NCBI RefSeq assembly: GCF_003324675.1
Contig: NZ_CP030918.1
Coordinates: 1,500,001-1,532,000, forward strand
From: Paracoccus suum
GTDB lineage: Bacteria > Pseudomonadota > Alphaproteobacteria > Rhodobacterales > Rhodobacteraceae
DNA length: 32,000 bases
Direction of reading: 5' to 3'
The number at the start of each line of letters is the position of its first letter. The first letter of the stretch is position 1. A program made the position numbers and the translations under genes. The notes under the pieces were generated by a model. The model searched no databases, had not been told where the DNA came from, and saw only the letters and a list, made by a program, of their open reading frames with translations. Positions 1 to 32,000 of the stretch are shown piece after piece.

Positions 1-645
1 GGCGTCGGGGTGCGCGGCGGCAAGACTGTCCAGCATCTCGGCATGACGGGCTTCCGCCAGAAGTGGGTACCACAGCGCGATCACGCCGACATTCCACTTG
101 CGGGCGATGCGGTCGACAAAGGCGGGCATGCGGGCGTAGTCCGCCTTGACCTCCCAACTCGGGTCGATCAGCAGCAGCCCGCGCCGCGGCTCGGGCGGGG
201 CCAGGCGATTTGCCATGGCAAAGCCGTCCTCGAGATGCACATGCGCGCGGCGGCCCATGGTGCGGTTCAGGGCCTCGGCCTCGGCCGGGTGCAGTTCGGC
301 CAAGTGGATCGGATCGGTGCGCCGCAACAGATGCGCGGCGATCATGGGCGAGCCGGGATAGGCAGTCGCGCCATGCTGCGCGCGGGTGGCGGCGATGGCC
401 CGGGCCAGCGGGTGATCTACGGCCAGCCAACCGCGCGCCAGGGCGCGGGTTATGCCAGCCTCGGCCTCGCCGGTCCGGAGGGCCTCGGGGCCGGCCAGGT
501 CATACAACGCGCGCCCGGCATGGGTTTCCAGATAGCTGAGCGGTTTTGGCTTGACTGTCAGGTAGTCCAGCATCCACGCCAGCAGCGCATGCTTGTGGAG
601 ATCGGCGGCATTTCCGGCGTGGTAGGCATGTTGATAGGACAGCAT
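1..645 (-). CDS. rlmJ: 23S rRNA (adenine2030-N6)-methyltransferase RlmJ; the first 215 codons are present and the C-terminus lies beyond base 1
   Basis: Absent from the ORF track because it runs off the window. Reverse-complement reading from the ATG at 645..643 gives MLSYQHAYHAGNAADLHKHALLAWMLDYLTVKPKP...GLLLIDPSWEVKADY...VIALWYPLL and stays open to base 1. This matches my memory of E. coli RlmJ/YhiR (MLSYRHSFHAGNHADVLKH..., LILIDPPYE..., ALWYP). Confidence 0.85.
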   Translation of the reverse strand, partial: MLSYQHAYHAGNAADLHKHALLAWMLDYLTVKPKPLSYLETHAGRALYDLAGPEALRTGEAEAGITRALARGWLAVDHPLARAIAATRAQHGATAYPGSPMIAAHLLRRTDPIHLAELHPAEAEALNRTMGRRAHVHLEDGFAMANRLAPPEPRRGLLLIDPSWEVKADYARMPAFVDRIARKWNVGVIALWYPLLAEARHAEMLDSLAAAHPDA

Positions 646-670
646 ATCCCGCCTTACCCCCTTGCACGGC

Positions 671-714
671 AAAGAAAAAGCGGCGGCGTCTGGGGGAGGA
701 CCAGACACCGCCGC
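671..714 (-). terminator. Rho-independent terminator closing the sRNA array
   Basis: On the minus strand there is a 14-bp stem (714..701 pairing with 693..680, one C/A mismatch) with loop UCCUCCC. It is followed directly by UUUUUCUUU (plus strand 679..671 = aaagaaaaa). Confidence 0.7.
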
Positions 715-950
715 TAAACGCTGATCCGGGGGGAGGACCCGGGCCGCGTAGAGCCGCGACACCGGCCTATGGGGGGAGGGGCCGGGGTCGCTTGGGTGCC
801 GGACCTCAAGGGGGGAGATCGGTCCGGCGGCACCGGCTTCAGGGGGGAGGACCCTTCAACCGGCGATCTTTTGAGCGGCTACCCCTACAAGGGGGAGGAG
901 TGGGGCGCCGCCCATGCCCCGGTCCAAGGGGGAGGAGAGTGGACCGGGAA
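680..950 (-). ncRNA. ccsR: Tandem array of CcsR / 'cuckoo'-type small RNAs: seven stem-loops, each presenting a CCUCCC-containing loop
   Basis: Plus-strand hairpins lie at about 918-948, 877-909, 833-863, 796-833, 761-788, 726-742 and 680-714. Each has a G-rich loop (GGGAGGA, AGGGGGAGGAGAG, GGGGGGAGG and similar), which reads CCUCCC(CC) on the minus strand. The array sits immediately 3' of a DUF1127 gene on the same strand, the arrangement known for ccaF1-ccsR1-4 in Rhodobacter sphaeroides. Boundaries of individual sRNAs are not resolved. Confidence 0.75.
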
Positions 951-956
951 AACTGT

Positions 957-1184
957 TCAGAGGGCGAGGCCGTCGGCGGCGTCGCGGGCAACCTGCCGGA
1001 TCGAGCCACGGCTGAGGCCGAGGTCGGCGAGGTCGCGATCGCTCAGCGCACCAAGCTCACGCACTGTCTGGCGATAGATCGAACGACGTGCACGGGCGAC
1101 CCGCAGGTTCTCGAGCATGACGCTGACGCGCGAGGCGACGCCATGCTGGGCGGTGTGGGCGATATTCTGGTCAAACGCGGACAT
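957..1184 (-). CDS. ccaF1: DUF1127 small protein (CcaF1-like sRNA-associated RNA-binding protein family)
   Basis: 75 aa. The C-terminal part RRSIYRQTVRELGALSDRDLADLGLSRGSI is the typical DUF1127 signature. The symbol is assigned from synteny with the downstream CCUCCC-loop sRNA array. Confidence 0.85.
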   Translation of the reverse strand: MSAFDQNIAHTAQHGVASRVSVMLENLRVARARRSIYRQTVRELGALSDRDLADLGLSRGSIRQVARDAADGLAL

Positions 1185-1534
1185 TGGAGCGGACTTTCAA
1201 GTAAAGTTCTGCAGGCTGGCGTTGCCCTCGGGCTTGCTGCTGCGTTGGATCATAGATGGCCTATTTGCTGCAGCTGCACAATGCCCGTTCAGGCAAAACA
1301 GATATGCATTTCACGCACAAACACTGCGACAAAATGCAGCACGGCCTATCGAAATTGTTATTGAACCGCTCGGTTCCGTCACTATTCCTTCACAAGCCAT
1401 GCAATTAACGCAACGTCAGGTGTACCTGTTGCTGCGTTGCGGCATGGGGTCGAGTGCGCGCCGTTTGCGCCCCTGCACTTGTCGTTGTCGGGCCATGGGC
1501 ACAAGATCGTCCTGAACAGATGTAGGGGTGCGAC

Positions 1535-2611
1535 ATGACGATCAGCCGCGACGAGGTGATGGCCGTGCTTGATCAGATCGCGGTCGAAGGGGGCGGCACG
1601 CTCGCCTCGCGTGATCTGGTGCGCGCACTGTCCGTAGAGGGCGGCGCGGTCCGCTTTGTGATCGAGGTGCCAGACGCCGCGGCGGCAACCGCCATGCAAC
1701 CGGCCGAGGCCGAGGCCCGCGCCCGGCTAGAGGCGCTGGCGGGCGTTTCGCAGGTCAGCATTGTGACCACCGCCCCTACCGTGCGCGAATCCGGACGCGG
1801 CGCGGCGCCCGACCTCAAGATCGGCCGCCACCCGACCCCGCAGACGGGTCCCGAGCCCGTGCCGGGCGTCGGTCGCATTTTGGTCGTCGGCTCAGGCAAG
1901 GGCGGGGTCGGCAAGTCGACGCTGACCGCCAACCTCGCCGTTGCTCTGGCGCGGCAGGGGCGGCGGGTGGGGCTGCTGGACGCGGACATCTATGGCCCGT
2001 CGCAGCCGCGCATGATGGGCGTATCTGGTCGGCCCGAGGCGCCGGACGGCAAGACCATGCAGCCGCTAGTCGGGCATGGCGTCAAGGTGATGTCGCTTGG
2101 GCTGCTGGTGCCCGACGGGCAGGCCATCGTCTGGCGCGGCCCGATGCTGATGGGTGCGATGCAGCAGATGCTGGGGCAGGTGGCCTGGGCCCCGCTGGAC
2201 GTGCTGCTGATTGACCTGCCGCCGGGGACCGGCGACGTGCAACTGACGCTGTGCCAGAAGACTCGACTGGACGGCGCGATCATCGTCTCCACCCCACAGG
2301 ACGTGGCCCTGATCGACGCGCGTCGCGCTGTGGACATGTTCCGCCGCCTCGGCACCCCGATCCTCGGCCTGGTCGAGAACATGGCCAGCTACTGCTGCCC
2401 GAACTGCAACCACGTCACCCACCCCTTCGGCCACGGTGGCGTGCGCGACGAGGCGGCCCGCATGGGCTCGCCCTTCCTGGGGGAGATCCCGCTGGACCTG
2501 GATGTGCGGATGTCGGGTGACCGCGGCGTGCCGGTCGCGGCAGGCGAGGGACCGATTGCCGATGCCTATGCGCATCTGGCGCGCGGGCTGATTACTTCAG
2601 GTGCCGCGTAA
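1535..2611 (+). CDS. apbC: Fe-S cluster carrier ATPase, Mrp/ApbC/NBP35 family
   Basis: 358 aa with an N-terminal DUF59-like segment, a deviant Walker A GSGKGGVGKSTLTANLA and a C-terminal CPNCNH motif. AGGGG lies about 7 nt upstream of the ATG. Confidence 0.9.
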   Translation: MTISRDEVMAVLDQIAVEGGGTLASRDLVRALSVEGGAVRFVIEVPDAAAATAMQPAEAEARARLEALAGVSQVSIVTTAPTVRESGRGAAPDLKIGRHPTPQTGPEPVPGVGRILVVGSGKGGVGKSTLTANLAVALARQGRRVGLLDADIYGPSQPRMMGVSGRPEAPDGKTMQPLVGHGVKVMSLGLLVPDGQAIVWRGPMLMGAMQQMLGQVAWAPLDVLLIDLPPGTGDVQLTLCQKTRLDGAIIVSTPQDVALIDARRAVDMFRRLGTPILGLVENMASYCCPNCNHVTHPFGHGGVRDEAARMGSPFLGEIPLDLDVRMSGDRGVPVAAGEGPIADAYAHLARGLITSGAA

Positions 2612-2621
2612 GCCCGGAGGG

Positions 2622-2930
2622 CTACCGGTTCGCCTCTGGTACGACAACTTCGTCGGCGCGGGCGAGGCCCAGTACCTCGCGCGCCTGCTGGTCCAGGAGT
2701 TCCAGGTCGAGATAGTCGTTCGACAGCCGCCGAGTCAGGTTCGCCATGCGATCCACCTCTGCCTGCAGGCGGTCACGCTCGGCCTCCAGCTCACGGGTCT
2801 CGGCGTCCAGCTGGACGCGCCTCAGGATGCCCGACGGGCCCTGCACCGCAGCGAAGGCGAAGTAGAGCCCCATCAGCAGCATGAGGGCAAAAATCACGAG
2901 GGCGCTGATCGATAGGCGGGACTGGGTCAT
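2622..2930 (-). CDS. ftsB: Septum formation initiator, FtsB/DivIC family
   Basis: 102 aa. N-terminal TM helix (ISALVIFALMLLMGLYFAFAAV) followed by a short coiled coil (LDAETRELEAERDRLQAEVDRMANL) and the ...YLDLELLDQQAREVLGLARADEVVV tail typical of FtsB. Confidence 0.8.
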   Translation of the reverse strand: MTQSRLSISALVIFALMLLMGLYFAFAAVQGPSGILRRVQLDAETRELEAERDRLQAEVDRMANLTRRLSNDYLDLELLDQQAREVLGLARADEVVVPEANR

Positions 2931-3223
2931 GGGCCTGCGTCTGTCTGGTTGAGGCCATCATGCCACGCCGAGGTCGGGCGAGAAAGTAGGCGCTGAAATG
3001 ATTCGTGCGGCGCATTCCTGGTCCGAAAAGCACGTGTAAAGCGGCAAAAATCCACAACCGGAAATTGTATCTACTTATCGCTTTGAAAGTACATTCGTGC
3101 TAAAATAGTTTGTCTCGAAAATGTCTAAAGCCTTGAGTTGAGCTTGCTTGCCACTCCCTGACCCCATCGCCACGCAATCTCCGGAAGAGCCAAAGGGACC
3201 ATTTCCCCTCGGCTTGGCGGCTC

Positions 3224-4324
3224 ATGCAGGAGGCTATGATGACGACAGGACCCGCGCAAATCGCCTATGGCGGATTTCTCGGTTTATTGGGCAGCGCAAG
3301 CGACATCGATGCGACGATCAACGTCGATCAGAGCGCCGGCGCGCAGAACATCTCGATTGAATTTCACCGTTCGCTGCTTGGCGCGATCTTGCCCGATCCG
3401 CTGAACACCGAATGGGACCTGTACACCCTGACCGAGGTTTCGGACCCGGGGAACGTCGGCTCTGCCGTCCTCGGTAACGGCACGGGCGATACGGACGCCC
3501 TGCAGCCTGACGGGACGAGCCTGACCAACCGTAACGACTGGCAGCACGACACCTTCAAGTTCACCTTCGACACCTCGGCCCAGGCTTGGAAGGACTTGGC
3601 CATCGGCGAGAGCCTGACGGTCGAATACCGGGTCGACGCGGTAGAATATGGTGCCATCGGCGGCGGCACGGATGAGTTGACCATCAAACTGACCTTCGTG
3701 AAGACCTGCTTCACTGCAGACAGTTTGATCCTCATGGCCGACGGGACCGAGCGCCGCGCCGGTGACATCAACGTCGGGGACATGATCGCGACCGTCGACA
3801 ATGGCGCGCGCCCTGTGCGCTGGGTCGGCAAGACGGTCGTCGCAGGTGCCGAGCTGGAGCACTTCCCCAGCTGGAAGCCGGTCATTATCCGCGCAGGTGC
3901 GCTGGGCGGCGGCCTGCCGGCGAGCGACCTGCAAGTCTCGCAACTGCACCGGGTCGTGGTGCGCGGCGCGGTGGCGCGGCAGCATTTCGACAGCAATGAG
4001 GTGCTGGTCGCCGCGCGCTTCCTGACGGCGCTTGACGGGGTCGAGATCGTCGAGGACGCCAGCCACGTCGACTACGTCCACTTCATGTTCGACCGCCACG
4101 AGATCATCACCGCCAACGGTGTGCAGAGCGAAAGCTTCTGTGTCTCGCCGCTGTCGCGCAACCAGGTGGGCGCGGCCCAGCTGGTCGAGCTGGAAGCCTT
4201 TTTCCCCGACCTTGCGGCGATCGTTCGCACCGGCCGGCAGGATCTGGTTCGTCCCGTCGCGCGCGGCCCGCTGGCCGAAAAGATCATCGCGGGCCACCGG
4301 ACCCAGGGAATCGCGCTGCAATAA
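3224..4324 (+). CDS. Hint (Hedgehog/intein-like, Hint_2-type) domain protein with a variable N-terminal beta-rich passenger region
   Basis: The C-terminal ~200 aa are CFTADSLILMADGTERRAGDINVGDMIATVDNGARPVRWVG...PVIIRAGALGGGLPASDLQVSQLHRVVV...VDYVHFMFDRHEIITANGVQSESF, the pattern of Rhodobacterales Hint_2 proteins, starting at the nucleophile-position Cys. AGGAGG at 3228-3233 favours the internal ATG at 3236 or 3239 as the true start. No signal peptide and no GGxGxD RTX repeats. Confidence 0.8.
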   Translation: MQEAMMTTGPAQIAYGGFLGLLGSASDIDATINVDQSAGAQNISIEFHRSLLGAILPDPLNTEWDLYTLTEVSDPGNVGSAVLGNGTGDTDALQPDGTSLTNRNDWQHDTFKFTFDTSAQAWKDLAIGESLTVEYRVDAVEYGAIGGGTDELTIKLTFVKTCFTADSLILMADGTERRAGDINVGDMIATVDNGARPVRWVGKTVVAGAELEHFPSWKPVIIRAGALGGGLPASDLQVSQLHRVVVRGAVARQHFDSNEVLVAARFLTALDGVEIVEDASHVDYVHFMFDRHEIITANGVQSESFCVSPLSRNQVGAAQLVELEAFFPDLAAIVRTGRQDLVRPVARGPLAEKIIAGHRTQGIALQ

Positions 4325-4361
4325 CAGCTGCCAGCCTCGGCTGGCCTGTTGATGAAACGAG

Positions 4362-4400
4362 GGCTGCCCGGGGGCGTGGACCGGGCAGCCATTCGCTTTG
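4362..4400 (+). terminator. Candidate intrinsic terminator after the Hint gene
   Basis: Perfect 10-bp stem GGCTGCCCGG (4362-4371) / CCGGGCAGCC (4381-4390) with a 9-nt loop, followed by ATTCGCTTTGG, which is only a weak T tract. Confidence 0.4.
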
Positions 4401-4508
4401 GAGGCTGACGGCAATGCCATGTCGCGCAACCGACAAAGTGCACGATCAGGCTTACCCAAGGGGTCGGCCTGATGACTTCCGAACTGATCTTTTGCGAGGA
4501 GAATCAGC

Positions 4509-5060
4509 ATGAACGTACAACCCGAAGGGACTTCCACTGGCCGGGACGCCATCATTGGCCGTTTGCCGGGTGATCCGCCGTTCGGCATGCCCGAGGCGCA
4601 GGCCGAGACCTGCGCCACCGTACGTGACATGCTATATCTCGCCGCCCATGACAGTGCCTTCTCGCAGCTCACCGGGCTGCGGCTGGTCGAGATGCTGACC
4701 CATCACGCCGCGAACGAGCAGGTGATCCTGCTACGCAGGGGCGAATACCCAGTCGCTTTCGGCATCTGGGCGCGGATGTCCGAGGAAGCGCTGCGCAAGC
4801 TTATGAACAAGGGCTACGAGGCACTGGAGGCGGCGGACCTCGCAAGCGGCGACAAGATCGTCATGGTCGGCATTTGCGCGCCGTGGCGGCGCGAGGATTT
4901 CGACTTCATCTTCACGCGAAGCGGCAACACCCTCGACGACGGCTCGGGCGAGGGCGGCTGGTATCTGGTGCTGCCGGCCGTCAAGAACATGCGCAAGCGC
5001 CTGACCCGCTTCAGGCGCACCAGCCCGACCAGCGGCGTGTTGGAGGAGGCCCGACTGTAA
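4509..5060 (+). CDS. HlyC/CyaC/ApxC-family (RTX-toxin-activating lysine acyltransferase) homologue
   Basis: 183 aa. QVILLRRGEYPVAFGIWARMSEEALRKL...LASGDKIVMVGICAPW aligns by eye with E. coli HlyC QYVLLTRDNYPVAYCSWANLSLENEIKYL...WTSGDRKWFIDWIAPF. GAGGAG lies 7 nt upstream of the ATG. Confidence 0.7.
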   Translation: MNVQPEGTSTGRDAIIGRLPGDPPFGMPEAQAETCATVRDMLYLAAHDSAFSQLTGLRLVEMLTHHAANEQVILLRRGEYPVAFGIWARMSEEALRKLMNKGYEALEAADLASGDKIVMVGICAPWRREDFDFIFTRSGNTLDDGSGEGGWYLVLPAVKNMRKRLTRFRRTSPTSGVLEEARL

Positions 5061-5168
5061 CTTGGAAATGCCGGGAGGCGATGCTCCGGCGTCGCCCGCC
5101 ACTGTGGCCCGCGACGTACCTGAAGACGCAAGCTCTAGCTCGCCAAGGCGGGGCGCGACGCTGCCAAC

Positions 5169-6446
5169 TCAGCCCGCGTGCAACAGCCGGTGCAGGACCA
5201 GGGACATCACCTTGGCGCTCTCCTCCATGTCCTGCACGCCGATCCATTCATCCGGTTGGTGCGCGAGGTCCAGAACACCCGGACCATATGCAATGCAGTT
5301 CTTCAGCTTGCCGATGCGGTCGATATGCTTTTGATCGTAGGTGCCGGGGCTGACGACATACGCGGCCTCACGACCCAGCACCGTTTCGATGGCGGCGGCG
5401 GTGGCGGTGACAACTGGAGCGTCGCGATCGGTCATTGAGGGGATCACCTCGAACAGATCGCGCACCTCGTAGCGAAAGGTCGGGCGCTCGGCGCGCACAC
5501 GCTCCAGCAGAGCTGTAACCTCGCGCTTTACCTCGGTGAGGTCCTCCTCGATCAGATAGCGGCGGTCGATCACGATGCGGCAGCGGTCGGGCACACAGGC
5601 GGACGGCAGGCCGGTGTAGTCCTCGGCCTGCTCCACCGCGCCGCCGTGGATGCTGTTGATGTTCAGCGTGCTGGACCGGGCGCCATCCGGGATCACCGGC
5701 ATCGCCGTGCGGCGGCTGGCGAGCAGCGGTATCAGGTTCGCCTCGATCTCGGCCAGCACGGCACCCATGTGGCGGACGGCGCAGTCGCCCAGGAAGGGCA
5801 TCGAGCCATGGGCGATCCGCCCCTCTGTCTCGATCTCCGCCCACCAGACACCGCGATGGCCGAGGCAGATGCGGTCCTTGTGCAGCGGCTCGGGGATCAG
5901 GACGTGCTGGACACGGTCGAAATGGCCCTGCTGGGCGAGATAGGCGACCCCGCCAAAGCCGCCCGATTCCTCGTCGGCGGTGGCGCTGATCTCGATGCTG
6001 CCGGCGAAGTCGGGACAGGCGGCAACGAACGCCTCGGCGGCGATGATGCTGGCGGCGAGGCCGCCCTTCATGTCGCAGGCGCCGCGGCCATAGATGCGCC
6101 CGCCATCCTCGTCCGTCAGCTCGCCCCCGAACGGATCGCGGGTCCAGCCGTGGCCGACCTCGACCACGTCGTGATGGCTGTTGAAATGAACGCAGTCACC
6201 GGACCCTGTGCCCTCGCGCCGCGCCACGATATTCCAGCGCGGATAGGCCTCGCTGTCACCGGGCGCGCCGACCGCCCGGATCAACTGGCAATCCCACCCC
6301 TGCGGCGCCATGCGTGCCGCGATAGCGTCGCAGATATCGCGGTAATGCAGCCCCGGGGGGTTCAGCGTCGGGATGCGGATCAGCTGTTGCGTCAGGGCGA
6401 TCAGCTGGTCGCGGCGGGATTCGATCTGGGAAAAAAGGCGGTCCAT
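5169..6446 (-). CDS. M20-family metallopeptidase (ArgE/DapE-like deacylase)
   Basis: 425 aa with the motifs HFNSHHDVV, GRGACDMKGG and ISATADEESGG, typical of acetylornithine deacetylase / succinyl-DAP desuccinylase relatives. The substrate cannot be assigned. Confidence 0.8.
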   Translation of the reverse strand: MDRLFSQIESRRDQLIALTQQLIRIPTLNPPGLHYRDICDAIAARMAPQGWDCQLIRAVGAPGDSEAYPRWNIVARREGTGSGDCVHFNSHHDVVEVGHGWTRDPFGGELTDEDGGRIYGRGACDMKGGLAASIIAAEAFVAACPDFAGSIEISATADEESGGFGGVAYLAQQGHFDRVQHVLIPEPLHKDRICLGHRGVWWAEIETEGRIAHGSMPFLGDCAVRHMGAVLAEIEANLIPLLASRRTAMPVIPDGARSSTLNINSIHGGAVEQAEDYTGLPSACVPDRCRIVIDRRYLIEEDLTEVKREVTALLERVRAERPTFRYEVRDLFEVIPSMTDRDAPVVTATAAAIETVLGREAAYVVSPGTYDQKHIDRIGKLKNCIAYGPGVLDLAHQPDEWIGVQDMEESAKVMSLVLHRLLHAG

Positions 6447-6551
6447 CGCATGACGCTAGGTGCGGCGCGCAGACTGTGCAAGGAACCCCCTGCGCGCACA
6501 TCGTGTTCGGTGCTGAAGCGCTGACGCCGCGCCATTTTTCAAGGGGACCCC

Positions 6552-7625
6552 ATGGCATCGTTGGACCAGCAGATCGTCGAAAGCCAGCAGCAGGTGGCCG
6601 AGACGCAGCGCAAGCTGAGCGAGCTTGGCAACCGCTTTGACCAGGCCGCCGCCAGCCAGACCGAGGCCGGCACCGGCATCGACGTCGCCACCGCGACGCT
6701 GGAGGATGTGAACCGCCACACGCAGGTGATGAACGCCAATATCGCCGAGCTGATCATGGGGCTGGACGATATCACCTCGGGCTTTTCCAAGGATTTCGAG
6801 GAGATGCGCTCGAAAACCGGGTGGGAGAGCTTTGTTGGCATGTTCGCCCGCGGCAAGTCCGAGGCGATGCGCCAGGAACGCCTGCGCACCGCCAGCATCG
6901 ACGACAAGCTGCAGGATCTGATCGGCAAGTCCGACGTGATCACCCGGCTGCTGCAAGGCCAGCTGGACCAGCTTAACGAGCAAAAGGCCAAGGTTGAGGC
7001 GAACCTGTCCCAGACCCTGACCGACCGCGAGACCACGGTCGACACGCTGGAGACGCTGCGCGAGCAGATCAAGGCGATGGACCCGCAACTGATCGAGCTC
7101 GAGGGCAAAGTTGCCAGCACCACAGACCCCAGCGACCGTACCCGGCTGGAGAGCGAGTTGGCGCAGGCCAACGCCCGCCACAACGCGCTTGTGCAGGACG
7201 AGCAGGTCGCCCTCGCCAAGTCGCAGACGCTCGAACGCTATATCGAGGCTGGCAAGACCTGGGTCGACAGCCTTCAGAACCAGGCGGCCACGCAGATGGT
7301 GCTGATCAACAAGCTGCAGACCGACACCCGCCAGCGGGTGGTGCTGTACGACGCTCTGACCAAAAGCCTCAAGACCGCGCAGCAGCAGGACATTGCCCAC
7401 CGCATCAACGAGATCGGGGTCAAGACCGACCAGGAGGCGCAGGCCCAGATGGCGGCTATCGGCACGGCCACCAACAGCCGGATGGCCGACATGCTGGAGG
7501 CCCATGGCGAGCATATGGTGTTCGCCCGCAAGGTGCTGGAGGAAAAGCAGAAAGCCGACGAGCGCTTTGCGCGCCGCTTTGCCGAGATCGTCGAAAAGCA
7601 CGACAAGAACCTTTATGGCGGCTGA
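6552..7625 (+). CDS. Long coiled-coil protein, possibly TelA/YaaN-like (tentative); first gene of the seven-gene operon
   Basis: 357 aa, with no TM segment or signal peptide. It is Q/E/L/A/K/T-rich with long helical heptad-like stretches (LQDLIGKSDVITRLLQGQLDQLNEQKAKVEANLSQ; LESELAQANARHNALVQDEQVALAKSQTLERYIE). Length and segment order resemble TelA-family proteins as I remember them. AGGGGA lies 4 nt upstream of the ATG, and GC3 bias is strong, unlike the R/G/P-rich antisense ORF. Confidence 0.75.
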   Translation: MASLDQQIVESQQQVAETQRKLSELGNRFDQAAASQTEAGTGIDVATATLEDVNRHTQVMNANIAELIMGLDDITSGFSKDFEEMRSKTGWESFVGMFARGKSEAMRQERLRTASIDDKLQDLIGKSDVITRLLQGQLDQLNEQKAKVEANLSQTLTDRETTVDTLETLREQIKAMDPQLIELEGKVASTTDPSDRTRLESELAQANARHNALVQDEQVALAKSQTLERYIEAGKTWVDSLQNQAATQMVLINKLQTDTRQRVVLYDALTKSLKTAQQQDIAHRINEIGVKTDQEAQAQMAAIGTATNSRMADMLEAHGEHMVFARKVLEEKQKADERFARRFAEIVEKHDKNLYGG

Positions 7626-7655
7626 CGGCGGCCGGGCGGGCAGGGGACGTCGCTG

Positions 7656-8786
7656 ATGGCCAACACCGGAACCCTCGATGCCGACCATCGCCGGATCGAG
7701 GATGACCTCGAGACGCGGTCCTACGTCGCGCGTACGGCAGGGGTTATGGCGGCGCTGCCCGCCGTCACCCGCGAGATGGTGCGCGACCGGCTGCTGGGCG
7801 ATGCCGATGTCCGGGTGATCGGCGGCTATCTGGCGGCGTTGCAGGCGAGCCTTGCTGCATTGGGAATGAAATACCTCGTCGCTGGGCGAATCGAAGGCCC
7901 GCTGCGCAGCTGGCTGACCATCGATACCCATGAAAGCGGGTTTCCGGTCTGGCAGGAGATTGCCCAGACCGCCGCGGACGCGGCGCAGGCAGCGACCGAA
8001 CTGGGCCGCACGCCGCCGGCCGAAACGATCAAGGATGACATGATCCGACAGATCGTCGGCGATCGGGTCCTGCCGACCCGGCTGCAATATGCCCTGTCAC
8101 AGCGCTATTACTACGAGGCGTTGGCGGCGGGCGGGCTGTTCTGGCCGCAAATGCACCCGCAGGCCGAGGGGCAGGGCCAAGCCGGCAGCCGCCGCCGCTG
8201 GCTGATCCACTGGGCGATCTACGACAGCCAGTTGAACGTGCCGGTGATCTACCTGCTCGACTGCGACGACAGCGGCCGCAAGCCGCTGCCCGAGGATTCG
8301 CGCCGCTGGCCCGAGGCGAGCGCACATCTGTTGGCGCAGTCGGTGACCGCGCTGCAACTGGTCACCATAGCGCAAGGGTTCGACCGGGATTTCGACACCC
8401 TCCACCCCCGTCGCCTGCGGCGCCTGACACTCGGCCCGATATATTCGCGCCTCTTTACCGTGCAGGAAGGCCCGATCCGCCAAGTGCTGGACGATGCACA
8501 CGCGCCCCAGGGTGAGGATTGGGCGTTGGCCATGACCATCGAGGAGTTGCGCGCCGGACGCGCGGTGATGGAGGCCTCGGGCCTTTTCTCGGTGGTCGAG
8601 CGCCAGATCTTTGACCTCGACCCGCTGAACCAGCACGGCGCGGGGCAGGGCGCCACGTCGGCCGCGCGTGTGCTGGTGCTGCCGGCGCGGCCGTTTCAGG
8701 CGTTGTCCGAACTGGACCCGGAGGGGTTTCGCAACGTGCGCAAGTACGTCGTGGCCCCGGGCGATACGGTGCGCGGCTATGCGTGA
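7656..8786 (+). CDS. Hypothetical soluble protein (376 aa), no recognisable domain
   Basis: ORF with normal amino-acid composition and GC3 bias. GGGGA lies about 9 nt upstream. It starts 30 nt after the preceding gene, and I see no TM segment or motif I can name. Confidence 0.7.
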   Translation: MANTGTLDADHRRIEDDLETRSYVARTAGVMAALPAVTREMVRDRLLGDADVRVIGGYLAALQASLAALGMKYLVAGRIEGPLRSWLTIDTHESGFPVWQEIAQTAADAAQAATELGRTPPAETIKDDMIRQIVGDRVLPTRLQYALSQRYYYEALAAGGLFWPQMHPQAEGQGQAGSRRRWLIHWAIYDSQLNVPVIYLLDCDDSGRKPLPEDSRRWPEASAHLLAQSVTALQLVTIAQGFDRDFDTLHPRRLRRLTLGPIYSRLFTVQEGPIRQVLDDAHAPQGEDWALAMTIEELRAGRAVMEASGLFSVVERQIFDLDPLNQHGAGQGATSAARVLVLPARPFQALSELDPEGFRNVRKYVVAPGDTVRGYA

Positions 8787-8822
8787 CGGCGCAGGATCAG
8801 GGCCGCTGGGCCGGGAAGGCGA

Positions 8823-10757
8823 ATGATGGATACCCGTGACGCGATGGAACTGCCCGAGGCGAAGATTCGCGCCCAGTATCCGCAGGCGCTTTCGCTGCTG
8901 CGCGGGTTTGACTACGCGCCGCGCATTGCAACGGCGCAGGCGCCGGCGCACGGCCCAGAGCGCGCGCCCGGCTTCCCGCCCCCGGCCCGCTTTCGCTCGA
9001 CCGTGCCGGGGCTGGCGGGGCGTTCCACCGCCCGGCCGGGCAGCGTCAATCTGGCTGAGCGGGTCGAGGCGATCTCCGGCGACGATCTGCCCTCCGCGGC
9101 GGCGGCCACCGTGTTGCGCGATCTGCGCCGGGCGCTCGCCATCGCGTTGGCCCTGGGCGATGAAGTCTCGCAGCGCAGCGGCGCGGCCGAGTTGAAGCGG
9201 CTGAACCTCGACGGCCGCCTCACGCTCGATCGCAAGCCCGAGTTCACCGAGATGCTGGCCGTCGAAAGCCTGGCGGTGCTGGCGACCTTTGCCAATGCGG
9301 CGGCCTTCCTGCTGGCCGATCAGGCCGGGCCCGAAGCGCCCGACATCGGGCCAGTGTCCGAGGTGCTGACAGACGCCCCGCACACCGCCCTGCACGGCGC
9401 GCTGTGGGAACTGGACCAGAAGCTTGCCACCCATGCCAGCGACGACAAGACGCTGGTCGCCGTCACCCTGGCCTATGCCGAGGCGCTCGCCGCTGCCGTC
9501 CGCGCCCGCGCCGAAAGCGCGCCGCGCACCGAGGTATTCACCGGCGCCAGCTGGCGCGTCGCCGCCGACGATTTGCCGATCACGGGCTTTGCACCCGCCG
9601 CGCGCAGCCGCGGCAAGCCGCTGGCGATGGCCTTCAAGAAGCCCGAGGAGGTGGTCGGCAACGCCGCCGCCAAGCACCAAGCGATGCGCCTGGCGCGGAT
9701 GATCGTCGCCTATGATTTCGACCGACGCCTCAACCCCTTTGTCGAGCTTGGGGGCTTCATCTTCACCTTTCTCGGCGACGGCAAGCCGGGCACCGGGAAG
9801 ACCACGCTGATCCAGATGATGGCCGGGCTGATCAACGATTACTGCACCGTGGCCGGCTATCCCTTCGTCTATCGCAACCTCGGCATCGACAATGTCGACA
9901 GCTACCAGGGCAAATCCGGCCAGAACGCGCGGGCTTTCATCGACGCTGTAATCGACCCGGCGGTGATCGGCTTTGGCACCGTGGACGACATCGACCAGGT
10001 CGCTGGCCGGCGTGGCGATCGCCAATCCTCCAGCGGCCAGCAAGAGATCACGGCGGTGCTGATGGACGCCTTCGCCGGCGCGTCCACCGTGGTGCGCGGC
10101 AATGCCACCTTCGGCATGTTCTCGAACTACGCCGAGGCCATCGACGACGCGCTGCGCCAGCGAGCGGGGGCGCGCTTCCTGATCGACGGGCCGAAGTCGC
10201 GCGAGGATTACATCGACATCTTTGCCCTTCTGCTGGGCAAGCGCCACGACATCCCGGTCGGCGAGCATGACCTGATGAAGGCGCAGGCGATCAGCACGGC
10301 GGTCTCCGAAGGCTACGAGCGTCACGCCCGCCCGCAGGAGGCCGGCCTTGCCAAGGTCTGGTCGCAGGTCGAAGCGCAGCTTGGCCCGATGGACACGCTG
10401 GCCGACTTCGGCACCTACCTGCACGCCATCGCCGAGGCCGAGCCGCGCTTTACCGGCCGCGCGGTCAAGAATATCACCGACGCGATTAAGCTGCGGGCCA
10501 TGGATTTCGACATGCCGGACGAGTGGTTTGCCTCGCCCGAGCCATTCCTGCACCAGCCTTACGACGTGAAGCTGCAGATGTTGGAAGCATTGCGCCAGCC
10601 GATCACCCCGGAAATGGTCCTGCAGGAGATCAACCGCTACGCCGATAGCGAATGGCGGTATAGCGGGACCAGCGACGAGACCGCGATCGAGGATGCGGTG
10701 CGCGGCATGGAGCGCGCGGCCGAGGCGCGGCGGCGGTTCGAGGGGGCGGCGCGATGA
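8823..10757 (+). CDS. Classical-clade AAA+ ATPase with a ~280-aa N-terminal region of unknown type
   Basis: 644 aa. Walker A is LGDGKPGTGKTTLIQ (nt ~9774-9810), Walker B is GFGTVDDIDQV, the sensor-1 region is ATFGMFSNY, and the arginine-finger region is DDALRQRAGARFLIDGP. This resembles FtsH/Vps4/CbbX-type AAA modules. A single AAA module is followed by a ~170-aa C-terminal helical region. Confidence 0.85.
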   Translation: MMDTRDAMELPEAKIRAQYPQALSLLRGFDYAPRIATAQAPAHGPERAPGFPPPARFRSTVPGLAGRSTARPGSVNLAERVEAISGDDLPSAAAATVLRDLRRALAIALALGDEVSQRSGAAELKRLNLDGRLTLDRKPEFTEMLAVESLAVLATFANAAAFLLADQAGPEAPDIGPVSEVLTDAPHTALHGALWELDQKLATHASDDKTLVAVTLAYAEALAAAVRARAESAPRTEVFTGASWRVAADDLPITGFAPAARSRGKPLAMAFKKPEEVVGNAAAKHQAMRLARMIVAYDFDRRLNPFVELGGFIFTFLGDGKPGTGKTTLIQMMAGLINDYCTVAGYPFVYRNLGIDNVDSYQGKSGQNARAFIDAVIDPAVIGFGTVDDIDQVAGRRGDRQSSSGQQEITAVLMDAFAGASTVVRGNATFGMFSNYAEAIDDALRQRAGARFLIDGPKSREDYIDIFALLLGKRHDIPVGEHDLMKAQAISTAVSEGYERHARPQEAGLAKVWSQVEAQLGPMDTLADFGTYLHAIAEAEPRFTGRAVKNITDAIKLRAMDFDMPDEWFASPEPFLHQPYDVKLQMLEALRQPITPEMVLQEINRYADSEWRYSGTSDETAIEDAVRGMERAAEARRRFEGAAR

Positions 10758-11242
10758 TGCATTGGAGCGCCGATGTCTGGTCGGCCGTCGCCAGTTGGAT
10801 CATGGCCGTTGCATCGGTCGGCGCCTGCGTCGTTGGCCTGTTCGGCCTCTGGACCTGGAAAAAGCAGGACATGTGGAAGGCCGACAAGGACCTTGCACGG
10901 CGCATGCTCTTGACCCTGTCGCATTACGAGAATGCCGTGCGCGCCGCCGTCAACATGCCGGCGACCGCGGACCCCTCGACCGACCGCCGCGCCGTTGCGC
11001 AGGCGAGGGCCGAGGTCCTGCCCCTGTCGCAGGAGGCCGAGGCGGTCTGGGGCAAGGACTTTCCTGCCGACCGACTGGCACAGGCGCTGCGCCTTGAGGG
11101 CGAGATTTTCGCCACAAGCGCTGATTCCCCCGACCACGCGTTAGGCGCGAGTCCCACACATTCCGGCATCCTCGACCTTCTGCACCGCGAGTTGCAGCAC
11201 ATAGAGGCGGTGCTGCGCGGCAAGTTGGGGACGCGCAGATGA
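10754..11242 (+). CDS. N-terminally membrane-anchored hypothetical protein (162 aa)
   Basis: The start overlaps the AAA+ stop (ATGA at 10754-10757). There is one TM helix (VWSAVASWIMAVASVGACVVGLFGLW) followed by a helical soluble part. Confidence 0.65.
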   Translation: MMHWSADVWSAVASWIMAVASVGACVVGLFGLWTWKKQDMWKADKDLARRMLLTLSHYENAVRAAVNMPATADPSTDRRAVAQARAEVLPLSQEAEAVWGKDFPADRLAQALRLEGEIFATSADSPDHALGASPTHSGILDLLHRELQHIEAVLRGKLGTRR

Positions 11243-12615
11243 CCGGTGTTGCCACGCTCATCGAAAAAGGCCTGATGTTCGGCGGTCTGATCCGCGTCGA
11301 TTCCCCGGCATGGGTCGCGCGCTATAACCGCGCCTTGCAAAAGCTGATCGGCAAGCAGACCGCGCTGAGCGAGTTTCACATCGACCTCAGCGGCACCTCG
11401 CCCGAGATCGGGGACGAATTGGGCGATCTGGACTACCTCGACCCGCAGGGCGGCACGCGCCAGTTCATCCTGCTGACGACAGAACAAAAGACCGCGCCGC
11501 TGCTGAACGTCGATCTGTCGGTCGAGCGCGAGATCCTGCGCCGCTTTATCGTCGCCAATGAAAGCCAGCTTTTCACCCTGACCGCCCGCGATGCGGTCGT
11601 GGGCGAGATGGACGAGGGCGTATGGCAGATCGCGTCGCCCGCCGATCTGCTGGGCATCCGGCATTTGCGGGTGACTGCCGACACTACCGGGGACCAGGTG
11701 GCGCAAAGCGCCCGTCTGACGGCGATGATCGACCGCTTTCGCACCGAGCGCGATGCCTGGTGGGACGACGTGCTGATCGCCCAGATGATCGAGCAGGCGC
11801 AGAAATCGGGCGATGTCACCCGCAACCCGGTCCGCCTCGGTCAGACCGAGTTCGAGGTCGGTGATTTCTGGACGGCCGAATTCGGGGGCGTTTATGTCAT
11901 CCGCTCGGCGCGGGAGCCGGCGGTGATCTTTTCGGACAAGACAAAGCTTCGCCCGCTGCAGGGCGCGCAGTCGTTGAGCGTCGATCAGCCCCATGCGATC
12001 GCCGCCTGGCTGGCGCGCAACGGGCTGGCGGATTCGCTGGCCTCGACCCGCTCGGCCGGAACAGCGGCACTGCTTCGCCAGAAGATCGACTTTATCCTCG
12101 TCGATGCAGCGGTGCGGCTGGAGATCGACACCGGCGCTGGTACGCGTGCCGACCTGCGCCGCGCCGTCGGGCGCATGGGCGACGCGCTGCCGCCCGAGGT
12201 GCGCAGCCTGTCGGCGCTGGCCAGCTATATCGAGCATGGCGGCGACTGGCCCGTGATCGACAGCGCCGATCCAGCCTATTTCTATGCCGTCCGGGCGACG
12301 CCCGGCCCGGCCCGCGACGTCATCAACATGCTGTTGGCGGAACTCGCCCCGCATGACGTTCGGGCGCTGTTCATTCTCAACAAGCCCTTGTTCTACCGCC
12401 TCTATCGCGGCTGGGACGCCGCCAAGCAGACCTACGTCGCGACCCAGCTTGAGCAGGAATACATGCTCGACAAGCAGGGCACCCGCGCCGCGCTGTTCGG
12501 GCCGGAGCCGGGGATGGCCGATCCGGTCGGCGCGCCGGCGGCCCCAGCCATTGTCGGCCCGTGGGGCGCCCGGCAGGCGGCTGCCACCCCATCGCCCTGG
12601 GGGCCGGCGCGATGA
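11239..12615 (+). CDS. Hypothetical soluble protein (458 aa), no recognisable domain; Pro/Ala-rich C-terminal tail
   Basis: The start overlaps the previous stop (ATGA at 11239-11242). Composition and GC3 are normal, and the tail reads ...PEPGMADPVGAPAAPAIVGPWGARQAAATPSPWGPAR. Confidence 0.7.
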   Translation: MTGVATLIEKGLMFGGLIRVDSPAWVARYNRALQKLIGKQTALSEFHIDLSGTSPEIGDELGDLDYLDPQGGTRQFILLTTEQKTAPLLNVDLSVEREILRRFIVANESQLFTLTARDAVVGEMDEGVWQIASPADLLGIRHLRVTADTTGDQVAQSARLTAMIDRFRTERDAWWDDVLIAQMIEQAQKSGDVTRNPVRLGQTEFEVGDFWTAEFGGVYVIRSAREPAVIFSDKTKLRPLQGAQSLSVDQPHAIAAWLARNGLADSLASTRSAGTAALLRQKIDFILVDAAVRLEIDTGAGTRADLRRAVGRMGDALPPEVRSLSALASYIEHGGDWPVIDSADPAYFYAVRATPGPARDVINMLLAELAPHDVRALFILNKPLFYRLYRGWDAAKQTYVATQLEQEYMLDKQGTRAALFGPEPGMADPVGAPAAPAIVGPWGARQAAATPSPWGPAR

Positions 12616-12890
12616 AGTTCGTGCGCCTCGCTGCACTGGTCATCGCGCTGGAGGCGGTCCTCTACGTCGTCCTGTCGATCTATCTGCGCTCGCTGGAGCG
12701 AGAGCGGCTGGAGGAGGCATGGGATGAAGTCAACCCCGGCCGCGGCGGCGACAGCCCAGCCAGACAGGAATTTGTCGAGCGGCGGATGACGGCGTTTCAC
12801 AAGACCCTGCGCGCGCGGCTGGTAGTGCTGGCGGTGCTGCTGCCCATGGTGGCGATCTCGGTAATCGTCTACTTCGTGAACTATCGGTGA
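12612..12890 (+). CDS. Small two-TM membrane protein (92 aa)
   Basis: The ATG at 12612 overlaps the previous stop (ATGA). The product is MKFVRLAALVIALEAVLYVVLSIYL...RLVVLAVLLPMVAISVIVYFV. The track ORF start at 12561 would overlap the upstream gene by 55 nt and looks like an over-extension. Confidence 0.6.
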   Translation: MKFVRLAALVIALEAVLYVVLSIYLRSLERERLEEAWDEVNPGRGGDSPARQEFVERRMTAFHKTLRARLVVLAVLLPMVAISVIVYFVNYR

Positions 12891-12906
12891 TCAGAGGGGG
12901 CGCGCG

Positions 12907-13596
12907 ATGCGATATGCAGGTTGGGTGCTGAAGGGGCTGTTTGCCCTGTTGGTGTTCCTGTTTCTCGACTACTCGCTACCCAGTCGCGAGACTGTGCGGA
13001 TCACCAATACCTACAACAAGCTGACCGACCTCGGTGCCAACAGCATCTTTTATGCGGGCGCCGATACCGGCACGGTCGAGAACCAGCAGGGCCTGCGCGA
13101 CATCCGGTATATCGACACGATTAAGGCCAATGGCCGGCCGCGCGTCTATCGAAACGAGGATACCGGCTGGATCTGGCCGCCATATTTCAAATACGACAGC
13201 TCGAACCTGCAAGCGCGCGCGACGGACCTGAAATCGACTGCCGAAGCGCCCAAATGGGTCAGCGTGACTGCATATGGTTGGCGCGTCGGCTGGCTGACCA
13301 TCTTTCCAAACGCCATTTCGCTCAAGCCCGTGGCCGGGCCGGACGTGCGCCCGCTGAACTGGGCGGCGCTGGTGATCCTCGGGGTTCTGGGGCTGTTGCT
13401 GGTGCTGTTGTGGCGCATTTGGGCGCAGTTCCGCGAGCGGACGATCGACCCGGCGGTGCGCCGCGCAGACGAGACATGGGACCGGCTCGACGCCCGGGCC
13501 GACGCCGCACGGGATCGCCTCTCGTCCGAGGCGGGCGAGGCGCGGGGCCGTATCCGCGGCTGGCTGGACACCTGGCGCGGCAAGCCGCGCCGCTGA
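12907..13596 (+). CDS. DUF1523-family membrane protein
   Basis: 229 aa with an N-terminal TM helix (VLKGLFALLVFLFLDY) and the conserved core YRNEDTGWIWPPYFKYDSSNLQA, which I recognise from DUF1523 proteins. A second TM helix (WAALVILGVLGLLLVLLW) and a charged tail follow. GAGGGGG lies 7 nt upstream. Confidence 0.7.
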   Translation: MRYAGWVLKGLFALLVFLFLDYSLPSRETVRITNTYNKLTDLGANSIFYAGADTGTVENQQGLRDIRYIDTIKANGRPRVYRNEDTGWIWPPYFKYDSSNLQARATDLKSTAEAPKWVSVTAYGWRVGWLTIFPNAISLKPVAGPDVRPLNWAALVILGVLGLLLVLLWRIWAQFRERTIDPAVRRADETWDRLDARADAARDRLSSEAGEARGRIRGWLDTWRGKPRR

Positions 13597-13707
13597 GGCG
13601 CCCGCTTGCCGGCGTCCGGACCCGCGGCTAGGTTTTGCCATCCGCCGCGACGTCCCGTTGCAACCGCATTCGGCCTGCCGCCCCCCAATGCTGCGACCCG
13701 AGGCCCC

Positions 13708-14658
13708 ATGTCCAATCTACGACGCAATCCCGGCACTCCGTTCAGCACCGACGCGTTCGAGGGGCTGCGCATCAATACGCCCGCGGTCGAGCGGCGGGCG
13801 GCCACCATCCCCACCCGGCGTAGCCTGAAAAAGGAATGGCAGGCGGCTTGGCTCTGCAACGCCGTGCGCTGTATCGACCTGACCACGCTGGCAGGTGATG
13901 ACACCGAGGCGCGGGTCGCGCGCCTCTGCGCCAAGGCGCGCCAGCCCATCGCCCCTGACATCGCCGAGGCGCTGGGCGTGACAGGCCTCACCACCGGCGC
14001 GGTCTGCGTCTATCCGACCATGGTCCGCGCCGCCGTCCGCGCGCTCGGCAACAGCGGCATCCGGGTGGCTTCGGTCGCCACCGGTTTTCCCGCCGGCCTG
14101 ATGCCGCTGCCGCTGCGCCTCGCCGAGATCCGCTATGCCGTGGACGAGGGCGCGTCCGAGATCGACATCGTCATCTCGCGCGGCCTCGCGCTGCGCGGCG
14201 AATGGGCCGCCCTTTACGACGAGATTTGCGCCATGCGCGAGGCTTGCGGGCCGGCGCGGATGAAGGCGATCCTCGCCACGGGCGAACTCAAGACATTCGA
14301 CAACGTGGCCCGTGCCAGCCATGTGGCCATGCAGGCCGGCGCCGACTGGATCAAGACCTCGACCGGTAAGGAGGCCGCCAACGCGACCCTGCCTGTCAGT
14401 CTGGTGATGCTGCGCTGCATCCGCGATTTCGCCGCGGGGACGGGTATCAAGGTCGGCTTCAAGCCGGCGGGCGGGCTGCGCACCGCCAAGGACGCGCTGA
14501 ACTGGCAGGTGCTGATGCGCGAGGAACTGGGCCCCGACTGGCTGCGCCCGGACCTGTTCCGCATTGGCGCCTCGTCCTTGCTGGGCGATATCGAGCGGCA
14601 GCTGCACCATCACGTCACCGGCCGGTACGCCGCAACCCACCGCCTTGCAATTGCCTGA
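13708..14658 (+). CDS. deoC: Deoxyribose-phosphate aldolase (long form)
   Basis: Contains EIDIVISRG and the Schiff-base lysine context ADWIKTSTGK. The track ORF begins at 13606, but the in-frame ATG at 13708 (MSNLRRNPG...) is the more plausible start. Confidence 0.8.
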   Translation: MSNLRRNPGTPFSTDAFEGLRINTPAVERRAATIPTRRSLKKEWQAAWLCNAVRCIDLTTLAGDDTEARVARLCAKARQPIAPDIAEALGVTGLTTGAVCVYPTMVRAAVRALGNSGIRVASVATGFPAGLMPLPLRLAEIRYAVDEGASEIDIVISRGLALRGEWAALYDEICAMREACGPARMKAILATGELKTFDNVARASHVAMQAGADWIKTSTGKEAANATLPVSLVMLRCIRDFAAGTGIKVGFKPAGGLRTAKDALNWQVLMREELGPDWLRPDLFRIGASSLLGDIERQLHHHVTGRYAATHRLAIA

Positions 14659-14667
14659 GGAATACCC

Positions 14668-16998
14668 ATGCCGAGCGTGAAGGAGATCATGGACAGCATG
14701 GAATACGGCCCCGCGCCCGAGGATGCCGGCGCGGTGCGCGCCTGGCTGGCAGATCGTCCCAGCTTTGGCCATTTCATCAACGGCGCGTTCACCGCGCCCG
14801 GTGCGACCTTTGACAGCCGTGATCCCTGGACAGGCGAATTGCTGGCGCAGGTTTCGCAGGGGACCGAGGCGGATGTTGCCGCCGCTGTCGCCGCGGCGCG
14901 CGCGGCGCAACCGGGATGGGCGGCGTTGGACGGCCATGCCCGCGCCCGCTTCTTGTATGCCATCGCCCGCACCGTGCAAAAGCGCGAGCGGTTTCTGTCG
15001 GTCCTTGAATCGCTCGATAACGGCAAGCCCATCCGCGAGAGCCGTGACATCGACGTGCCGCTGGTCGCGCGGCATTTCTATCACCACGCGGGCTGGGCCG
15101 AACTGCTGGCGAGCGAGATGCCGGGCTTTGCTCCCCTCGGCGTCTGCGGGCAGATCATCCCGTGGAATTTTCCGCTGCTGATGCTGGCGTGGAAGATCGC
15201 CCCGGCACTGGCCGCTGGCAACACCGTGGTGCTGAAGCCGGCCGAATATACCCCGCTGTCGGCACTCGCCTTTGCCCAGATCTGCGCCGAGGTCGGCCTG
15301 CCGCCCGGCGTCGTGAACATCGTGACCGGCGACGGCGCCACCGGTGCGGCGCTGGTCGCGGCCGAGGTGGACAAGATCGCCTTCACCGGCTCGACCGAGG
15401 TCGGCCGCCAGATCGCCGCCGCGACAGCCGGGACGAGCAAGCGCCTGACGCTGGAACTGGGTGGCAAGTCGCCCTTTGTCGTCCTTGAGGATGCCGACCT
15501 TGATGCGGCGGTTGAGGGCGTGGTCGATTCGATCTGGTTCAACCAGGGCCAGGTCTGCTGCGCCGGATCGCGCATCCTTGTCGCCGAGGCGGTGGCCGAT
15601 GCGTTCGAGGCGCGGCTGGCCGCGCGCATGGCGGGGCTGCGGGTGGGGCCGCCGCTGGACAAGTCGACCGACGTCGGCGCCATCGTCGATCCGGTGCAAA
15701 AGGCCCGCATCCTGTCGATCTGCGCCGATGCGGTGGCCGGCGGGGCCGAACTGGTCGGCGGCGCGGCGCTCGATTGTTGCGCCATCGCGCCGGGCTATCT
15801 GCGCCGCGTTGCGCCGGCCAACCCCGGCTGGCAGCAGGAAATCTTTGGCCCCATCGCCACCCTGACAACCTTTCGCACCCCTGACGAGGCGGTCGAGTTG
15901 GCGAATACGACGCGCTACGGCCTCGCCGCCTCGGTCTGGTCCGAGAGCGCGACGAACGCCACCGATCTGGCCGCGCAGCTCAAGGCGGGGGTGGTGTGGG
16001 TCAACTGCGCCAACATCTTTGACGCTGCTGCGCCCTTCGGTGGCGTGCGCGAAAGCGGCTTTGGCCGCGAGGGTGGCCGAGCGGGTATGTTGGATTATCT
16101 GCGCGAGCCCACGCCCACGGCGCAGGCCGCCAAACCGGAAAAGTTGCCTGCGCCTGCCGCCGCCGTGGCACCCGATGCCATTGACCGCACGGCCAAGCTG
16201 TATATCGGCGGCGCGCAAAAGCGCCCCGACGGGGGCGCAAGCTATGCGGCCGAGGGGCTGCTGGTCCCGGCCGGCAACCGCAAGGACATCCGCAACGCCG
16301 TCGAGGCGGCGCACAAGGCCGGCAAATGGGCCGCCATGGGCGCGCATGCCCGCGCGCAGGTGCTGTATTACCTTGCCGAGAACCTCTCCGCCCGGCGCGA
16401 CCAGTTTGCAGCCCTGACCTCGGCGGCCGAGGCTGATGCCGCCATCCGCCGCTGCTTTTTCTATGCCGGTTTCGCCGACAAGTTCGACGGCGCGACGGTC
16501 CAGACCAAACCCGGCCATCTCACCATGGTCCTGCCCGAGCCGCATGGCGTCATGGGCCTGATCGCACCGGCGGAGGCGCCGCTGTTGGGCTTCCTGTCGC
16601 TGGTGCTGCCGGCCATCGCCATGGGCAACGCGGTCGTCACGGTGCCTGCGCAGGCGCGACCGCGCGCGGCGCTCGAGCTTTATCAGGTGCTGGACACCTC
16701 GGATGTGCCGGGCGGCGTCGTCAACATCGTGACCGGTGGGGCGCGCGATCTGGCGATGACACTGGCCGCGCATGACGATGTTGCGGCCCTGTGGTTGGCA
16801 GGGGCGGGTCAGGATCTGCAGGTACAAGCGGGTGCAGCAGCGGCAGGCAACCTCAAGCCGGTCTGGGCGGTACCGGATTGCGACTGGCTGGGCACGGGCG
16901 GCGCTGGGCGCGATTATCTGCGCCACGCCACCCGCCTCAAGACCGTCTGGTTGCCCTATGGCGCCCTGCCGGCGGGGACCGGCGGGGCAGCCTACTAG
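14668..16998 (+). CDS. Aldehyde dehydrogenase fused to a second, truncated ALDH-like module
   Basis: 776 aa. The first ~490 aa carry the ALDH hallmarks (FTGSTEVG, ELGGKSP, catalytic FNQGQVCCAGSR). Residues ~500-776 resemble only the N-terminal (NAD-binding) half of an ALDH. GAGGAA lies upstream of the ATG. Confidence 0.85.
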   Translation: MPSVKEIMDSMEYGPAPEDAGAVRAWLADRPSFGHFINGAFTAPGATFDSRDPWTGELLAQVSQGTEADVAAAVAAARAAQPGWAALDGHARARFLYAIARTVQKRERFLSVLESLDNGKPIRESRDIDVPLVARHFYHHAGWAELLASEMPGFAPLGVCGQIIPWNFPLLMLAWKIAPALAAGNTVVLKPAEYTPLSALAFAQICAEVGLPPGVVNIVTGDGATGAALVAAEVDKIAFTGSTEVGRQIAAATAGTSKRLTLELGGKSPFVVLEDADLDAAVEGVVDSIWFNQGQVCCAGSRILVAEAVADAFEARLAARMAGLRVGPPLDKSTDVGAIVDPVQKARILSICADAVAGGAELVGGAALDCCAIAPGYLRRVAPANPGWQQEIFGPIATLTTFRTPDEAVELANTTRYGLAASVWSESATNATDLAAQLKAGVVWVNCANIFDAAAPFGGVRESGFGREGGRAGMLDYLREPTPTAQAAKPEKLPAPAAAVAPDAIDRTAKLYIGGAQKRPDGGASYAAEGLLVPAGNRKDIRNAVEAAHKAGKWAAMGAHARAQVLYYLAENLSARRDQFAALTSAAEADAAIRRCFFYAGFADKFDGATVQTKPGHLTMVLPEPHGVMGLIAPAEAPLLGFLSLVLPAIAMGNAVVTVPAQARPRAALELYQVLDTSDVPGGVVNIVTGGARDLAMTLAAHDDVAALWLAGAGQDLQVQAGAAAAGNLKPVWAVPDCDWLGTGGAGRDYLRHATRLKTVWLPYGALPAGTGGAAY

Positions 16999-17007
16999 TC
17001 GGACAGA

Positions 17008-17421
17008 TCAGCGGCCGAGCGCGAAGCTCTGGCCTTCGCGGCCGCTGAGGATGGCGCCGTTCGCGTCGGCGACCACGGTCATCGGCAAGCTGAGTAGGCG
17101 CATGCCGTGGCGGTTCTGACGCTCGGGCGCGCCGCTGCAGGCCATCGGCGAACCGGCGATGTTGGTGATGAACAGCACGTTGCGGTCATAGGTGTAGTTG
17201 CCGGTAAACTCGCCGCAGCCGAACGAGCCGGTGACGGTGGTCAGCCCGGTAAAGGTCATCATCGTGGCGTTCGCATCCTCGACCTTGGTGCCGCCGATGC
17301 TGAGGATGCGCCAGCTGCCCGACATCGGGTCGGCACCGGAATCGGCCGAGGTCGTGCCGGTAGGCTCGCATGCGGCCAGCACCGCAACCGCGGCAAGGGT
17401 GGAAAGGATCGGTTTCAGCAT
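17008..17421 (-). CDS. META-domain (HslJ-like) lipoprotein
   Basis: Starting from the ATG at 17421 gives MLKPILSTLAAVAVLAAC (lipobox LAAC). It is followed by the META pattern WRILSIGG...VTGSFGCGEFTGNY...GSPMAC. The longer track ORF (to 17481) adds a non-signal N-terminus. Confidence 0.7.
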   Translation of the reverse strand: MLKPILSTLAAVAVLAACEPTGTTSADSGADPMSGSWRILSIGGTKVEDANATMMTFTGLTTVTGSFGCGEFTGNYTYDRNVLFITNIAGSPMACSGAPERQNRHGMRLLSLPMTVVADANGAILSGREGQSFALGR

Positions 17422-17551
17422 CGCGGCACCTCGGGTCAGGTCAGGGGGTGATGAGACGGTAAATGAGGGGCTTGTGCACAAACTGGGACAATCCGCCAGA
17501 GTTCCGTGTCAAAGATGTCGCGTGACGATGCAGGAAGGTCGCACCCCGCCG

Positions 17552-18346
17552 TCAGTCCCCCGCCGCATCGTCCTTGTGCCAATAGCTGGTAACGTGGAAC
17601 CGGTCCTTAGGAAATTGCAATTCTGACAAATGGTTACGAAGGGTGGCGATGGCTTCGCGTTCGGCCCCGGCCCAGATGAAGCCGTCGCCTGCGGGCAGCG
17701 GCGTGGCCGACAACAATTGCGTCAACAGCCCGGCATCGGCGTGATCAGTGACGTGCCAGCGGATATCGGCGTCGCGCGGCGCGGCCAGCGGGATGATCGC
17801 GGCCTCGTCCTCGACCAGGATCAGGGCGCGCACAGCGGCATCCTGCGGCAGCATTTCCAGCCAGTTGGCGATTGCCGGCAGGGCGGTCTCGTCCCCGGCG
17901 AGCAGATACCAGTCCGCCGGCGAGATCAGTGCCGATTTCTTGGGTCCGGCGACGAACAGGTGCTGTCCGACCTGCGCCTGTGCCGCCCATGTGCCTGCAA
18001 TGCCGTGGCCGTGAAGCACAAACTCCAGCGCCAGCGTTCCTCCCGCCGGGTCGTGGCTGCGGGGCGTATACTCGCGCGAGACCGCGGGCGGGTCTTGCGG
18101 CCAATGCAGATGATCGCTGAGTTGGTCCGGCAACGACAGGATGCCGGTATCCGGGTCGGGAAAGAACAGCTTGACGTGATCGTCCGGCCCTAGGCTCTGC
18201 AGCGGCGGCTGCGGATGGCCCTGTCGCTCGAACGCACCCATCTGGGGGCCGCCAAGGGTCACGCGTCGCAGCCGGGGCGAGATATCCTCGACGTCCAGAA
18301 CCTCAAGTTCGCGCAGCGAGATGGGAAAGCGATGGGTCAGGCTCAT
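17552..18346 (-). CDS. Siderophore-interacting protein (SIP/ViuB-type FAD-binding reductase)
   Basis: Contains REYTPRS (the RxYT/S FAD motif), a ...LLAGDETALPAI... NAD(P)-side motif, and the C-terminal FIWAGAEREAIATLRNHL...SYW typical of SIP proteins. The ATG at 18346 (MSLTHRF) is preferred over the GTG at 18394. Confidence 0.75.
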   Translation of the reverse strand: MSLTHRFPISLRELEVLDVEDISPRLRRVTLGGPQMGAFERQGHPQPPLQSLGPDDHVKLFFPDPDTGILSLPDQLSDHLHWPQDPPAVSREYTPRSHDPAGGTLALEFVLHGHGIAGTWAAQAQVGQHLFVAGPKKSALISPADWYLLAGDETALPAIANWLEMLPQDAAVRALILVEDEAAIIPLAAPRDADIRWHVTDHADAGLLTQLLSATPLPAGDGFIWAGAEREAIATLRNHLSELQFPKDRFHVTSYWHKDDAAGD

Positions 18347-18506
18347 GGGGGCGACCTTTGCGGGGAATGGCGGGCAGATATCTGAGTAAAACACATAGGT
18401 ATGTCAAGGCGGCCCCAGCTTCGGTTGTCGACCCCCGCAACCTGACGTTGCGTTTCAGGATCGCTTGCGCGACGCGGATCACTCTCTCACAGGTTTGTTG
18501 GGCAGG

Positions 18507-18523
18507 CTTAAGGTCGGCTTAAG
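18507..18523 (+). promoter_or_regulatory. Tandem CTTAAG-N5-CTTAAG box (copy 1), a predicted response-regulator site upstream of dsbD
   Basis: GGCTTAAGGTC GGCTTAAGGTG GGCTT: an 11-bp periodic direct repeat (hexamers at 18507-12 and 18518-23, with a degenerate third unit). TAGCC follows 10 nt downstream (18534-38) and the dsbD ATG is at 18547. Confidence 0.6.
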
Positions 18524-18546
18524 GTGGCTTCCCTAGCCAAGCCGGC

Positions 18547-20451
18547 ATGATGACAAGATTTTTTTCCCTATCCTTCGCGACGCTGTCGCTGCTGATTGTG
18601 GTCCTTGCCGCAGGCTGGGCGGGCGCCCAGACGCACAAGCCACCACTGCAACCAGAGGACGCCTTTGCGCTGAGGGTCAGCCAGGACGCCGACGGCGCGC
18701 TGAACCTCAACTGGGATATCGCGGACGGCTATTACCTTTACCGCAGTGAGTTGAAGGCCGAGGCCGGCGACGGGCAGGAGCTGTCGCTGTCGCTGCCCGA
18801 GGGCGAGACCTATGCCGACCCCTATTTGGGCGAAGGGCAGATTTACCGCCAGAATGTCAGTGCAATGCTGGATCATCCGGTCGACGGAATGACCCTGCAT
18901 TGGCAGGGCTGCCAGCAGGACGGCATCTGCTACGCGCCGCAAAAGGTCAGTCTGGGTGCCGACGGCAGCGTCCTGCCGGTCGCGAATCGGACCCCCGCGC
19001 AGGACGATGGCGGCGTGTCTGCAGGGTCGGGTTGGACCCCGCAGACAGGCATGGTCGACCAAGCAGAGGCTGGCAAAGTTGATGTGGGGCAGGTAGATGC
19101 GGGGGCCGGTGGGGCGGAAACTGCGCGGCGGGGGACAGGCACCGGCGTGATCCTCGCGCAGGACCAGGGCCTCGTCCAAGGCCTCGCCGCGCGCGGCGGC
19201 GGTGCGCTGGTCATCCTTGGCTTCCTTGGCTTTGGCCTGCTGCTGGCTTTCACGCCCTGCGTCTTTCCGATGTTTCCCATCGTCGCCGGGATGCTGGCCG
19301 GGCAGGGCGAGGCCCTGACCGCGCGGCGTGGTCTGGTGCTGACCGGCGCTTACGTTCTGGCGATGGCGGCGGCCTTTGGCCTTTTGGGCATCGCCGCGGC
19401 CTGGTCCGGCGCGAACCTTCAGATGGTGCTGCAATCGCCGGCCGCCATCGCCGTGATCGCCGTGCTGTTCGTTCTTCTGGCGCTGTCGATGTTCGGATTT
19501 TACGAACTGCAGATGCCCGAGGCGCTGCAGCGCCGGCTCGGTCGGGTCGCGGGCAAGCGTGGCTCGCTGGGCGGGGCGGCGGTGCTTGGCTTTACCTCGG
19601 CGTTGATCATCGGGCCTTGCGTCACCGCGCCACTGGCGGGGGCGCTGCTTTATATCGCGCAGACCGGCGACGTGGCGCTCGGCGCGGCGGCGCTGTTCGC
19701 GCTGGGGCTGGGGCAGGGCGTGCCCCTGCTGGTCATCGGTCTCTTCGGGCCGCGGATACTGCCGCGCAGCGGCGCTTGGATGGAGGGCGCCAAGCAGGTG
19801 TTCGGCGTCATCTTCCTCGGCTTTGCCATCTGGCTGGCGAGCCGCGTGCTGCCGGGACCCGCGACACTGGCGCTGTGGGCGGCGTTGCTGGTCGGGACCG
19901 CGGTCTTCCTCGGTGCGCTCGACCGGCTCGACAGCGGCGCGACGCGCGGGCGGCGGCTGGCAGCAGTGCTGGGGGTGCTGCTGCTCTTTACGGGCGTGGT
20001 GCAGGGCCTTGGTGCCGCCCTCGGGGCCGTCGACCCGCTGCGGCCGCTGGCGCCCTTGGCGGGCCGCGCGGCGCCAGCAACGGCAGGGGCTGAAGCGCAG
20101 TTCGCGCACGTCACCACCGGCGCGGGCCTCGAACAGGCGCTGGCCTCGGGAAGCGGCAAGCCTGCGCTGGTCTATGTCACTGCCGACTGGTGCGTGACGT
20201 GCCGCGCCATCGAGCGCGGGCCGCTGGCGGATCCCGCAGTCACCGCGGCCCTCAGCGGCTTGGACGCGATCAAGGTCGATGTCAGCGATTTCAACGCCGA
20301 GGCGCAGATGCTGATGAAGGATCTGGCCGCGGCGGGCCCGCCGACCATGATCTTTCTGGACGCGGCCCGGGCCGAGGCCGCGGGCAGCCGGCTGATTGGC
20401 ATGGTCGACAGCGGCGCGATGCTGTCCTCGATCGGCAAAGTCGGGTCGTGA
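18547..20451 (+). CDS. dsbD: Thiol:disulfide interchange / membrane electron transporter, DsbD/ScsB family
   Basis: 634 aa with a signal peptide, an N-terminal periplasmic domain with HWQGCQQDGICYAP, a TM core with CVFPMFPI and GPCVTAPL, and a C-terminal thioredoxin fold with DWCVTCR. Confidence 0.9.
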   Translation: MMTRFFSLSFATLSLLIVVLAAGWAGAQTHKPPLQPEDAFALRVSQDADGALNLNWDIADGYYLYRSELKAEAGDGQELSLSLPEGETYADPYLGEGQIYRQNVSAMLDHPVDGMTLHWQGCQQDGICYAPQKVSLGADGSVLPVANRTPAQDDGGVSAGSGWTPQTGMVDQAEAGKVDVGQVDAGAGGAETARRGTGTGVILAQDQGLVQGLAARGGGALVILGFLGFGLLLAFTPCVFPMFPIVAGMLAGQGEALTARRGLVLTGAYVLAMAAAFGLLGIAAAWSGANLQMVLQSPAAIAVIAVLFVLLALSMFGFYELQMPEALQRRLGRVAGKRGSLGGAAVLGFTSALIIGPCVTAPLAGALLYIAQTGDVALGAAALFALGLGQGVPLLVIGLFGPRILPRSGAWMEGAKQVFGVIFLGFAIWLASRVLPGPATLALWAALLVGTAVFLGALDRLDSGATRGRRLAAVLGVLLLFTGVVQGLGAALGAVDPLRPLAPLAGRAAPATAGAEAQFAHVTTGAGLEQALASGSGKPALVYVTADWCVTCRAIERGPLADPAVTAALSGLDAIKVDVSDFNAEAQMLMKDLAAAGPPTMIFLDAARAEAAGSRLIGMVDSGAMLSSIGKVGS

Positions 20452-21266
20452 ATGCCGTCTCGATAGGACCGCTGGTGTTTGACGGCGCGCGGTTCGCGGC
20501 GATCTTCGCGCTGCTGCTGTTCTTTGCCGTGGCGGAAATCGTCGCCCGGGGCCAGCGGGGGCAGGTCCTGCGCGGCGATCCCGCGCGCTGGACCTGGCTG
20601 GCCGCCATCGCCTGGATCATGGGCGCTCGCATTGGCTTTGTCGCCATGAACTGGGCCGAGTTTTCCCCCCATCCTTGGGACAGCGTCAAGTTGTGGCAGG
20701 GCGGCTTTCTGCCGGCCGGTGGCTGGGCAGCCGGCCTCGCAGTGTTTCTGCTGGCGATGCTGCGCGATGTGCGCGGCGCGCTCGCGCCGCTGGCCCTGGG
20801 CAGCGCCGCGGCACTGGTCACGCATCTGGCGATCCCGGTCGCGTTTCCCATGACCAAACCTGATTTGCCTCCGATGCAACTGATGGCTCTGGACGGCGCC
20901 CCGGTCCAGTTGACCGGGCGCGAGCGGTCCGTGGTGCTGAACCTCTGGGCGAGTTGGTGCCCGCCATGCCGGCGCGAGATGCCGATGATGACCGACCTCG
21001 CCGCGCGAACGCCGGGGGTGGACTTCATCTTCGCCAATCAAGGCGAGGGCGCGGACCAGATTGACGCATTCCTGCGCGGCGAGGGGCTGCCGCCAGCCGG
21101 AATGGTCCGCGATCCGCAGAGCGGGCTGATGGCTGCGCTTGAGGCGATTGGCCTGCCCTCGACGCTGGTTTTCGACGCCGGTGGCCGGCTGATCGGAGCA
21201 CACACCGGCGAAATTTCACGAGCGGCCCTGGGCCGCATGATCGCTGACGCAGCACCGCGAAGATGA
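20448..21266 (+). CDS. Membrane-anchored TlpA/ScsD-like thioredoxin with an Lgt-like N-terminal TM region
   Basis: The GTG at 20448 overlaps the dsbD stop (GTGA). The N-terminal ~150 aa are hydrophobic and include KLWQGGFLPAGGW, reminiscent of the Lgt WxGG motif. The C-terminal thioredoxin domain carries LNLWASWCPPCRREMP. The track ORF start (20190) lies inside dsbD and is rejected. Confidence 0.75.
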   Translation: MNAVSIGPLVFDGARFAAIFALLLFFAVAEIVARGQRGQVLRGDPARWTWLAAIAWIMGARIGFVAMNWAEFSPHPWDSVKLWQGGFLPAGGWAAGLAVFLLAMLRDVRGALAPLALGSAAALVTHLAIPVAFPMTKPDLPPMQLMALDGAPVQLTGRERSVVLNLWASWCPPCRREMPMMTDLAARTPGVDFIFANQGEGADQIDAFLRGEGLPPAGMVRDPQSGLMAALEAIGLPSTLVFDAGGRLIGAHTGEISRAALGRMIADAAPRR

Positions 21267-21303
21267 GCCGGACCGGCGCTCTCGGCCAGACAGTAGAAAC
21301 GAG

Positions 21304-21945
21304 ATGAGCATAACCCGACGCGACATTCTGGCGGGCACCGTCGGCCTCGGTTTGGCCGGGATCGCCGGCGGGGCCTTCCTGCTCAGCATGGACCGGGGCG
21401 CGAGCAAGGCCGCCGCCCTCAGTGTCCAAGATGTCCTGCACGATCCCGACAATCCCGTCCTCGGAAACCCCAAGGGTGCGCTGACCATCGTCGAGTATTT
21501 CGACTACCAGTGCCCGTTCTGCAAACGCGGCCATTCGATGCTGACGCGCGTGGTCGACGAGGACGGCGATATCAGGCTGGTGATGAAGGACTGGCCGATC
21601 TTTGGCGCGCCCTCGGTTCGGGCCAGCCAACTGGTCCTCGGGGCATCCTCGACCGGGGAATATGAAAAGGCGCATTCGGCCCTCATGGCGACCGAGGCGA
21701 AACTGTCCGAGGGGCAGATCCGGCAGGTGCTACGCGATGGCGGTATCGACCCCGACGCCTCGCTGGCCGCCTATCGCGCGGATCGCGGAAAATGGGACGG
21801 CTTGCTGTCGCGCAATTCCGCCCAGGCGGGCGAGTTGGGTCTGCAAGGCACGCCGGCCTTCATCGTCGGCGCCAAGATCTATCCCGGTGCGCTGGACGAG
21901 ACCGGACTGCGGGCGATCATCGCCGATGCCCGCGCCGCCGCCTGA
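21304..21945 (+). CDS. Periplasmic DsbA-family thiol oxidoreductase (ScsC-like), Tat-type signal
   Basis: 213 aa with MSITRRDILAGTVGLGLAG (twin-arginine motif) and the active site FDYQCPFCKRGH. Confidence 0.85.
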   Translation: MSITRRDILAGTVGLGLAGIAGGAFLLSMDRGASKAAALSVQDVLHDPDNPVLGNPKGALTIVEYFDYQCPFCKRGHSMLTRVVDEDGDIRLVMKDWPIFGAPSVRASQLVLGASSTGEYEKAHSALMATEAKLSEGQIRQVLRDGGIDPDASLAAYRADRGKWDGLLSRNSAQAGELGLQGTPAFIVGAKIYPGALDETGLRAIIADARAAA

Positions 21946-21948
21946 GGT

Positions 21949-21965
21949 CTTAAGGCTGCCTTAAG
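21949..21965 (+). promoter_or_regulatory. Tandem CTTAAG-N5-CTTAAG box (copy 2), upstream of the second DsbA-like gene
   Basis: TCTTAAGGCTGCCTTAAGCC, with hexamers at 21949-54 and 21960-65. TAGCC follows exactly 10 nt downstream (21976-80), the same offset as copy 1. Confidence 0.55.
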
Positions 21966-22106
21966 CCGGCGCCCGTAGCCGTTTCGGGAAACGAGGCGAC
22001 CGACCAGCCGGGCCGCGCCTGCGCCCGCAGGTTGGCATCAGCCGAAAACACGTCAGGGCGGGGCAAGCCCCGCAAGCCCCACGCCATGAACCATGAAGGA
22101 AAAAAC

Positions 22107-22733
22107 ATGCATCGTCGAAATCTTGTTCTCGCGGGCGCCAGCCTGCTTGTGCTGCCGACCGTCGCCCTGCCCGCCGCTGCCGCTGCGGCCAGCAATCCGA
22201 TGCCGGCCGCCCTGCGCAAGGCGCTGGAGCGCGACCCGACCGCCCCGGTACTGGGCAATCCCAATGGCGATGTCACCCTGACCGAGTTCTTTGACTACAA
22301 CTGCCCGTTCTGCCGCAAGATGGTCGGGCCGATGCACAGCCTGATCGTCGAGGACAAGAACCTGCGCGTCGTGTTGCGCGAATGGCCGGTGTTCGGCGAG
22401 GATTCGGAATTCGCGGCGCGCGCCTCGCTGGCCTCGCTGCAGCAGGGCAAATACTGGCAATATCACACCGCGCTGTTCCGCACGAAGGGCCGCGTGACCG
22501 AGAAGGCCACGATGCAGGTGGCGCGCGACATCGGCCTCGATATCGCGCGCCTGGAGCGCGACATGGACAGCGAGCAGGTCGAGCGGCACATCACCTCAAG
22601 CCACATGCTCGGAGAGCACATGGGCCTTGTCGGCACGCCCAGCTTCATCGCAGGCGACGAGGGCGCCTTCGGGCAATACAGCCTCGACGAGTTGCGCGGC
22701 ATGGTGAAACGCGCCCGCGCGACCTTGGCCTGA
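22107..22733 (+). CDS. Second periplasmic DsbA-family thiol oxidoreductase
   Basis: The ATG at 22107 is preceded by GAAGGA (22095-22100). The product starts MHRRNLVLAGASLLVLPTVALPAAAAAA (signal) and has the active site FDYNCPFCRKM. The track start at 22032 is a TTG with no SD. Confidence 0.8.
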   Translation: MHRRNLVLAGASLLVLPTVALPAAAAAASNPMPAALRKALERDPTAPVLGNPNGDVTLTEFFDYNCPFCRKMVGPMHSLIVEDKNLRVVLREWPVFGEDSEFAARASLASLQQGKYWQYHTALFRTKGRVTEKATMQVARDIGLDIARLERDMDSEQVERHITSSHMLGEHMGLVGTPSFIAGDEGAFGQYSLDELRGMVKRARATLA

Positions 22734-22742
22734 AATATCAGT

Positions 22743-22769
22743 CCGGCGGCGTCAGAACCGCGCCGCCGC
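22743..22769. terminator. GC-rich hairpin between convergent genes (possible bidirectional terminator)
   Basis: CGGCGGCG (22744-51) pairs with CGCCGCCG (22761-68) around a 9-nt loop. There is no clear U tract on either side. Confidence 0.3.
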
Positions 22770-22790
22770 GCAGATAGAGCCTTAGCCAGC

Positions 22791-24149
22791 CTAACCGGCG
22801 GGCAGGATCACATCGGCCTGCTCGCCGCCGCCTTGACGCGGCGACAGGCGCAACTCGCCGCCCATCGCCTGCACGGCGGCCGCCACTATCGAGAGGCCAA
22901 GCCCGCTGCCCCCGCCCGACGCGCTCGCCGCGCCGCGATAGAAGCGCTCGGTGACATGCGGGCGATCCGCCTCGGCGATGCCGGTCCCCCGGTCCAGCAC
23001 GCTGAAGCGCACCGCGTCGCCATCCTGGACAAGCCGCGCCTGCACCACCGCACCACGGGGCGAGGCGAGGATCGCGTTCTCGAGCAGATTGCGAAGCGCG
23101 GGCGCCAGCAGCGCCGCCTGCGTGGTGCGCCATTTCGCTTGACCGGTTTTCAGCCGCAACTCGACGCCGCGCGATTTCGCCAGCCCGGCCAGTTGGCCAG
23201 CCACGTCGGCAAGTACGCTCGCGCCGTCTTGCGCGGGGGCCTGTGCACTGTCGATGGTGTTCTCGGCCGCCGTCATGTCCAGCAGCTGGCGCACCATGCG
23301 GTCGGTGCGATCGACAGCCAGCGTGATCTGCGTCAGCGCCCGCTCGCGCGTCGCGGCATCGGGCGCAAGAGCGGCGATCTGGGCCTGCGTCTTCAGCCCG
23401 GCAAGCGGGGTCTTCAACTCGTGGGCGGCAAAGGCGGTGAAGCTGCGCTCGCGCTCGCGTAGCCCCTCGACGCGGCGGAAAAGGCCGTTCAGCGCCTCGG
23501 TCATCGGTCGCAGTTCGGCCGGACCGCGGGTCTGCGTCAGCGGGCTGAGGTCGGTCGCCGGACGGCGCGACAGCGCATGGGCGAGGCGGTCCAGCGGCTC
23601 CAGCCCGTGGCGCACGGCCAGCCAGATCATCCCCGCCAGCAGCGGCAGGATCAGGATCGCTGGCGCCAGCAGGCCGATGGCAACGCCCCGCACCAGCCTC
23701 TCGCGCACGCTGAGGGCGTCGCCGACCATGACGCGGACCCCCAGATCCTCATCGACATGGGTATAGACCCGCCACACCTCACCATCGATGGTGTTTTCGC
23801 TGAAGCCGGCCTGCGCCGACAATTGCCCCGAGGGCGCGCCGGCGGATTCGCTCTTCAGCTGGCCGTCAAAGCCCCAGACCTGACAGATCAGCTGGCGCGC
23901 GACGTCGTGCCGCCCAGTCTGTGACAGGGCCGGGACCTCGTCCACCAGCCGCGCGGCGTCGGGGCCGGCGATGCCGCCGTTGCGCTGGATCAGCGAAGCG
24001 ACCATCTGCGCCGATTCCTGCAAGCGCCGGTCCAGCACATGGCCGACCTCGCTGCGGGTGGAATGCTGGATCCAGGCGACGGCCGACAGCCAGATTGCCC
24101 CGGTGGCAAGCAGCAGGATGACAAACAGGCGCCCGCGGATCGACGTCAT
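22791..24149 (-). CDS. Sensor histidine kinase, QseC/PmrB-like
   Basis: 452 aa with two TM helices flanking a ~130-aa periplasmic domain, a HAMP region, the H-box FTAFAAHELKTPLAGL, the N-box LLENAILAS, and the G-boxes DRGTGI and GSGLGLSIV. The start overlaps the regulator stop (ATGA at 24146-24149). Confidence 0.9.
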   Translation of the reverse strand: MTSIRGRLFVILLLATGAIWLSAVAWIQHSTRSEVGHVLDRRLQESAQMVASLIQRNGGIAGPDAARLVDEVPALSQTGRHDVARQLICQVWGFDGQLKSESAGAPSGQLSAQAGFSENTIDGEVWRVYTHVDEDLGVRVMVGDALSVRERLVRGVAIGLLAPAILILPLLAGMIWLAVRHGLEPLDRLAHALSRRPATDLSPLTQTRGPAELRPMTEALNGLFRRVEGLRERERSFTAFAAHELKTPLAGLKTQAQIAALAPDAATRERALTQITLAVDRTDRMVRQLLDMTAAENTIDSAQAPAQDGASVLADVAGQLAGLAKSRGVELRLKTGQAKWRTTQAALLAPALRNLLENAILASPRGAVVQARLVQDGDAVRFSVLDRGTGIAEADRPHVTERFYRGAASASGGGSGLGLSIVAAAVQAMGGELRLSPRQGGGEQADVILPAG

Positions 24150-24823
24150 GGCGAGCCACCGTCGGCCGGGTTCAGCAGGCGGTAGCCCGCGCCGCGAACG
24201 GTCTGGATGAAGTCGCGGCCCAGCTTCGCGCGCAATTTGTGAACGTGAACCTCGACCGTGTTGCTCTCGACATCCTCCTGCCAGCCGTAAAGCCGCTCTT
24301 CCAGCTGCGCCTTGGACAGGATGCGGCCGGGATGTTCGGCCAGGGCGTGCAGGACGCTGAATTCCCGGCGCGAAAAGCTCAACTCACGCCCGCCGATGCG
24401 ACCGTTCTGCGTGGCGGGATCGAGGCTGAGGCCGTTCCATTCGATCACTGCCGTCGCCCGCCCCTCCTGACGGCGCAACATGGCGCGGATGCGGGCGGCA
24501 AGCTCGGTCAAATCGAACGGCTTGCCGAGGTAGTCATCCGCCCCCGCGTCGAGGCCCGAGACACGGTCGCGCACCTCGTCGCGGGCGGTCAACAGCAGGA
24601 CGGGAATCCGCGATCCCGCCGCGCGGAGTTCGTTCAGCAGATCGAGGCCCGAGCCGTCCGGGAGCATGACGTCCAGCACGACCCCGGCAAAGCCGCCCCC
24701 GAGGAGTGCCGCGCGCGCATCAGCCAGCGTTCCGGCGGTATCGGCGGTAAAGCCCGACAGGCGCAGCCCGACGCTCAATCCGTCCAGCAGCAGCGGGTCG
24801 TCCTCGATAATCAGCAAGCGCAT
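24146..24823 (-). CDS. OmpR-family response regulator, QseB/PmrA(BasR)-like
   Basis: 225 aa: MRLLIIEDDPLL...VLDVMLPDGSG...LTARD...KPF, with the winged-helix end NTVEVHVHKLRAKLGRDFIQTVRGAGYRL. This closely resembles BasR/QseB (NTLEVHIHNLRDKVG..IRTVRGFGYML). AGGAAA lies 7-8 nt upstream. Confidence 0.9.
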   Translation of the reverse strand: MRLLIIEDDPLLLDGLSVGLRLSGFTADTAGTLADARAALLGGGFAGVVLDVMLPDGSGLDLLNELRAAGSRIPVLLLTARDEVRDRVSGLDAGADDYLGKPFDLTELAARIRAMLRRQEGRATAVIEWNGLSLDPATQNGRIGGRELSFSRREFSVLHALAEHPGRILSKAQLEERLYGWQEDVESNTVEVHVHKLRAKLGRDFIQTVRGAGYRLLNPADGGSP

Positions 24824-24868
24824 GGGATGATTTCCTTGCCCGAGATGATCACAGTCTCGCCGCCCATG

Positions 24869-24885
24869 CTTAAGCGGGGCTTAAG
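24869..24885. promoter_or_regulatory. Tandem CTTAAG-N5-CTTAAG box (copy 3), in the divergent regulator/oxidase intergenic region
   Basis: GCTTAAGCGGGGCTTAAGC, with hexamers at 24869-74 and 24880-85. It lies 46 nt upstream of the response-regulator ATG (minus strand). On the plus strand it is followed by TAGCT at the same +10 offset (24896-900) and by a copy of the dsbD 5' end. Confidence 0.55.
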
Positions 24886-25028
24886 CTCGCGTCTCTAGCT
24901 GGTCGGGCGTGATGACAAGATTGTTCCGCCGCTGCTGCGTCGTTTTGTCGGTGGCGAAGGCCCGTGGCCCTCGGTAAACGCCTGATCCCGAGATTGTCCG
25001 AGGGGGCGGCTCGGGACGCAGGCCGGAC

Positions 25029-25045
25029 CTTAAGGCTCGCTTAAG
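25029..25045 (+). promoter_or_regulatory. Tandem CTTAAG-N5-CTTAAG box (copy 4), upstream of the oxidase operon
   Basis: CCTTAAGGCTCGCTTAAGG, with hexamers at 25029-34 and 25040-45. GATAAG follows 10 nt downstream (25056-61) as a -10-like element. It lies about 100 nt upstream of the ccoN-like start. Confidence 0.55.
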
Positions 25046-25147
25046 GTTTGCCGCCGATAAGCCGGCCGCTCGAGATTCGCGTGAATCCGGGCGGGCCGTT
25101 TCCGACCCGCCATGGCTCCGCCGGGACGCACAGAAGGACCGTCCGCA

Positions 25148-26698
25148 ATGTTGATTACCATGGGCCTGCTTCTGGCCCTCAGCTTCGTTGTTTCGCTGCT
25201 TGCCCTGACCTTCCTGATCTGGGCGATCGCGACGCGGCAGTTCGCGCTGGACCGCGCCCAGGCCAAGACGGTCTTCGGCAAGGAGGCAGCCGAGCCCGAT
25301 ACGGACGGCACGCATCTGTTCGACACCACCGGGATCGACCGCGTCTCGGCCCGGCCAGTGCGGCTACTGATCCTGGGCGCGATCTTCTGGCTGCTGCTGG
25401 CATCAGCCTTCGGAGTGATCGCCTCGCTCAAGCTGCACTGGCCGGACTGGCTGAACCAGGCCGCGCCCCTGACCTTTGGCCGGATGCGCGCGCTGCACCT
25501 GAACCTCGTGACCTACGGCTGGCTGTCGCAGATCGGCATCGCCTGCATGTACTGGATCCTGCCGCGCATCTTCCGCACCCAACTGCGCTCGCCACAACTG
25601 GCGGTGATCGGCTTCTGGCTGTGGAACATCGGCGTCACGCTGGGCGCCGTGACCTTCGCCTGGGGTTGGACCGATGGCGAGGAATGGCTGGAGTTCGCCT
25701 GGCAGTTTGACATGCTGCTGGTCCTCGCCGGGGTATTTTTCGTCGTGCCGCTGGTACGCACGGCGCGGGCGCGCGAGGTCGACCATATCTACGTCACCGG
25801 CTGGTATTTCCTGGCCGCAATGGTCTGGTTCCCCTGCCTTTTCTTCATCGCCAACTTCCCGGGCATTCACTACGGGGTCGAGGAGGCGACCGTGAACTGG
25901 TGGTTTGCCCACAACGTCCTCGGCCTCTGGCTGACGCCGCTGGGGGTCGGGACGGCCTATTATTTCATCCCCAAGATCATCGGCAAACCGATCTATTCCT
26001 ATTCACTGTCGTTGATCGGCTTCTGGGGGCTCGCGCTCTTTTACAGTCAGGTTGGCATCCACCACCTGATCGGCGGTCCGTTGCCGACCTGGGTGGTCAC
26101 GCTCTCGATCGTGCACTCGATGATGATGTTCATCCCGGTCATCGCGGTGGCGATCAACCAGCATGTGACGGTGGCGCGCAACACCTGGGCACTGCGGGAA
26201 TCGCTGCCGCTGCGCTTCATCGCCTTCGGAGCGGTGATGTACACGCTGGCTTCGTTCCAGGGCTCGATCGAGGCGCTGCGCTCGGTCAACACGATCACGC
26301 ACTTCACCCATTACACCGTCGGCCATGCCCATCTGGGGGCCTATGCCTTTGTCTCGATCGTCATGTTCGGCGCGGCCTACCACATCATGCCGCGCATGGT
26401 GGGGCGCGAGTTCGCCTATCCCGGCCTGATCCGCCTGCACTTCTGGTTGGTGGTGCTCGGCTTTGCGATCTACTTCTTCGCGCTGACCATCGGCGGCGTG
26501 CTGCAGGGCCTCGCGATGCTTGATGCGACCCGCAGTTTTGCGGAAAGCGTGATGGTAACGAAGCCGTATCTGGAAGCGCGGTCGGTCGGCGGCACGATGA
26601 TGGCGCTGGGCCATGTCGTCTTTGCCGCCAACATCATCGGCATCCTGCGCGCCCCGCGCCGTGCCCTCCAACCCCAAAGCAGCGTGCCGGCAGAATGA
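25148..26698 (+). CDS. ccoN: cbb3-type (C-family) heme-copper oxidase subunit I with an N-terminal CcoS/FixS-like fusion
   Basis: The ATG at 25148 has GAAGGA 9 nt upstream. The first ~50 aa, MLITMGLLLALSFVVSLLALTFLIWAIATRQFALDRAQ, resemble CcoS (..FxWAxxSGQFDD..). The rest carries CcoN hallmarks: RALHLN, NWWFAHNVLGLWLTP..YYFIPK, FYSQVGIHH (Tyr six residues before the HH CuB ligands) and HYTVGHAHLG. Confidence 0.85.
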   Translation: MLITMGLLLALSFVVSLLALTFLIWAIATRQFALDRAQAKTVFGKEAAEPDTDGTHLFDTTGIDRVSARPVRLLILGAIFWLLLASAFGVIASLKLHWPDWLNQAAPLTFGRMRALHLNLVTYGWLSQIGIACMYWILPRIFRTQLRSPQLAVIGFWLWNIGVTLGAVTFAWGWTDGEEWLEFAWQFDMLLVLAGVFFVVPLVRTARAREVDHIYVTGWYFLAAMVWFPCLFFIANFPGIHYGVEEATVNWWFAHNVLGLWLTPLGVGTAYYFIPKIIGKPIYSYSLSLIGFWGLALFYSQVGIHHLIGGPLPTWVVTLSIVHSMMMFIPVIAVAINQHVTVARNTWALRESLPLRFIAFGAVMYTLASFQGSIEALRSVNTITHFTHYTVGHAHLGAYAFVSIVMFGAAYHIMPRMVGREFAYPGLIRLHFWLVVLGFAIYFFALTIGGVLQGLAMLDATRSFAESVMVTKPYLEARSVGGTMMALGHVVFAANIIGILRAPRRALQPQSSVPAE

Positions 26699-27318
26699 AC
26701 CGCTATCTTCCCCTCGTGCTGATCTCGCTCGGGATCCTCGCATTTGCGACCCTGTTTCTGGTGATCGCGCCGGGCATCCAGATTGCCCAGCGCGCAGTCT
26801 CTGAAGGGCTGCGCCCCTATACCGAACAGGAGGCGCGCGGCCGCGCGCAATATGTCAGTCTTGGCTGCGTCTACTGCCACAGCCAGCAGCCCCGCTCGCC
26901 CGACCAGGCCCCGGACGGAGAACGCGGCTGGGGCCGTCCTGCCGTCGCGGGAGATTATGTCTTCGACCGTCCGCACCAGCTGGGGACGATGCGCACCGGC
27001 CCGGACCTGCTGAACGTCGGCGCGCGCCTGCCCTCGGCAAGCTGGCAGCTGACGCATCTCTATCAGCCCCGTGCAATCTTTCCGTGGTCGATCATGCCGG
27101 CCTATCCGTATCTGTTCGAGAAAAAGGCAAAGGCAGCCGAAGGCGACACCGTTGTTGTTCTGCCCAACGGCGTCGGCCCGGCGGATGGCGGCGTCATTGT
27201 CGCCCGTCCCGAGGCGCTGGATCTGGCTGCTTACCTGCTGTCGCTCGACCGGACCTATCCGGTGCCCGCAAACTCGCTCCGGGACGACGGTTTCGCCCGC
27301 CGGGGAGCAAGCTCATGA
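26695..27318 (+). CDS. ccoO: cbb3-type oxidase monoheme subunit II (CcoO/FixO-like)
   Basis: The start overlaps the ccoN stop (ATGA). There is an N-terminal TM anchor, then GRAQYVSLGCVYCHSQQPR (CxxCH), GTMRTGPDLLNVG and WSIMPAYPYLF, matching the CcoO pattern. Confidence 0.85.
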   Translation: MNRYLPLVLISLGILAFATLFLVIAPGIQIAQRAVSEGLRPYTEQEARGRAQYVSLGCVYCHSQQPRSPDQAPDGERGWGRPAVAGDYVFDRPHQLGTMRTGPDLLNVGARLPSASWQLTHLYQPRAIFPWSIMPAYPYLFEKKAKAAEGDTVVVLPNGVGPADGGVIVARPEALDLAAYLLSLDRTYPVPANSLRDDGFARRGASS

Positions 27319-28562
27319 ACCGGCCCGACAAGCAGCCCGTCAAATCCCGGCTTGCCGACGAGGGCTACGAGCCGTGGGAGAACAACAGGCGCATCCCGCT
27401 GCCGGTGATCTGGGTCGCCGTGGCGCTGGCCGTCTGGGGTACGGCAACGCTGCTTCGCGATAGCGGCAGCTACGCGGTCGCCCAGAACGAGCGCCAATCC
27501 GGCGAGACTGTGGCCGCCGAGGCGCCGGAGGGCGGCGAGGCGCTGTTCCTCGCCCGCTGCTCGACCTGTCACCAGCCCAACGGCGCCGGCGTCCGGCTGG
27601 CTGTTCCCCCCCTGCACGGGTCTGACTTTGCAAAGGCAGGCCCGGAGGTCGTCGCCCAGATCATGCTGCGCGGCATCGACGGCCCCATTCGGGTCTCGGG
27701 CTTTGCGTATGACGGGCGCATGCCAAGCTTTGCCGCGGCGCTGAACGATGGTGATATCGCGCAGATCGCATCTTTCGTTGCCAACCGCTTTGGCGGGACC
27801 GGGGCCGCGCTCGAGGCCGGGCAGGTGGCCACCCTGCGTGCCGCGCAGGCGAACAAGGGCAGCTGGCAAGGCGGCGCCGAACTGGCCGCGCTGGTCCCCG
27901 ATCTACCCACGCAGCCACCGATGCCGGCAGAGGCAAAGCCTGCGACCGATCCTGCCATCTCGGCCCTGGTCTTTGCCGGCAAGAGCGATGCCTGGTCCTG
28001 CGCCAGCTGTCACGGCGATCTGGGGCAGGGGACCGAGAACACGCCGCGCCTCGCCGGTCTCGCGCAGGGCTACATCGCCCGCCAGCTGCGCGATTTCCGC
28101 CAAGGCGAGCGCCATAACGAAAGCATGAATTCGGTCGCAAAAGCCCTGAACGATCATGAGATCCACGGGCTGGCCGCCTATTACGCCCGCCAGCGGGTCG
28201 CCTCTGCCGCGCAGCCCGCGCTTGGCGGCGATCTGGCGCGGGGCGAGCAGATCGCGCTGCAGGGCGATTGGAGCATCGGCGTTCCGGCCTGTTTCAGCTG
28301 CCATGGCCCGTCGGGCTTTGGCGTGGCACCCGATTTCCCGGCGCTGGCGGCGCAGCAGCCAGCCTACATCGCCAGCCAGCTCGCTGCCTGGGCGGGCGGT
28401 CATCGCAACAACTCGCCGCTTGGTCTGATGGACCGGATTTCCGAGGCGTTGCCCGAGGCTGACCGTCGCGCCGTGGCCGACTACCTCGCCTCGCTGCCGG
28501 CAGTTCCGGCGCCCGAACAGCGGGCCGAGGCAAAGATTGATGGGGGTAAGGATGAGCTCTGA
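27315..28562 (+). CDS. Membrane-anchored triheme cytochrome c: a CcoP-like monoheme domain plus a c4/TsdB-like diheme domain
   Basis: The ATG at 27315 overlaps the ccoO stop (ATGA); the track start at 27084 lies inside ccoO. There is a TM helix (IPLPVIWVAVALAVWGTATLL) and three CxxCH motifs: CSTCH, CASCH and CFSCH. The last two domains have the repeated ...PRLAGLAQGYIARQLRDFRQGER... / ...PALAAQQPAYIASQLAAWAGGHR... pattern of c4-type diheme cytochromes. Confidence 0.8.
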   Translation: MNRPDKQPVKSRLADEGYEPWENNRRIPLPVIWVAVALAVWGTATLLRDSGSYAVAQNERQSGETVAAEAPEGGEALFLARCSTCHQPNGAGVRLAVPPLHGSDFAKAGPEVVAQIMLRGIDGPIRVSGFAYDGRMPSFAAALNDGDIAQIASFVANRFGGTGAALEAGQVATLRAAQANKGSWQGGAELAALVPDLPTQPPMPAEAKPATDPAISALVFAGKSDAWSCASCHGDLGQGTENTPRLAGLAQGYIARQLRDFRQGERHNESMNSVAKALNDHEIHGLAAYYARQRVASAAQPALGGDLARGEQIALQGDWSIGVPACFSCHGPSGFGVAPDFPALAAQQPAYIASQLAAWAGGHRNNSPLGLMDRISEALPEADRRAVADYLASLPAVPAPEQRAEAKIDGGKDEL

Positions 28563-29598
28563 AAAACACGAGGACCCGGGCCAGGGCCGCAGCGTGAAGC
28601 GGCTGATCTATTCTGTCGGCGGGGGACTTGTTCTGGTGGCCATCGGCGCCCTGGCGCTCGAGTCGGATCTGCTGCCGACATGGATCAGCGGCCGCACGAC
28701 GGAGGCGCCGGCCGCCCAAAGCGCCTTCTTTCAGCCCCCCTCCGAGGATGAACTGCCTGAAGGCCCCTTTGGCGAGGCCGTCAAGCGTGGTCGCGATATC
28801 TTCATGAACACGTCCACCAATGCCGGGGAATACGTCGGCAACGGGCTGTCCTGCTCGAACTGCCACCTCGACGGCGGCCGCCAGCCGATGGCAGCGCCAA
28901 TGTGGGCGGCCTGGACGCGCTATCCGATGTATCGAAAGAAGAACAACCAGATCAATACGATGGAAGATCGGGTGATGGGTTGCTTCAGCTATTCGATGAA
29001 CGCCCAGCATTCGGTCTCGGGTGGCCCGCCGCCGCATGGCAGCGACATCTACCGCGATCTGGACAGCTATTTCTACTGGCTCGCCACCGGCGCGCCGACC
29101 AACGTCCCGATGGAGGGCAACGGCTTTGGCAAGGTCGCCAAGACCGAGGCCGGCTATTCCTCCGACCGCGGGGCCCAGGTCTTCTCGGCCAACTGCGCAG
29201 TCTGCCACGGCGAGGACGGGCAGGGCCAGACCGATGCCAACGGCCGGATCGTGTTCCCACCGCTGTGGGGACCGAACAGCTATAACTGGGGCGCGGGCAT
29301 GGCCAAGATCGACACCGCCGCCGCTTTCGTGCAGCACAACATGCCGCTCTCCCAGCCGGGCAAGTTGTCCGACCAGGAGGCCTGGGACGTCGCCGCATAT
29401 ATCGACAGTCACGAGCGGCCCAAGGATCCCCGCCAGGGCAAGGGCACGGTCGAGGAGAACCGCAAGAAGTCCCATGACGGCGACGCGACCTATTACGGCC
29501 AGGTGCTTAATGGCACCCTGATCGGCGTCGGCACGCCCGACCCGGCGCGGCCGGTGGGCGCGCCCGATGCCCCGGCCGGGGTCACGCCGCCGGAATGA
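28552..29598 (+). CDS. tsdA: TsdA-family diheme cytochrome c (thiosulfate dehydrogenase / tetrathionate reductase-like), membrane anchored
   Basis: Heme motifs are CSNCH and CAVCH. A conserved Cys lies in RVMGCFSYSMN, the position of the His/Cys-ligating Cys in TsdA. FPPLWGPNSYNWGAGMAKIDTAAAFVQHNMPLSQPGKLSDQEAWDVAAYI closely parallels Allochromatium TsdA (FPPLWGPRSFNTGAGM...FIKHKMPLG..LSDEEAWDVAGFV) as I recall it. There is an N-terminal TM segment (LIYSVGGGLVLVAIGALAL). Alternative starts exist at 28537 (TTG) and 28540 (ATG). Confidence 0.7.
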   Translation: MSSEKHEDPGQGRSVKRLIYSVGGGLVLVAIGALALESDLLPTWISGRTTEAPAAQSAFFQPPSEDELPEGPFGEAVKRGRDIFMNTSTNAGEYVGNGLSCSNCHLDGGRQPMAAPMWAAWTRYPMYRKKNNQINTMEDRVMGCFSYSMNAQHSVSGGPPPHGSDIYRDLDSYFYWLATGAPTNVPMEGNGFGKVAKTEAGYSSDRGAQVFSANCAVCHGEDGQGQTDANGRIVFPPLWGPNSYNWGAGMAKIDTAAAFVQHNMPLSQPGKLSDQEAWDVAAYIDSHERPKDPRQGKGTVEENRKKSHDGDATYYGQVLNGTLIGVGTPDPARPVGAPDAPAGVTPPE

Positions 29599-31766
29599 CC
29601 CGGCAGCTGTTCGGCATCGACGGGCTGGCCTGCGCCGGCTGCGCGCGCGGGCTGGAAAAGCGCCTGCAGTCGCTGCCCGGCGTGCGCGCCGCCGGGGTGC
29701 ATTACCTGACCGCCTCAGCGCTGGTCGACTGGGATGAAAACCAGGCCAGCCGCGCCGACCTTTCGGCTGCCGTGGCCAAAGCCGGCTATGTGATGGCGCC
29801 GCGGCACCGACCGGACGAGGTTTCCGCCGCGATGGGACGCGATCTGCACCGGCTGGGCATCCGCCTTGCCGTCGCCGTCTTTGCTGGCATGTGGTCGATG
29901 GTGCCGGCGCTGGTGATCTATTTCACGGCGCTGGGTCCCGATGTCGCCTTCTGGCTAGCCGTTGCCTCAGGCCTTTTCGCGCTGCCAGTCGTATTCTGGG
30001 CCGGTTCCGGCATCCTGTGGATGGCCTGGCGCTCGGTCCTATTGCGCGCGCCGGGGATGGACCTGCTGATCGGCCTCGGCGCGCTGTCAGCCTGTGCGGT
30101 CTCGGCCTGGTCGCTGGCGCAAGGCCGGTCCGAGGTCTGGTTCGATACCGCGACAATGCTGATCACGCTGCTGTTGTTCGGGCGGCTGGTCGATACCGCG
30201 ACCCGGCGCAGCGCGGTCGATGCCCTGCGCGCGATGGAGGACGCCTCGCCGGAAACCGCCTTGGTCGAAACCGATGCCGGCTGGCAGCCGCAACCCTGCG
30301 CCGATGTGGCCATCGGCAGGCGCATCGCAGTCGATGCCGGCGCGCCGGTCAGCATGGACGGGGTGGTCCTTTCCGGGGACAGCCAGATCAACCGCGCTGT
30401 CCTGACGGGCGAGACGGCGCTGGTTGCTGTCGGATCGGGGGACCGGGTCGAGGCAGGTGCCATCAACCTCGGCCGGCGCCTGATCCTGAGGGTCGAGCGC
30501 GCTTTCGGCGACCGCGAGATCGACCGCATGGGCGGGGCCATCGCGCTGGAAGTGGCGCGGCGCGGCACCCGCGCCTCAGCCTCCGACCATTGGGCGGCGC
30601 GTCTGTCCGTGGCGATCCCGGCGCTGGCCGCGATCACCGCGCTGGTATCCTTTGGCCTGGGACTCGGGGCCGAGGCCGCGCTGCTGCGCGGGCTGACCCT
30701 GCTGGTCGCGGCCTGTCCCTGCGCCTTGGCGATTGCCCTGCCACTGGCGCAGATGCGCGCCGCCCAGACCGCCGCTGCCCAGGGCATGCGCCTGCGCGAT
30801 CCCGACGCCTTCGGCGCGCTCGGCCATCTCGGCAGCATCGTCTTTGACAAGACCGGCACGTTGACCACCGGCCAGTTGCAGGTGGTCGAGCTACGCCCGG
30901 CCGAAGGGATCGATGCCGCCCAGCTGTTGCAACTCGCTGCACTGGCCGAGACCGGGATCAGCCACCCCATCGCCCGGGCGATCATCGCCGCGCATGGCTG
31001 CGAGGCTGGGGTGGGCGGGCGCCGCCTGCCGCGCGGCGCCGAGGCCGAGGACGACGCAGGGCGCGTGGTCGAAATCGGCGCTGCCGGTCAGGCCGATGCG
31101 CAGGGGCGCAGCTGGCTGGTCGTCCGCCGCGACGGGCGCGAGGTCGGCCGCATCGCGCTGGCAGACACGCTGCGGCCAGAGGCGGCCTCCGTTCTTGCAA
31201 CGCTGCGGGAACAGGGGATTGTCCTGCACATGGCAACTGGCGACAGCGCGCCCGCGGCGCTTGCCCTGGCAGACCGGCTGGGGCTTTCGGCCGGCTCTGT
31301 CTCGCATGACTGCACGCCCAGCCAAAAGGCGGCGCTGCTGGGAAGCCTGCCGCGACCCGTGGCCTTCGTGGGCGACGGGGTCAATGACGGACCCGCGCTC
31401 GCCGCCGCTGATTGCGGGATCTCGGTCGCGGATGCCCATTCGGCCGCGGTGCAGACGGCGGCGGTCGTGATAACCGCCGGCGGGCTGACCCATATCGCCG
31501 GGGCCATCACGCTGTCCCGCGGCACCCGGCGGATCGCGCATCAGAACCTGGCCCTGGCATTGATTTATAACGCGTTCATGTTGCCGGCCGCCGCTTTCGG
31601 GCTGATCGGTCCGGCGGTCGCGGCGGCGGCGATGCTGGCGAGTTCCGTCTCGGTCATCCTGAATAGCCAGAGGCTCGGCCGGCGCGCCGCCGGCGAGGAT
31701 CGGCCGGCCGCCCCCCGGGCCGGCTGGATTTCGGCCGGCGTGGCCGATAAATTCGAAACGCTTTGA
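29595..31766 (+). CDS. ccoI: P1B-type Cu-translocating ATPase (CcoI/FixI-like)
   Basis: The start overlaps the tsdA-like stop (ATGA). Motifs are the HMA motif GLACAGC, the TM CPC motif CPCALAIALP, DKTGTLT, SHP and GDGVNDGPAL. Assignment as CcoI rather than CopA rests on operon context only. Confidence 0.8.
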   Translation: MTRQLFGIDGLACAGCARGLEKRLQSLPGVRAAGVHYLTASALVDWDENQASRADLSAAVAKAGYVMAPRHRPDEVSAAMGRDLHRLGIRLAVAVFAGMWSMVPALVIYFTALGPDVAFWLAVASGLFALPVVFWAGSGILWMAWRSVLLRAPGMDLLIGLGALSACAVSAWSLAQGRSEVWFDTATMLITLLLFGRLVDTATRRSAVDALRAMEDASPETALVETDAGWQPQPCADVAIGRRIAVDAGAPVSMDGVVLSGDSQINRAVLTGETALVAVGSGDRVEAGAINLGRRLILRVERAFGDREIDRMGGAIALEVARRGTRASASDHWAARLSVAIPALAAITALVSFGLGLGAEAALLRGLTLLVAACPCALAIALPLAQMRAAQTAAAQGMRLRDPDAFGALGHLGSIVFDKTGTLTTGQLQVVELRPAEGIDAAQLLQLAALAETGISHPIARAIIAAHGCEAGVGGRRLPRGAEAEDDAGRVVEIGAAGQADAQGRSWLVVRRDGREVGRIALADTLRPEAASVLATLREQGIVLHMATGDSAPAALALADRLGLSAGSVSHDCTPSQKAALLGSLPRPVAFVGDGVNDGPALAAADCGISVADAHSAAVQTAAVVITAGGLTHIAGAITLSRGTRRIAHQNLALALIYNAFMLPAAAFGLIGPAVAAAAMLASSVSVILNSQRLGRRAAGEDRPAAPRAGWISAGVADKFETL

Positions 31767-31775
31767 GGGTTCGAG

Positions 31776-32000
31776 ATGCAACATGTCACTCGCAGAACGG
31801 TCACGTTTGCCTTGCTCGCGCTGCTGGCCGCGTGCAGCCAGACAGATCCAAAGTTCAAGACCTACAACGGCCCGCCGGTGACCGAGATCGTCGTCAACAA
31901 GGGCGAGCGCCGCATGTACCTGATGAGCGGCCAGACCGTCCTGAAGGCCTATGAGGTCGGGCTCGGCAACGAGCCGGTCGGCACCAAGCATTTCGATGCC
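31776..32000 (+). CDS. L,D-transpeptidase (YkuD-family) lipoprotein, 5' part only
   Basis: My own translation from the ATG at 31776 is MQHVTRRTVTFALLALLAACSQ (lipobox) ...VVNKGERRMYLMSGQTVLKAYEVGLGNEPVGTKHFDA, typical of the start of a YkuD domain. It stays open to the window end. Confidence 0.65.
   Translation, partial: MQHVTRRTVTFALLALLAACSQTDPKFKTYNGPPVTEIVVNKGERRMYLMSGQTVLKAYEVGLGNEPVGTKHFDA

Follow-up and report, generated by a model that had tools for sequence, protein, structure and literature searches.

A conserved Rhodobacterales gene cluster that may encode an undescribed AAA+ protein-remodeling system with an exchangeable membrane module

The window, a stretch of 32,000 nucleotides of Paracoccus suum DNA, contains seven open reading frames (ORFs), here called P1 to P7, on one strand (Table 1). 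A sequence-only reading had described them as a tightly spaced, same-strand run, and ORF calling returned every one at the same coordinates. The junctions, taken in order from P1 to P7, are +30, +36, -4, -4, -4, and +16 nt, and the three -4 junctions are ATGA overlaps that can be read directly from the sequence. The flanks are also as first described, with a divergent M20 peptidase gene upstream and a 111-nt gap before deoC. The presumed promoter region between the M20 gene and P1 has no match to the sigma-70 consensus. The GGAAC-N18-GTT element within it was recovered by motif scan in 4 of 61 loci, all of them from close Paracoccus relatives. No terminator-like sites above chance level occur within the cluster, and its GC content (0.64 to 0.71) is like that of the remainder of the window. 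Hydropathy predicts one transmembrane (TM) segment in P4 and two each in P6 and P7, in keeping with the three membrane products originally proposed, and no convincing TM segment in P1, P2, or P5.

Table 1. Positions of the cluster genes and flanking features within the window
Feature	Position	Strand	Description
Peptidase_M20 gene	5169-6446	-	Upstream, divergent from P1
M20/P1 intergenic, presumed promoter region	6447-6551	+	105 nt; contains GGAAC-N18-GTT at 6482-6507
P1	6552-7625	+	ORF, 357 aa; coiled-coil/all-helical; core component
P2	7656-8786	+	ORF, 376 aa; soluble; core component
P3	8823-10757	+	ORF, 644 aa; classical-clade AAA+ ATPase by motifs; core component, putative motor
P4	10754-11242	+	ORF, 162 aa; N-terminally anchored; variable P3/P5 slot
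P5	11239-12615	+	ORF, 458 aa; DUF6638, soluble; core component
P6	12612-12890	+	ORF, 92 aa; two TM; first gene of membrane module
P7	12907-13596	+	ORF, 229 aa; DUF1523
DeoC gene	ATG at 13708		Downstream of P7, past 111-nt gap

The clearest functional lead comes from P3, which matches the Pfam AAA family (PF00004) over residues 320 to 453 with 42.5 bits, against a cutoff of 21.2. Together with the 229-bit match of P7 to DUF1523 (PF07509), this bears out the two signatures that had been named in the cluster. The AAA module (residues ~310 to 470) is preceded by a family-specific N-terminal region (~1 to 300) and followed by a helical C-terminal region of ~170 residues. The closest PDB relative is the i-AAA domain of Yme1 (5ubv), and fidgetin-like 1, katanin, and Rpt3 are among the other top relatives. 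Several motifs are invariant across Rhodobacterales and in Algimonas, Sinorhizobium, Vibrio, and a high-GC clade. These are (i) the Walker A motif GDGxPGTGKT (GDGKPGTGKT in the window), which fits GxxGxGK[ST] and for which 25 Rhodobacterales sequences were compared; (ii) the pore loop YQG(K/R)S, with SYQGKS aligning to the YVG of Yme1; and (iii) the sensor-1 residue N435 and the SRH-like sequence D.ALRQR(A)G.R. Judging from such motifs, P3 is a classical-clade AAA+ ATPase. Its Walker B motif, GFGT(I/V)DD(I/V)DQ, has the first Asp, and in all members the catalytic position is occupied by Asp rather than Glu. Hydrolysis by P3 may therefore be slow, and it is possible that the protein acts as a switch rather than as a processive unfoldase.

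P1 is the most conserved member of the cluster, with 70 to 83% identity across Rhodobacterales and a mean column identity of 84%, the C-terminal half being the most conserved portion. This degree of identity suggests high purifying selection on the cluster. The P1 family comprises 280 representative clusters and includes full-length homologues of as little as 22 to 30% identity. The protein contains only 0.6% proline and has a hydrophobic periodicity of 3.5 residues at 2.35 times background, versus 1.01 ± 0.35 in shuffled sequences. To what does it belong? It had been called TelA-like, and the cluster had been likened to ESCRT-III and PspA systems; neither kinship found support in sequence searches. 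P1 matches only generic coiled-coil profiles in Pfam, NCBIfam, and PADLOC. TelA (PF05816) does not appear at an E value of ≤0.1 in Pfam or at all in NCBIfam, and a Pfam search of P1 and 39 diverse homologues for TelA (cutoff, E ≤ 0.01), PspA_IM30, and Snf7 was likewise empty. A family profile found no match among PDB sequences, entries for PspA, Vipp1, and ESCRT-III included, and hhalign gave a probability of 0.8% for a relationship between the P1 family and Escherichia coli PspA.

The two large soluble products P2 and P5 had both been regarded as matching nothing, a description that still fits P2 and not P5. P2 has no family in four profile libraries. In its AF2 model (pLDDT, 91.5; pTM, 0.89), a long helical hairpin at the N terminus leads into a large domain of antiparallel beta-sheet. 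Foldseek returned best E values of 0.096 (PDB) and 0.016 (viral structures of BFVD) with TM-scores of ≤0.17, so there is no structural match in either collection, and the model indicates that P2 is probably a new alpha/beta fold. P5, in turn, aligns with positions 1 to 436 of the 439-position Pfam family DUF6638 (PF20343) with an E value of 5.8e-164 and 546.5 bits. Its model (pLDDT, 87.3; pTM, 0.82) has no Foldseek match in the PDB (best E, 1.9). Residues 430 to 458 are disordered in the model, forming a Gly/Pro-rich C-terminal tail with PWG motifs. Of 123 P5 proteins that adjoin DUF1523, 119 carry this tail, and it is absent with other partners, a pattern confounded by phylogeny.

The membrane proteins are of two kinds. 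P6 and P7 form a separable, exchangeable module directly 3' of P5. P6 carries a conserved YxRSxRRExLE sequence in a charged, Arg-rich loop alongside its TM segments; an alternative GTG start at 12561 was considered, and alignment of homologues favors the ATG at 12612. P7 covers all 176 positions of the DUF1523 profile and contains the core YRNEDTGWIWPPYFKYDS. Its predicted topology places an extracytoplasmic domain of ~125 aa between an N-terminal and a second TM segment, with a cytoplasmic tail at the end. The tail sequence FRERxIDP...W..W.GKPR is conserved and is absent from the stand-alone DUF1523 proteins of Pseudomonas and Pasteurella with which it was aligned. P7 has no relative among PDB sequences. 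DUF1523 is found on its own on plasmids of Pasteurella and Pseudomonas and in jumbo phages of Bacillus, and in Pseudomonas megaplasmids it adjoins a TerF-like protein (TerD plus vWA) within a ter island. P4, on the other hand, is a lineage-specific slot occupant outside the conserved set, and the idea of a seven-gene unit has to be abandoned. Homologues were found by tblastn in just 4 of 80 loci, at ~30% identity. The P3/P5 slot that P4 fills is one of three variable slots in the cluster, mostly holding small membrane-protein ORFs; it ranges from -4 to 2942 nt, is taken elsewhere by unrelated small membrane-protein families, and where it is empty, P3 and P5 are directly coupled. P4 does match PHROG 6169 (E, 2.6e-9); tblastn against phages and plasmids gave nothing.

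How widely is the remainder conserved? A comparison of gene neighborhoods, which had been proposed as a check on co-occurrence, showed that among the 58 Rhodobacterales loci having enough upstream flank, 56 keep the six genes other than P4 in the order P1-P2-P3-P5-P6-P7. The -4 overlap that translationally couples P5 to P6 recurs in 44 of 56 complete loci (61 of 74 overall). The cluster is found in no fewer than 503 species-level genomes; the 80 loci retrieved all come from Rhodobacterales or from metagenome bins that look like Rhodobacterales. In Algimonas porphyrae the same set sits in an unrelated neighborhood. Beyond this, the four soluble genes are found together in Sinorhizobium, Shinella, and Rhizobium, where the membrane partner beside them is a DUF2333 protein; in a metagenomic clade of 70 to 73% GC, where they accompany other TM proteins; and on 0.9-Mb Vibrio megaplasmids, with no adjacent membrane gene at all. 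In every clade, P2 lies colinear with P1 and P3. P1, P2, P3, and P5 are the true core of the cluster, and the recurrence of gene order across dozens of genomes, other orders included, is far beyond chance. The cluster is a genuine operon of broad conservation, and its native composition and conserved synteny show that it is not a recent island, as had been surmised.

The description of it as a conserved core system stands within Rhodobacterales and fails at two points: the soluble block is gone from the locus in one Paracoccus group, and the four-gene core also travels on the Vibrio megaplasmids. In that group (P. ferrooxidans, P. versutus, P. denitrificans, and P. pantotrophus) the locus reads M20, P6, P7, deoC, without P1 to P5, and P7 is still 71% identical to that of the window. 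One further lineage has P1, P6, and P7 without P2, P3, and P5, and its P1 is only 29% identical (n = 1), which fits the notion that P1 is constrained by the other core proteins. With P6-P7 found without P1 to P5, and the soluble core found without a membrane gene, any physical link between the two may be facultative.

What might these proteins do together? We give about an even chance to the cluster being a previously undescribed AAA+ protein-remodeling system, composed of the soluble core and an exchangeable membrane module at the inner membrane. P3 would assemble into a ring and use ATP to pull a protein client by its pore loops, and the client would be unfolded, extracted, or disassembled in the process. 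P1, P2, and P5 would be its obligate partners, whether as scaffold, adaptor, or client, and P5 would dock the complex on P6 and P7, so that activity would take place on the cytoplasmic side of the inner membrane. P7 is predicted to expose a domain outside the cytoplasm, and the activity would be coupled to a periplasmic signal or process. From topology and context, the most likely role would be the maintenance of the envelope or of membrane proteins, or stress-responsive remodeling. The original picture of an uncharacterized, membrane-associated system containing an AAA+ ATPase agrees with the AAA motifs, the TM segments, and the lack of characterized relatives. Profile searches (Pfam, NCBIfam, PADLOC, and PHROG) also concur that no enzyme, transporter, or DNA-binding signature is present beyond the AAA module, and they add that there is no defense signature; no defense-system, phage, or literature counterpart of the cluster was found. 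One bolder speculation, which we hold tentatively, is that the P1-P2-P3-DUF6638 core with its exchangeable bitopic membrane partner represents a new class of AAA+ machine whose job lies outside the characterized AAA+ systems. Such a machine might, for example, be an ATP-driven device linking a coiled-coil assembly in the cytoplasm to a protein that faces the periplasm, serving envelope remodeling or trans-membrane signaling, and would use two folds so far absent from solved structures.

Could the locus instead hold two independent neighbors, a cytoplasmic P1-P2-P3-P5 machine and a P6-P7 envelope module? The four Paracoccus species with a well-preserved P7, the Vibrio megaplasmids with only the soluble genes, and the DUF1523 proteins that occur alone would all be accommodated. 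We nevertheless regard this as unlikely, because the stop codon of P5 overlaps the start of P6 in most complete loci, the entire set was relocated together in Algimonas, the position after P5 is taken elsewhere by a different membrane protein (DUF2333, for instance), and the cytoplasmic tail of the Rhodobacterales P7 is missing from stand-alone DUF1523. A second alternative, quite unlikely in our estimation, is remodeling of the ESCRT-III/Vps4 or PspA type, in which P1 would polymerize on the membrane and P3 would disassemble or recycle the polymer. P1 is suitably long, proline-poor, and helical, with heptad-like periodicity and unusual conservation; the classical AAA clade of P3 also includes Vps4, katanin, and fidgetin; and hydropathy links the system to the membrane. 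Against this are the empty profile, PDB, and hhalign searches with P1 described above, the failure of Pfam to detect an MIT-type domain in P3, and the presence of two large obligate partners, P2 and P5, for which ESCRT and Psp systems offer no equivalent.

A role in anti-phage defense or another conflict, with an AAA+ protein as sensor or remodeler and membrane proteins as effectors, seems improbable. The distribution outside Rhodobacterales is patchy and extends to megaplasmids, one Paracoccus clade has lost the soluble block, and the small membrane proteins in the variable slots are diverse, with a PHROG family match for P4; in S. meliloti the slot carries an IS element and also a DUF559 endonuclease. 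P3 also has weak PADLOC matches to TRIP13 (E, 6.1e-5) and IetA (E, 5e-3), but these and the rest (range, 6e-5 to 1e-2) reflect generic AAA similarity, and apart from P3, PADLOC gives only the coiled-coil match of P1 and nothing for P2 or P4 to P7. Pfam detects no nuclease, protease, NADase, or toxin domain in the products, a search of 2.9 million viral contigs found no relative of P3, and the very high conservation, stable chromosomal context in Rhodobacterales, and native composition are further points against it. A TelA/Ter-type module for toxic-anion or chemical stress, suggested by the resemblance first seen in P1 and by the DUF1523 of the Pseudomonas ter island, is highly improbable, given that the TelA profile matches neither P1 nor its family, that no Ter, kla, or xpaC-type gene was found among P1 to P7 and the eight flanking ORFs scanned or in those related loci that were inspected with annotation or Pfam tags, and that the Pseudomonas context covers DUF1523 alone and not the core.

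How, then, does the proposed remodeling system compare with known ones? With TelA/Ter clusters it shares an all-helical protein of ~350 aa and a DUF1523 that lies beside TerF in Pseudomonas megaplasmids, yet 0 of 40 P1 family members match the TelA HMM and the loci scanned or inspected have no ter gene nearby. The TRIP13/Pch2-HORMA pairs of CBASS likewise place a classical AAA+ protein beside small or medium possible clients, and TRIP13 is the best PADLOC match of P3. Here, by contrast, there is no cyclase, effector, or HORMA protein, the P2 model retrieved no structure significantly, HORMA structures included, and within Rhodobacterales the cluster has a stable chromosomal place and high conservation instead of a sporadic distribution, with none found in viral contigs. 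The resemblance to Vps4-ESCRT-III and PspA/Vipp1 is that a classical AAA+ ATPase is encoded with a helical or coiled-coil partner and that the system is associated with the membrane; P1 differs in lacking sequence-detectable homology, in its length of 357 aa, and in having its conservation peak in the C-terminal half, and the present cluster adds two large proteins and a bitopic, periplasm-facing partner. The broadest comparison is with the classical AAA+ remodelers FtsH/Yme1, Cdc48/p97, Rpt/PAN, katanin/fidgetin/Vps4, and Msp1. P3 departs from these in having no protease domain, TM anchor, or recognizable N-domain (MIT, Cdc48-N, or OB fold), in the family-specific nature of its N-terminal (300 residues) and C-terminal (~170 residues) regions, and in the DD rather than DE of its Walker B motif in all members, and its partners P1, P2, and DUF6638 have no counterparts there. 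What P3 shares with them is the Walker A motif, the aromatic-x-Gly pore loop, the sensor-1 Asn, and the SRH-like arginine motif, and like them it would be expected to work as a client-pulling ring with dedicated partners.

The seven ORFs of the cluster (P1 to P7, numbered in gene order) lie on the plus strand exactly where the sequence-only reading had placed them, and the junction spacings, flanking genes, and native GC content that it described are found again. The junctions measure, in order, +30, +36, -4, -4, -4, and +16 nt, the three overlaps being ATGA. Upstream of P1 is a divergent Peptidase_M20 gene; downstream, after a 111-nt gap, the DeoC gene begins at 13708, with an aldehyde dehydrogenase gene next. 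No terminator-like site above chance occurs within the cluster, whose GC content is that of the remaining window. Two further genes lie just upstream of the M20 gene: the first encodes a Hint_2-domain protein (window 3224-4324; E 2.3e-43), and the next a small protein of the HlyC family of RTX toxin acyltransferases (window 4509-5060).

Features of the cluster, with positions in the window
Feature	Position	Strand	Location	Basis
P1	6552-7625	+		ORF
P2	7656-8786	+		ORF
P3	8823-10757	+		ORF
P4	10754-11242	+		ORF
P5	11239-12615	+		ORF
P6	12612-12890	+		ORF
P7	12907-13596	+		ORF
GGAACCCCCTGCGCGCACATCGTGTT (GGAAC-N18-GTT)	6482-6507		upstream of P1	motif scan
P3 Walker B DD	9984-9989	+	residues 388-389	alignment across family

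What do these genes encode? P3 is an AAA ATPase (PF00004) and P7 is DUF1523 over its full length, both according to Pfam and both as had been read from the sequence. The 458-residue P5 (locus tag DRW48_07385 of P. suum, 100% identity), previously described as matching nothing, is a member of Pfam DUF6638 (E 5.8e-164). P1, P2, P4, and P6 have no family in Pfam, NCBIfam, or PADLOC. When all seven products are compared with Pfam, NCBIfam, PADLOC, and PHROGs, the only matches are AAA, DUF6638, DUF1523, coiled-coil noise, and PHROG 6169, a phage family of uncharacterised role that aligns with residues 3-97 of P4 (E 2.6e-9). A tblastn search with P4 finds no match in phage and plasmid collections. 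Sequence and profile searches of PDB sequences with P1, P2, P3, P5, and P7 return a match for the AAA module alone. By hydropathy, P4 has one transmembrane (TM) segment and P6 and P7 have two each. From the gene numbering, SMc02733 presumably falls in the Sinorhizobium meliloti cluster. In the full-text literature, searched by DUF names, Pfam and InterPro accessions, and P. suum and presumed S. meliloti locus tags, no functional study of the cluster was found, the sole trace being a report (PMC3687685) of a DNA fragment within SMc02733 that is bound by ChvI.

The sequence-only reading took all seven genes as one unit and proposed, as a check, to ask whether they co-occur across Rhodobacterales and beyond. 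They do so, with one gene fewer. A survey in which one genome per species was scanned with a DUF6638 alignment gives hits in at least 503 genomes, and the 80 loci retrieved are all from Rhodobacterales or similar-looking metagenome bins. By tblastn, 58 loci have sufficient upstream DNA, and 56 of them keep the order P1, P2, P3, P5, P6, P7; the two exceptions are Frigidibacter-like loci with P5-P6-P7 alone within 10 kb. Identity to the window proteins is highest for P1 (70-83%), followed by P3 (60-79%), P5 (53-70%), P2 (48-71%), P7 (38-70%), and P6 (30-62%). Homologues of P4 are present in 4/80 loci, at ~30% identity (tblastn). Spacing also differs among the junctions: P5|P6 is -4 in 44/56 loci and P6|P7 is 7-132 nt (median, 11), and the P1|P2 and P2|P3 intervals reach 781 and 1596 nt, respectively. 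P3 and P5 are separated by anything from -4 to 2942 nt, and by at least 150 nt in 40/56 loci. Several unrelated families of small plus-strand ORFs, mostly with hydrophobic segments, occupy the variable intervals, or slots, at P1|P2 and P3|P5. Because P4 is rare and these intervals are variable, the conserved unit comprises six genes; P4 occupies a slot in certain lineages only.

Outside Rhodobacterales, the set recurs in several forms. The small P1 family comprises 280 representative clusters in a full-library phmmer search, with full-length members down to 22-30% identity, and further contexts were traced from these matches and by tblastn of plasmid and chromid records. The full set, in the order P1-P2-AAA-(99-aa TM protein)-DUF6638-P6-DUF1523, is present in Algimonas porphyrae, where the surrounding genes are unrelated. 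In S. meliloti, Shinella, and Rhizobium leguminosarum, P1-P2-AAA-DUF6638 is followed by a DUF2333 membrane protein, and a metagenomic clade of 70-73% GC has the four soluble genes and then other TM proteins. Megaplasmids (~0.9 Mb) of Vibrio parahaemolyticus and V. vulnificus carry the four soluble genes only. Scanning metagenomes with the AAA alignment gave 80 loci, the majority carrying the full Rhodobacterales-type set. There is thus an invariant soluble core (P1, P2, P3, and P5) and an exchangeable membrane partner encoded directly after P5. In S. meliloti Ak57, a transposase of the ISRm16 family and a gene with a DUF559 endonuclease domain are inserted in the P3|P5 slot (locus L089, 9636-11381; L numbers denote loci fetched from other genomes or metagenomes), and a DUF559-like ORF is in the same slot of metagenome locus L170. 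Among the loci of the AAA scan, a metagenome contig of 23% GC encodes a 628-aa P3-family member (L155, 84-1970; hmmsearch E 2e-238) together with a GatB-like protein and a UvrD-like helicase. No DUF6638 gene follows its AAA gene; the contig is cut just upstream of that gene, the place where P1 and P2 would lie being off its end.

Might the cluster be two independent units side by side? Some loci do lack part of the set. At the same chromosomal site in Paracoccus ferrooxidans, P. versutus, P. denitrificans, and P. pantotrophus, the arrangement is M20 | P6 | DUF1523 | deoC, without P1-P5; in P. ferrooxidans (L081, CP038202.1, 7336-10608), the P6 homologue has 93 aa and P7 shares 71% identity with its counterpart in the window. 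The P. denitrificans group is a natural deletion lineage in which P6-P7 are still under constraint. A Rhodobacterales-like contig (L088, 4440-7081) encodes a P1 homologue at 29% identity, two small TM ORFs, P6 among them, and DUF1523, and lacks P2, AAA, and DUF6638; judging from this locus, P1 seems to evolve rapidly when its core partners have been lost. Two independent adjacent units seem an unlikely account of the cluster.

The membrane module itself has a distinctive layout. P7 consists of an N-terminal TM segment, a DUF1523 domain of ~125 residues taken to face outward, a second TM segment, and a conserved cytoplasmic tail; no such tail is present in the DUF1523 proteins that stand alone in Pasteurella and Pseudomonas. 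In P6, two TM segments flank an Arg-rich loop. Rhodobacterales P5 proteins bear a Gly/Pro tail with PWG motifs (119/123 of those encoded next to DUF1523), which is absent from P5 proteins with other partners. This correlation, confounded by phylogeny, hints at a possible contact between P5 and P6/P7. In a Pseudomonas juntendi megaplasmid (L084, NZ_CP118678.1) and at L082 (5974-7893), a stand-alone DUF1523 protein adjoins a TerF-like protein with TerD and vWA-TerF domains, and the pair occupies one edge of a ter (TerB/C/D) island that is complete and has its biosynthetic genes.

What about the soluble partners? P1 contains 0.6% proline, and its hydrophobic residues have a strong 3.5-residue periodicity, most of it within residues 1-200, at 2.35x background; shuffled sequences give 1.01+/-0.35, and 1 in 300 reaches the P1 value. 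By these measures, the predicted coiled coil of P1 holds. Its TelA-like label fares worse, as neither P1 nor any of 40 diverse family members matches TelA in Pfam. These 40 also have no match to PspA_IM30 or Snf7, the P1 family profile finds nothing among PDB sequences, and hhalign of the family with E. coli PspA gives a probability of 0.8%. The earlier comparison with ESCRT-III and PspA thus meets no sequence-level homology of P1 in the tests run. An ESCRT/Psp-like polymer-disassembly system, for which a coiled-coil protein encoded near an AAA+ ATPase was the original cue, is unlikely. Structure comparison, another proposed check, gives confident AlphaFold2 models for P2 and P5 and no significant Foldseek match for either. 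The P2 model (pLDDT 91.5, pTM 0.89) is predicted to form a long helical hairpin and then a large antiparallel sheet, with best E values of 0.096 against PDB and 0.016 against BFVD (TM 0.17 or less). The P5 model (pLDDT 87.3, pTM 0.82) has a disordered tail and a best E of 1.9 against PDB. A UniRef entry (Paracoccus spongiarum P0159) names one P2 orthologue a DUF935 family protein, after the phage Mu portal family; 0/120 orthologues match DUF935 in Pfam, and the name appears spurious.

Possible control elements lie upstream of P1. The 17-bp palindrome TGTAA-N7-T[TA]ACA is found there, within 160 nt, in 28/60 loci (e.g., L012, L033, and L057; the palindrome-bearing P1 orthologue loci were drawn from L010-L080), and nowhere else on either strand of 1.43 Mb of fetched DNA. 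It is absent from the window too. It takes two fixed positions, one at ~-29, immediately ahead of the RBS, and one at -54 to -61, and looks like a candidate dedicated operator for a regulator. The GGAAC-N18-GTT motif of the window resembles ECF/EcfG-type promoters, with spacing that is not an exact match. GGAAC-N17/18-GTT motifs are confined to the window and the three Paracoccus loci nearest to it (L004, L007, and L008), and an EcfG-like promoter was rejected as a general feature. An RpoH-type promoter in other genera was likewise rejected, the -35 and -10 fits to the published R. sphaeroides RpoH description being too loose.

The ATPase is invariant in its key motifs. All clades of P3 share the Walker A motif GDGxPGTGKT, the pore loop YQG(K/R)S, the Walker B motif GFGT(I/V)DD(I/V)DQ, and sensor-1 Asn435 with an SRH-like D.ALRQR. 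In every family member from Paracoccus to Vibrio, Asp replaces the usual Glu as the catalytic Walker B residue, giving DD for DE. The N-terminal region (~300 residues) contains no recognisable domain.

How might these parts work together? We propose a two-module system in which a classical AAA+ ring (P3) would work with three obligate soluble partners, and P5 would tether the complex to a lineage-specific bitopic membrane protein exposing a periplasmic domain. P3 may then pull on a protein client, as the conserved pore loop argues; candidate clients are P1, P2, the tail of the membrane partner, and the slot-encoded small membrane proteins. Taken whole, we give this proposal an even chance; its architecture is well supported, and its mechanism is inferred. 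A defence or conflict system would suit the copies on megaplasmids, the loss in one clade, and the variability of the slots, but is quite improbable given the very high conservation and stable synteny, the lack of effector domains and PADLOC matches, and a search of 2.9 million viral contigs in which no relative of the ATPase was found. A TelA/Ter-type stress module is the least credible account, and we give it hardly any weight.

The observation of the sequence-only reading is confirmed, and its interpretation is upheld in part. The cluster encodes an uncharacterised AAA+ system that is real and conserved in many lineages; the seven-gene unit falls away, and the TelA and ESCRT/PspA labels find no backing in the tests run. 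A better definition of the cluster is a core of four soluble genes with a membrane partner that can be exchanged and slots that vary. If the two-module proposal holds, the system is carried by at least 500 Rhodobacterales species, Sinorhizobium and other rhizobia, some Caulobacterales-type bacteria, and Vibrio megaplasmids, groups that matter for marine carbon and sulfur cycling and for plant symbiosis. Four conserved partners have no assigned function, and two of these have confident predicted folds with no PDB relative. The target is well defined, with a tractable host in S. meliloti, clear module boundaries, and natural knock-outs in the P. denitrificans group for comparison. As for known systems, the AAA module of P3 aligns with the Yme1 i-AAA domain and, more weakly, matches fidgetin-like 1, katanin, and Rpt3, and the cluster is classed with the classical AAA+ remodelling machines, its partners being novel.

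Follow-up and report, generated by a model that had tools for sequence, protein, structure and literature searches.

Tandem CTTAAG boxes of a putative DsbRS-type two-component system precede Dsb genes and a cbb3-like oxidase/tsdA operon in Paracoccus suum

Four copies of the direct repeat CTTAAG-N5-CTTAAG in a 32,000-nucleotide stretch of Paracoccus suum DNA (NZ_CP030918.1:1500001-1532000, hereafter the window) are most likely, as judged from sequence, bound by a two-component regulator of the DsbRS type (copper/thiol stress). They very probably serve the adjacent OmpR-family regulator, since an exact box lies by each of its orthologues in nine alphaproteobacterial loci and the contact residues of PmrA are retained in it. 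The link between two-component system, box and Dsb genes is already known, because control of dsbDEG by DsbRS of Pseudomonas aeruginosa through TTAA-N7-TTAA has been published. The presence of such boxes before a private operon for a cbb3-like oxidase and a thiosulfate dehydrogenase, here and in many proteobacteria, looks new; this link is predicted from comparative genomics.

Tandem boxes and candidate promoters

Exact copies were located by pattern search of the 32-kb window at 18507-18523 (box 1, CTTAAGgtcggCTTAAG), 21949-21965 (box 2, CTTAAGgctgcCTTAAG), 24869-24885 (box 3, CTTAAGcggggCTTAAG) and 25029-25045 (box 4, CTTAAGgctcgCTTAAG), and all four are intergenic. All eight CTTAAG hexamers of the window belong to these N5-spaced pairs, and looser patterns (two mismatches; YTTAAK; TTAA-N7-TTAA with one mismatch) returned no additional site within it. 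Shuffling the window gave 1.29 single hexamers and 0.00 pairs, so that the pair expectation is nil. A first-pass annotation had described four intergenic CTTAAG pairs with 11-bp spacing and no CTTAAG elsewhere in the window, and each part of this description was borne out, at all four positions. As a background control, 72 loci around non-orthologous regulators (1.24 Mb, 63% GC) were searched, and the four exact boxes found there all lay about 440 bp upstream of related regulators. Conservation covers a 17-bp core; spacers and flanks vary among the four copies and across genera.

A candidate −10 element was found on the plus strand 10 nt after each box: TAGCCA (18534-18539) after box 1, TAGCCG (21976-21981) after box 2, TAGCTG (24896-24901) after box 3 and GATAAG (25056-25061) after box 4. 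These positions agree with those given earlier, and the fixed box-to-−10 geometry proposed with them is supported by the second position of the hexamer, which is A in 18 of 21 target-side sites; TAGC as a string is restricted to Paracoccus dsbD-type promoters. The GATA of the box 4 element is kept in P. versutus and P. aminovorans, and Azospirillum has AAAATG in that slot, overlapping a −10-like GAAAAT that begins one base earlier. A search of 18300-25200 for a sigma-70 consensus promoter returned none.

Dsb genes and the relocated promoter

Box 1, the putative promoter element of the dsbD operon, ends 23 nt before the dsbD ATG (18547), and its orthologue lies between dsbR and dsbD in P. versutus, P. 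aminovorans, Paracoccus sp. TOH and P. indicus. TAGCCA sits 7 nt before this ATG, which suggests a leaderless or near-leaderless mRNA. The dsbD gene (18547-20451, plus strand) encodes a canonical protein-disulfide reductase with DsbD_N, DsbD_TM and thioredoxin domains and a CVTC motif at residue 549. Its product passes the canonical DsbD model NF001419 (478.9 against a cut-off of 330), and the Scs part of the earlier name Dsb/Scs was accordingly dropped as unsupported; ScsB is distinct from canonical DsbD. The next gene (20448-21266, plus strand) has a GTG start overlapping the dsbD stop and encodes a membrane-anchored TlpA/DsbE-like redoxin with a CPPC motif; its architecture of an LGT-like transmembrane region plus redoxin also occurs in the Halomonas, Camelimonas, Oxalobacteraceae and Pelagibacterium-like loci. 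A first DsbA-fold thioredoxin (21304-21945, plus strand; CPFC motif, RR-containing signal peptide) fills the functional slot of DsbG.

The stop of this first dsbA-like gene is followed after 4 nt by box 2, the putative internal promoter element of the second, which lies 141 nt before the conserved start (22107) of that gene. The second DsbA-fold thioredoxin (22107-22733, plus strand; CPFC motif) was assigned its start at a conserved GAAGGA-ATG rather than at an upstream TTG at 22032. Box 2 is lineage-specific among the Paracoccus loci compared; P. indicus (L005:5921) and Camelimonas (L007:9172) have internal boxes of a similar kind.

The ATG of the response regulator, on the opposite strand, is 45 nt from box 3, which was previously placed upstream of that gene. 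The position stands; what that reading missed is that a segment of about 75 bp (approximately 24851-24925) matches 18489-18563 and runs into a plus-strand stub ORF (24909-24977, encoding VMTRLFRRCCVVLSVAKARGPR and a stop) whose first five codons copy the start of dsbD. Box 3 is the predicted ancestral divergent dsbR/dsbD promoter and putative autoregulation site, moved along with the beginning of dsbD as a stub of 22 codons, and the stub is the apparent relic of relocation of dsbRS together with its promoter.

Two-component system

The response regulator (24146-24823, minus strand) is of the OmpR/PhoB family and DsbR type, with a PmrA-like recognition helix, SNTVEVHVHKLRAK. In a gapless alignment, the base-contacting residues K153, T187, N188, H193 and H195 of K. 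pneumoniae PmrA correspond to R153, S187, N188, H193 and H195. Orthologues from nine alphaproteobacterial loci (59-86% identity) all have an exact box 45-70 bp upstream of their start, usually common to a divergent dsbD, dsbA or L,D-transpeptidase (LDT) operon, and regulator gene and box occur together in over 15 genomes spread across three classes of proteobacteria. These loci and the residue alignment support the earlier proposal that the adjacent regulator recognises the boxes. The description of the pair as QseBC/PmrAB-like was imprecise: the regulator falls in the PmrA/QseB clade yet is below both curated cut-offs, the NCBIfam scores of the pair against the PmrAB/QseBC models being 223.7, 207 and 218 against cut-offs of 330, 345 and 475, and the DsbRS family fits instead.

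The DsbS-type sensor histidine kinase (22791-24149, minus strand) has a single cysteine, Cys89, within its periplasmic domain, and a phospho-acceptor His243; the first-pass annotation had overlooked this diagnostic cysteine. The sensor cysteine is present in all 15 kinases scanned from Dsb/LDT or oxidase loci and in none of 10 outgroup kinases; direct reading of the Alcaligenes and Oxalobacteraceae kinases showed it in both. In P. aeruginosa, DsbRS (PA2479/PA2480) is divergent from dsbDEG, which it controls, and is autoregulated; DsbS has sensor Cys82 and His235, DsbR gives a footprint of TAA-N7-TTAAT and a ChIP-seq motif of TTAA-N7-TTAA, and both cognate pairs and the motif were described as widespread (Yu et al., bioRxiv 10.1101/2020.08.17.255257). 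From Cys to His the window kinase has a spacing of 154 and DsbS one of 153, and the S. maltophilia homologue matches the DsbS positions exactly (Cys82 and His235). Among the features compared, the window pair fits DsbRS in its TTAA-N7-TTAA motif, its ancestral divergence from a dsbD-first operon and its lone periplasmic kinase cysteine.

Oxidase/tsdA operon

Box 4, the putative promoter element of the oxidase/tsdA operon, ends 66 nt before the ATG (25112) of a ccoN-like gene. This gene (25112-26698; all five genes are on the plus strand) encodes a divergent cbb3-type (C-family) oxidase subunit I whose heme and CuB histidines and cross-link tyrosine align with P. stutzeri CcoN. It is followed by a CcoO/FixO-like monoheme subunit II (26695-27318), a membrane-anchored triheme cytochrome c (27315-28562; three CxxCH motifs, TsdB/CcoP-like position) whose ATG overlaps the ccoO stop, a TsdA-type diheme thiosulfate dehydrogenase (28537-29598) and, as the last gene, a heavy-metal (Cu-type) P1B ATPase with an HMA domain (29595-31766). 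The tsdA product keeps the heme-ligand cysteine (GCFSYS) and matches 5LO9 (E = 3e-89), A. vinosum TsdA 4WQC (4e-51) and 4WQ7 (2.8e-50). The first-pass annotation had recognised the oxidase and overlooked TsdA.

The operon is boxed upstream in 12 of 13 loci examined in alpha-, beta- and gammaproteobacteria. The same five genes, with TTAA-N7-TTAA no more than about 300 bp upstream of the first, are present in P. versutus, P. aminovorans, P. indicus, Azospirillum thiophilum, S. maltophilia, B. hinzii, Halomonas korlensis, Alcaligenes, one Oxalobacteraceae genome, a Pelagibacterium-like contig and Sphingomonas; the chance expectation for this pattern was at most 0.1 per 21-kb locus (shuffles of four loci, L090-L093). 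A DsbRS-type pair adjoins eight of these relatives' boxed loci. The Spiribacter operon has neither a box nor a nearby two-component system. In S. maltophilia, B. hinzii, Halomonas, Sphingomonas, Spiribacter and Oxalobacteraceae, the P1B ATPase is placed as it is here. LDT genes are boxed in five loci of relatives. The same boxes precede Dsb genes and oxidase in these relatives, in agreement with the earlier claim that they join the two. That claim had also called the combination undescribed, which fails for the Dsb half; for the oxidase half it appears to stand, in that the text of the DsbRS paper mentions no cytochrome, oxidase, thiosulfate or transpeptidase (bioRxiv 10.1101/2020.08.17.255257).

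Proposed mechanism and alternatives

The favoured reading, which we consider likely, is that the phosphorylated 24146-24823 regulator, forming a DsbRS-type pair with the 22791-24149 kinase, binds the boxes and places the Dsb module and the oxidase chain under common control. By the course shown in P. aeruginosa, the kinase here would sense periplasmic copper or thiol-reactive stress through its lone periplasmic cysteine, its phosphatase activity would fall and phosphorylated regulator would build up. The geometry suggests that a head-to-tail regulator dimer would lie over the −35 region and activate transcription, the box ending about 10 nt ahead of a weak −10 element. Box 1 would drive dsbD, the tlpA-like gene and the first dsbA-like gene, probably on a leaderless mRNA; box 2 the second dsbA-like gene; box 3 the regulator and kinase's own operon, read towards the minus strand; and box 4 the ccoN-like and ccoO-like genes, triheme cytochrome c, tsdA and the Cu-type ATPase, with box 3, in its plus-strand direction, possibly adding to the effect. 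A single envelope signal would then jointly induce a periplasmic disulfide-reducing, cysteine-protecting module and a thiosulfate-oxidising electron chain ending in its own cbb3-like oxidase. The favoured reading offers no reason for copper to switch on an oxidase that serves thiosulfate oxidation.

The most serious alternative, possible though clearly less probable, keeps regulator, boxes and regulon and replaces copper as the signal with a thiol-reactive sulfur or oxidant species, such as tetrathionate made by TsdA, that modifies the sensor cysteine; Dsb and LDT genes would then shield cysteine enzymes from what the co-induced pathway produces. Tetrathionate is a classical thiol-blocking reagent. 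TsdA is encoded in the regulated operon, the five boxed LDT loci specify enzymes that need a catalytic Cys, and sulfur-oxidation genes adjoin such loci or carry boxes themselves (DsrE-like genes and a substrate-binding protein in Methylorubrum; SoxB-like, DsrE and SorA-like genes in Sphingomonas; a rhodanese/PDO/BLH cluster in S. maltophilia; SoxYZ and FCSD in Alcaligenes). In the literature, Paracoccus thiocyanatus TsdA makes tetrathionate and an Erythrobacter TsdA cluster is thiosulfate-induced. Induction of DsbRS in P. aeruginosa needed 0.5-2 mM Cu, and the sensor domain also bound Ni; against this alternative, direct, Cys82-dependent Cu binding by the DsbS sensor domain and copper sensitivity of the mutant are experimental results (bioRxiv 10.1101/2020.08.17.255257), and the operon includes a Cu-type ATPase.

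Genuine orthology of the pair to PmrAB or QseBC (systems responding to Fe3+, acid pH or catecholamines), with the classical box recruited to new targets, is improbable. PmrA and QseB are the top NCBIfam matches, K. pneumoniae PmrA is the top solved structure and the Salmonella PmrA box is CTTAAG-N5-xTTAAT; however, scores are far under the equivalog cut-offs, identity to PmrA is 41%, the kinase periplasmic domain has no ExxE motif, the window contains no lipid A modification targets, and the kinase has the DsbS-specific Cys, which is missing from outgroup kinases, including a second kinase by an ArnT-like operon in Paracoccus sp. TOH. Least credible of all is that the boxes belong to a repeat or mobile element multiplied by duplication, or are sites of a regulator encoded elsewhere, the two-component neighbour being coincidental. 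Boxes 1 and 3 do lie within the duplicated segment of about 75 bp, the hexamer is palindromic and the repeat is common to several regulator families, but boxes 2 and 4 show no flank similarity to boxes 1 and 3, spacers and flanks diverge around the 17-bp core, and box and regulator gene keep company across the three classes.

Comparison with known systems

Likeness to DsbRS-dsbDEG was judged on published features. In both, an OmpR-family regulator and a HisKA kinase ancestrally diverge from an operon that begins with dsbD and also encodes a DsbE/TlpA-like protein and a protein in the DsbG slot. The likeness extends to autoregulation, predicted for the window, to direct repeats of the form TTAA-N7-TTAA, and to a lone conserved periplasmic Cys at the same spacing to the phospho-acceptor His. 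The window differs in that the pair has moved off dsbD, leaving a promoter copy and dsbD stub, that two DsbA-fold CPFC proteins replace DsbG in the isomerase slot, and that an extra internal box is present. Boxes before the cbb3-like oxidase/TsdA/Cu-ATPase operon, and before LDT genes in relatives, go beyond that system.

The nearest characterised regulators in sequence and structure are PmrA/BasR (Salmonella, Klebsiella) and QseB. PmrA/BasR shares a near-identical box (CTTAAG-N5-xTTAAT), a head-to-tail dimer and the His193, His195 and Asn188 contacts, whereas the window pair is below the equivalog thresholds of both, has a distinctive Cys instead of ExxE in its sensor, and has targets that exclude lipid A modification genes.

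The order of a multi-heme cytochrome c acceptor before TsdA recalls the TsdBA loci of A. vinosum, Marichromatium, Halomonas and Paracoccus thiocyanatus, and electron donation from TsdB to cbb3 oxidases has been proposed in the TsdBA literature. The Halomonas paper noted the order qseB-like regulator, kinase, tsdB, tsdA and dsbG, named the regulator QseB and guessed a quorum-sensing role, drawing neither the motif nor a DsbRS link. In the window, unlike these loci, tsdA shares an operon with a divergent ccoN/ccoO pair of its own and the gene for a Cu-type ATPase.

HprSR-msrPQ and CpxRA-scsABCD of E. coli and Salmonella likewise connect oxidant or copper stress through a two-component system to a periplasmic repair or reducing system, with boxes and sensors unrelated to those of the window; we know of no respiratory operon in either regulon. 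BqsRS/CarRS of P. aeruginosa is autoregulated and has TTAAG-N6-TTAAG overlapping the −35 of activated promoters; unlike the window system, BqsS senses Fe(II) through RExxE, and the regulon comprises polyamine and cation-stress genes. PmrA, QseB and BqsR recognise near-identical repeats, and cross-talk with another regulator is possible.

Tandem boxes and gene content

A pattern search located the pair CTTAAG-N5-CTTAAG (the box) at 18507-18523 (box 1), 21949-21965 (box 2), 24869-24885 (box 3), and 25029-25045 (box 4), and the eight hexamers of these boxes were every CTTAAG present in the 32-kb window, which has a GC content of 65-70%. Dinucleotide-preserving shuffles of the window produced 1.29 single CTTAAG hexamers and no pairs, and no additional box appeared in the window when two mismatches, the pattern YTTAAK, or TTAA-N7-TTAA with one mismatch was allowed. 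The four-box observation of the first-pass annotation was thereby confirmed. All four boxes read cTTAAg-N5-cTTAAg, which is exactly TTAA-N7-TTAA.

Gene order was established from Pfam and NCBIfam searches and refined by alignments. The plus strand carries a canonical dsbD (18547-20451), a membrane-anchored TlpA/DsbE-like redoxin with a CPPC motif (20448-21266), and two genes for DsbA-fold CPFC proteins (21304-21945 and 22107-22733), with box 2 in the spacer between the last two. Box 2 is missing from the equivalent spacer of other Paracoccus species; comparable internal boxes were found in P. indicus and Camelimonas. The minus strand encodes a HisKA sensor kinase (22791-24149) and an OmpR-family response regulator (24146-24823), which overlap by 4 nt and form one operon. 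These are followed on the plus strand by a 22-codon stub ORF (24909-24977) and, downstream of box 4, by an operon of ccoN-like (25112-26698), ccoO-like (26695-27318), membrane-anchored triheme cytochrome c (27315-28562), and tsdA-like (28537-29598) genes and a Cu-type P1B ATPase gene with an HMA domain (29595-31766).

Several neighboring features were recorded. Both DsbA-fold proteins have paired-arginine N-termini (TRRDIL and HRRNLV) that resemble twin-arginine signal peptides, which would be unusual on thiol-disulfide oxidoreductases. A siderophore-interacting-protein-like FAD reductase gene (17552-18394, minus strand) starts 112 nt from box 1 and is transcribed away from it, and now holds, after rearrangement, the place of the regulator gene in relatives. 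Upstream of the studied region, 8823-13596 contains poorly characterized genes (an AAA ATPase, a 162-aa ORF without a Pfam hit, DUF6638, and DUF1523) followed by a DeoC-like aldolase and a long aldehyde dehydrogenase; no box was found before the genes of this run.

Identity of the two-component system

The first-pass annotation had proposed that a QseBC/PmrAB-like pair co-regulates Dsb/Scs genes and a cbb3-like oxidase. A regulatory link of this kind was partly supported, and its core matches a system that is already known. Yu et al. (bioRxiv 10.1101/2020.08.17.255257) described PA2479/PA2480 of P. aeruginosa as DsbRS, divergent from dsbDEG, with a DsbR footprint of TAA-N7-TTAAT and a ChIP-seq motif of TTAA-N7-TTAA. 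In the same study copper was found to bind the DsbS sensor domain via Cys82 and to inhibit its phosphatase activity, Cys82 and His235 were conserved in the homologues examined, and cognate dsbRS-dsb pairs with the motif were reported to be widespread. The regulator/kinase operon, the box motif, and the Cys/His features were all found in the window, and divergence from an operon beginning with dsbD was found in orthologous loci. Cys89 of the window kinase is the sole cysteine of the whole protein and lies in the periplasmic domain; the phospho-acceptor is His243, so that the Cys-to-His spacing is 154 compared with 153 in DsbS, whereas the residue at His+4 is Thr instead of Ser239. The S. maltophilia homologue has exactly Cys82 and His235. 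Because the box is TTAA-N7-TTAA and the Cys and His residues match, the two-component system, its box, and its Dsb link are identified on motif and residue evidence as a member of the DsbRS system.

The sensor cysteine also separated these kinases from others. It was invariant in 15/15 kinases retrieved by scan from Dsb/L,D-transpeptidase or oxidase loci (30-83% identity) and was present in the Alcaligenes and Oxalobacteraceae kinases, which were read directly, whereas the ten outgroup kinases with an alignment over the position all had A, F, T, Y, or a gap instead.

Assignment of the pair to PmrAB or QseBC was rejected, since the curated cut-offs were missed for PmrA (NF007928, 223.7 against 330), PmrB (NF008025, 150.4 against 314), QseB (NF007663, 207 against 345), and QseC (NF007664, 218.1 against 475), the periplasmic domain of the kinase has no ExxE motif, and the window has no arn or ept genes and no lipid A targets. 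The Scs label was likewise dropped because the reductase scores above the cut-off of the canonical DsbD model and has all three of the domains; neither it nor the thioredoxin-fold proteins gave an NCBIfam match named for an Scs protein, and ScsABCD was set aside. For regulators labeled "QseB" or "PmrA" that lie beside tsdA or dsbD in alpha-, beta-, and gammaproteobacteria, DsbR would be the more accurate name.

Conservation of the regulator and its box

The DNA of the window is Paracoccus-like, with approximately 80% identity to replicons of P. versutus, P. aminovorans, and Paracoccus sp. TOH; genes of the first two were mapped by tblastn and Pfam. A genome scan retrieved regulator orthologues at 59-74% identity from P. 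indicus, Pseudooceanicola, Camelimonas, Bosea, Methylorubrum, and two MAGs, and in all of these, as in the three Paracoccus replicons, an exact CTTAAG-N5-CTTAAG lies 45-70 bp upstream of the regulator start. This box mostly lies between the regulator gene and a divergent operon composed of dsbD, tlpA-like, L,D-transpeptidase, and dsbA-like genes, which starts with dsbD in P. versutus, P. aminovorans, Paracoccus sp. TOH, P. indicus, Methylorubrum, and an alphaproteobacterial MAG, and with the dsbA-like gene in Camelimonas and Bosea. Among 72 loci of more distant regulators (1.24 Mb, 63% GC) only four exact boxes were found, each upstream of a related regulator.

The window regulator aligned without gaps to PmrA of K. 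pneumoniae, in which the base-contacting residues K153, T187, N188, H193, and H195 correspond to R153, S187, N188, H193, and H195, and the helix SNxxEVHxH is kept in every regulator orthologue. Comparative genomics strongly supports assignment of the boxes to the adjacent regulator, with binding and co-regulation predicted from the same comparisons.

A second two-component system was noted beside dsbRS on plasmid p3 of Paracoccus sp. TOH (L002, 1-5700). Its regulator is 47% identical, its kinase is without the sensor cysteine, and it is divergent from an operon of ArnT-like GT39, GT2, and epimerase genes, and so resembles a true PmrAB-like system for modifying lipid A; its promoter has no CTTAAG-type box, even when up to two mismatches are allowed.

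The oxidase/tsdA operon

The ccoN-like and ccoO-like products scored below the TIGRFAM cut-offs (282.5 against 583 and 107.5 against 200), and every heme and CuB ligand and the cross-link Tyr of the former aligns with CcoN of P. stutzeri. The operon has no ccoQ, a triheme cytochrome stands in the place of CcoP, and the ccoN-like subfamily is widespread in alpha-, beta-, and gammaproteobacteria. The two subunits were read as a divergent C-family cbb3 subfamily. The TsdA homologue matched the Marichromatium TsdBA fusion structure 5LO9 (E = 3e-89) and A. vinosum TsdA over residues 68-296 (E = 4e-51). It has the diheme cytochrome c, SoxA-like N-terminal domain, and Cys-ligated active-site heme of TsdA, with the heme-ligand Cys aligned (RIGDCF with RVMGCF), and is strongly predicted to be a TsdA thiosulfate dehydrogenase. 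In Paracoccus thiocyanatus, TsdA forms tetrathionate.

Thirteen loci, including the window, with ccoN-like, ccoO-like, cytochrome c, tsdA, and usually Cu-type ATPase genes were examined, and in 12 of them a TTAA-N7-TTAA box was found upstream of the first gene of the operon. Besides box 4 of the window, these boxes (locus:position) are in P. versutus (L001:12573), P. aminovorans (L003:12859), P. indicus (L005:13473), A. thiophilum (L087:9872), S. maltophilia (L085:9841), B. hinzii (L086:9861), Halomonas korlensis (L088:9786), Alcaligenes (L090:9855), an Oxalobacteraceae member (L092:8682 and 8693), a Pelagibacterium-like genome (L093:9925), and Sphingomonas, where the box (L089:7000) is ahead of soxB-like, porin, and ccoN-like genes. 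No box was found upstream of the oxidase operon in Spiribacter (L091). At most 0.1 box per locus was expected by chance, as estimated by shuffles in four loci (L090-L093). A DsbRS-type pair adjoins the operon in eight of the loci, and in Halomonas the oxidase/tsdA, dsbRS, and dsbD, tlpA-like, and dsbC/G-like modules are contiguous.

Boxes were also found before L,D-transpeptidase genes (L001:2606, L003:2202, L005:5921, L010:9867, and L093:21041), before another cytochrome c gene paired with a second tsdA-like gene (L001:3416 and L003:3011), before DsrE-like genes and a substrate-binding protein gene in Methylorubrum (L009:1631), and before a tlpA-like gene (L092:18687). In the Oxalobacteraceae dsbR/ccoN intergenic region (L092, 8682-8709) three consecutive half-sites (ATTAAG, GTTAAC, and CTTAAT) have 11-bp spacing, which suggests that more than one dimer may bind or that the register may slide.

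Extension of the regulon to the TsdA/cbb3-like oxidase operon and to L,D-transpeptidases, as predicted here across three proteobacterial classes, appears to be undescribed in the literature searched. The text of Yu et al. (bioRxiv 10.1101/2020.08.17.255257), as distinct from its ChIP-seq peak list, mentions no cytochrome, oxidase, thiosulfate, or transpeptidase. The only earlier hint found in the literature was a remark on gene order in Halomonas titanicae, in which the regulator was called QseB and quorum sensing was guessed. No description of the regulator emerged from the literature on Paracoccus, DsbD, cbb3, or TsdA; two systems that were considered, the light/c-di-GMP pathway of Erythrobacter and the sHdrR/SoxR repressors of Hyphomicrobium, are unrelated. 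Searches on the cytochrome c genes PA2481 and PA2482, which are presumed to lie downstream of dsbS in P. aeruginosa, found nothing.

Genes for sulfide or sulfur oxidation recur beside the oxidase/tsdA operon, namely rhodanese, PDO-like beta-lactamase-fold, BLH-Pyr_redox fusion, DsrE, and ArsR-type regulator genes in S. maltophilia (L085, 3518-9475), SoxYZ and FCSD genes in Alcaligenes (L090, 1998-7014), and SoxB-like and SorA-like genes in Sphingomonas (L089, 5675-9991 and 17918-20139). The Pelagibacterium-like locus L093, with four boxes, Dsb genes, the oxidase/tsdA operon, and an L,D-transpeptidase gene, adjoins type IV secretion genes (VirB8, CagX, and TrbI) at 1-3743. In Paracoccus the copies of the regulon are carried by plasmids or chromids, and horizontal transfer of the regulon as a whole is possible.

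Proposed function and signal

The best-supported reading is that envelope stress would be sensed through Cys89 of the kinase, that the phosphorylated regulator would bind the four boxes, and that it would activate the dsbRS operon together with the Dsb reducing module and the TsdA-to-oxidase branch. Two rationales fit such co-induction. The Dsb module could help to mature the co-induced operon's six c-type hemes and its CuB centre and repair copper-damaged disulfides, or it could shield single-cysteine enzymes, for example L,D-transpeptidases, against copper or the tetrathionate that TsdA makes. DsbG guards these transpeptidases against sulfenylation, and tetrathionate blocks thiols.

Copper is the experimentally established inducing stress in P. 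aeruginosa and, by analogy, would be that of Paracoccus suum. The sulfur-oxidation genes neighboring the operon, together with tetrathionate formation by TsdA of P. thiocyanatus, make sulfur species possible as the native signal instead of copper. A wider reading, considered improbable, is that DsbS-type kinases are general sensors of periplasmic cysteine-modifying chemistry, copper being one trigger, and that the ancestral DsbRS regulon of many proteobacteria would "produce and protect", combining a thiosulfate-to-tetrathionate respiratory branch with envelope thiol protection. Its branch would run from TsdA through a multi-heme cytochrome c to a dedicated cbb3-like oxidase that has a Cu-ATPase of its own, and its shield, DsbD-driven reductants and spare L,D-transpeptidases, would guard cysteine-dependent envelope enzymes against the thiol-reactive product.

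DsbRS has so far been described solely as a circuit for copper resistance that acts on the Dsb genes of Pseudomonas. If the regulon regularly includes a dedicated oxidase that is coupled to a thiosulfate dehydrogenase, and L,D-transpeptidases too, one sensor would tie thiol homeostasis of the envelope to sulfur oxidation and to cross-linking of the cell wall, and copper as the native signal would come into question. The terminal acceptor and the regulation of TsdA in heterotrophs are poorly defined, and the ccoN-like oxidase operon and DsbRS are concrete candidates for both.

Promoter geometry and relocation of box 3

The sequences 10 nt past the four boxes (TAGCC, TAGCC, TAGCT, and GATAAG) match those described in the first-pass annotation, which had taken the TAGC in three of four as part of a fixed geometry. 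When 21 boxes were oriented towards their target genes, position +12 past the second hexamer, the second base of the hexamer starting 10 nt after the box, was A in 18/21, and position +2 was T in 17/21. Such a pattern is consistent with a −10 element set at constant spacing from the box, which would stand in for the −35 region; BqsR, which recognizes the same type of repeat, has been shown experimentally to overlap the −35 region. The fixed spacing was supported by the conserved A. Conservation of the TAGC string is limited to Paracoccus dsbD promoters that are orthologous or paralogous, and part of the three-of-four pattern therefore reflects common descent.

A sigma-70 consensus scan of 18300-25200 found no promoter, and terminators there were at chance level only; the absence of a consensus promoter fits activator-dependent promoters and is otherwise uninformative. 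RNA folding of the leader between box 3 and ccoN gave z = −2.2 and no convincing terminator or riboswitch-like structure. In Paracoccus the dsbD ATG is just 23 nt from the box and has no Shine-Dalgarno sequence, so that the dsbD mRNA is probably leaderless.

In the window dsbRS is divergent only from the stub ORF, a 22-codon dsbD remnant. Alignment showed that approximately 24851-24925 has its orthologue in the divergent region between dsbR and dsbD of other Paracoccus species, and that this segment includes the first five codons of dsbD (ATGATGACxAGA). A copy of these approximately 75 bp, comprising the dsbD promoter and five codons, is also upstream of the real dsbD (approximately 18489-18563). 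Since the segment is found at both places, dsbRS and a copy of the promoter appear to have moved between the second dsbA-like gene and ccoN, and on this alignment box 3 is the relocated ancestral dsbR/dsbD promoter. The stub ORF (VMTRLFRRCCVVLSVAKARGPR*), which has two adjacent cysteines (RRCC), is probably a relic of the relocation. Should box 3 fire in the plus-strand direction, transcription and perhaps translation of the stub would precede box 4 and ccoN.

Follow-up and report, generated by a model that had tools for sequence, protein, structure and literature searches.

A group of five overlapping genes in Paracoccus suum (25148 to 31766, forward strand; coordinates refer to the window, the whole 32,000-nucleotide stretch of DNA analysed here) appears to couple, in one gene set, a cbb3-type oxygen reductase with a thiosulfate-oxidising cytochrome pair. 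No prior description of such an operon was found in the literature. It is probable, at roughly 60%, that the operon would act as a self-contained respiratory module through which electrons pass from thiosulfate to O2. An earlier note on this DNA had proposed a specialised, separately regulated and probably second cbb3-type oxidase with its own input branch, and the main parts of this proposal are supported, namely the C-family subunit, the TsdB/TsdA proteins and the DsbR-type boxes.

Gene arrangement

The five genes were taken from the list of open reading frames of the window, and a check of these frames gave positions identical to those first annotated. The ATGA start/stop overlaps described earlier are present at 26695, 27315 and 29595, and the start of tsdA is indeed best placed at 28552, with an 11-nt overlap (28552 to 28562) and a GGGGGTAAGG ribosome-binding site preceding the ATG. 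The start of the first gene, ccoSN (25148), agrees with the conserved N-termini of its relatives and with a GAAGGA Shine-Dalgarno sequence. From the identities of TsdA and TsdB given below, the operon therefore reads, by homology, as ccoSN-ccoO-(cyt c-tsdB)-tsdA-ATPase. No FixQ, FixP_N, FixG or FixH match was obtained in the operon, in keeping with the reported absence of CcoQ, CcoP, CcoG and CcoH, and there is no room for CcoQ because the genes overlap. A sixth gene, encoding a YkuD-family L,D-transpeptidase lipoprotein (31776 to 32000, + strand, continuing beyond the window end), starts 10 nt past the ATPase stop and is probably carried by the same transcript; in P. versutus, a gene matching Pfam YkuD is likewise next after the ATPase.

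The oxygen reductase

The product of ccoSN (25148 to 26698, + strand) is a putative CcoS-CcoN fusion, assigned to subunit I of the C-family haem-copper O2 reductases by its Pfam COX1 match (275 bits) and by its ligands. Compared with known structures, it matches cbb3 CcoN at E 6e-73 and nitric oxide reductase (NOR) at about 1e-3. The C-family signatures NWWFAHN, Tyr six residues ahead of IHH, and HYTVGHAH are all present, and align with H207, Y251, H257/H258 and H345/H347 of P. stutzeri CcoN, whose H60 and E122 are likewise kept. The window and 15 relatives alike retain the six His ligands (H60, H207, H257, H258, H345, H347), the cross-link Tyr of helix VII (Y251) and the Ca-site Glu. With strong C-family matches, a weak NOR match and no key ligand missing, the earlier reading as an oxygen reductase and not a NOR is upheld.

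Two canonical residues are replaced, with Gln at the position of E323 and Gly at that of H243 (P. stutzeri numbering). At the former position, which we take to be that of the Glu partnering the haem b3 proximal His, every family member has Gln, as do 40 of the 50 ligand-complete sequences of the alignment. As a conserved Glu hydrogen-bonded to this His is a feature of canonical cbb3 enzymes (PMC8398457), the catalytic properties may therefore differ. The protein scores 282.6 bits against the NCBIfam equivalog TIGR00780, below the trusted cut-off of 583 bits, and its PGAP name is the generic "cbb3-type cytochrome c oxidase subunit I", canonical CcoN being given the equivalog name.

The N-terminal transmembrane segment (approximately residues 1-47, encoded by 25148 to 25290 on the + strand) is CcoS/FixS-like and conserved across the family. 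The window copy scores 19.5 bits against PF03597 (FixS; E 8e-4), slightly below the cut-off of 23.1 bits, and PF03597 is the best match of this N-terminus in eight of eight family members tested, four of them above the cut-off (maximum 30.4 bits).

The second gene (26695 to 27318, + strand) encodes a short monohaem CcoO with one CxxCH motif and a single transmembrane anchor (residues 3-32). Its match to PF02433 (FixO; 108.7 bits, cut-off 29.6) is confined to residues 7-148. It shares 37-38% identity with canonical CcoO over residues 14-151, differs from it in the C-terminal ~60 residues, and falls below the TIGR00781 cut-off.

The cytochrome pair and the copper ATPase

Gene 3 (27315 to 28562, + strand) encodes a membrane-anchored cytochrome with three CxxCH motifs. 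Its conserved FEPYE...IPLP...WG anchor precedes a class I domain with a single haem and a dihaem domain of the c4 type that resembles TsdB. Matches to c552-type domains cover residues 60-179, and residues 228-399 align with TsdB in PDB 5lo9_A (its residues 20-194; E 6e-27) and with cytochrome c4 (E 7e-26). A c4-like dihaem cytochrome directly upstream of tsdA is what is expected of TsdB, and the domain matches identify the last two haems of the product as a TsdB domain. Identification of gene 3 as CcoP was rejected: FixP_N gave no match at E up to 10 in a Pfam comparison of eight relatives, and of the three haems two are TsdB-like. A PDB profile search with the anchor returned no CcoP, and its alignment to the N-terminus of true CcoP reached an hhalign probability of 25%. 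In the absence of detectable FixP_N homology of the anchor, docking of gene 3 to CcoN/CcoO is therefore conjecture. The form of TsdB varies between classes, with an added monohaem domain in alphaproteobacteria, a bare form in betaproteobacteria, and two separate genes in gammaproteobacteria.

Gene 4 (28552 to 29598, + strand) encodes a dihaem protein with two CxxCH motifs, matching 5lo9_A at E 3e-89 and Allochromatium vinosum TsdA (4wq7_A) at E 3e-50, with about 55% identity to a characterised TsdA domain. RVMGCFSYSMN would provide the Cys ligand of haem 1 and HNMPL, with its NMP, the Met ligand of haem 2, corresponding to the R-x3-C-F-x-x-S-M-N motif of a His/Cys-ligated haem 1 and a His/Met-ligated haem 2. 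Judged by these features, the protein previously called TsdA-like is a genuine TsdA thiosulfate dehydrogenase. The suggestion that all four redox subunits are membrane anchored is retained except for TsdA, whose only hydrophobic segment (residues 17-42) could be a signal peptide.

The last of the five genes (29595 to 31766, + strand) encodes a P1B-1 (Cu+) P-type ATPase with a single CxxC metal-binding domain at its N-terminus, Pfam E1-E2 ATPase, HMA and Hydrolase domains, a TIGR01525 score of 392 bits (over the cut-off), and CPC, YN and MxxSS motifs in its translation. The earlier assignment as CcoI holds as to a Cu ATPase, but orthology is not supported. The protein is no closer to Thioclava CcoI (228 bits, 33% identity) than to CopA of E. 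coli (270 bits, 32% identity), CcoI and CopA themselves scoring 311 bits against each other. From sequence similarity, it could also be a copper-efflux pump.

A candidate regulatory system

The DNA upstream of the operon carries four dsb-type genes on the + strand: a DsbD-type thiol:disulfide electron transporter (18547 to 20451; Pfam DsbD_N, DsbD_TM, Thioredoxin_7), a TlpA/DsbE-like membrane thioredoxin (20448 to 21266; Redoxin, AhpC-TSA), and two DsbA-like thioredoxin-fold proteins (21304 to 21945, DSBA and Thioredoxin_4; 22032 to 22733, DSBA). The junction sequence and the layout of the P. versutus homologue make the GTG at 20448, overlapping the dsbD stop, the probable start of the TlpA/DsbE-like gene. 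For the second DsbA-like protein, translation probably begins further downstream, at an ATG near 22086-22107. On the - strand, and divergent from the oxidase operon, lie genes for a DsbS-like sensor histidine kinase (22791 to 24149; 2CSK_N, HisKA, HATPase_c) and a DsbR-like OmpR-family response regulator (24146 to 24823; Response_reg, Trans_reg_C). The kinase has a single periplasmic Cys89 and a phospho-acceptor His243, a spacing of 154 residues; in P. aeruginosa DsbS, Cys82 and His235 are separated by 153 (bioRxiv 10.1101/2020.08.17.255257).

The tandem CTTAAG boxes reported upstream of the operon are borne out, CTTAAG-N5-CTTAAG occurring exactly four times in the window (0.01 expected), each on the + strand: before dsbD (18507 to 18523), before the second dsbA-like gene (21949 to 21965), 46 bp upstream of the regulator start codon (24869 to 24885), and some 100 bp ahead of the first codon of ccoSN (25029 to 25045). 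These predicted sites are a form of the TTAA-N7-TTAA motif obtained by ChIP-seq for DsbR, the regulator of the copper-sensing DsbRS system (bioRxiv 10.1101/2020.08.17.255257). Promoter boxes, a two-component system beside dsbD-type genes, and a single sensor Cys are all found here, as in a DsbRS regulon. Among the 78 related loci whose upstream sequence is long enough, 45 have a TTAA-N7-TTAA box (background about one per 11.8 kb) in the 350 bp preceding ccoSN. The exact box is absent from 33, and many loci are without a nearby two-component system; 25 of the 31 loci having one nearby possess the box. Upstream of the operon no FNR box exceeded chance, as the earlier note had found for FnrL-type boxes. 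Control by a copper/disulfide-stress regulator, and not by oxygen, appears to apply to this operon.

Distribution and mobility

This type of CcoN is encoded in at least 574 species genomes. Gene order is largely kept across 80 sampled species genomes, in which CcoO (79/80), the cytochrome c (79/80), TsdA (73/75) and the ATPase (57/68) follow; dsb genes lie within 10 kb of the operon in 37 of the 80. Two loci from different bacterial classes share 99.995% identity across 21.5 kb, and the gene set is therefore mobile; in P. versutus, the locus is flanked by type IV secretion (conjugation) genes. The arrangement is a conserved, mobile module in hundreds of species and not peculiar to Paracoccus suum. 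That the variant can be a second isoenzyme is seen in Thioclava sp. JE_KL1, which carries both types in one assembly (L041, of the present type, and the canonical L087, arranged hemN-fnr-ccoNOQP...ccoGHIS); Paracoccus species also carry canonical CcoN.

In Marinobacter, a paralogous CcoSN-CcoO-ATPase set is found without Tsd genes, while in Alcaligenes, SoxYZ and FCSD genes adjoin the operon. The Alcaligenaceae TsdA orthologue is named "thiosulfate dehydrogenase" by JGI. Pusillimonas ginsengisoli has a single tsdA with a cytC gene in front of it, and no tetrathionate was formed once this tsdA had been knocked out (bioRxiv 10.1101/708438); the gene probably belongs to the present operon type (locus L062).

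Proposed electron path and alternative explanations

In the favoured scheme, TsdA would convert two thiosulfate into tetrathionate at its His/Cys-ligated haem. The anchored cytochrome would accept the electrons at its TsdB-type dihaem domain, and its extra monohaem domain and conserved anchor may replace the missing CcoP. Electrons would then travel via CcoO to haem b and the haem b3-CuB site of the C-family reductase. An electron flow from TsdB to cbb3 has been proposed earlier (PMC9237845). Maturation helpers would be carried along, as the CcoS-like segment fused to CcoN and the Cu(I)-exporting P1B ATPase, which probably supplies CuB, and would permit function in a new host after horizontal transfer. 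Transcription is probably driven by the divergent DsbRS-like system binding the CTTAAG-N5-CTTAAG boxes, together with the dsbD-tlpA-dsbA genes; expression would therefore be tied to periplasmic copper/thiol stress, and not to FNR and oxygen.

Other readings of the same genes have to be considered. The strongest of them, unlikely in our view, is a defence against copper and envelope thiol stress, in which the ATPase would expel Cu(I) and the cytochromes and oxidase would form an electron sink oxidising periplasmic Cu(I), thiols or thiosulfate-Cu complexes, working with DsbD/TlpA/DsbA and the L,D-transpeptidase for protection and not energy gain. DsbR-type boxes preceding both the dsb genes and the oxidase operon, the frequent proximity of Dsb genes, the YkuD genes within the cluster and an ATPase that is not specifically CcoI-like are all consistent with it. 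However, a Cu(I) oxidase built on cytochromes in this way is not known, the chemistry of the TsdA members studied is specific for thiosulfate/tetrathionate, and Dsb genes or boxes are missing from many loci. The Halomonas tsdBA genes, which also have a QseB-like two-component system and DsbG on their flanks (PMC9237845), fit this defensive role.

Ranking after it, and likewise doubtful, the operon could encode a general second cbb3 isoenzyme, its cytochromes being only CcoP substitutes fed by bc1 or soluble cytochromes and its TsdA homologue not being used for thiosulfate. This would agree with the coexistence of variant and canonical loci in one genome, with the Cytochrome_CBB3-type domains of gene 3, akin to the CcoP haem domains, and with the Tsd-less Marinobacter paralogues, but gene 4 retains the catalytic Cys-ligand and Arg motif of TsdA at the identity given above, and TsdA is linked to the oxidase genes more tightly than the ATPase is. 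A degenerate, non-catalytic CcoN-like protein (pseudo-oxidase) or a nitric oxide reductase is very improbable: metal ligands are absent in 87 of 137 sequence neighbours (50% representative library), the TIGR00780 score is low (283 against 583) and Gln replaces the canonical Glu beside the haem b3 ligand, but the invariant His ligands, cross-link Tyr and Ca-site Glu, the weak match to NOR structures, and the co-conservation of CcoO, the CcoS-like segment and the Cu ATPase all argue against it.

Comparison with known systems

Canonical cbb3 oxidases (P. stutzeri 3MK7, R. capsulatus 6XKW, Thioclava L087) share with the variant the fold of subunit I, the haem/CuB ligands, the helix VII Tyr, the K-channel residues T215/Y223/S240/Y317, the Ca-site Glu, the monohaem CcoO partner, a Cu ATPase and, as predicted for the variant, dependence on a factor of the CcoS type. 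In contrast, the identity is only about 30-35% and the variant lies below the TIGR00780/00781 cut-offs, with a CcoS-like segment fused to CcoN, without CcoQ, CcoP (FixP_N), CcoG, CcoH, the canonical C-terminal third of CcoO, the FNR box or the hemN-fnr neighbourhood, and with E323 changed to Gln and H243 to Gly.

The haem and Cys/Asn-Met-Pro motifs of gene 4 are those of A. vinosum TsdA (4WQ7) and the M. purpuratum TsdBA fusion (5LO9), and the TsdB-type dihaem domain in the C-terminal half of gene 3 lies directly upstream, as in tsdBA pairs; unlike these, both proteins have N-terminal hydrophobic segments, an anchor or a signal peptide in the case of TsdA, and the pair is not free-standing but part of an oxidase operon. 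Much as in P. aeruginosa with its DsbRS-dsbDEG regulon (bioRxiv 10.1101/2020.08.17.255257), genes for a regulator of the OmpR type and a single-periplasmic-Cys kinase lie beside dsbD-dsbE-dsbG-type genes, with TTAA-N7-TTAA promoter sites that include the regulator's own promoter, whereas the predicted regulon here appears to take in a terminal oxidase/TsdBA operon. In tethered-donor chains, such as caa3 oxidases and the bc1-cbb3 supercomplex with cytochrome cy (PMC7876108), electrons come from bc1, whereas the proposed donor here would be the substrate dehydrogenase TsdA; in both cases, anchored c-type cytochromes would feed a haem-copper oxidase with no freely diffusing carrier.

Organization of the operon

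The five open reading frames described in the earlier note were all recovered when their coordinates were checked on the window, each on the + strand: subunit I (gene 1, ccoSN, 25148-26698), CcoO (gene 2, 26695-27318), a cytochrome (gene 3, 27315-28562), TsdA (gene 4, 28552-29598) and a P-type ATPase (gene 5, 29595-31766). The junction sequence contains the three ATGA overlaps noted before, at 26695, 27315 and 29595, and the 11-nt overlap at 28552-28562, before which stands GGGGGTAAGG. Pfam identifies COX1 (275 bits) and FixO (109 bits), c-type cytochrome domains carrying three CxxCH motifs in gene 3 and two in gene 4, and the E1-E2 ATPase, HMA and Hydrolase domains in gene 5. The same scan found no FixQ, FixP_N, FixG or FixH in the operon, which bears out the claim that canonical CcoQ, CcoP, CcoG and CcoH are missing from it, and since the genes overlap there is no space for CcoQ. 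Only 10 nt separate the ATPase stop from the start of a sixth gene, which continues past the window end (31776-32000) and encodes a lipoprotein of the YkuD-type L,D-transpeptidases; in P. versutus, a YkuD gene likewise directly follows the ATPase gene, and another lies within the dsb cluster.

Subunit I, a C-family oxygen reductase fused to CcoS

Does subunit I belong with the C-family oxygen reductases, as had been proposed, or with the nitric oxide reductases? The protein matches the CcoN chain of a solved cbb3 structure (3mk7_A) with an E-value of 6e-73, against only about 1e-3 for nitric oxide reductases, and its ligands are all kept, which places it in the C family. In an alignment following P. 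stutzeri CcoN numbering, H60, H207, Y251, H257, H258, H345 and H347 are conserved in the window protein and 15 diverse relatives, as are the Ca-site residue E122 and the channel residues T215, Y223, S240 and Y317. Two substitutions relative to P. stutzeri CcoN, H243 to Gly and E323 to Gln, are invariant across the family. In P. stutzeri, E323 is the Glu whose side chain forms a hydrogen bond with the proximal haem b3 His. A highly conserved Glu of this kind has been held responsible for the unusually low potential of haem b3 in cbb3 oxidases (PMC8398457). The Gln/Gly state is not specific to the family, as it also occurs in other ligand-complete, Gln-carrying sequences of the sampled alignment, where Gln is present in 40 of 50 ligand-complete sequences (16 family members included). 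The window protein scores 283 bits against the NCBIfam ccoN equivalog, below its cut-off of 583, so that annotation pipelines assign only a generic name, unlike for canonical CcoN.

The N-terminal ~45 residues of subunit I are conserved family-wide, and FixS (PF03597) is their top Pfam match in all eight family members tested. The window copy itself reaches 19.5 bits (E 8e-4), slightly below the gathering score of 23.1, which four relatives exceed (maximum 30.4 bits). At the level of the family, the CcoS-CcoN fusion proposed previously appears to be real.

The comparison also brought up CcoN-like proteins of another kind. Among 137 full-length CcoN sequences compared (121 being 50%-cluster representatives), 87 are without most haem and Cu ligands. 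These ligand-poor proteins, from a set outside the window (P0125-P0270), are 30-41% identical to the window CcoN over about 440 residues and adjoin its family in a rough neighbour-joining tree. NCBIfam has no model covering them, and they may represent a large CcoN-like radiation devoid of ligands.

The two cytochromes

Gene 4 aligns with the TsdA half of PDB 5lo9_A, which we take to be the Marichromatium purpuratum TsdBA fusion (E 3e-89), and with Allochromatium vinosum TsdA (E 3e-50). Entry 5LO9 is cited as that fusion in PMC9237845. The aligned segment RVMGCFSYSMN includes the Cys ligand of haem 1, which is the catalytic residue of TsdA (PMC4423706, PMC9237845), and the Met of haem 2 lies within HNMPL; the gene once called TsdA-like can be named TsdA on this evidence. 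Gene 3 has the three CxxCH motifs of the triheme cytochrome first described: a monohaem domain of class I spans residues 60-179, and residues 228-399, with the last two haems, match the TsdB half of 5lo9_A (E 6e-27) and also cytochrome c4. By homology, then, the two cytochromes of the operon are identified as TsdB and TsdA. The haem count of gene 3 varies with lineage: alphaproteobacterial copies have three haems, betaproteobacterial ones have two, and in gammaproteobacteria the gene is split, 1 + 2.

The N-terminus of gene 3 carries a single transmembrane helix (27-47) preceded, in all relatives, by the motif [FY][ED]P[YWF]E-x4-[IV]P[LWM]P...WG. By eye, this anchor (FEPYE...IPLP...WG) is reminiscent of the CcoP N-terminus IEEYDNPLPxWW; a Pfam search to E 10 found no FixP_N homology, a PDB profile search returned no CcoP, and comparison by hhalign with the N-terminus of a true CcoP reached a probability of 25%.

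An ordinary pair of tsdB-like (about 450 aa) and tsdA (about 300 aa) genes often lies immediately upstream of the oxidase operon, as at the fetched loci of S. maltophilia (L004, 131-2408), Roseixanthobacter (L091, 6693-8935) and P. versutus (L001, 1-381), and some genomes therefore carry two adjacent TsdA paralogues.

The copper ATPase

Gene 5, which has a single CxxC domain, shows the CPC, YN and MxxSS motifs typical of Cu(I) pumps and passes TIGR01525. Its earlier designation as CcoI was not upheld: it scores 228 bits against a genuine ccoGHIS-encoded CcoI (from Thioclava) and 270 bits against E. coli CopA, with 311 bits between CcoI and CopA. CcoI orthology is not supported, gene 5 being equidistant from both, and these scores place it in a separate P1B-1 lineage; a CcoI role would be a functional guess and not a matter of orthology. 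A tblastn search of the ATPase against plasmids gave too few annotated matches for classification. In Marinobacter, the full operon is preceded, at a distance of ~8 kb, by a shorter paralogous set (L055, 2404-7500; L079, 1846-7000) comprising CcoS-CcoN (54% identical), CcoO and a P-type ATPase without Tsd genes. In Thioclava, a canonical CcoI is encoded at another locus and the operon ATPase is missing. Both patterns would fit an ATPase that supplies the oxidase with Cu, and they do not amount to proof.

Distribution and mobility

Database relatives of the window CcoN, at 59-90% identity, number in the thousands and come from alpha-, beta- and gammaproteobacteria, and at least 574 genomes carry this type in a scan of one genome per species. 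The synteny comparison called for in the earlier note, made on 80 fetched loci (with smaller denominators where sequence was insufficient), indicates that the gene order is kept: CcoO and a cytochrome c follow ccoSN in 79/80 loci each, TsdA is found in 73/75 and the ATPase in 57/68. The loci of Pseudomonas paraeruginosa ATCC 9027 (L082) and Pigmentiphaga kullae K24 (L083) are 99.995% identical over 21.5 kb, and such near-identity between a gamma- and a betaproteobacterial genus points to either very recent transfer or one contaminated assembly. Identity is 97.5% between the locus of a Bradyrhizobiaceae MAG and that of Shinella granuli, and Trb/VirB type IV secretion (conjugation) genes abut the region in P. 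versutus. The DNA nearest to the window (~82% identical) comes from P. aminovorans and P. versutus, where it resides on large secondary replicons (plasmid-collection records of 1.2 and 2.2 Mb, unannotated at the locus). As far as can be read from these genomes, the gene cluster is a conserved, mobile module.

Many Paracoccus species possess a canonical CcoN. In Thioclava sp. JE_KL1, the variant type lies on WBJS01000004 (L041) and a hemN-fnr-usp-ccoNOQP...ccoGHIS locus on WBJS01000002 (L087); the variant is, as seen in this strain, an additional oxidase beside canonical cbb3.

Candidate regulatory boxes and a DsbRS-like system

A scan of the window revealed no FNR-type box standing out, in agreement with the first reading, and confirmed the CTTAAG tandem boxes instead. 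Exact copies of the 17-mer CTTAAG-N5-CTTAAG number four in the 32 kb, where 0.01 would be expected: at 18507-18523, 24 bp before the dsbD ATG at 18547; at 21949-21965, before a second dsbA-like gene; at 24869-24885, 46 bp before the response regulator start; and at 25029-25045, about 100 bp before ccoSN. The four boxes outline a small putative regulon in which the oxidase operon is joined by dsbD-tlpA-dsbA, the second dsbA and the genes of the two-component system. At 20448-20451, the stop codon of dsbD shares the sequence GTGA with an in-frame GTG of the TlpA-like ORF, so that the dsb genes are translationally coupled in the style of the oxidase operon. A sigma-70 promoter and terminator scan of 24780-25200 gave nothing.

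Elsewhere, TTAA-N7-TTAA lies within 350 bp upstream of ccoSN in 45 of the 78 loci with enough upstream sequence, where the background rate is roughly one box in 11.8 kb. A two-component system is found within 10 kb in 31 loci, 25 of which carry the box, and Dsb genes within 10 kb in 37/80. In nine Halomonas genomes, tsdBA is reported to have a QseB-like two-component system and DsbG/thioredoxin as its neighbours (PMC9237845).

A proposed route from thiosulfate to oxygen

The most economical reading is that electrons from thiosulfate would pass through TsdA to the anchored TsdB (with or without its monohaem domain), then to CcoO, CcoN and finally O2. The dedicated electron-input branch suggested earlier is consistent with TsdB and TsdA being encoded in the operon (both match 5lo9_A), and TsdB has already been suggested as an electron donor of cbb3 oxidases (PMC9237845). 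The Alcaligenes operon is adjoined by the sulfur-oxidation genes SoxYZ and FCSD. In Pusillimonas ginsengisoli, knockout of the single tsdA, which a cytC gene precedes, abolished tetrathionate formation (bioRxiv 10.1101/708438); an oxidase is not mentioned in that work. The type strain of this species (KCTC 22046) has the operon (L062), with a TsdA that JGI labels thiosulfate dehydrogenase and that is 322 aa when read from an internal Met, against 321 aa as published for the gene knocked out in strain SBSA. No exact match to this 322-aa reading is on record; the SBSA tsdA is probably an operon-type gene.

What might link such a chain to a copper/disulfide-stress regulon and to L,D-transpeptidases? 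Cytochrome c maturation and Cys-dependent envelope enzymes are known to be copper-sensitive, and possible ties include these sensitivities, the reaction of tetrathionate with thiols and the chemistry of thiosulfate with copper. A more far-reaching proposal, which we consider rather unlikely, regards the module as a dedicated thiosulfate:O2 oxidoreductase supercomplex of the envelope copper/thiol-stress (DsbRS) regulon, with an oxidase that is a CcoP-less, CcoS-fused C-family subtype with Gln for Glu and altered haem b3 properties, carried across classes by mobile elements, and with redox control of sulfur and copper in the periplasm rather than energy conservation as its main job. The module might then remove thiosulfate that would otherwise reduce Cu(II) to toxic Cu(I); alternatively, it might produce tetrathionate to oxidise thiols, in which case co-induced DsbD/TlpA/DsbA and spare L,D-transpeptidases might protect Cys-dependent envelope enzymes.

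Comparison with known systems

Oxidation of thiosulfate to tetrathionate is common among heterotrophic bacteria. To our knowledge, the TsdA/TsdB electron route to O2 has so far only been guessed, a cbb3 oxidase being the proposed acceptor, and the conserved operon offers a concrete, testable answer to this coupling in hundreds of species. No account of the operon was found in the literature. Each part comes from a known family, and the combination is absent from the searchable literature: a CcoS-CcoN fusion, no CcoP, CcoQ, CcoG or CcoH, a Gln-type active-site environment, an input built in through TsdBA, a dedicated Cu ATPase, predicted DsbR-type control and mobility. Marked by the CcoS fusion, the lack of CcoP and CcoQ, and Gln for the Glu that tunes haem b3, this distinct cbb3 subtype is a natural experiment on the special properties of cbb3, useful for understanding its mechanism. 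Its mobility suggests that entire respiratory branches travel between bacterial classes as one unit, and its predicted copper/disulfide-stress control, instead of FNR, would connect respiration with sulfur chemistry and with copper stress of the envelope, a link not yet described.

The closest regulatory parallel is the copper-sensing DsbRS system of P. aeruginosa, whose regulator DsbR activates dsbDEG and binds TTAA-N7-TTAA, as established by footprinting and ChIP-seq (bioRxiv 10.1101/2020.08.17.255257). The window boxes have this form, and the sole Cys of the window kinase, in its periplasmic loop, lies 154 residues before the phospho-His, compared with 153 in DsbS (Cys82/His235). In PAO1, two genes for c-type cytochromes, PA2481 and PA2482, come after dsbRS (PA2479/80) (PMC9866376, PMC4320558). 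They are candidates for a TsdA/TsdB pair, in which case the model organism too would have a connection between DsbRS and Tsd.

Follow-up and report, generated by a model that had tools for sequence, protein, structure and literature searches.

The TsdBA and TsdB+TsdA systems are the closest sequence and fold matches for the two cytochromes considered here. In the TsdB+TsdA pairs of Thiomonas intermedia, Pseudomonas stutzeri and Halomonas, and in TsdBA of Marichromatium purpuratum (MpTsdBA, 5LO9), a TsdB-like c4 diheme cytochrome is encoded directly upstream of TsdA, as it is in the present locus. MpTsdBA, the closest characterised relative of the TsdA described below, reportedly acts as a thiosulfate oxidiser. 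TsdA enzymes are bifunctional, and CjTsdA likewise carries Asn-Met at heme 2 (PMC5146829). Since TsdA is reversible, its direction in vivo is set by its partners. Published work already contains the general idea that a c4-type TsdB possibly feeds cbb3 oxidases (PMC9237845, which cites Kurth 2016). In Paracoccus thiocyanatus SST, a "cbb3 subunit III-like/tsdB" gene precedes the sole tsdA of the genome; deletion of that tsdA stops tetrathionate formation altogether and reduces thiosulfate-dependent O2 uptake by 40-50%, the remaining half of thiosulfate-driven O2 uptake running via Sox (10.1101/683490).

The window (the whole 32,000-nucleotide stretch of Paracoccus suum DNA that was analysed) contains a five-gene operon in which such cytochromes are embedded among oxidase genes. 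We consider it rather probable that this operon specifies a respiratory-chain branch complete in itself, a thiosulfate:oxygen oxidoreductase. All four junctions overlap, with ATGA start/stop overlaps at ccoN/ccoO, ccoO/triheme and tsdA/ATPase and an 11-nt overlap between the triheme and tsdA genes; by this layout the five genes are shown to be arranged for translational coupling.

The first gene (25148..26698, + strand) encodes the ccoN-like catalytic subunit of a heme-copper oxidase of the C family, divergent but of cbb3 type (Pfam COX1, 1.3e-81). It aligns to P. stutzeri CcoN 3MK7 (E 6e-73; about 35% identical) and scores 282 bits against TIGR00780 ccoN, under the cutoff of 583. To judge from the conserved His ligands (H117, H255, H305/H306 and H393/H395) and the cross-link Tyr (Y299), the active site is intact. 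A CcoS/FixS-like transmembrane extension is fused to the N-terminus (25148-25240, + strand; aa 1-31); it matches PF03597 FixS in 27 of 27 clade members (best E 4e-6), the window copy reaching E 1e-3 and 19 bits versus a cutoff of 23. The adjacent ccoO-like gene (26695..27318, + strand) encodes a monoheme subunit with one N-terminal TM helix and a CVYCH motif at aa 58-62 (Pfam FixO, 3.8e-31; 107 bits against TIGR00781, cutoff 200). Because CcoN and CcoO score far under the canonical equivalog cutoffs, the window CcoN is assigned to a separate clade, without CcoP/CcoQ. No ccoP or ccoQ ORF is present at the operon, and neither ccoG nor ccoH lies within the window, whose end falls 234 nt past the ATPase gene. 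That last gene (29595..31766, + strand) encodes a P1B-type Cu-transporting ATPase in the CcoI/FixI position (HMA CAGC aa 13-16, CPC aa 374-376, DKTGT aa 418-422; Pfam HMA, E1-E2_ATPase and Hydrolase; 392 bits against TIGR01525, over the cutoff of 346), and it is found 3' of tsdA in most related loci. The first-pass annotation had placed both cytochrome genes between ccoO and ccoI; they are indeed flanked by ccoNO and a Cu-ATPase gene, but the name ccoI rests on position, the models describing a generic Cu-type P1B ATPase.

The third gene (27315-28562, + strand; 415 aa) encodes a triheme cytochrome with the architecture first read from it, a TM anchor followed by a class-I heme domain and a c4-like pair: a single hydrophobic helix (aa 27-47) and all three CXXCH motifs (CSTCH aa 82-86, CASCH aa 229-233, CFSCH aa 326-330) were found, with M136, M271 and M372 as candidate ligands. 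The three motifs and three Met residues are invariant in an alignment of 59 full-length homologues and at least 95% conserved across all 120. The C-terminal two-thirds of the protein is supported as TsdB-like by sequence and predicted fold. This c4-type diheme domain (27975..28511, + strand; CASCH with Met271, CFSCH with Met372) has as its top PDB sequence match the TsdB half of 5LO9 (E 5.8e-27), with cytochromes c4 next; Foldseek likewise returns 5LO9 (E 7e-13, rmsd 1.9 A) and, after it, chain K (c4) of 8SMR, the bc1-cbb3 supercomplex of P. aeruginosa. The monoheme class-I domain (27522..27794, + strand; CSTCH with Met136; Pfam Cytochrom_C / Cytochrome_CBB3) had been called CcoP-like, a description that is not supported. 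In the PDB it is matched best, by sequence and by fold, by the cytochrome domain at the C-terminus of the three-domain CuNiR from Ralstonia (E 6e-20; rmsd 1.6 A), along with Thermus c552. Against the NCBIfam model for ccoP it scores 52 bits, the cutoff being 180, a domain search of the triheme protein returned no FixP_N match, and comparison of its anchor with the CcoP FixP_N anchor by hhalign gave E 0.057 at a probability of about 1%.

The anchor itself (27315..27455, + strand; aa 1-47) consists of an N-terminal cytoplasmic motif, (Y/F)EP(W/Y)E, and a PLP-x-x-W transmembrane segment, the helix starting at aa 29 in the AF2 model; E19, P20, E22, P28, W41 and G42 are kept at 95% or above in the 120 homologues. 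The motif occurs in every oxidase-linked variant of the third subunit and is retained across three architectures: anchor-monoheme-TsdB, anchor-monoheme with a separate TsdB (the monoheme and TsdB are on separate genes in Halomonas and Spiribacter), and anchor-TsdB (in Burkholderiales variants the anchored subunit is TsdB alone, the monoheme domain being missing). In Caulobacter triheme-TsdA loci without ccoNO, a lipobox signal replaces it. At the level of motif and gene content, the anchor is thus shown to covary with the oxidase.

The fourth gene (28552..29598, + strand; 348 aa) encodes the homologue of TsdA, the diheme thiosulfate dehydrogenase/tetrathionate reductase. ATG 28552 is the likely start within an ORF spanning 28537-29598, with alternatives at 28537 or 28540. 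The protein has heme motifs CSNCH (aa 101-105) and CAVCH (aa 215-219), matches the TsdA half of 5LO9 (E 3.1e-89), AvTsdA (E 3e-50) and Pfam SoxA-TsdA_cyt-c, and is 80% identical to TsdA of the P. thiocyanatus type strain (locus L011); DIE28_04655 of strain SST is presumably the orthologue of the cluster tsdA. The first-pass annotation had reported a heme-1 Cys ligand and QHNMPL at heme 2, to be checked against characterised TsdA and TsdB sequences, and alignment confirmed both. Cys144 (GCF) in MGCFSYS (aa 142-148) aligns to the Cys that ligates heme 1 in A. vinosum TsdA, and N263-M264 in QHNMPL (aa 261-266) aligns to AvTsdA Lys208-Met209 and to the Asn-Met of MpTsdBA. By these alignments the product is a true TsdA homologue with the defining ligands. 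The Asn-Met pair is not, as had been suggested, specifically Campylobacter-type, for the thiosulfate-oxidising MpTsdBA has it too. With cbb3 oxidases being typically microaerobic enzymes, the linkage to ccoNO could reflect shared microaerobic regulation only, and a bifunctional TsdA sharing its Asn-Met heme 2 with CjTsdA could work backwards, as the Campylobacter enzyme does, and respire tetrathionate with the triheme cytochrome as donor. This seems highly improbable: besides the Asn-Met pair of MpTsdBA, the phenotype of the SST tsdA deletion is a loss of thiosulfate oxidation, no FNR/Anr box lies upstream of ccoN, and a translationally coupled O2 reductase would be senseless for an anaerobic reductase.

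The same gene order is found in Paracoccus, Szabonella, Brevundimonas, Stenotrophomonas, Brucella, Azospirillum, Rhodanobacter, Halomonas, Spiribacter, Alcaligenes, Bordetella-like and Telluria contigs, and this conservation argues that the arrangement is not due to chance. Loci with ccoNO-tsdB-tsdA span alpha-, beta- and gammaproteobacteria; the P. thiocyanatus type strain carries the full cluster, and every triheme-derived locus with ccoNO carries ccoNO-tsdB-tsdA. Neighbours at other loci include the sulfur-oxidation genes soxYZ, FCSD, soxA/B, rhodanese and Sulf_transp. The Brucella cluster adjoins cydAB, an ArsR regulator, a redoxin and a recombinase gene.

These comparisons bear on the possibility that the operon encodes an alternative cbb3 isoenzyme, with the triheme protein as a CcoP substitute fed by the cytochrome c pool (bc1, c550/c552) and TsdA as a soluble, co-regulated enzyme feeding that pool without docking. 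The monoheme domain does resemble general carriers, e.g. Thermus c552, and characterised TsdA and TsdB are soluble (PMC5146829; 5LO9). The TsdA N-terminus contains a 19-aa hydrophobic stretch (aa 18-36), from which a membrane anchor is plausible; an ALA motif follows it, and the stretch could be a cleaved Sec signal, in which case TsdA may be a soluble periplasmic protein. Similar hydrophobic N-termini occur in Caulobacter, which is without the oxidase. However, no AXA site is conserved across the TsdA homologues (P. thiocyanatus, Szabonella and Azospirillum lack one), and the TsdB-only subunit of the Burkholderiales dispenses with the general-carrier domain altogether. Moreover, tsdB-tsdA follow the oxidase genes in every clade locus examined, including all seven found independently by way of CcoN (Alcaligenes, Spiribacter, Azospirillum, Halomonas, Bordetella-like, Rhodanobacter and Telluria), which would be unexpected for a general-purpose isoenzyme. 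We therefore regard an isoenzyme of this kind as unlikely. The idea of a dedicated thiosulfate-to-O2 route gains strength from comparative genomics: the oxidase clade is always accompanied by tsdB-tsdA, and the anchor motif is confined to loci that have the oxidase.

A PmrA-box-like element, CTTAAGGCTCGCTTAAG (25029..25045, no strand assigned), lies 103 nt 5' of ccoN, and a second CTTAAG-N5-CTTAAG box (24869..24885, no strand assigned) lies 46 nt 5' of the divergent response-regulator gene. The window holds four perfect copies versus 0.01 expected. A box is located 70-113 nt 5' of ccoN in loci L001, L010, L011, L064 and L069 (one mismatch in L069), and L071 holds a copy identical to that of L010; the Salmonella PmrA box is CTTAAG-N5-xTTAAT (PMC3973317). 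The divergent two-component system (22791..24823, - strand) comprises an OmpR-family response regulator (24146-24823; top NCBIfam matches PmrA 2e-66 and QseB 3e-61) and a QseC/PmrB-like sensor kinase (22791-24149; QseC 1.7e-64), all under the equivalog cutoffs. The same type of system adjoins the cluster in Alcaligenes, Azospirillum, Halomonas korlensis and Bordetella-like contigs and adjoins tsdBA in H. titanicae, where tsdBA is induced by thiosulfate (PMC9237845). Accessory thiol-redox genes with the same boxes, identified by Pfam and NCBIfam matches, occupy 18507..22733 (+ strand): a box (18507-18523), dsbD (18547-20451), an LGT/TlpA-like redoxin ORF (20190-21266), a dsbA-like gene (21304-21945), another box (21949-21965) and a second dsbA-like gene (22032-22733). 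The cluster has DsbD/redoxin/DsbA genes with it in Paracoccus, Szabonella, Brucella, Stenotrophomonas and Azospirillum as well. The PmrAB/QseBC-like system probably switches on the operon, its own genes and the dsb genes through these boxes. A Cu-ATPase, DsbD/DsbA genes and a PmrAB-like regulator are also ingredients of metal/envelope-stress islands.

The locus could accordingly be read as primarily an envelope/copper/thiol-stress island (DsbD, TlpA-like, DsbA, Cu-exporting ATPase, PmrAB/CopRS-like regulator), whose oxidase and TsdA-like cytochromes serve detoxification, for instance by clearing reactive sulfur species or scavenging O2, and not energy conservation. The PmrA/QseB-type regulator with boxes preceding the cco operon as well as the dsb genes, the generic character of the ATPase, the kinase's secondary likeness to heavy-metal sensor kinases (TIGR01386, 7e-48, under cutoff) and the Brucella neighbourhood are consistent with this. 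Yet CcoI, CcoS and TlpA have established roles in the assembly of heme-c, CuB enzymes, and DsbD/TlpA/DsbA and a Cu-ATPase would also be needed to assemble an enzyme with five hemes c and CuB. The CcoN active site is intact, and in SST the presumed orthologous tsdA supports bulk thiosulfate-to-tetrathionate conversion in chemolithotrophic growth (10.1101/683490). A primarily detoxifying role is thus distinctly unlikely.

Under the favored thiosulfate:oxygen oxidoreductase reading, two thiosulfate would be oxidised to tetrathionate at heme 1 (His/Cys) of TsdA, and the electrons would leave by way of heme 2 (His/Met) for the TsdB-like domain with its two hemes, moving on to the extra monoheme domain of the same membrane-anchored polypeptide, and then via CcoO heme c and heme b to the b3-CuB center of the dedicated cbb3-type oxidase and O2. 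The anchored cytochrome would fill the place of CcoP in canonical cbb3 oxidases, and the CcoS-like helix fused to CcoN would, with the Cu-ATPase of the same operon, provide for cofactor maturation. We infer direct electron transfer and physical docking among the operon proteins, possibly in a supercomplex, together with a bypass of bc1, proton pumping and the signal sensed by the kinase. The operon could explain how tetrathionate-forming bacteria route thiosulfate electrons to oxygen. The arrangement had been thought undescribed; no description of the five-gene cco-tsd operon was found in the literature, but the idea of TsdB-to-cbb3 transfer had been published (PMC9237845).

Compared with known systems, the window TsdA resembles MpTsdBA in its His/Cys heme 1, its Asn-Met heme 2 and a C-terminal extension past the AvTsdA core, but it forms a polypeptide of its own, beginning with a hydrophobic N-terminus. 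Relative to TsdBA and the TsdB+TsdA pairs, the window TsdB carries an N-terminal transmembrane anchor, a conserved cytoplasmic motif and an extra monoheme domain; and whereas characterised TsdA and TsdB are soluble periplasmic proteins without a dedicated oxidase, the window genes sit inside an oxidase operon. With canonical CcoNOQP and ccoGHIS (P. stutzeri 3MK7/5DJQ; R. capsulatus 6XKW) the locus shares the CcoN heme and CuB ligands, the cross-linked Tyr, a monoheme CcoO, and a CcoI-like Cu-ATPase and CcoS-like element tied to the operon. It differs in a CcoN of about 35% identity scoring half of the equivalog cutoff, in lacking CcoP and CcoQ, in the fusion of the CcoS-like helix to CcoN, in a TsdB-containing cytochrome as third subunit, and in a PmrA-type instead of an FNR box. 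The TsdB-like domain shares its fold with cytochrome c4, the donor bound in the P. aeruginosa bc1-c4-cbb3 supercomplex (8SMR/8SNH; 8SMR chain K is the third-ranked fold match), and Rhodobacter cytochrome cy is, similarly, a membrane-tethered class-I cytochrome that delivers electrons to a cbb3 oxidase. Both of these link bc1 to the oxidase, whereas the c4 module of the window, encoded in the oxidase operon, has a substrate dehydrogenase as its cognate partner. The Acidithiobacillus ferrooxidans rus operon (cyc2-cyc1-coxBACD-rus) is a substrate-dedicated oxidase operon, and DoxDA is a thiosulfate:quinone oxidoreductase, associated with an Acidianus terminal oxidase, that makes tetrathionate from thiosulfate. 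Neither uses TsdA/TsdB or a cbb3-type enzyme, and their proteins are unrelated to those described here: the rus operon involves an aa3-type oxidase, rusticyanin and outer-membrane Cyc2, and DoxDA (paper cited in PMC6704655) is quinone-dependent. What they share with the window is the concept, in which an inorganic electron donor and its cytochromes are tied, in gene organisation and in expression, to a private terminal oxidase.

The window carries a five-gene unit on the forward strand, in which a ccoN-like gene (25148–26698) is followed by a ccoO-like gene (26695–27318), a gene for a triheme cytochrome (27315–28562), a tsdA homologue (28552–29598, with the open reading frame opening at 28537) and a P1B-type Cu-ATPase gene (29595–31766). 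Start and stop codons overlap as ATGA at three of the junctions, and the triheme and tsdA genes overlap by 11 nt; such overlapping junctions are a signature of translational coupling of the five genes. The motifs that a first-pass annotation had listed for the triheme and TsdA genes are all found where it placed them. Its observation that TsdB-like triheme and TsdA genes lie inside an oxidase operon is confirmed, and its interpretation as a possible thiosulfate-to-oxygen supercomplex is supported in part.

The TsdA homologue is a two-domain class-I cytochrome with two CXXCH motifs (CSNCH, residues 101–105, and CAVCH, residues 215–219) and matches the Pfam families SoxA-TsdA_cyt-c and Cytochrom_C. 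Membership of the SoxA group, the alternative raised in the first-pass annotation, is not what the comparisons return: over its full length the protein resembles TsdA, with E-values of 3.1e-89 against the TsdA half of the Marichromatium purpuratum TsdBA fusion (MpTsdBA, PDB 5LO9) and ~3e-50 against A. vinosum TsdA (AvTsdA), whereas SoxA structures are matched at only 1e-3 to 8e-3 and the protein reaches 55 bits with the NCBIfam SoxA model, whose cutoff is 110. When the window protein is aligned with 11 homologues from related loci, AvTsdA and MpTsdBA, both CXXCH motifs, the heme-1 Cys (within GCF) and the heme-2 Met are invariant. Cys144 of MGCFSYS, invariant among 12 cluster homologues, coincides in the alignment with the ligand Cys of AvTsdA (RIGDCFERS) and MpTsdBA (IQGCFRYS) and is probably the sixth ligand of the active-site heme 1. 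At heme 2, the counterpart of N263-M264 (QHNMPL) is K208-M209 in AvTsdA and ANMPL in MpTsdBA; Asn-Met is present in all cluster TsdA proteins, as in MpTsdBA, while AvTsdA has Lys-Met. The roles of the heme-ligand residues in TsdA have been established by experiment, the heme-2 Met being strictly conserved and preceded by either Lys or Asn (PMC5146829). Thus, both the heme-1 Cys and the heme-2 Met of characterised TsdA are in place. The Asn-Met pair noticed at first reading is also present, but it is not a marker of a Campylobacter-type enzyme because MpTsdBA shares it.

The N-terminus of TsdA contains a hydrophobic stretch of 19 residues with no conserved AXA site (hydrophobicity scan and AXA conservation), which may be either a membrane anchor or a signal peptide; in the Alcaligenes, Bordetella-like, Spiribacter and Halomonas homologues it is followed by long charged linkers. 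Caulobacter TsdA retains the same hydrophobic N-terminus even though the oxidase is absent there. A second, paralogous cytochrome pair adjoins the cluster in Brucella anthropi (locus L064, 5448–7696), Stenotrophomonas (L073, 3522–5799) and Szabonella (L001, 14604–15548) and is absent from the window; it consists of a 446–460 residue c-type cytochrome and a ~300 residue SoxA/TsdA-like cytochrome that has an ordinary signal peptide and is ~31% identical to the cluster TsdA.

A published deletion bears on the function of this TsdA. In P. thiocyanatus SST, DIE28_04655 is the only tsdA, and the gene preceding it was described as "cbb3 subunit III-like / tsdB"; deletion of tsdA abolished the conversion of thiosulfate to tetrathionate and lowered thiosulfate-dependent O2 uptake by 40–50%, and the study says nothing of the adjacent ccoNO (10.1101/683490). 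The P. thiocyanatus type strain contains the full cluster, with a TsdA 80% identical to that of the window. We infer that the SST gene is an orthologue of the cluster tsdA, and the deletion phenotype, by way of the type-strain protein, indirectly supports a putative thiosulfate-to-tetrathionate activity of the window TsdA.

The triheme protein (415 residues) comprises a transmembrane helix (residues 27–47), a class-I monoheme domain and a c4-type diheme, whose His/Met ligands (CASCH with M271, CFSCH with M372) are invariant in 59 homologues. The best sequence match of the diheme part is the TsdB half of 5LO9 (5.8e-27). A Foldseek search with an AlphaFold2 model of the protein (mean pLDDT 82.4) likewise places the TsdB part of 5LO9 first for the modelled diheme, at an rmsd of 1.9 Å, followed by cytochromes c4 with target-normalised TM scores of ~0.8, including chain K of 8SMR, the P. 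aeruginosa bc1-cbb3 supercomplex. Sequence and predicted fold are thus in agreement with the earlier proposal of a TsdB-like c4 diheme encoded immediately upstream of TsdA.

The accompanying description of the monoheme domain as CcoP-like is not supported. Its closest relatives are the cytochrome domain at the C-terminus of three-domain Cu nitrite reductases and Thermus c552; no CcoP occurs among the 50 Foldseek matches listed for the triheme model, and the score with the NCBIfam ccoP model is 52 bits, the cutoff being 180. A CcoP-like fold was considered and rejected, as Foldseek on the model of pLDDT 82 returns NirK-fused cytochrome domains and c552 instead. Separately, in Lysobacterales and Steroidobacteraceae (loci L013–L044, ~6400–8400) a NirK with a C-terminal cytochrome c ~40% identical to the window monoheme domain is encoded ~2 kb upstream of canonical ccoNOQP, a recurrent nirK-cco neighborhood unrelated to the tsd cluster. 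Loci L012–L063 of the scan as a whole were rejected as relatives of the cluster; they match in the monoheme domain only, through NirK with a C-terminal cytochrome or large heme-binding proteins of Bacteroidota and Verrucomicrobiota.

The anchor of the triheme protein appears uncleaved and carries a conserved cytoplasmic motif; the pattern F/Y-E/D-P-Y/W-E ... P-x-P ... W is the constant element of the third subunit and is at least 95% conserved. Homology of this anchor to the FixP_N region of CcoP was considered. Comparison by hhalign with six CcoP N-termini from canonical ccoNOQP loci places PLP-W in register, at a non-significant E of 0.057 and a probability of ~1%. FixP_N is not matched by the anchor in Pfam at E up to 10, and a profile of 19 anchors against the PDB returns only noise and no CcoP match. 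We treat the relationship as a resemblance only.

CcoN of the window aligns along its full length with P. stutzeri CcoN (3MK7 chain A, E 6e-73) and keeps the heme b, heme b3 and CuB His residues and the helix-7 Tyr that is cross-linked to a CuB His (HLN, AHN, Y-x5-HH, GHAH), and the monoheme subunit CcoO matches FixO (3.8e-31) and contains CVYCH and the conserved GPDL / S-x-MP motif region. Both score about half of their NCBIfam equivalog cutoffs (282.5 against 583 for ccoN; 107.5 against 200.65 for ccoO). Judged by sequence, the two subunits represent a divergent subfamily of the cbb3-type (C-family) heme-copper oxidases. No open reading frame for ccoP (diheme, with a FixP_N anchor) or ccoQ was found in the operon, in which the genes overlap without gaps. 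CcoN also has an extra N-terminal transmembrane helix (residues 1–31, window 25148–25240) that is CcoS/FixS-like. The family of this maturation factor, FixS (PF03597), is the top match of the N-terminus in every one of the 27 clade members, at a best E of 4e-6, and is a precomputed match in one homologue (P0234); the window sequence scores 19.2 bits, below the cutoff of 23.1 (E 1e-3). The Cu-ATPase exceeds the TIGR01525 cutoff (392 bits against 346), contains an N-terminal HMA with CAGC as well as CPC and DKTGT, and, from where it lies and its constant association with the oxidase genes, is a putative CcoI/FixI, the Cu-ATPase that serves cbb3 assembly and CuB insertion. With a CcoS-like helix on CcoN and a Cu-ATPase downstream, the operon would bring its own CcoS-like and CcoI-like functions.

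Comparisons among genomes reveal that this arrangement is common. Full-length homologues of the triheme protein form at least 120 clusters with 49–75% identity, and CcoN homologues are equally numerous (at least 120, 59–89% identity) across the alpha-, beta- and gammaproteobacteria. First, the five-gene order is kept in P. aminovorans, P. thiocyanatus, Szabonella, Brevundimonas, Stenotrophomonas and B. anthropi; the P. versutus record, which is without annotation in the region, contains a 75% identical triheme gene and the same regulatory boxes. Second, to counter bias, seven loci of the CcoN clade were reached from the CcoN side (Alcaligenes, Spiribacter, Azospirillum thiophilum, Halomonas korlensis, a Bordetella hinzii-like contig, Rhodanobacter and Telluria): the order COX1-FixO-cytochrome-TsdA occurs in 7/7, and a Cu-ATPase gene lies downstream in six, directly after tsdA in five. 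Third, the third subunit is built as anchor-monoheme-TsdB in the window, other Alphaproteobacteria and Xanthomonadales, as anchor-monoheme with a separate TsdB in Halomonas and Spiribacter, and as anchor-TsdB only in Alcaligenes, the Bordetella-like contig and Telluria. Fourth, two Caulobacter metagenome-assembled genomes encode the triheme-TsdA pair (L008, 7737–10013; L009, 7755–10028) with no ccoNO within 8 kb, and there a lipobox signal (LLAAC) replaces the FEPYE transmembrane anchor. This covariation of the anchor with ccoNO is the best in silico argument that the anchor is an oxidase-docking element.

Frequent neighbors of the cluster in other genomes are sulfur-oxidation genes, including soxYZ, FCSD, soxA/soxB, rhodanese and Sulf_transp. 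In B. anthropi the cluster is followed (L064, 14444–19791) by genes for a SoxB-like 5'-nucleotidase, an ArsR-type regulator, a redoxin and cydAB, with a serine recombinase gene additionally following in locus L065; the region as a whole hints at an acquired sulfur or redox island. A location on small mobile plasmids was considered and rejected, as the only replicons carrying the cluster are those >1 Mb (P. versutus, P. aminovorans and Indioceanicola).

A putative regulatory system adjoins the operon. An OmpR-family response regulator, with best matches to PmrA (2e-66) and then QseB, and a QseC/PmrB-like kinase are encoded divergently from ccoN. The sequence CTTAAG-N5-CTTAAG occurs in four perfect copies in the window, where 0.01 are expected: at 25029–25045, 103 nt upstream of ccoN; at 24869–24885, upstream of the response-regulator gene; at 18507–18523, upstream of dsbD; and at 21949–21965, upstream of a second dsbA-like gene. 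Five other loci of Alphaproteobacteria also have the box 70–113 nt ahead of ccoN, namely those of Szabonella, P. aminovorans, P. thiocyanatus, Brucella and Azospirillum, the last with one mismatch; P. versutus (L071) carries a copy whose sequence equals that of the P. aminovorans box. An FNR/Anr box is a feature of canonical cbb3 operons; none beyond chance is present upstream of ccoN. The repeated sequence looks like a PmrA-type box, the Salmonella version being CTTAAG-N5-xTTAAT (PMC3973317), and its four copies suggest a small regulon under the adjacent two-component system. The same type of system is the cluster's neighbor in Alcaligenes, Azospirillum, H. korlensis and the Bordetella-like contig, and flanks tsdBA in H. 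titanicae, in which thiosulfate induces tsdA 4.3-fold and tsdB 21.5-fold (PMC9237845).

Elsewhere in the window, an open reading frame at 20190–21266, which overlaps the end of dsbD and therefore has an uncertain start, combines a weak N-terminal LGT-like membrane part (prolipoprotein diacylglyceryl transferase) with a TlpA/ResA-like thioredoxin domain; an LGT+Redoxin protein and DsbD also adjoin the cluster in Brucella and Stenotrophomonas. A Hint_2-domain protein (3224–4324) lies beside an HlyC-like RTX acyltransferase (4509–5060), and further genes encode an AAA ATPase (8823–10757), a DUF6638 protein (11239–12615) and a DUF1523 protein (12907–13596). Several long open reading frames without a Pfam match (6456–8087, 8097–10553 on the minus strand) may not be genuine genes, the sequence being 67% GC.

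Together, the operon's parts outline an electron route. Two thiosulfates would be oxidized to tetrathionate at the His/Cys-ligated heme 1 of TsdA (2 S2O3(2-) -> S4O6(2-) + 2 e-), and the electrons would pass to TsdA heme 2, the two TsdB hemes, the monoheme domain where present and the CcoO heme c, and from there through CcoN heme b to the b3-CuB site and O2. The anchor-TsdB variant of the Burkholderiales implies that the monoheme relay is dispensable and that a c4 module can face CcoO without it, in the manner of c4 in 8SMR. What each part is, that its ligands are conserved, that the genes are arranged for co-expression and that the anchor covaries with the oxidase is shown by the sequences; docking, direct electron transfer, bc1 independence and proton pumping are inferred. 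Such a branch would bypass bc1 and use the ~0.6 V span from tetrathionate/thiosulfate to O2, and could pump protons. On balance we favor the operon as a dedicated thiosulfate-to-O2 route, while a stable supercomplex is a more doubtful proposition. Equally tentative is the fullest reading, that of an unrecognized cbb3 subfamily in which an anchored TsdB replaces CcoP and docks TsdA to give a stable, bc1-independent, proton-pumping thiosulfate:O2 oxidoreductase, with a dedicated PmrAB-like thiosulfate/tetrathionate sensor, as the energy-conserving route that is missing for many proteobacteria, heterotrophs and chemolithotrophs alike, in which thiosulfate oxidation stops at tetrathionate.

Thiosulfate oxidation to tetrathionate is a widespread trait of proteobacteria from the sea, soda lakes and soil, and TsdA, TsdB and electron transfer from c4 to cbb3 are known already. 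The fate of the TsdA/TsdB electrons and the associated energy conservation have so far been discussed loosely; the operon offers a concrete, genetically testable hypothesis, together with a candidate regulator and DNA box. It could also mark aerobic tetrathionate formation in metagenome surveys that score tsdA and cbb3 separately. That TsdB may donate electrons to cbb3 has been suggested in print (PMC9237845, citing Kurth 2016). Neither the operon nor the CcoP-less, FixS-fused oxidase clade nor an anchored TsdB is described in the full-text literature searched, although an earlier mention is possible. What appears to be new here is a cbb3-type oxidase whose third subunit is the partner cytochrome of TsdA.

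CcoS/FixS is canonically a separate, ~50-residue single-transmembrane protein encoded after ccoI, whereas the CcoS-like helix is here fused to CcoN, and the locus defines a CcoP-less, FixS-fused clade of C-family oxidases. In Spiribacter, a 2024 genus-wide study stated that a TsdB homologue is absent (PMC11615355), whereas the S. roseus locus (L068, 10215–11617) encodes a c4-type TsdB and an anchored monoheme cytochrome inside the operon, between ccoO and tsdA. Canonical TsdB is a soluble periplasmic diheme protein of ~200 residues; the window protein, at more than twice that length and with a transmembrane anchor and a third heme domain, is a TsdB-containing fusion rather than a canonical TsdB, and in this clade nature offers an example of a standard oxidase subunit being replaced by the partner of a substrate dehydrogenase.
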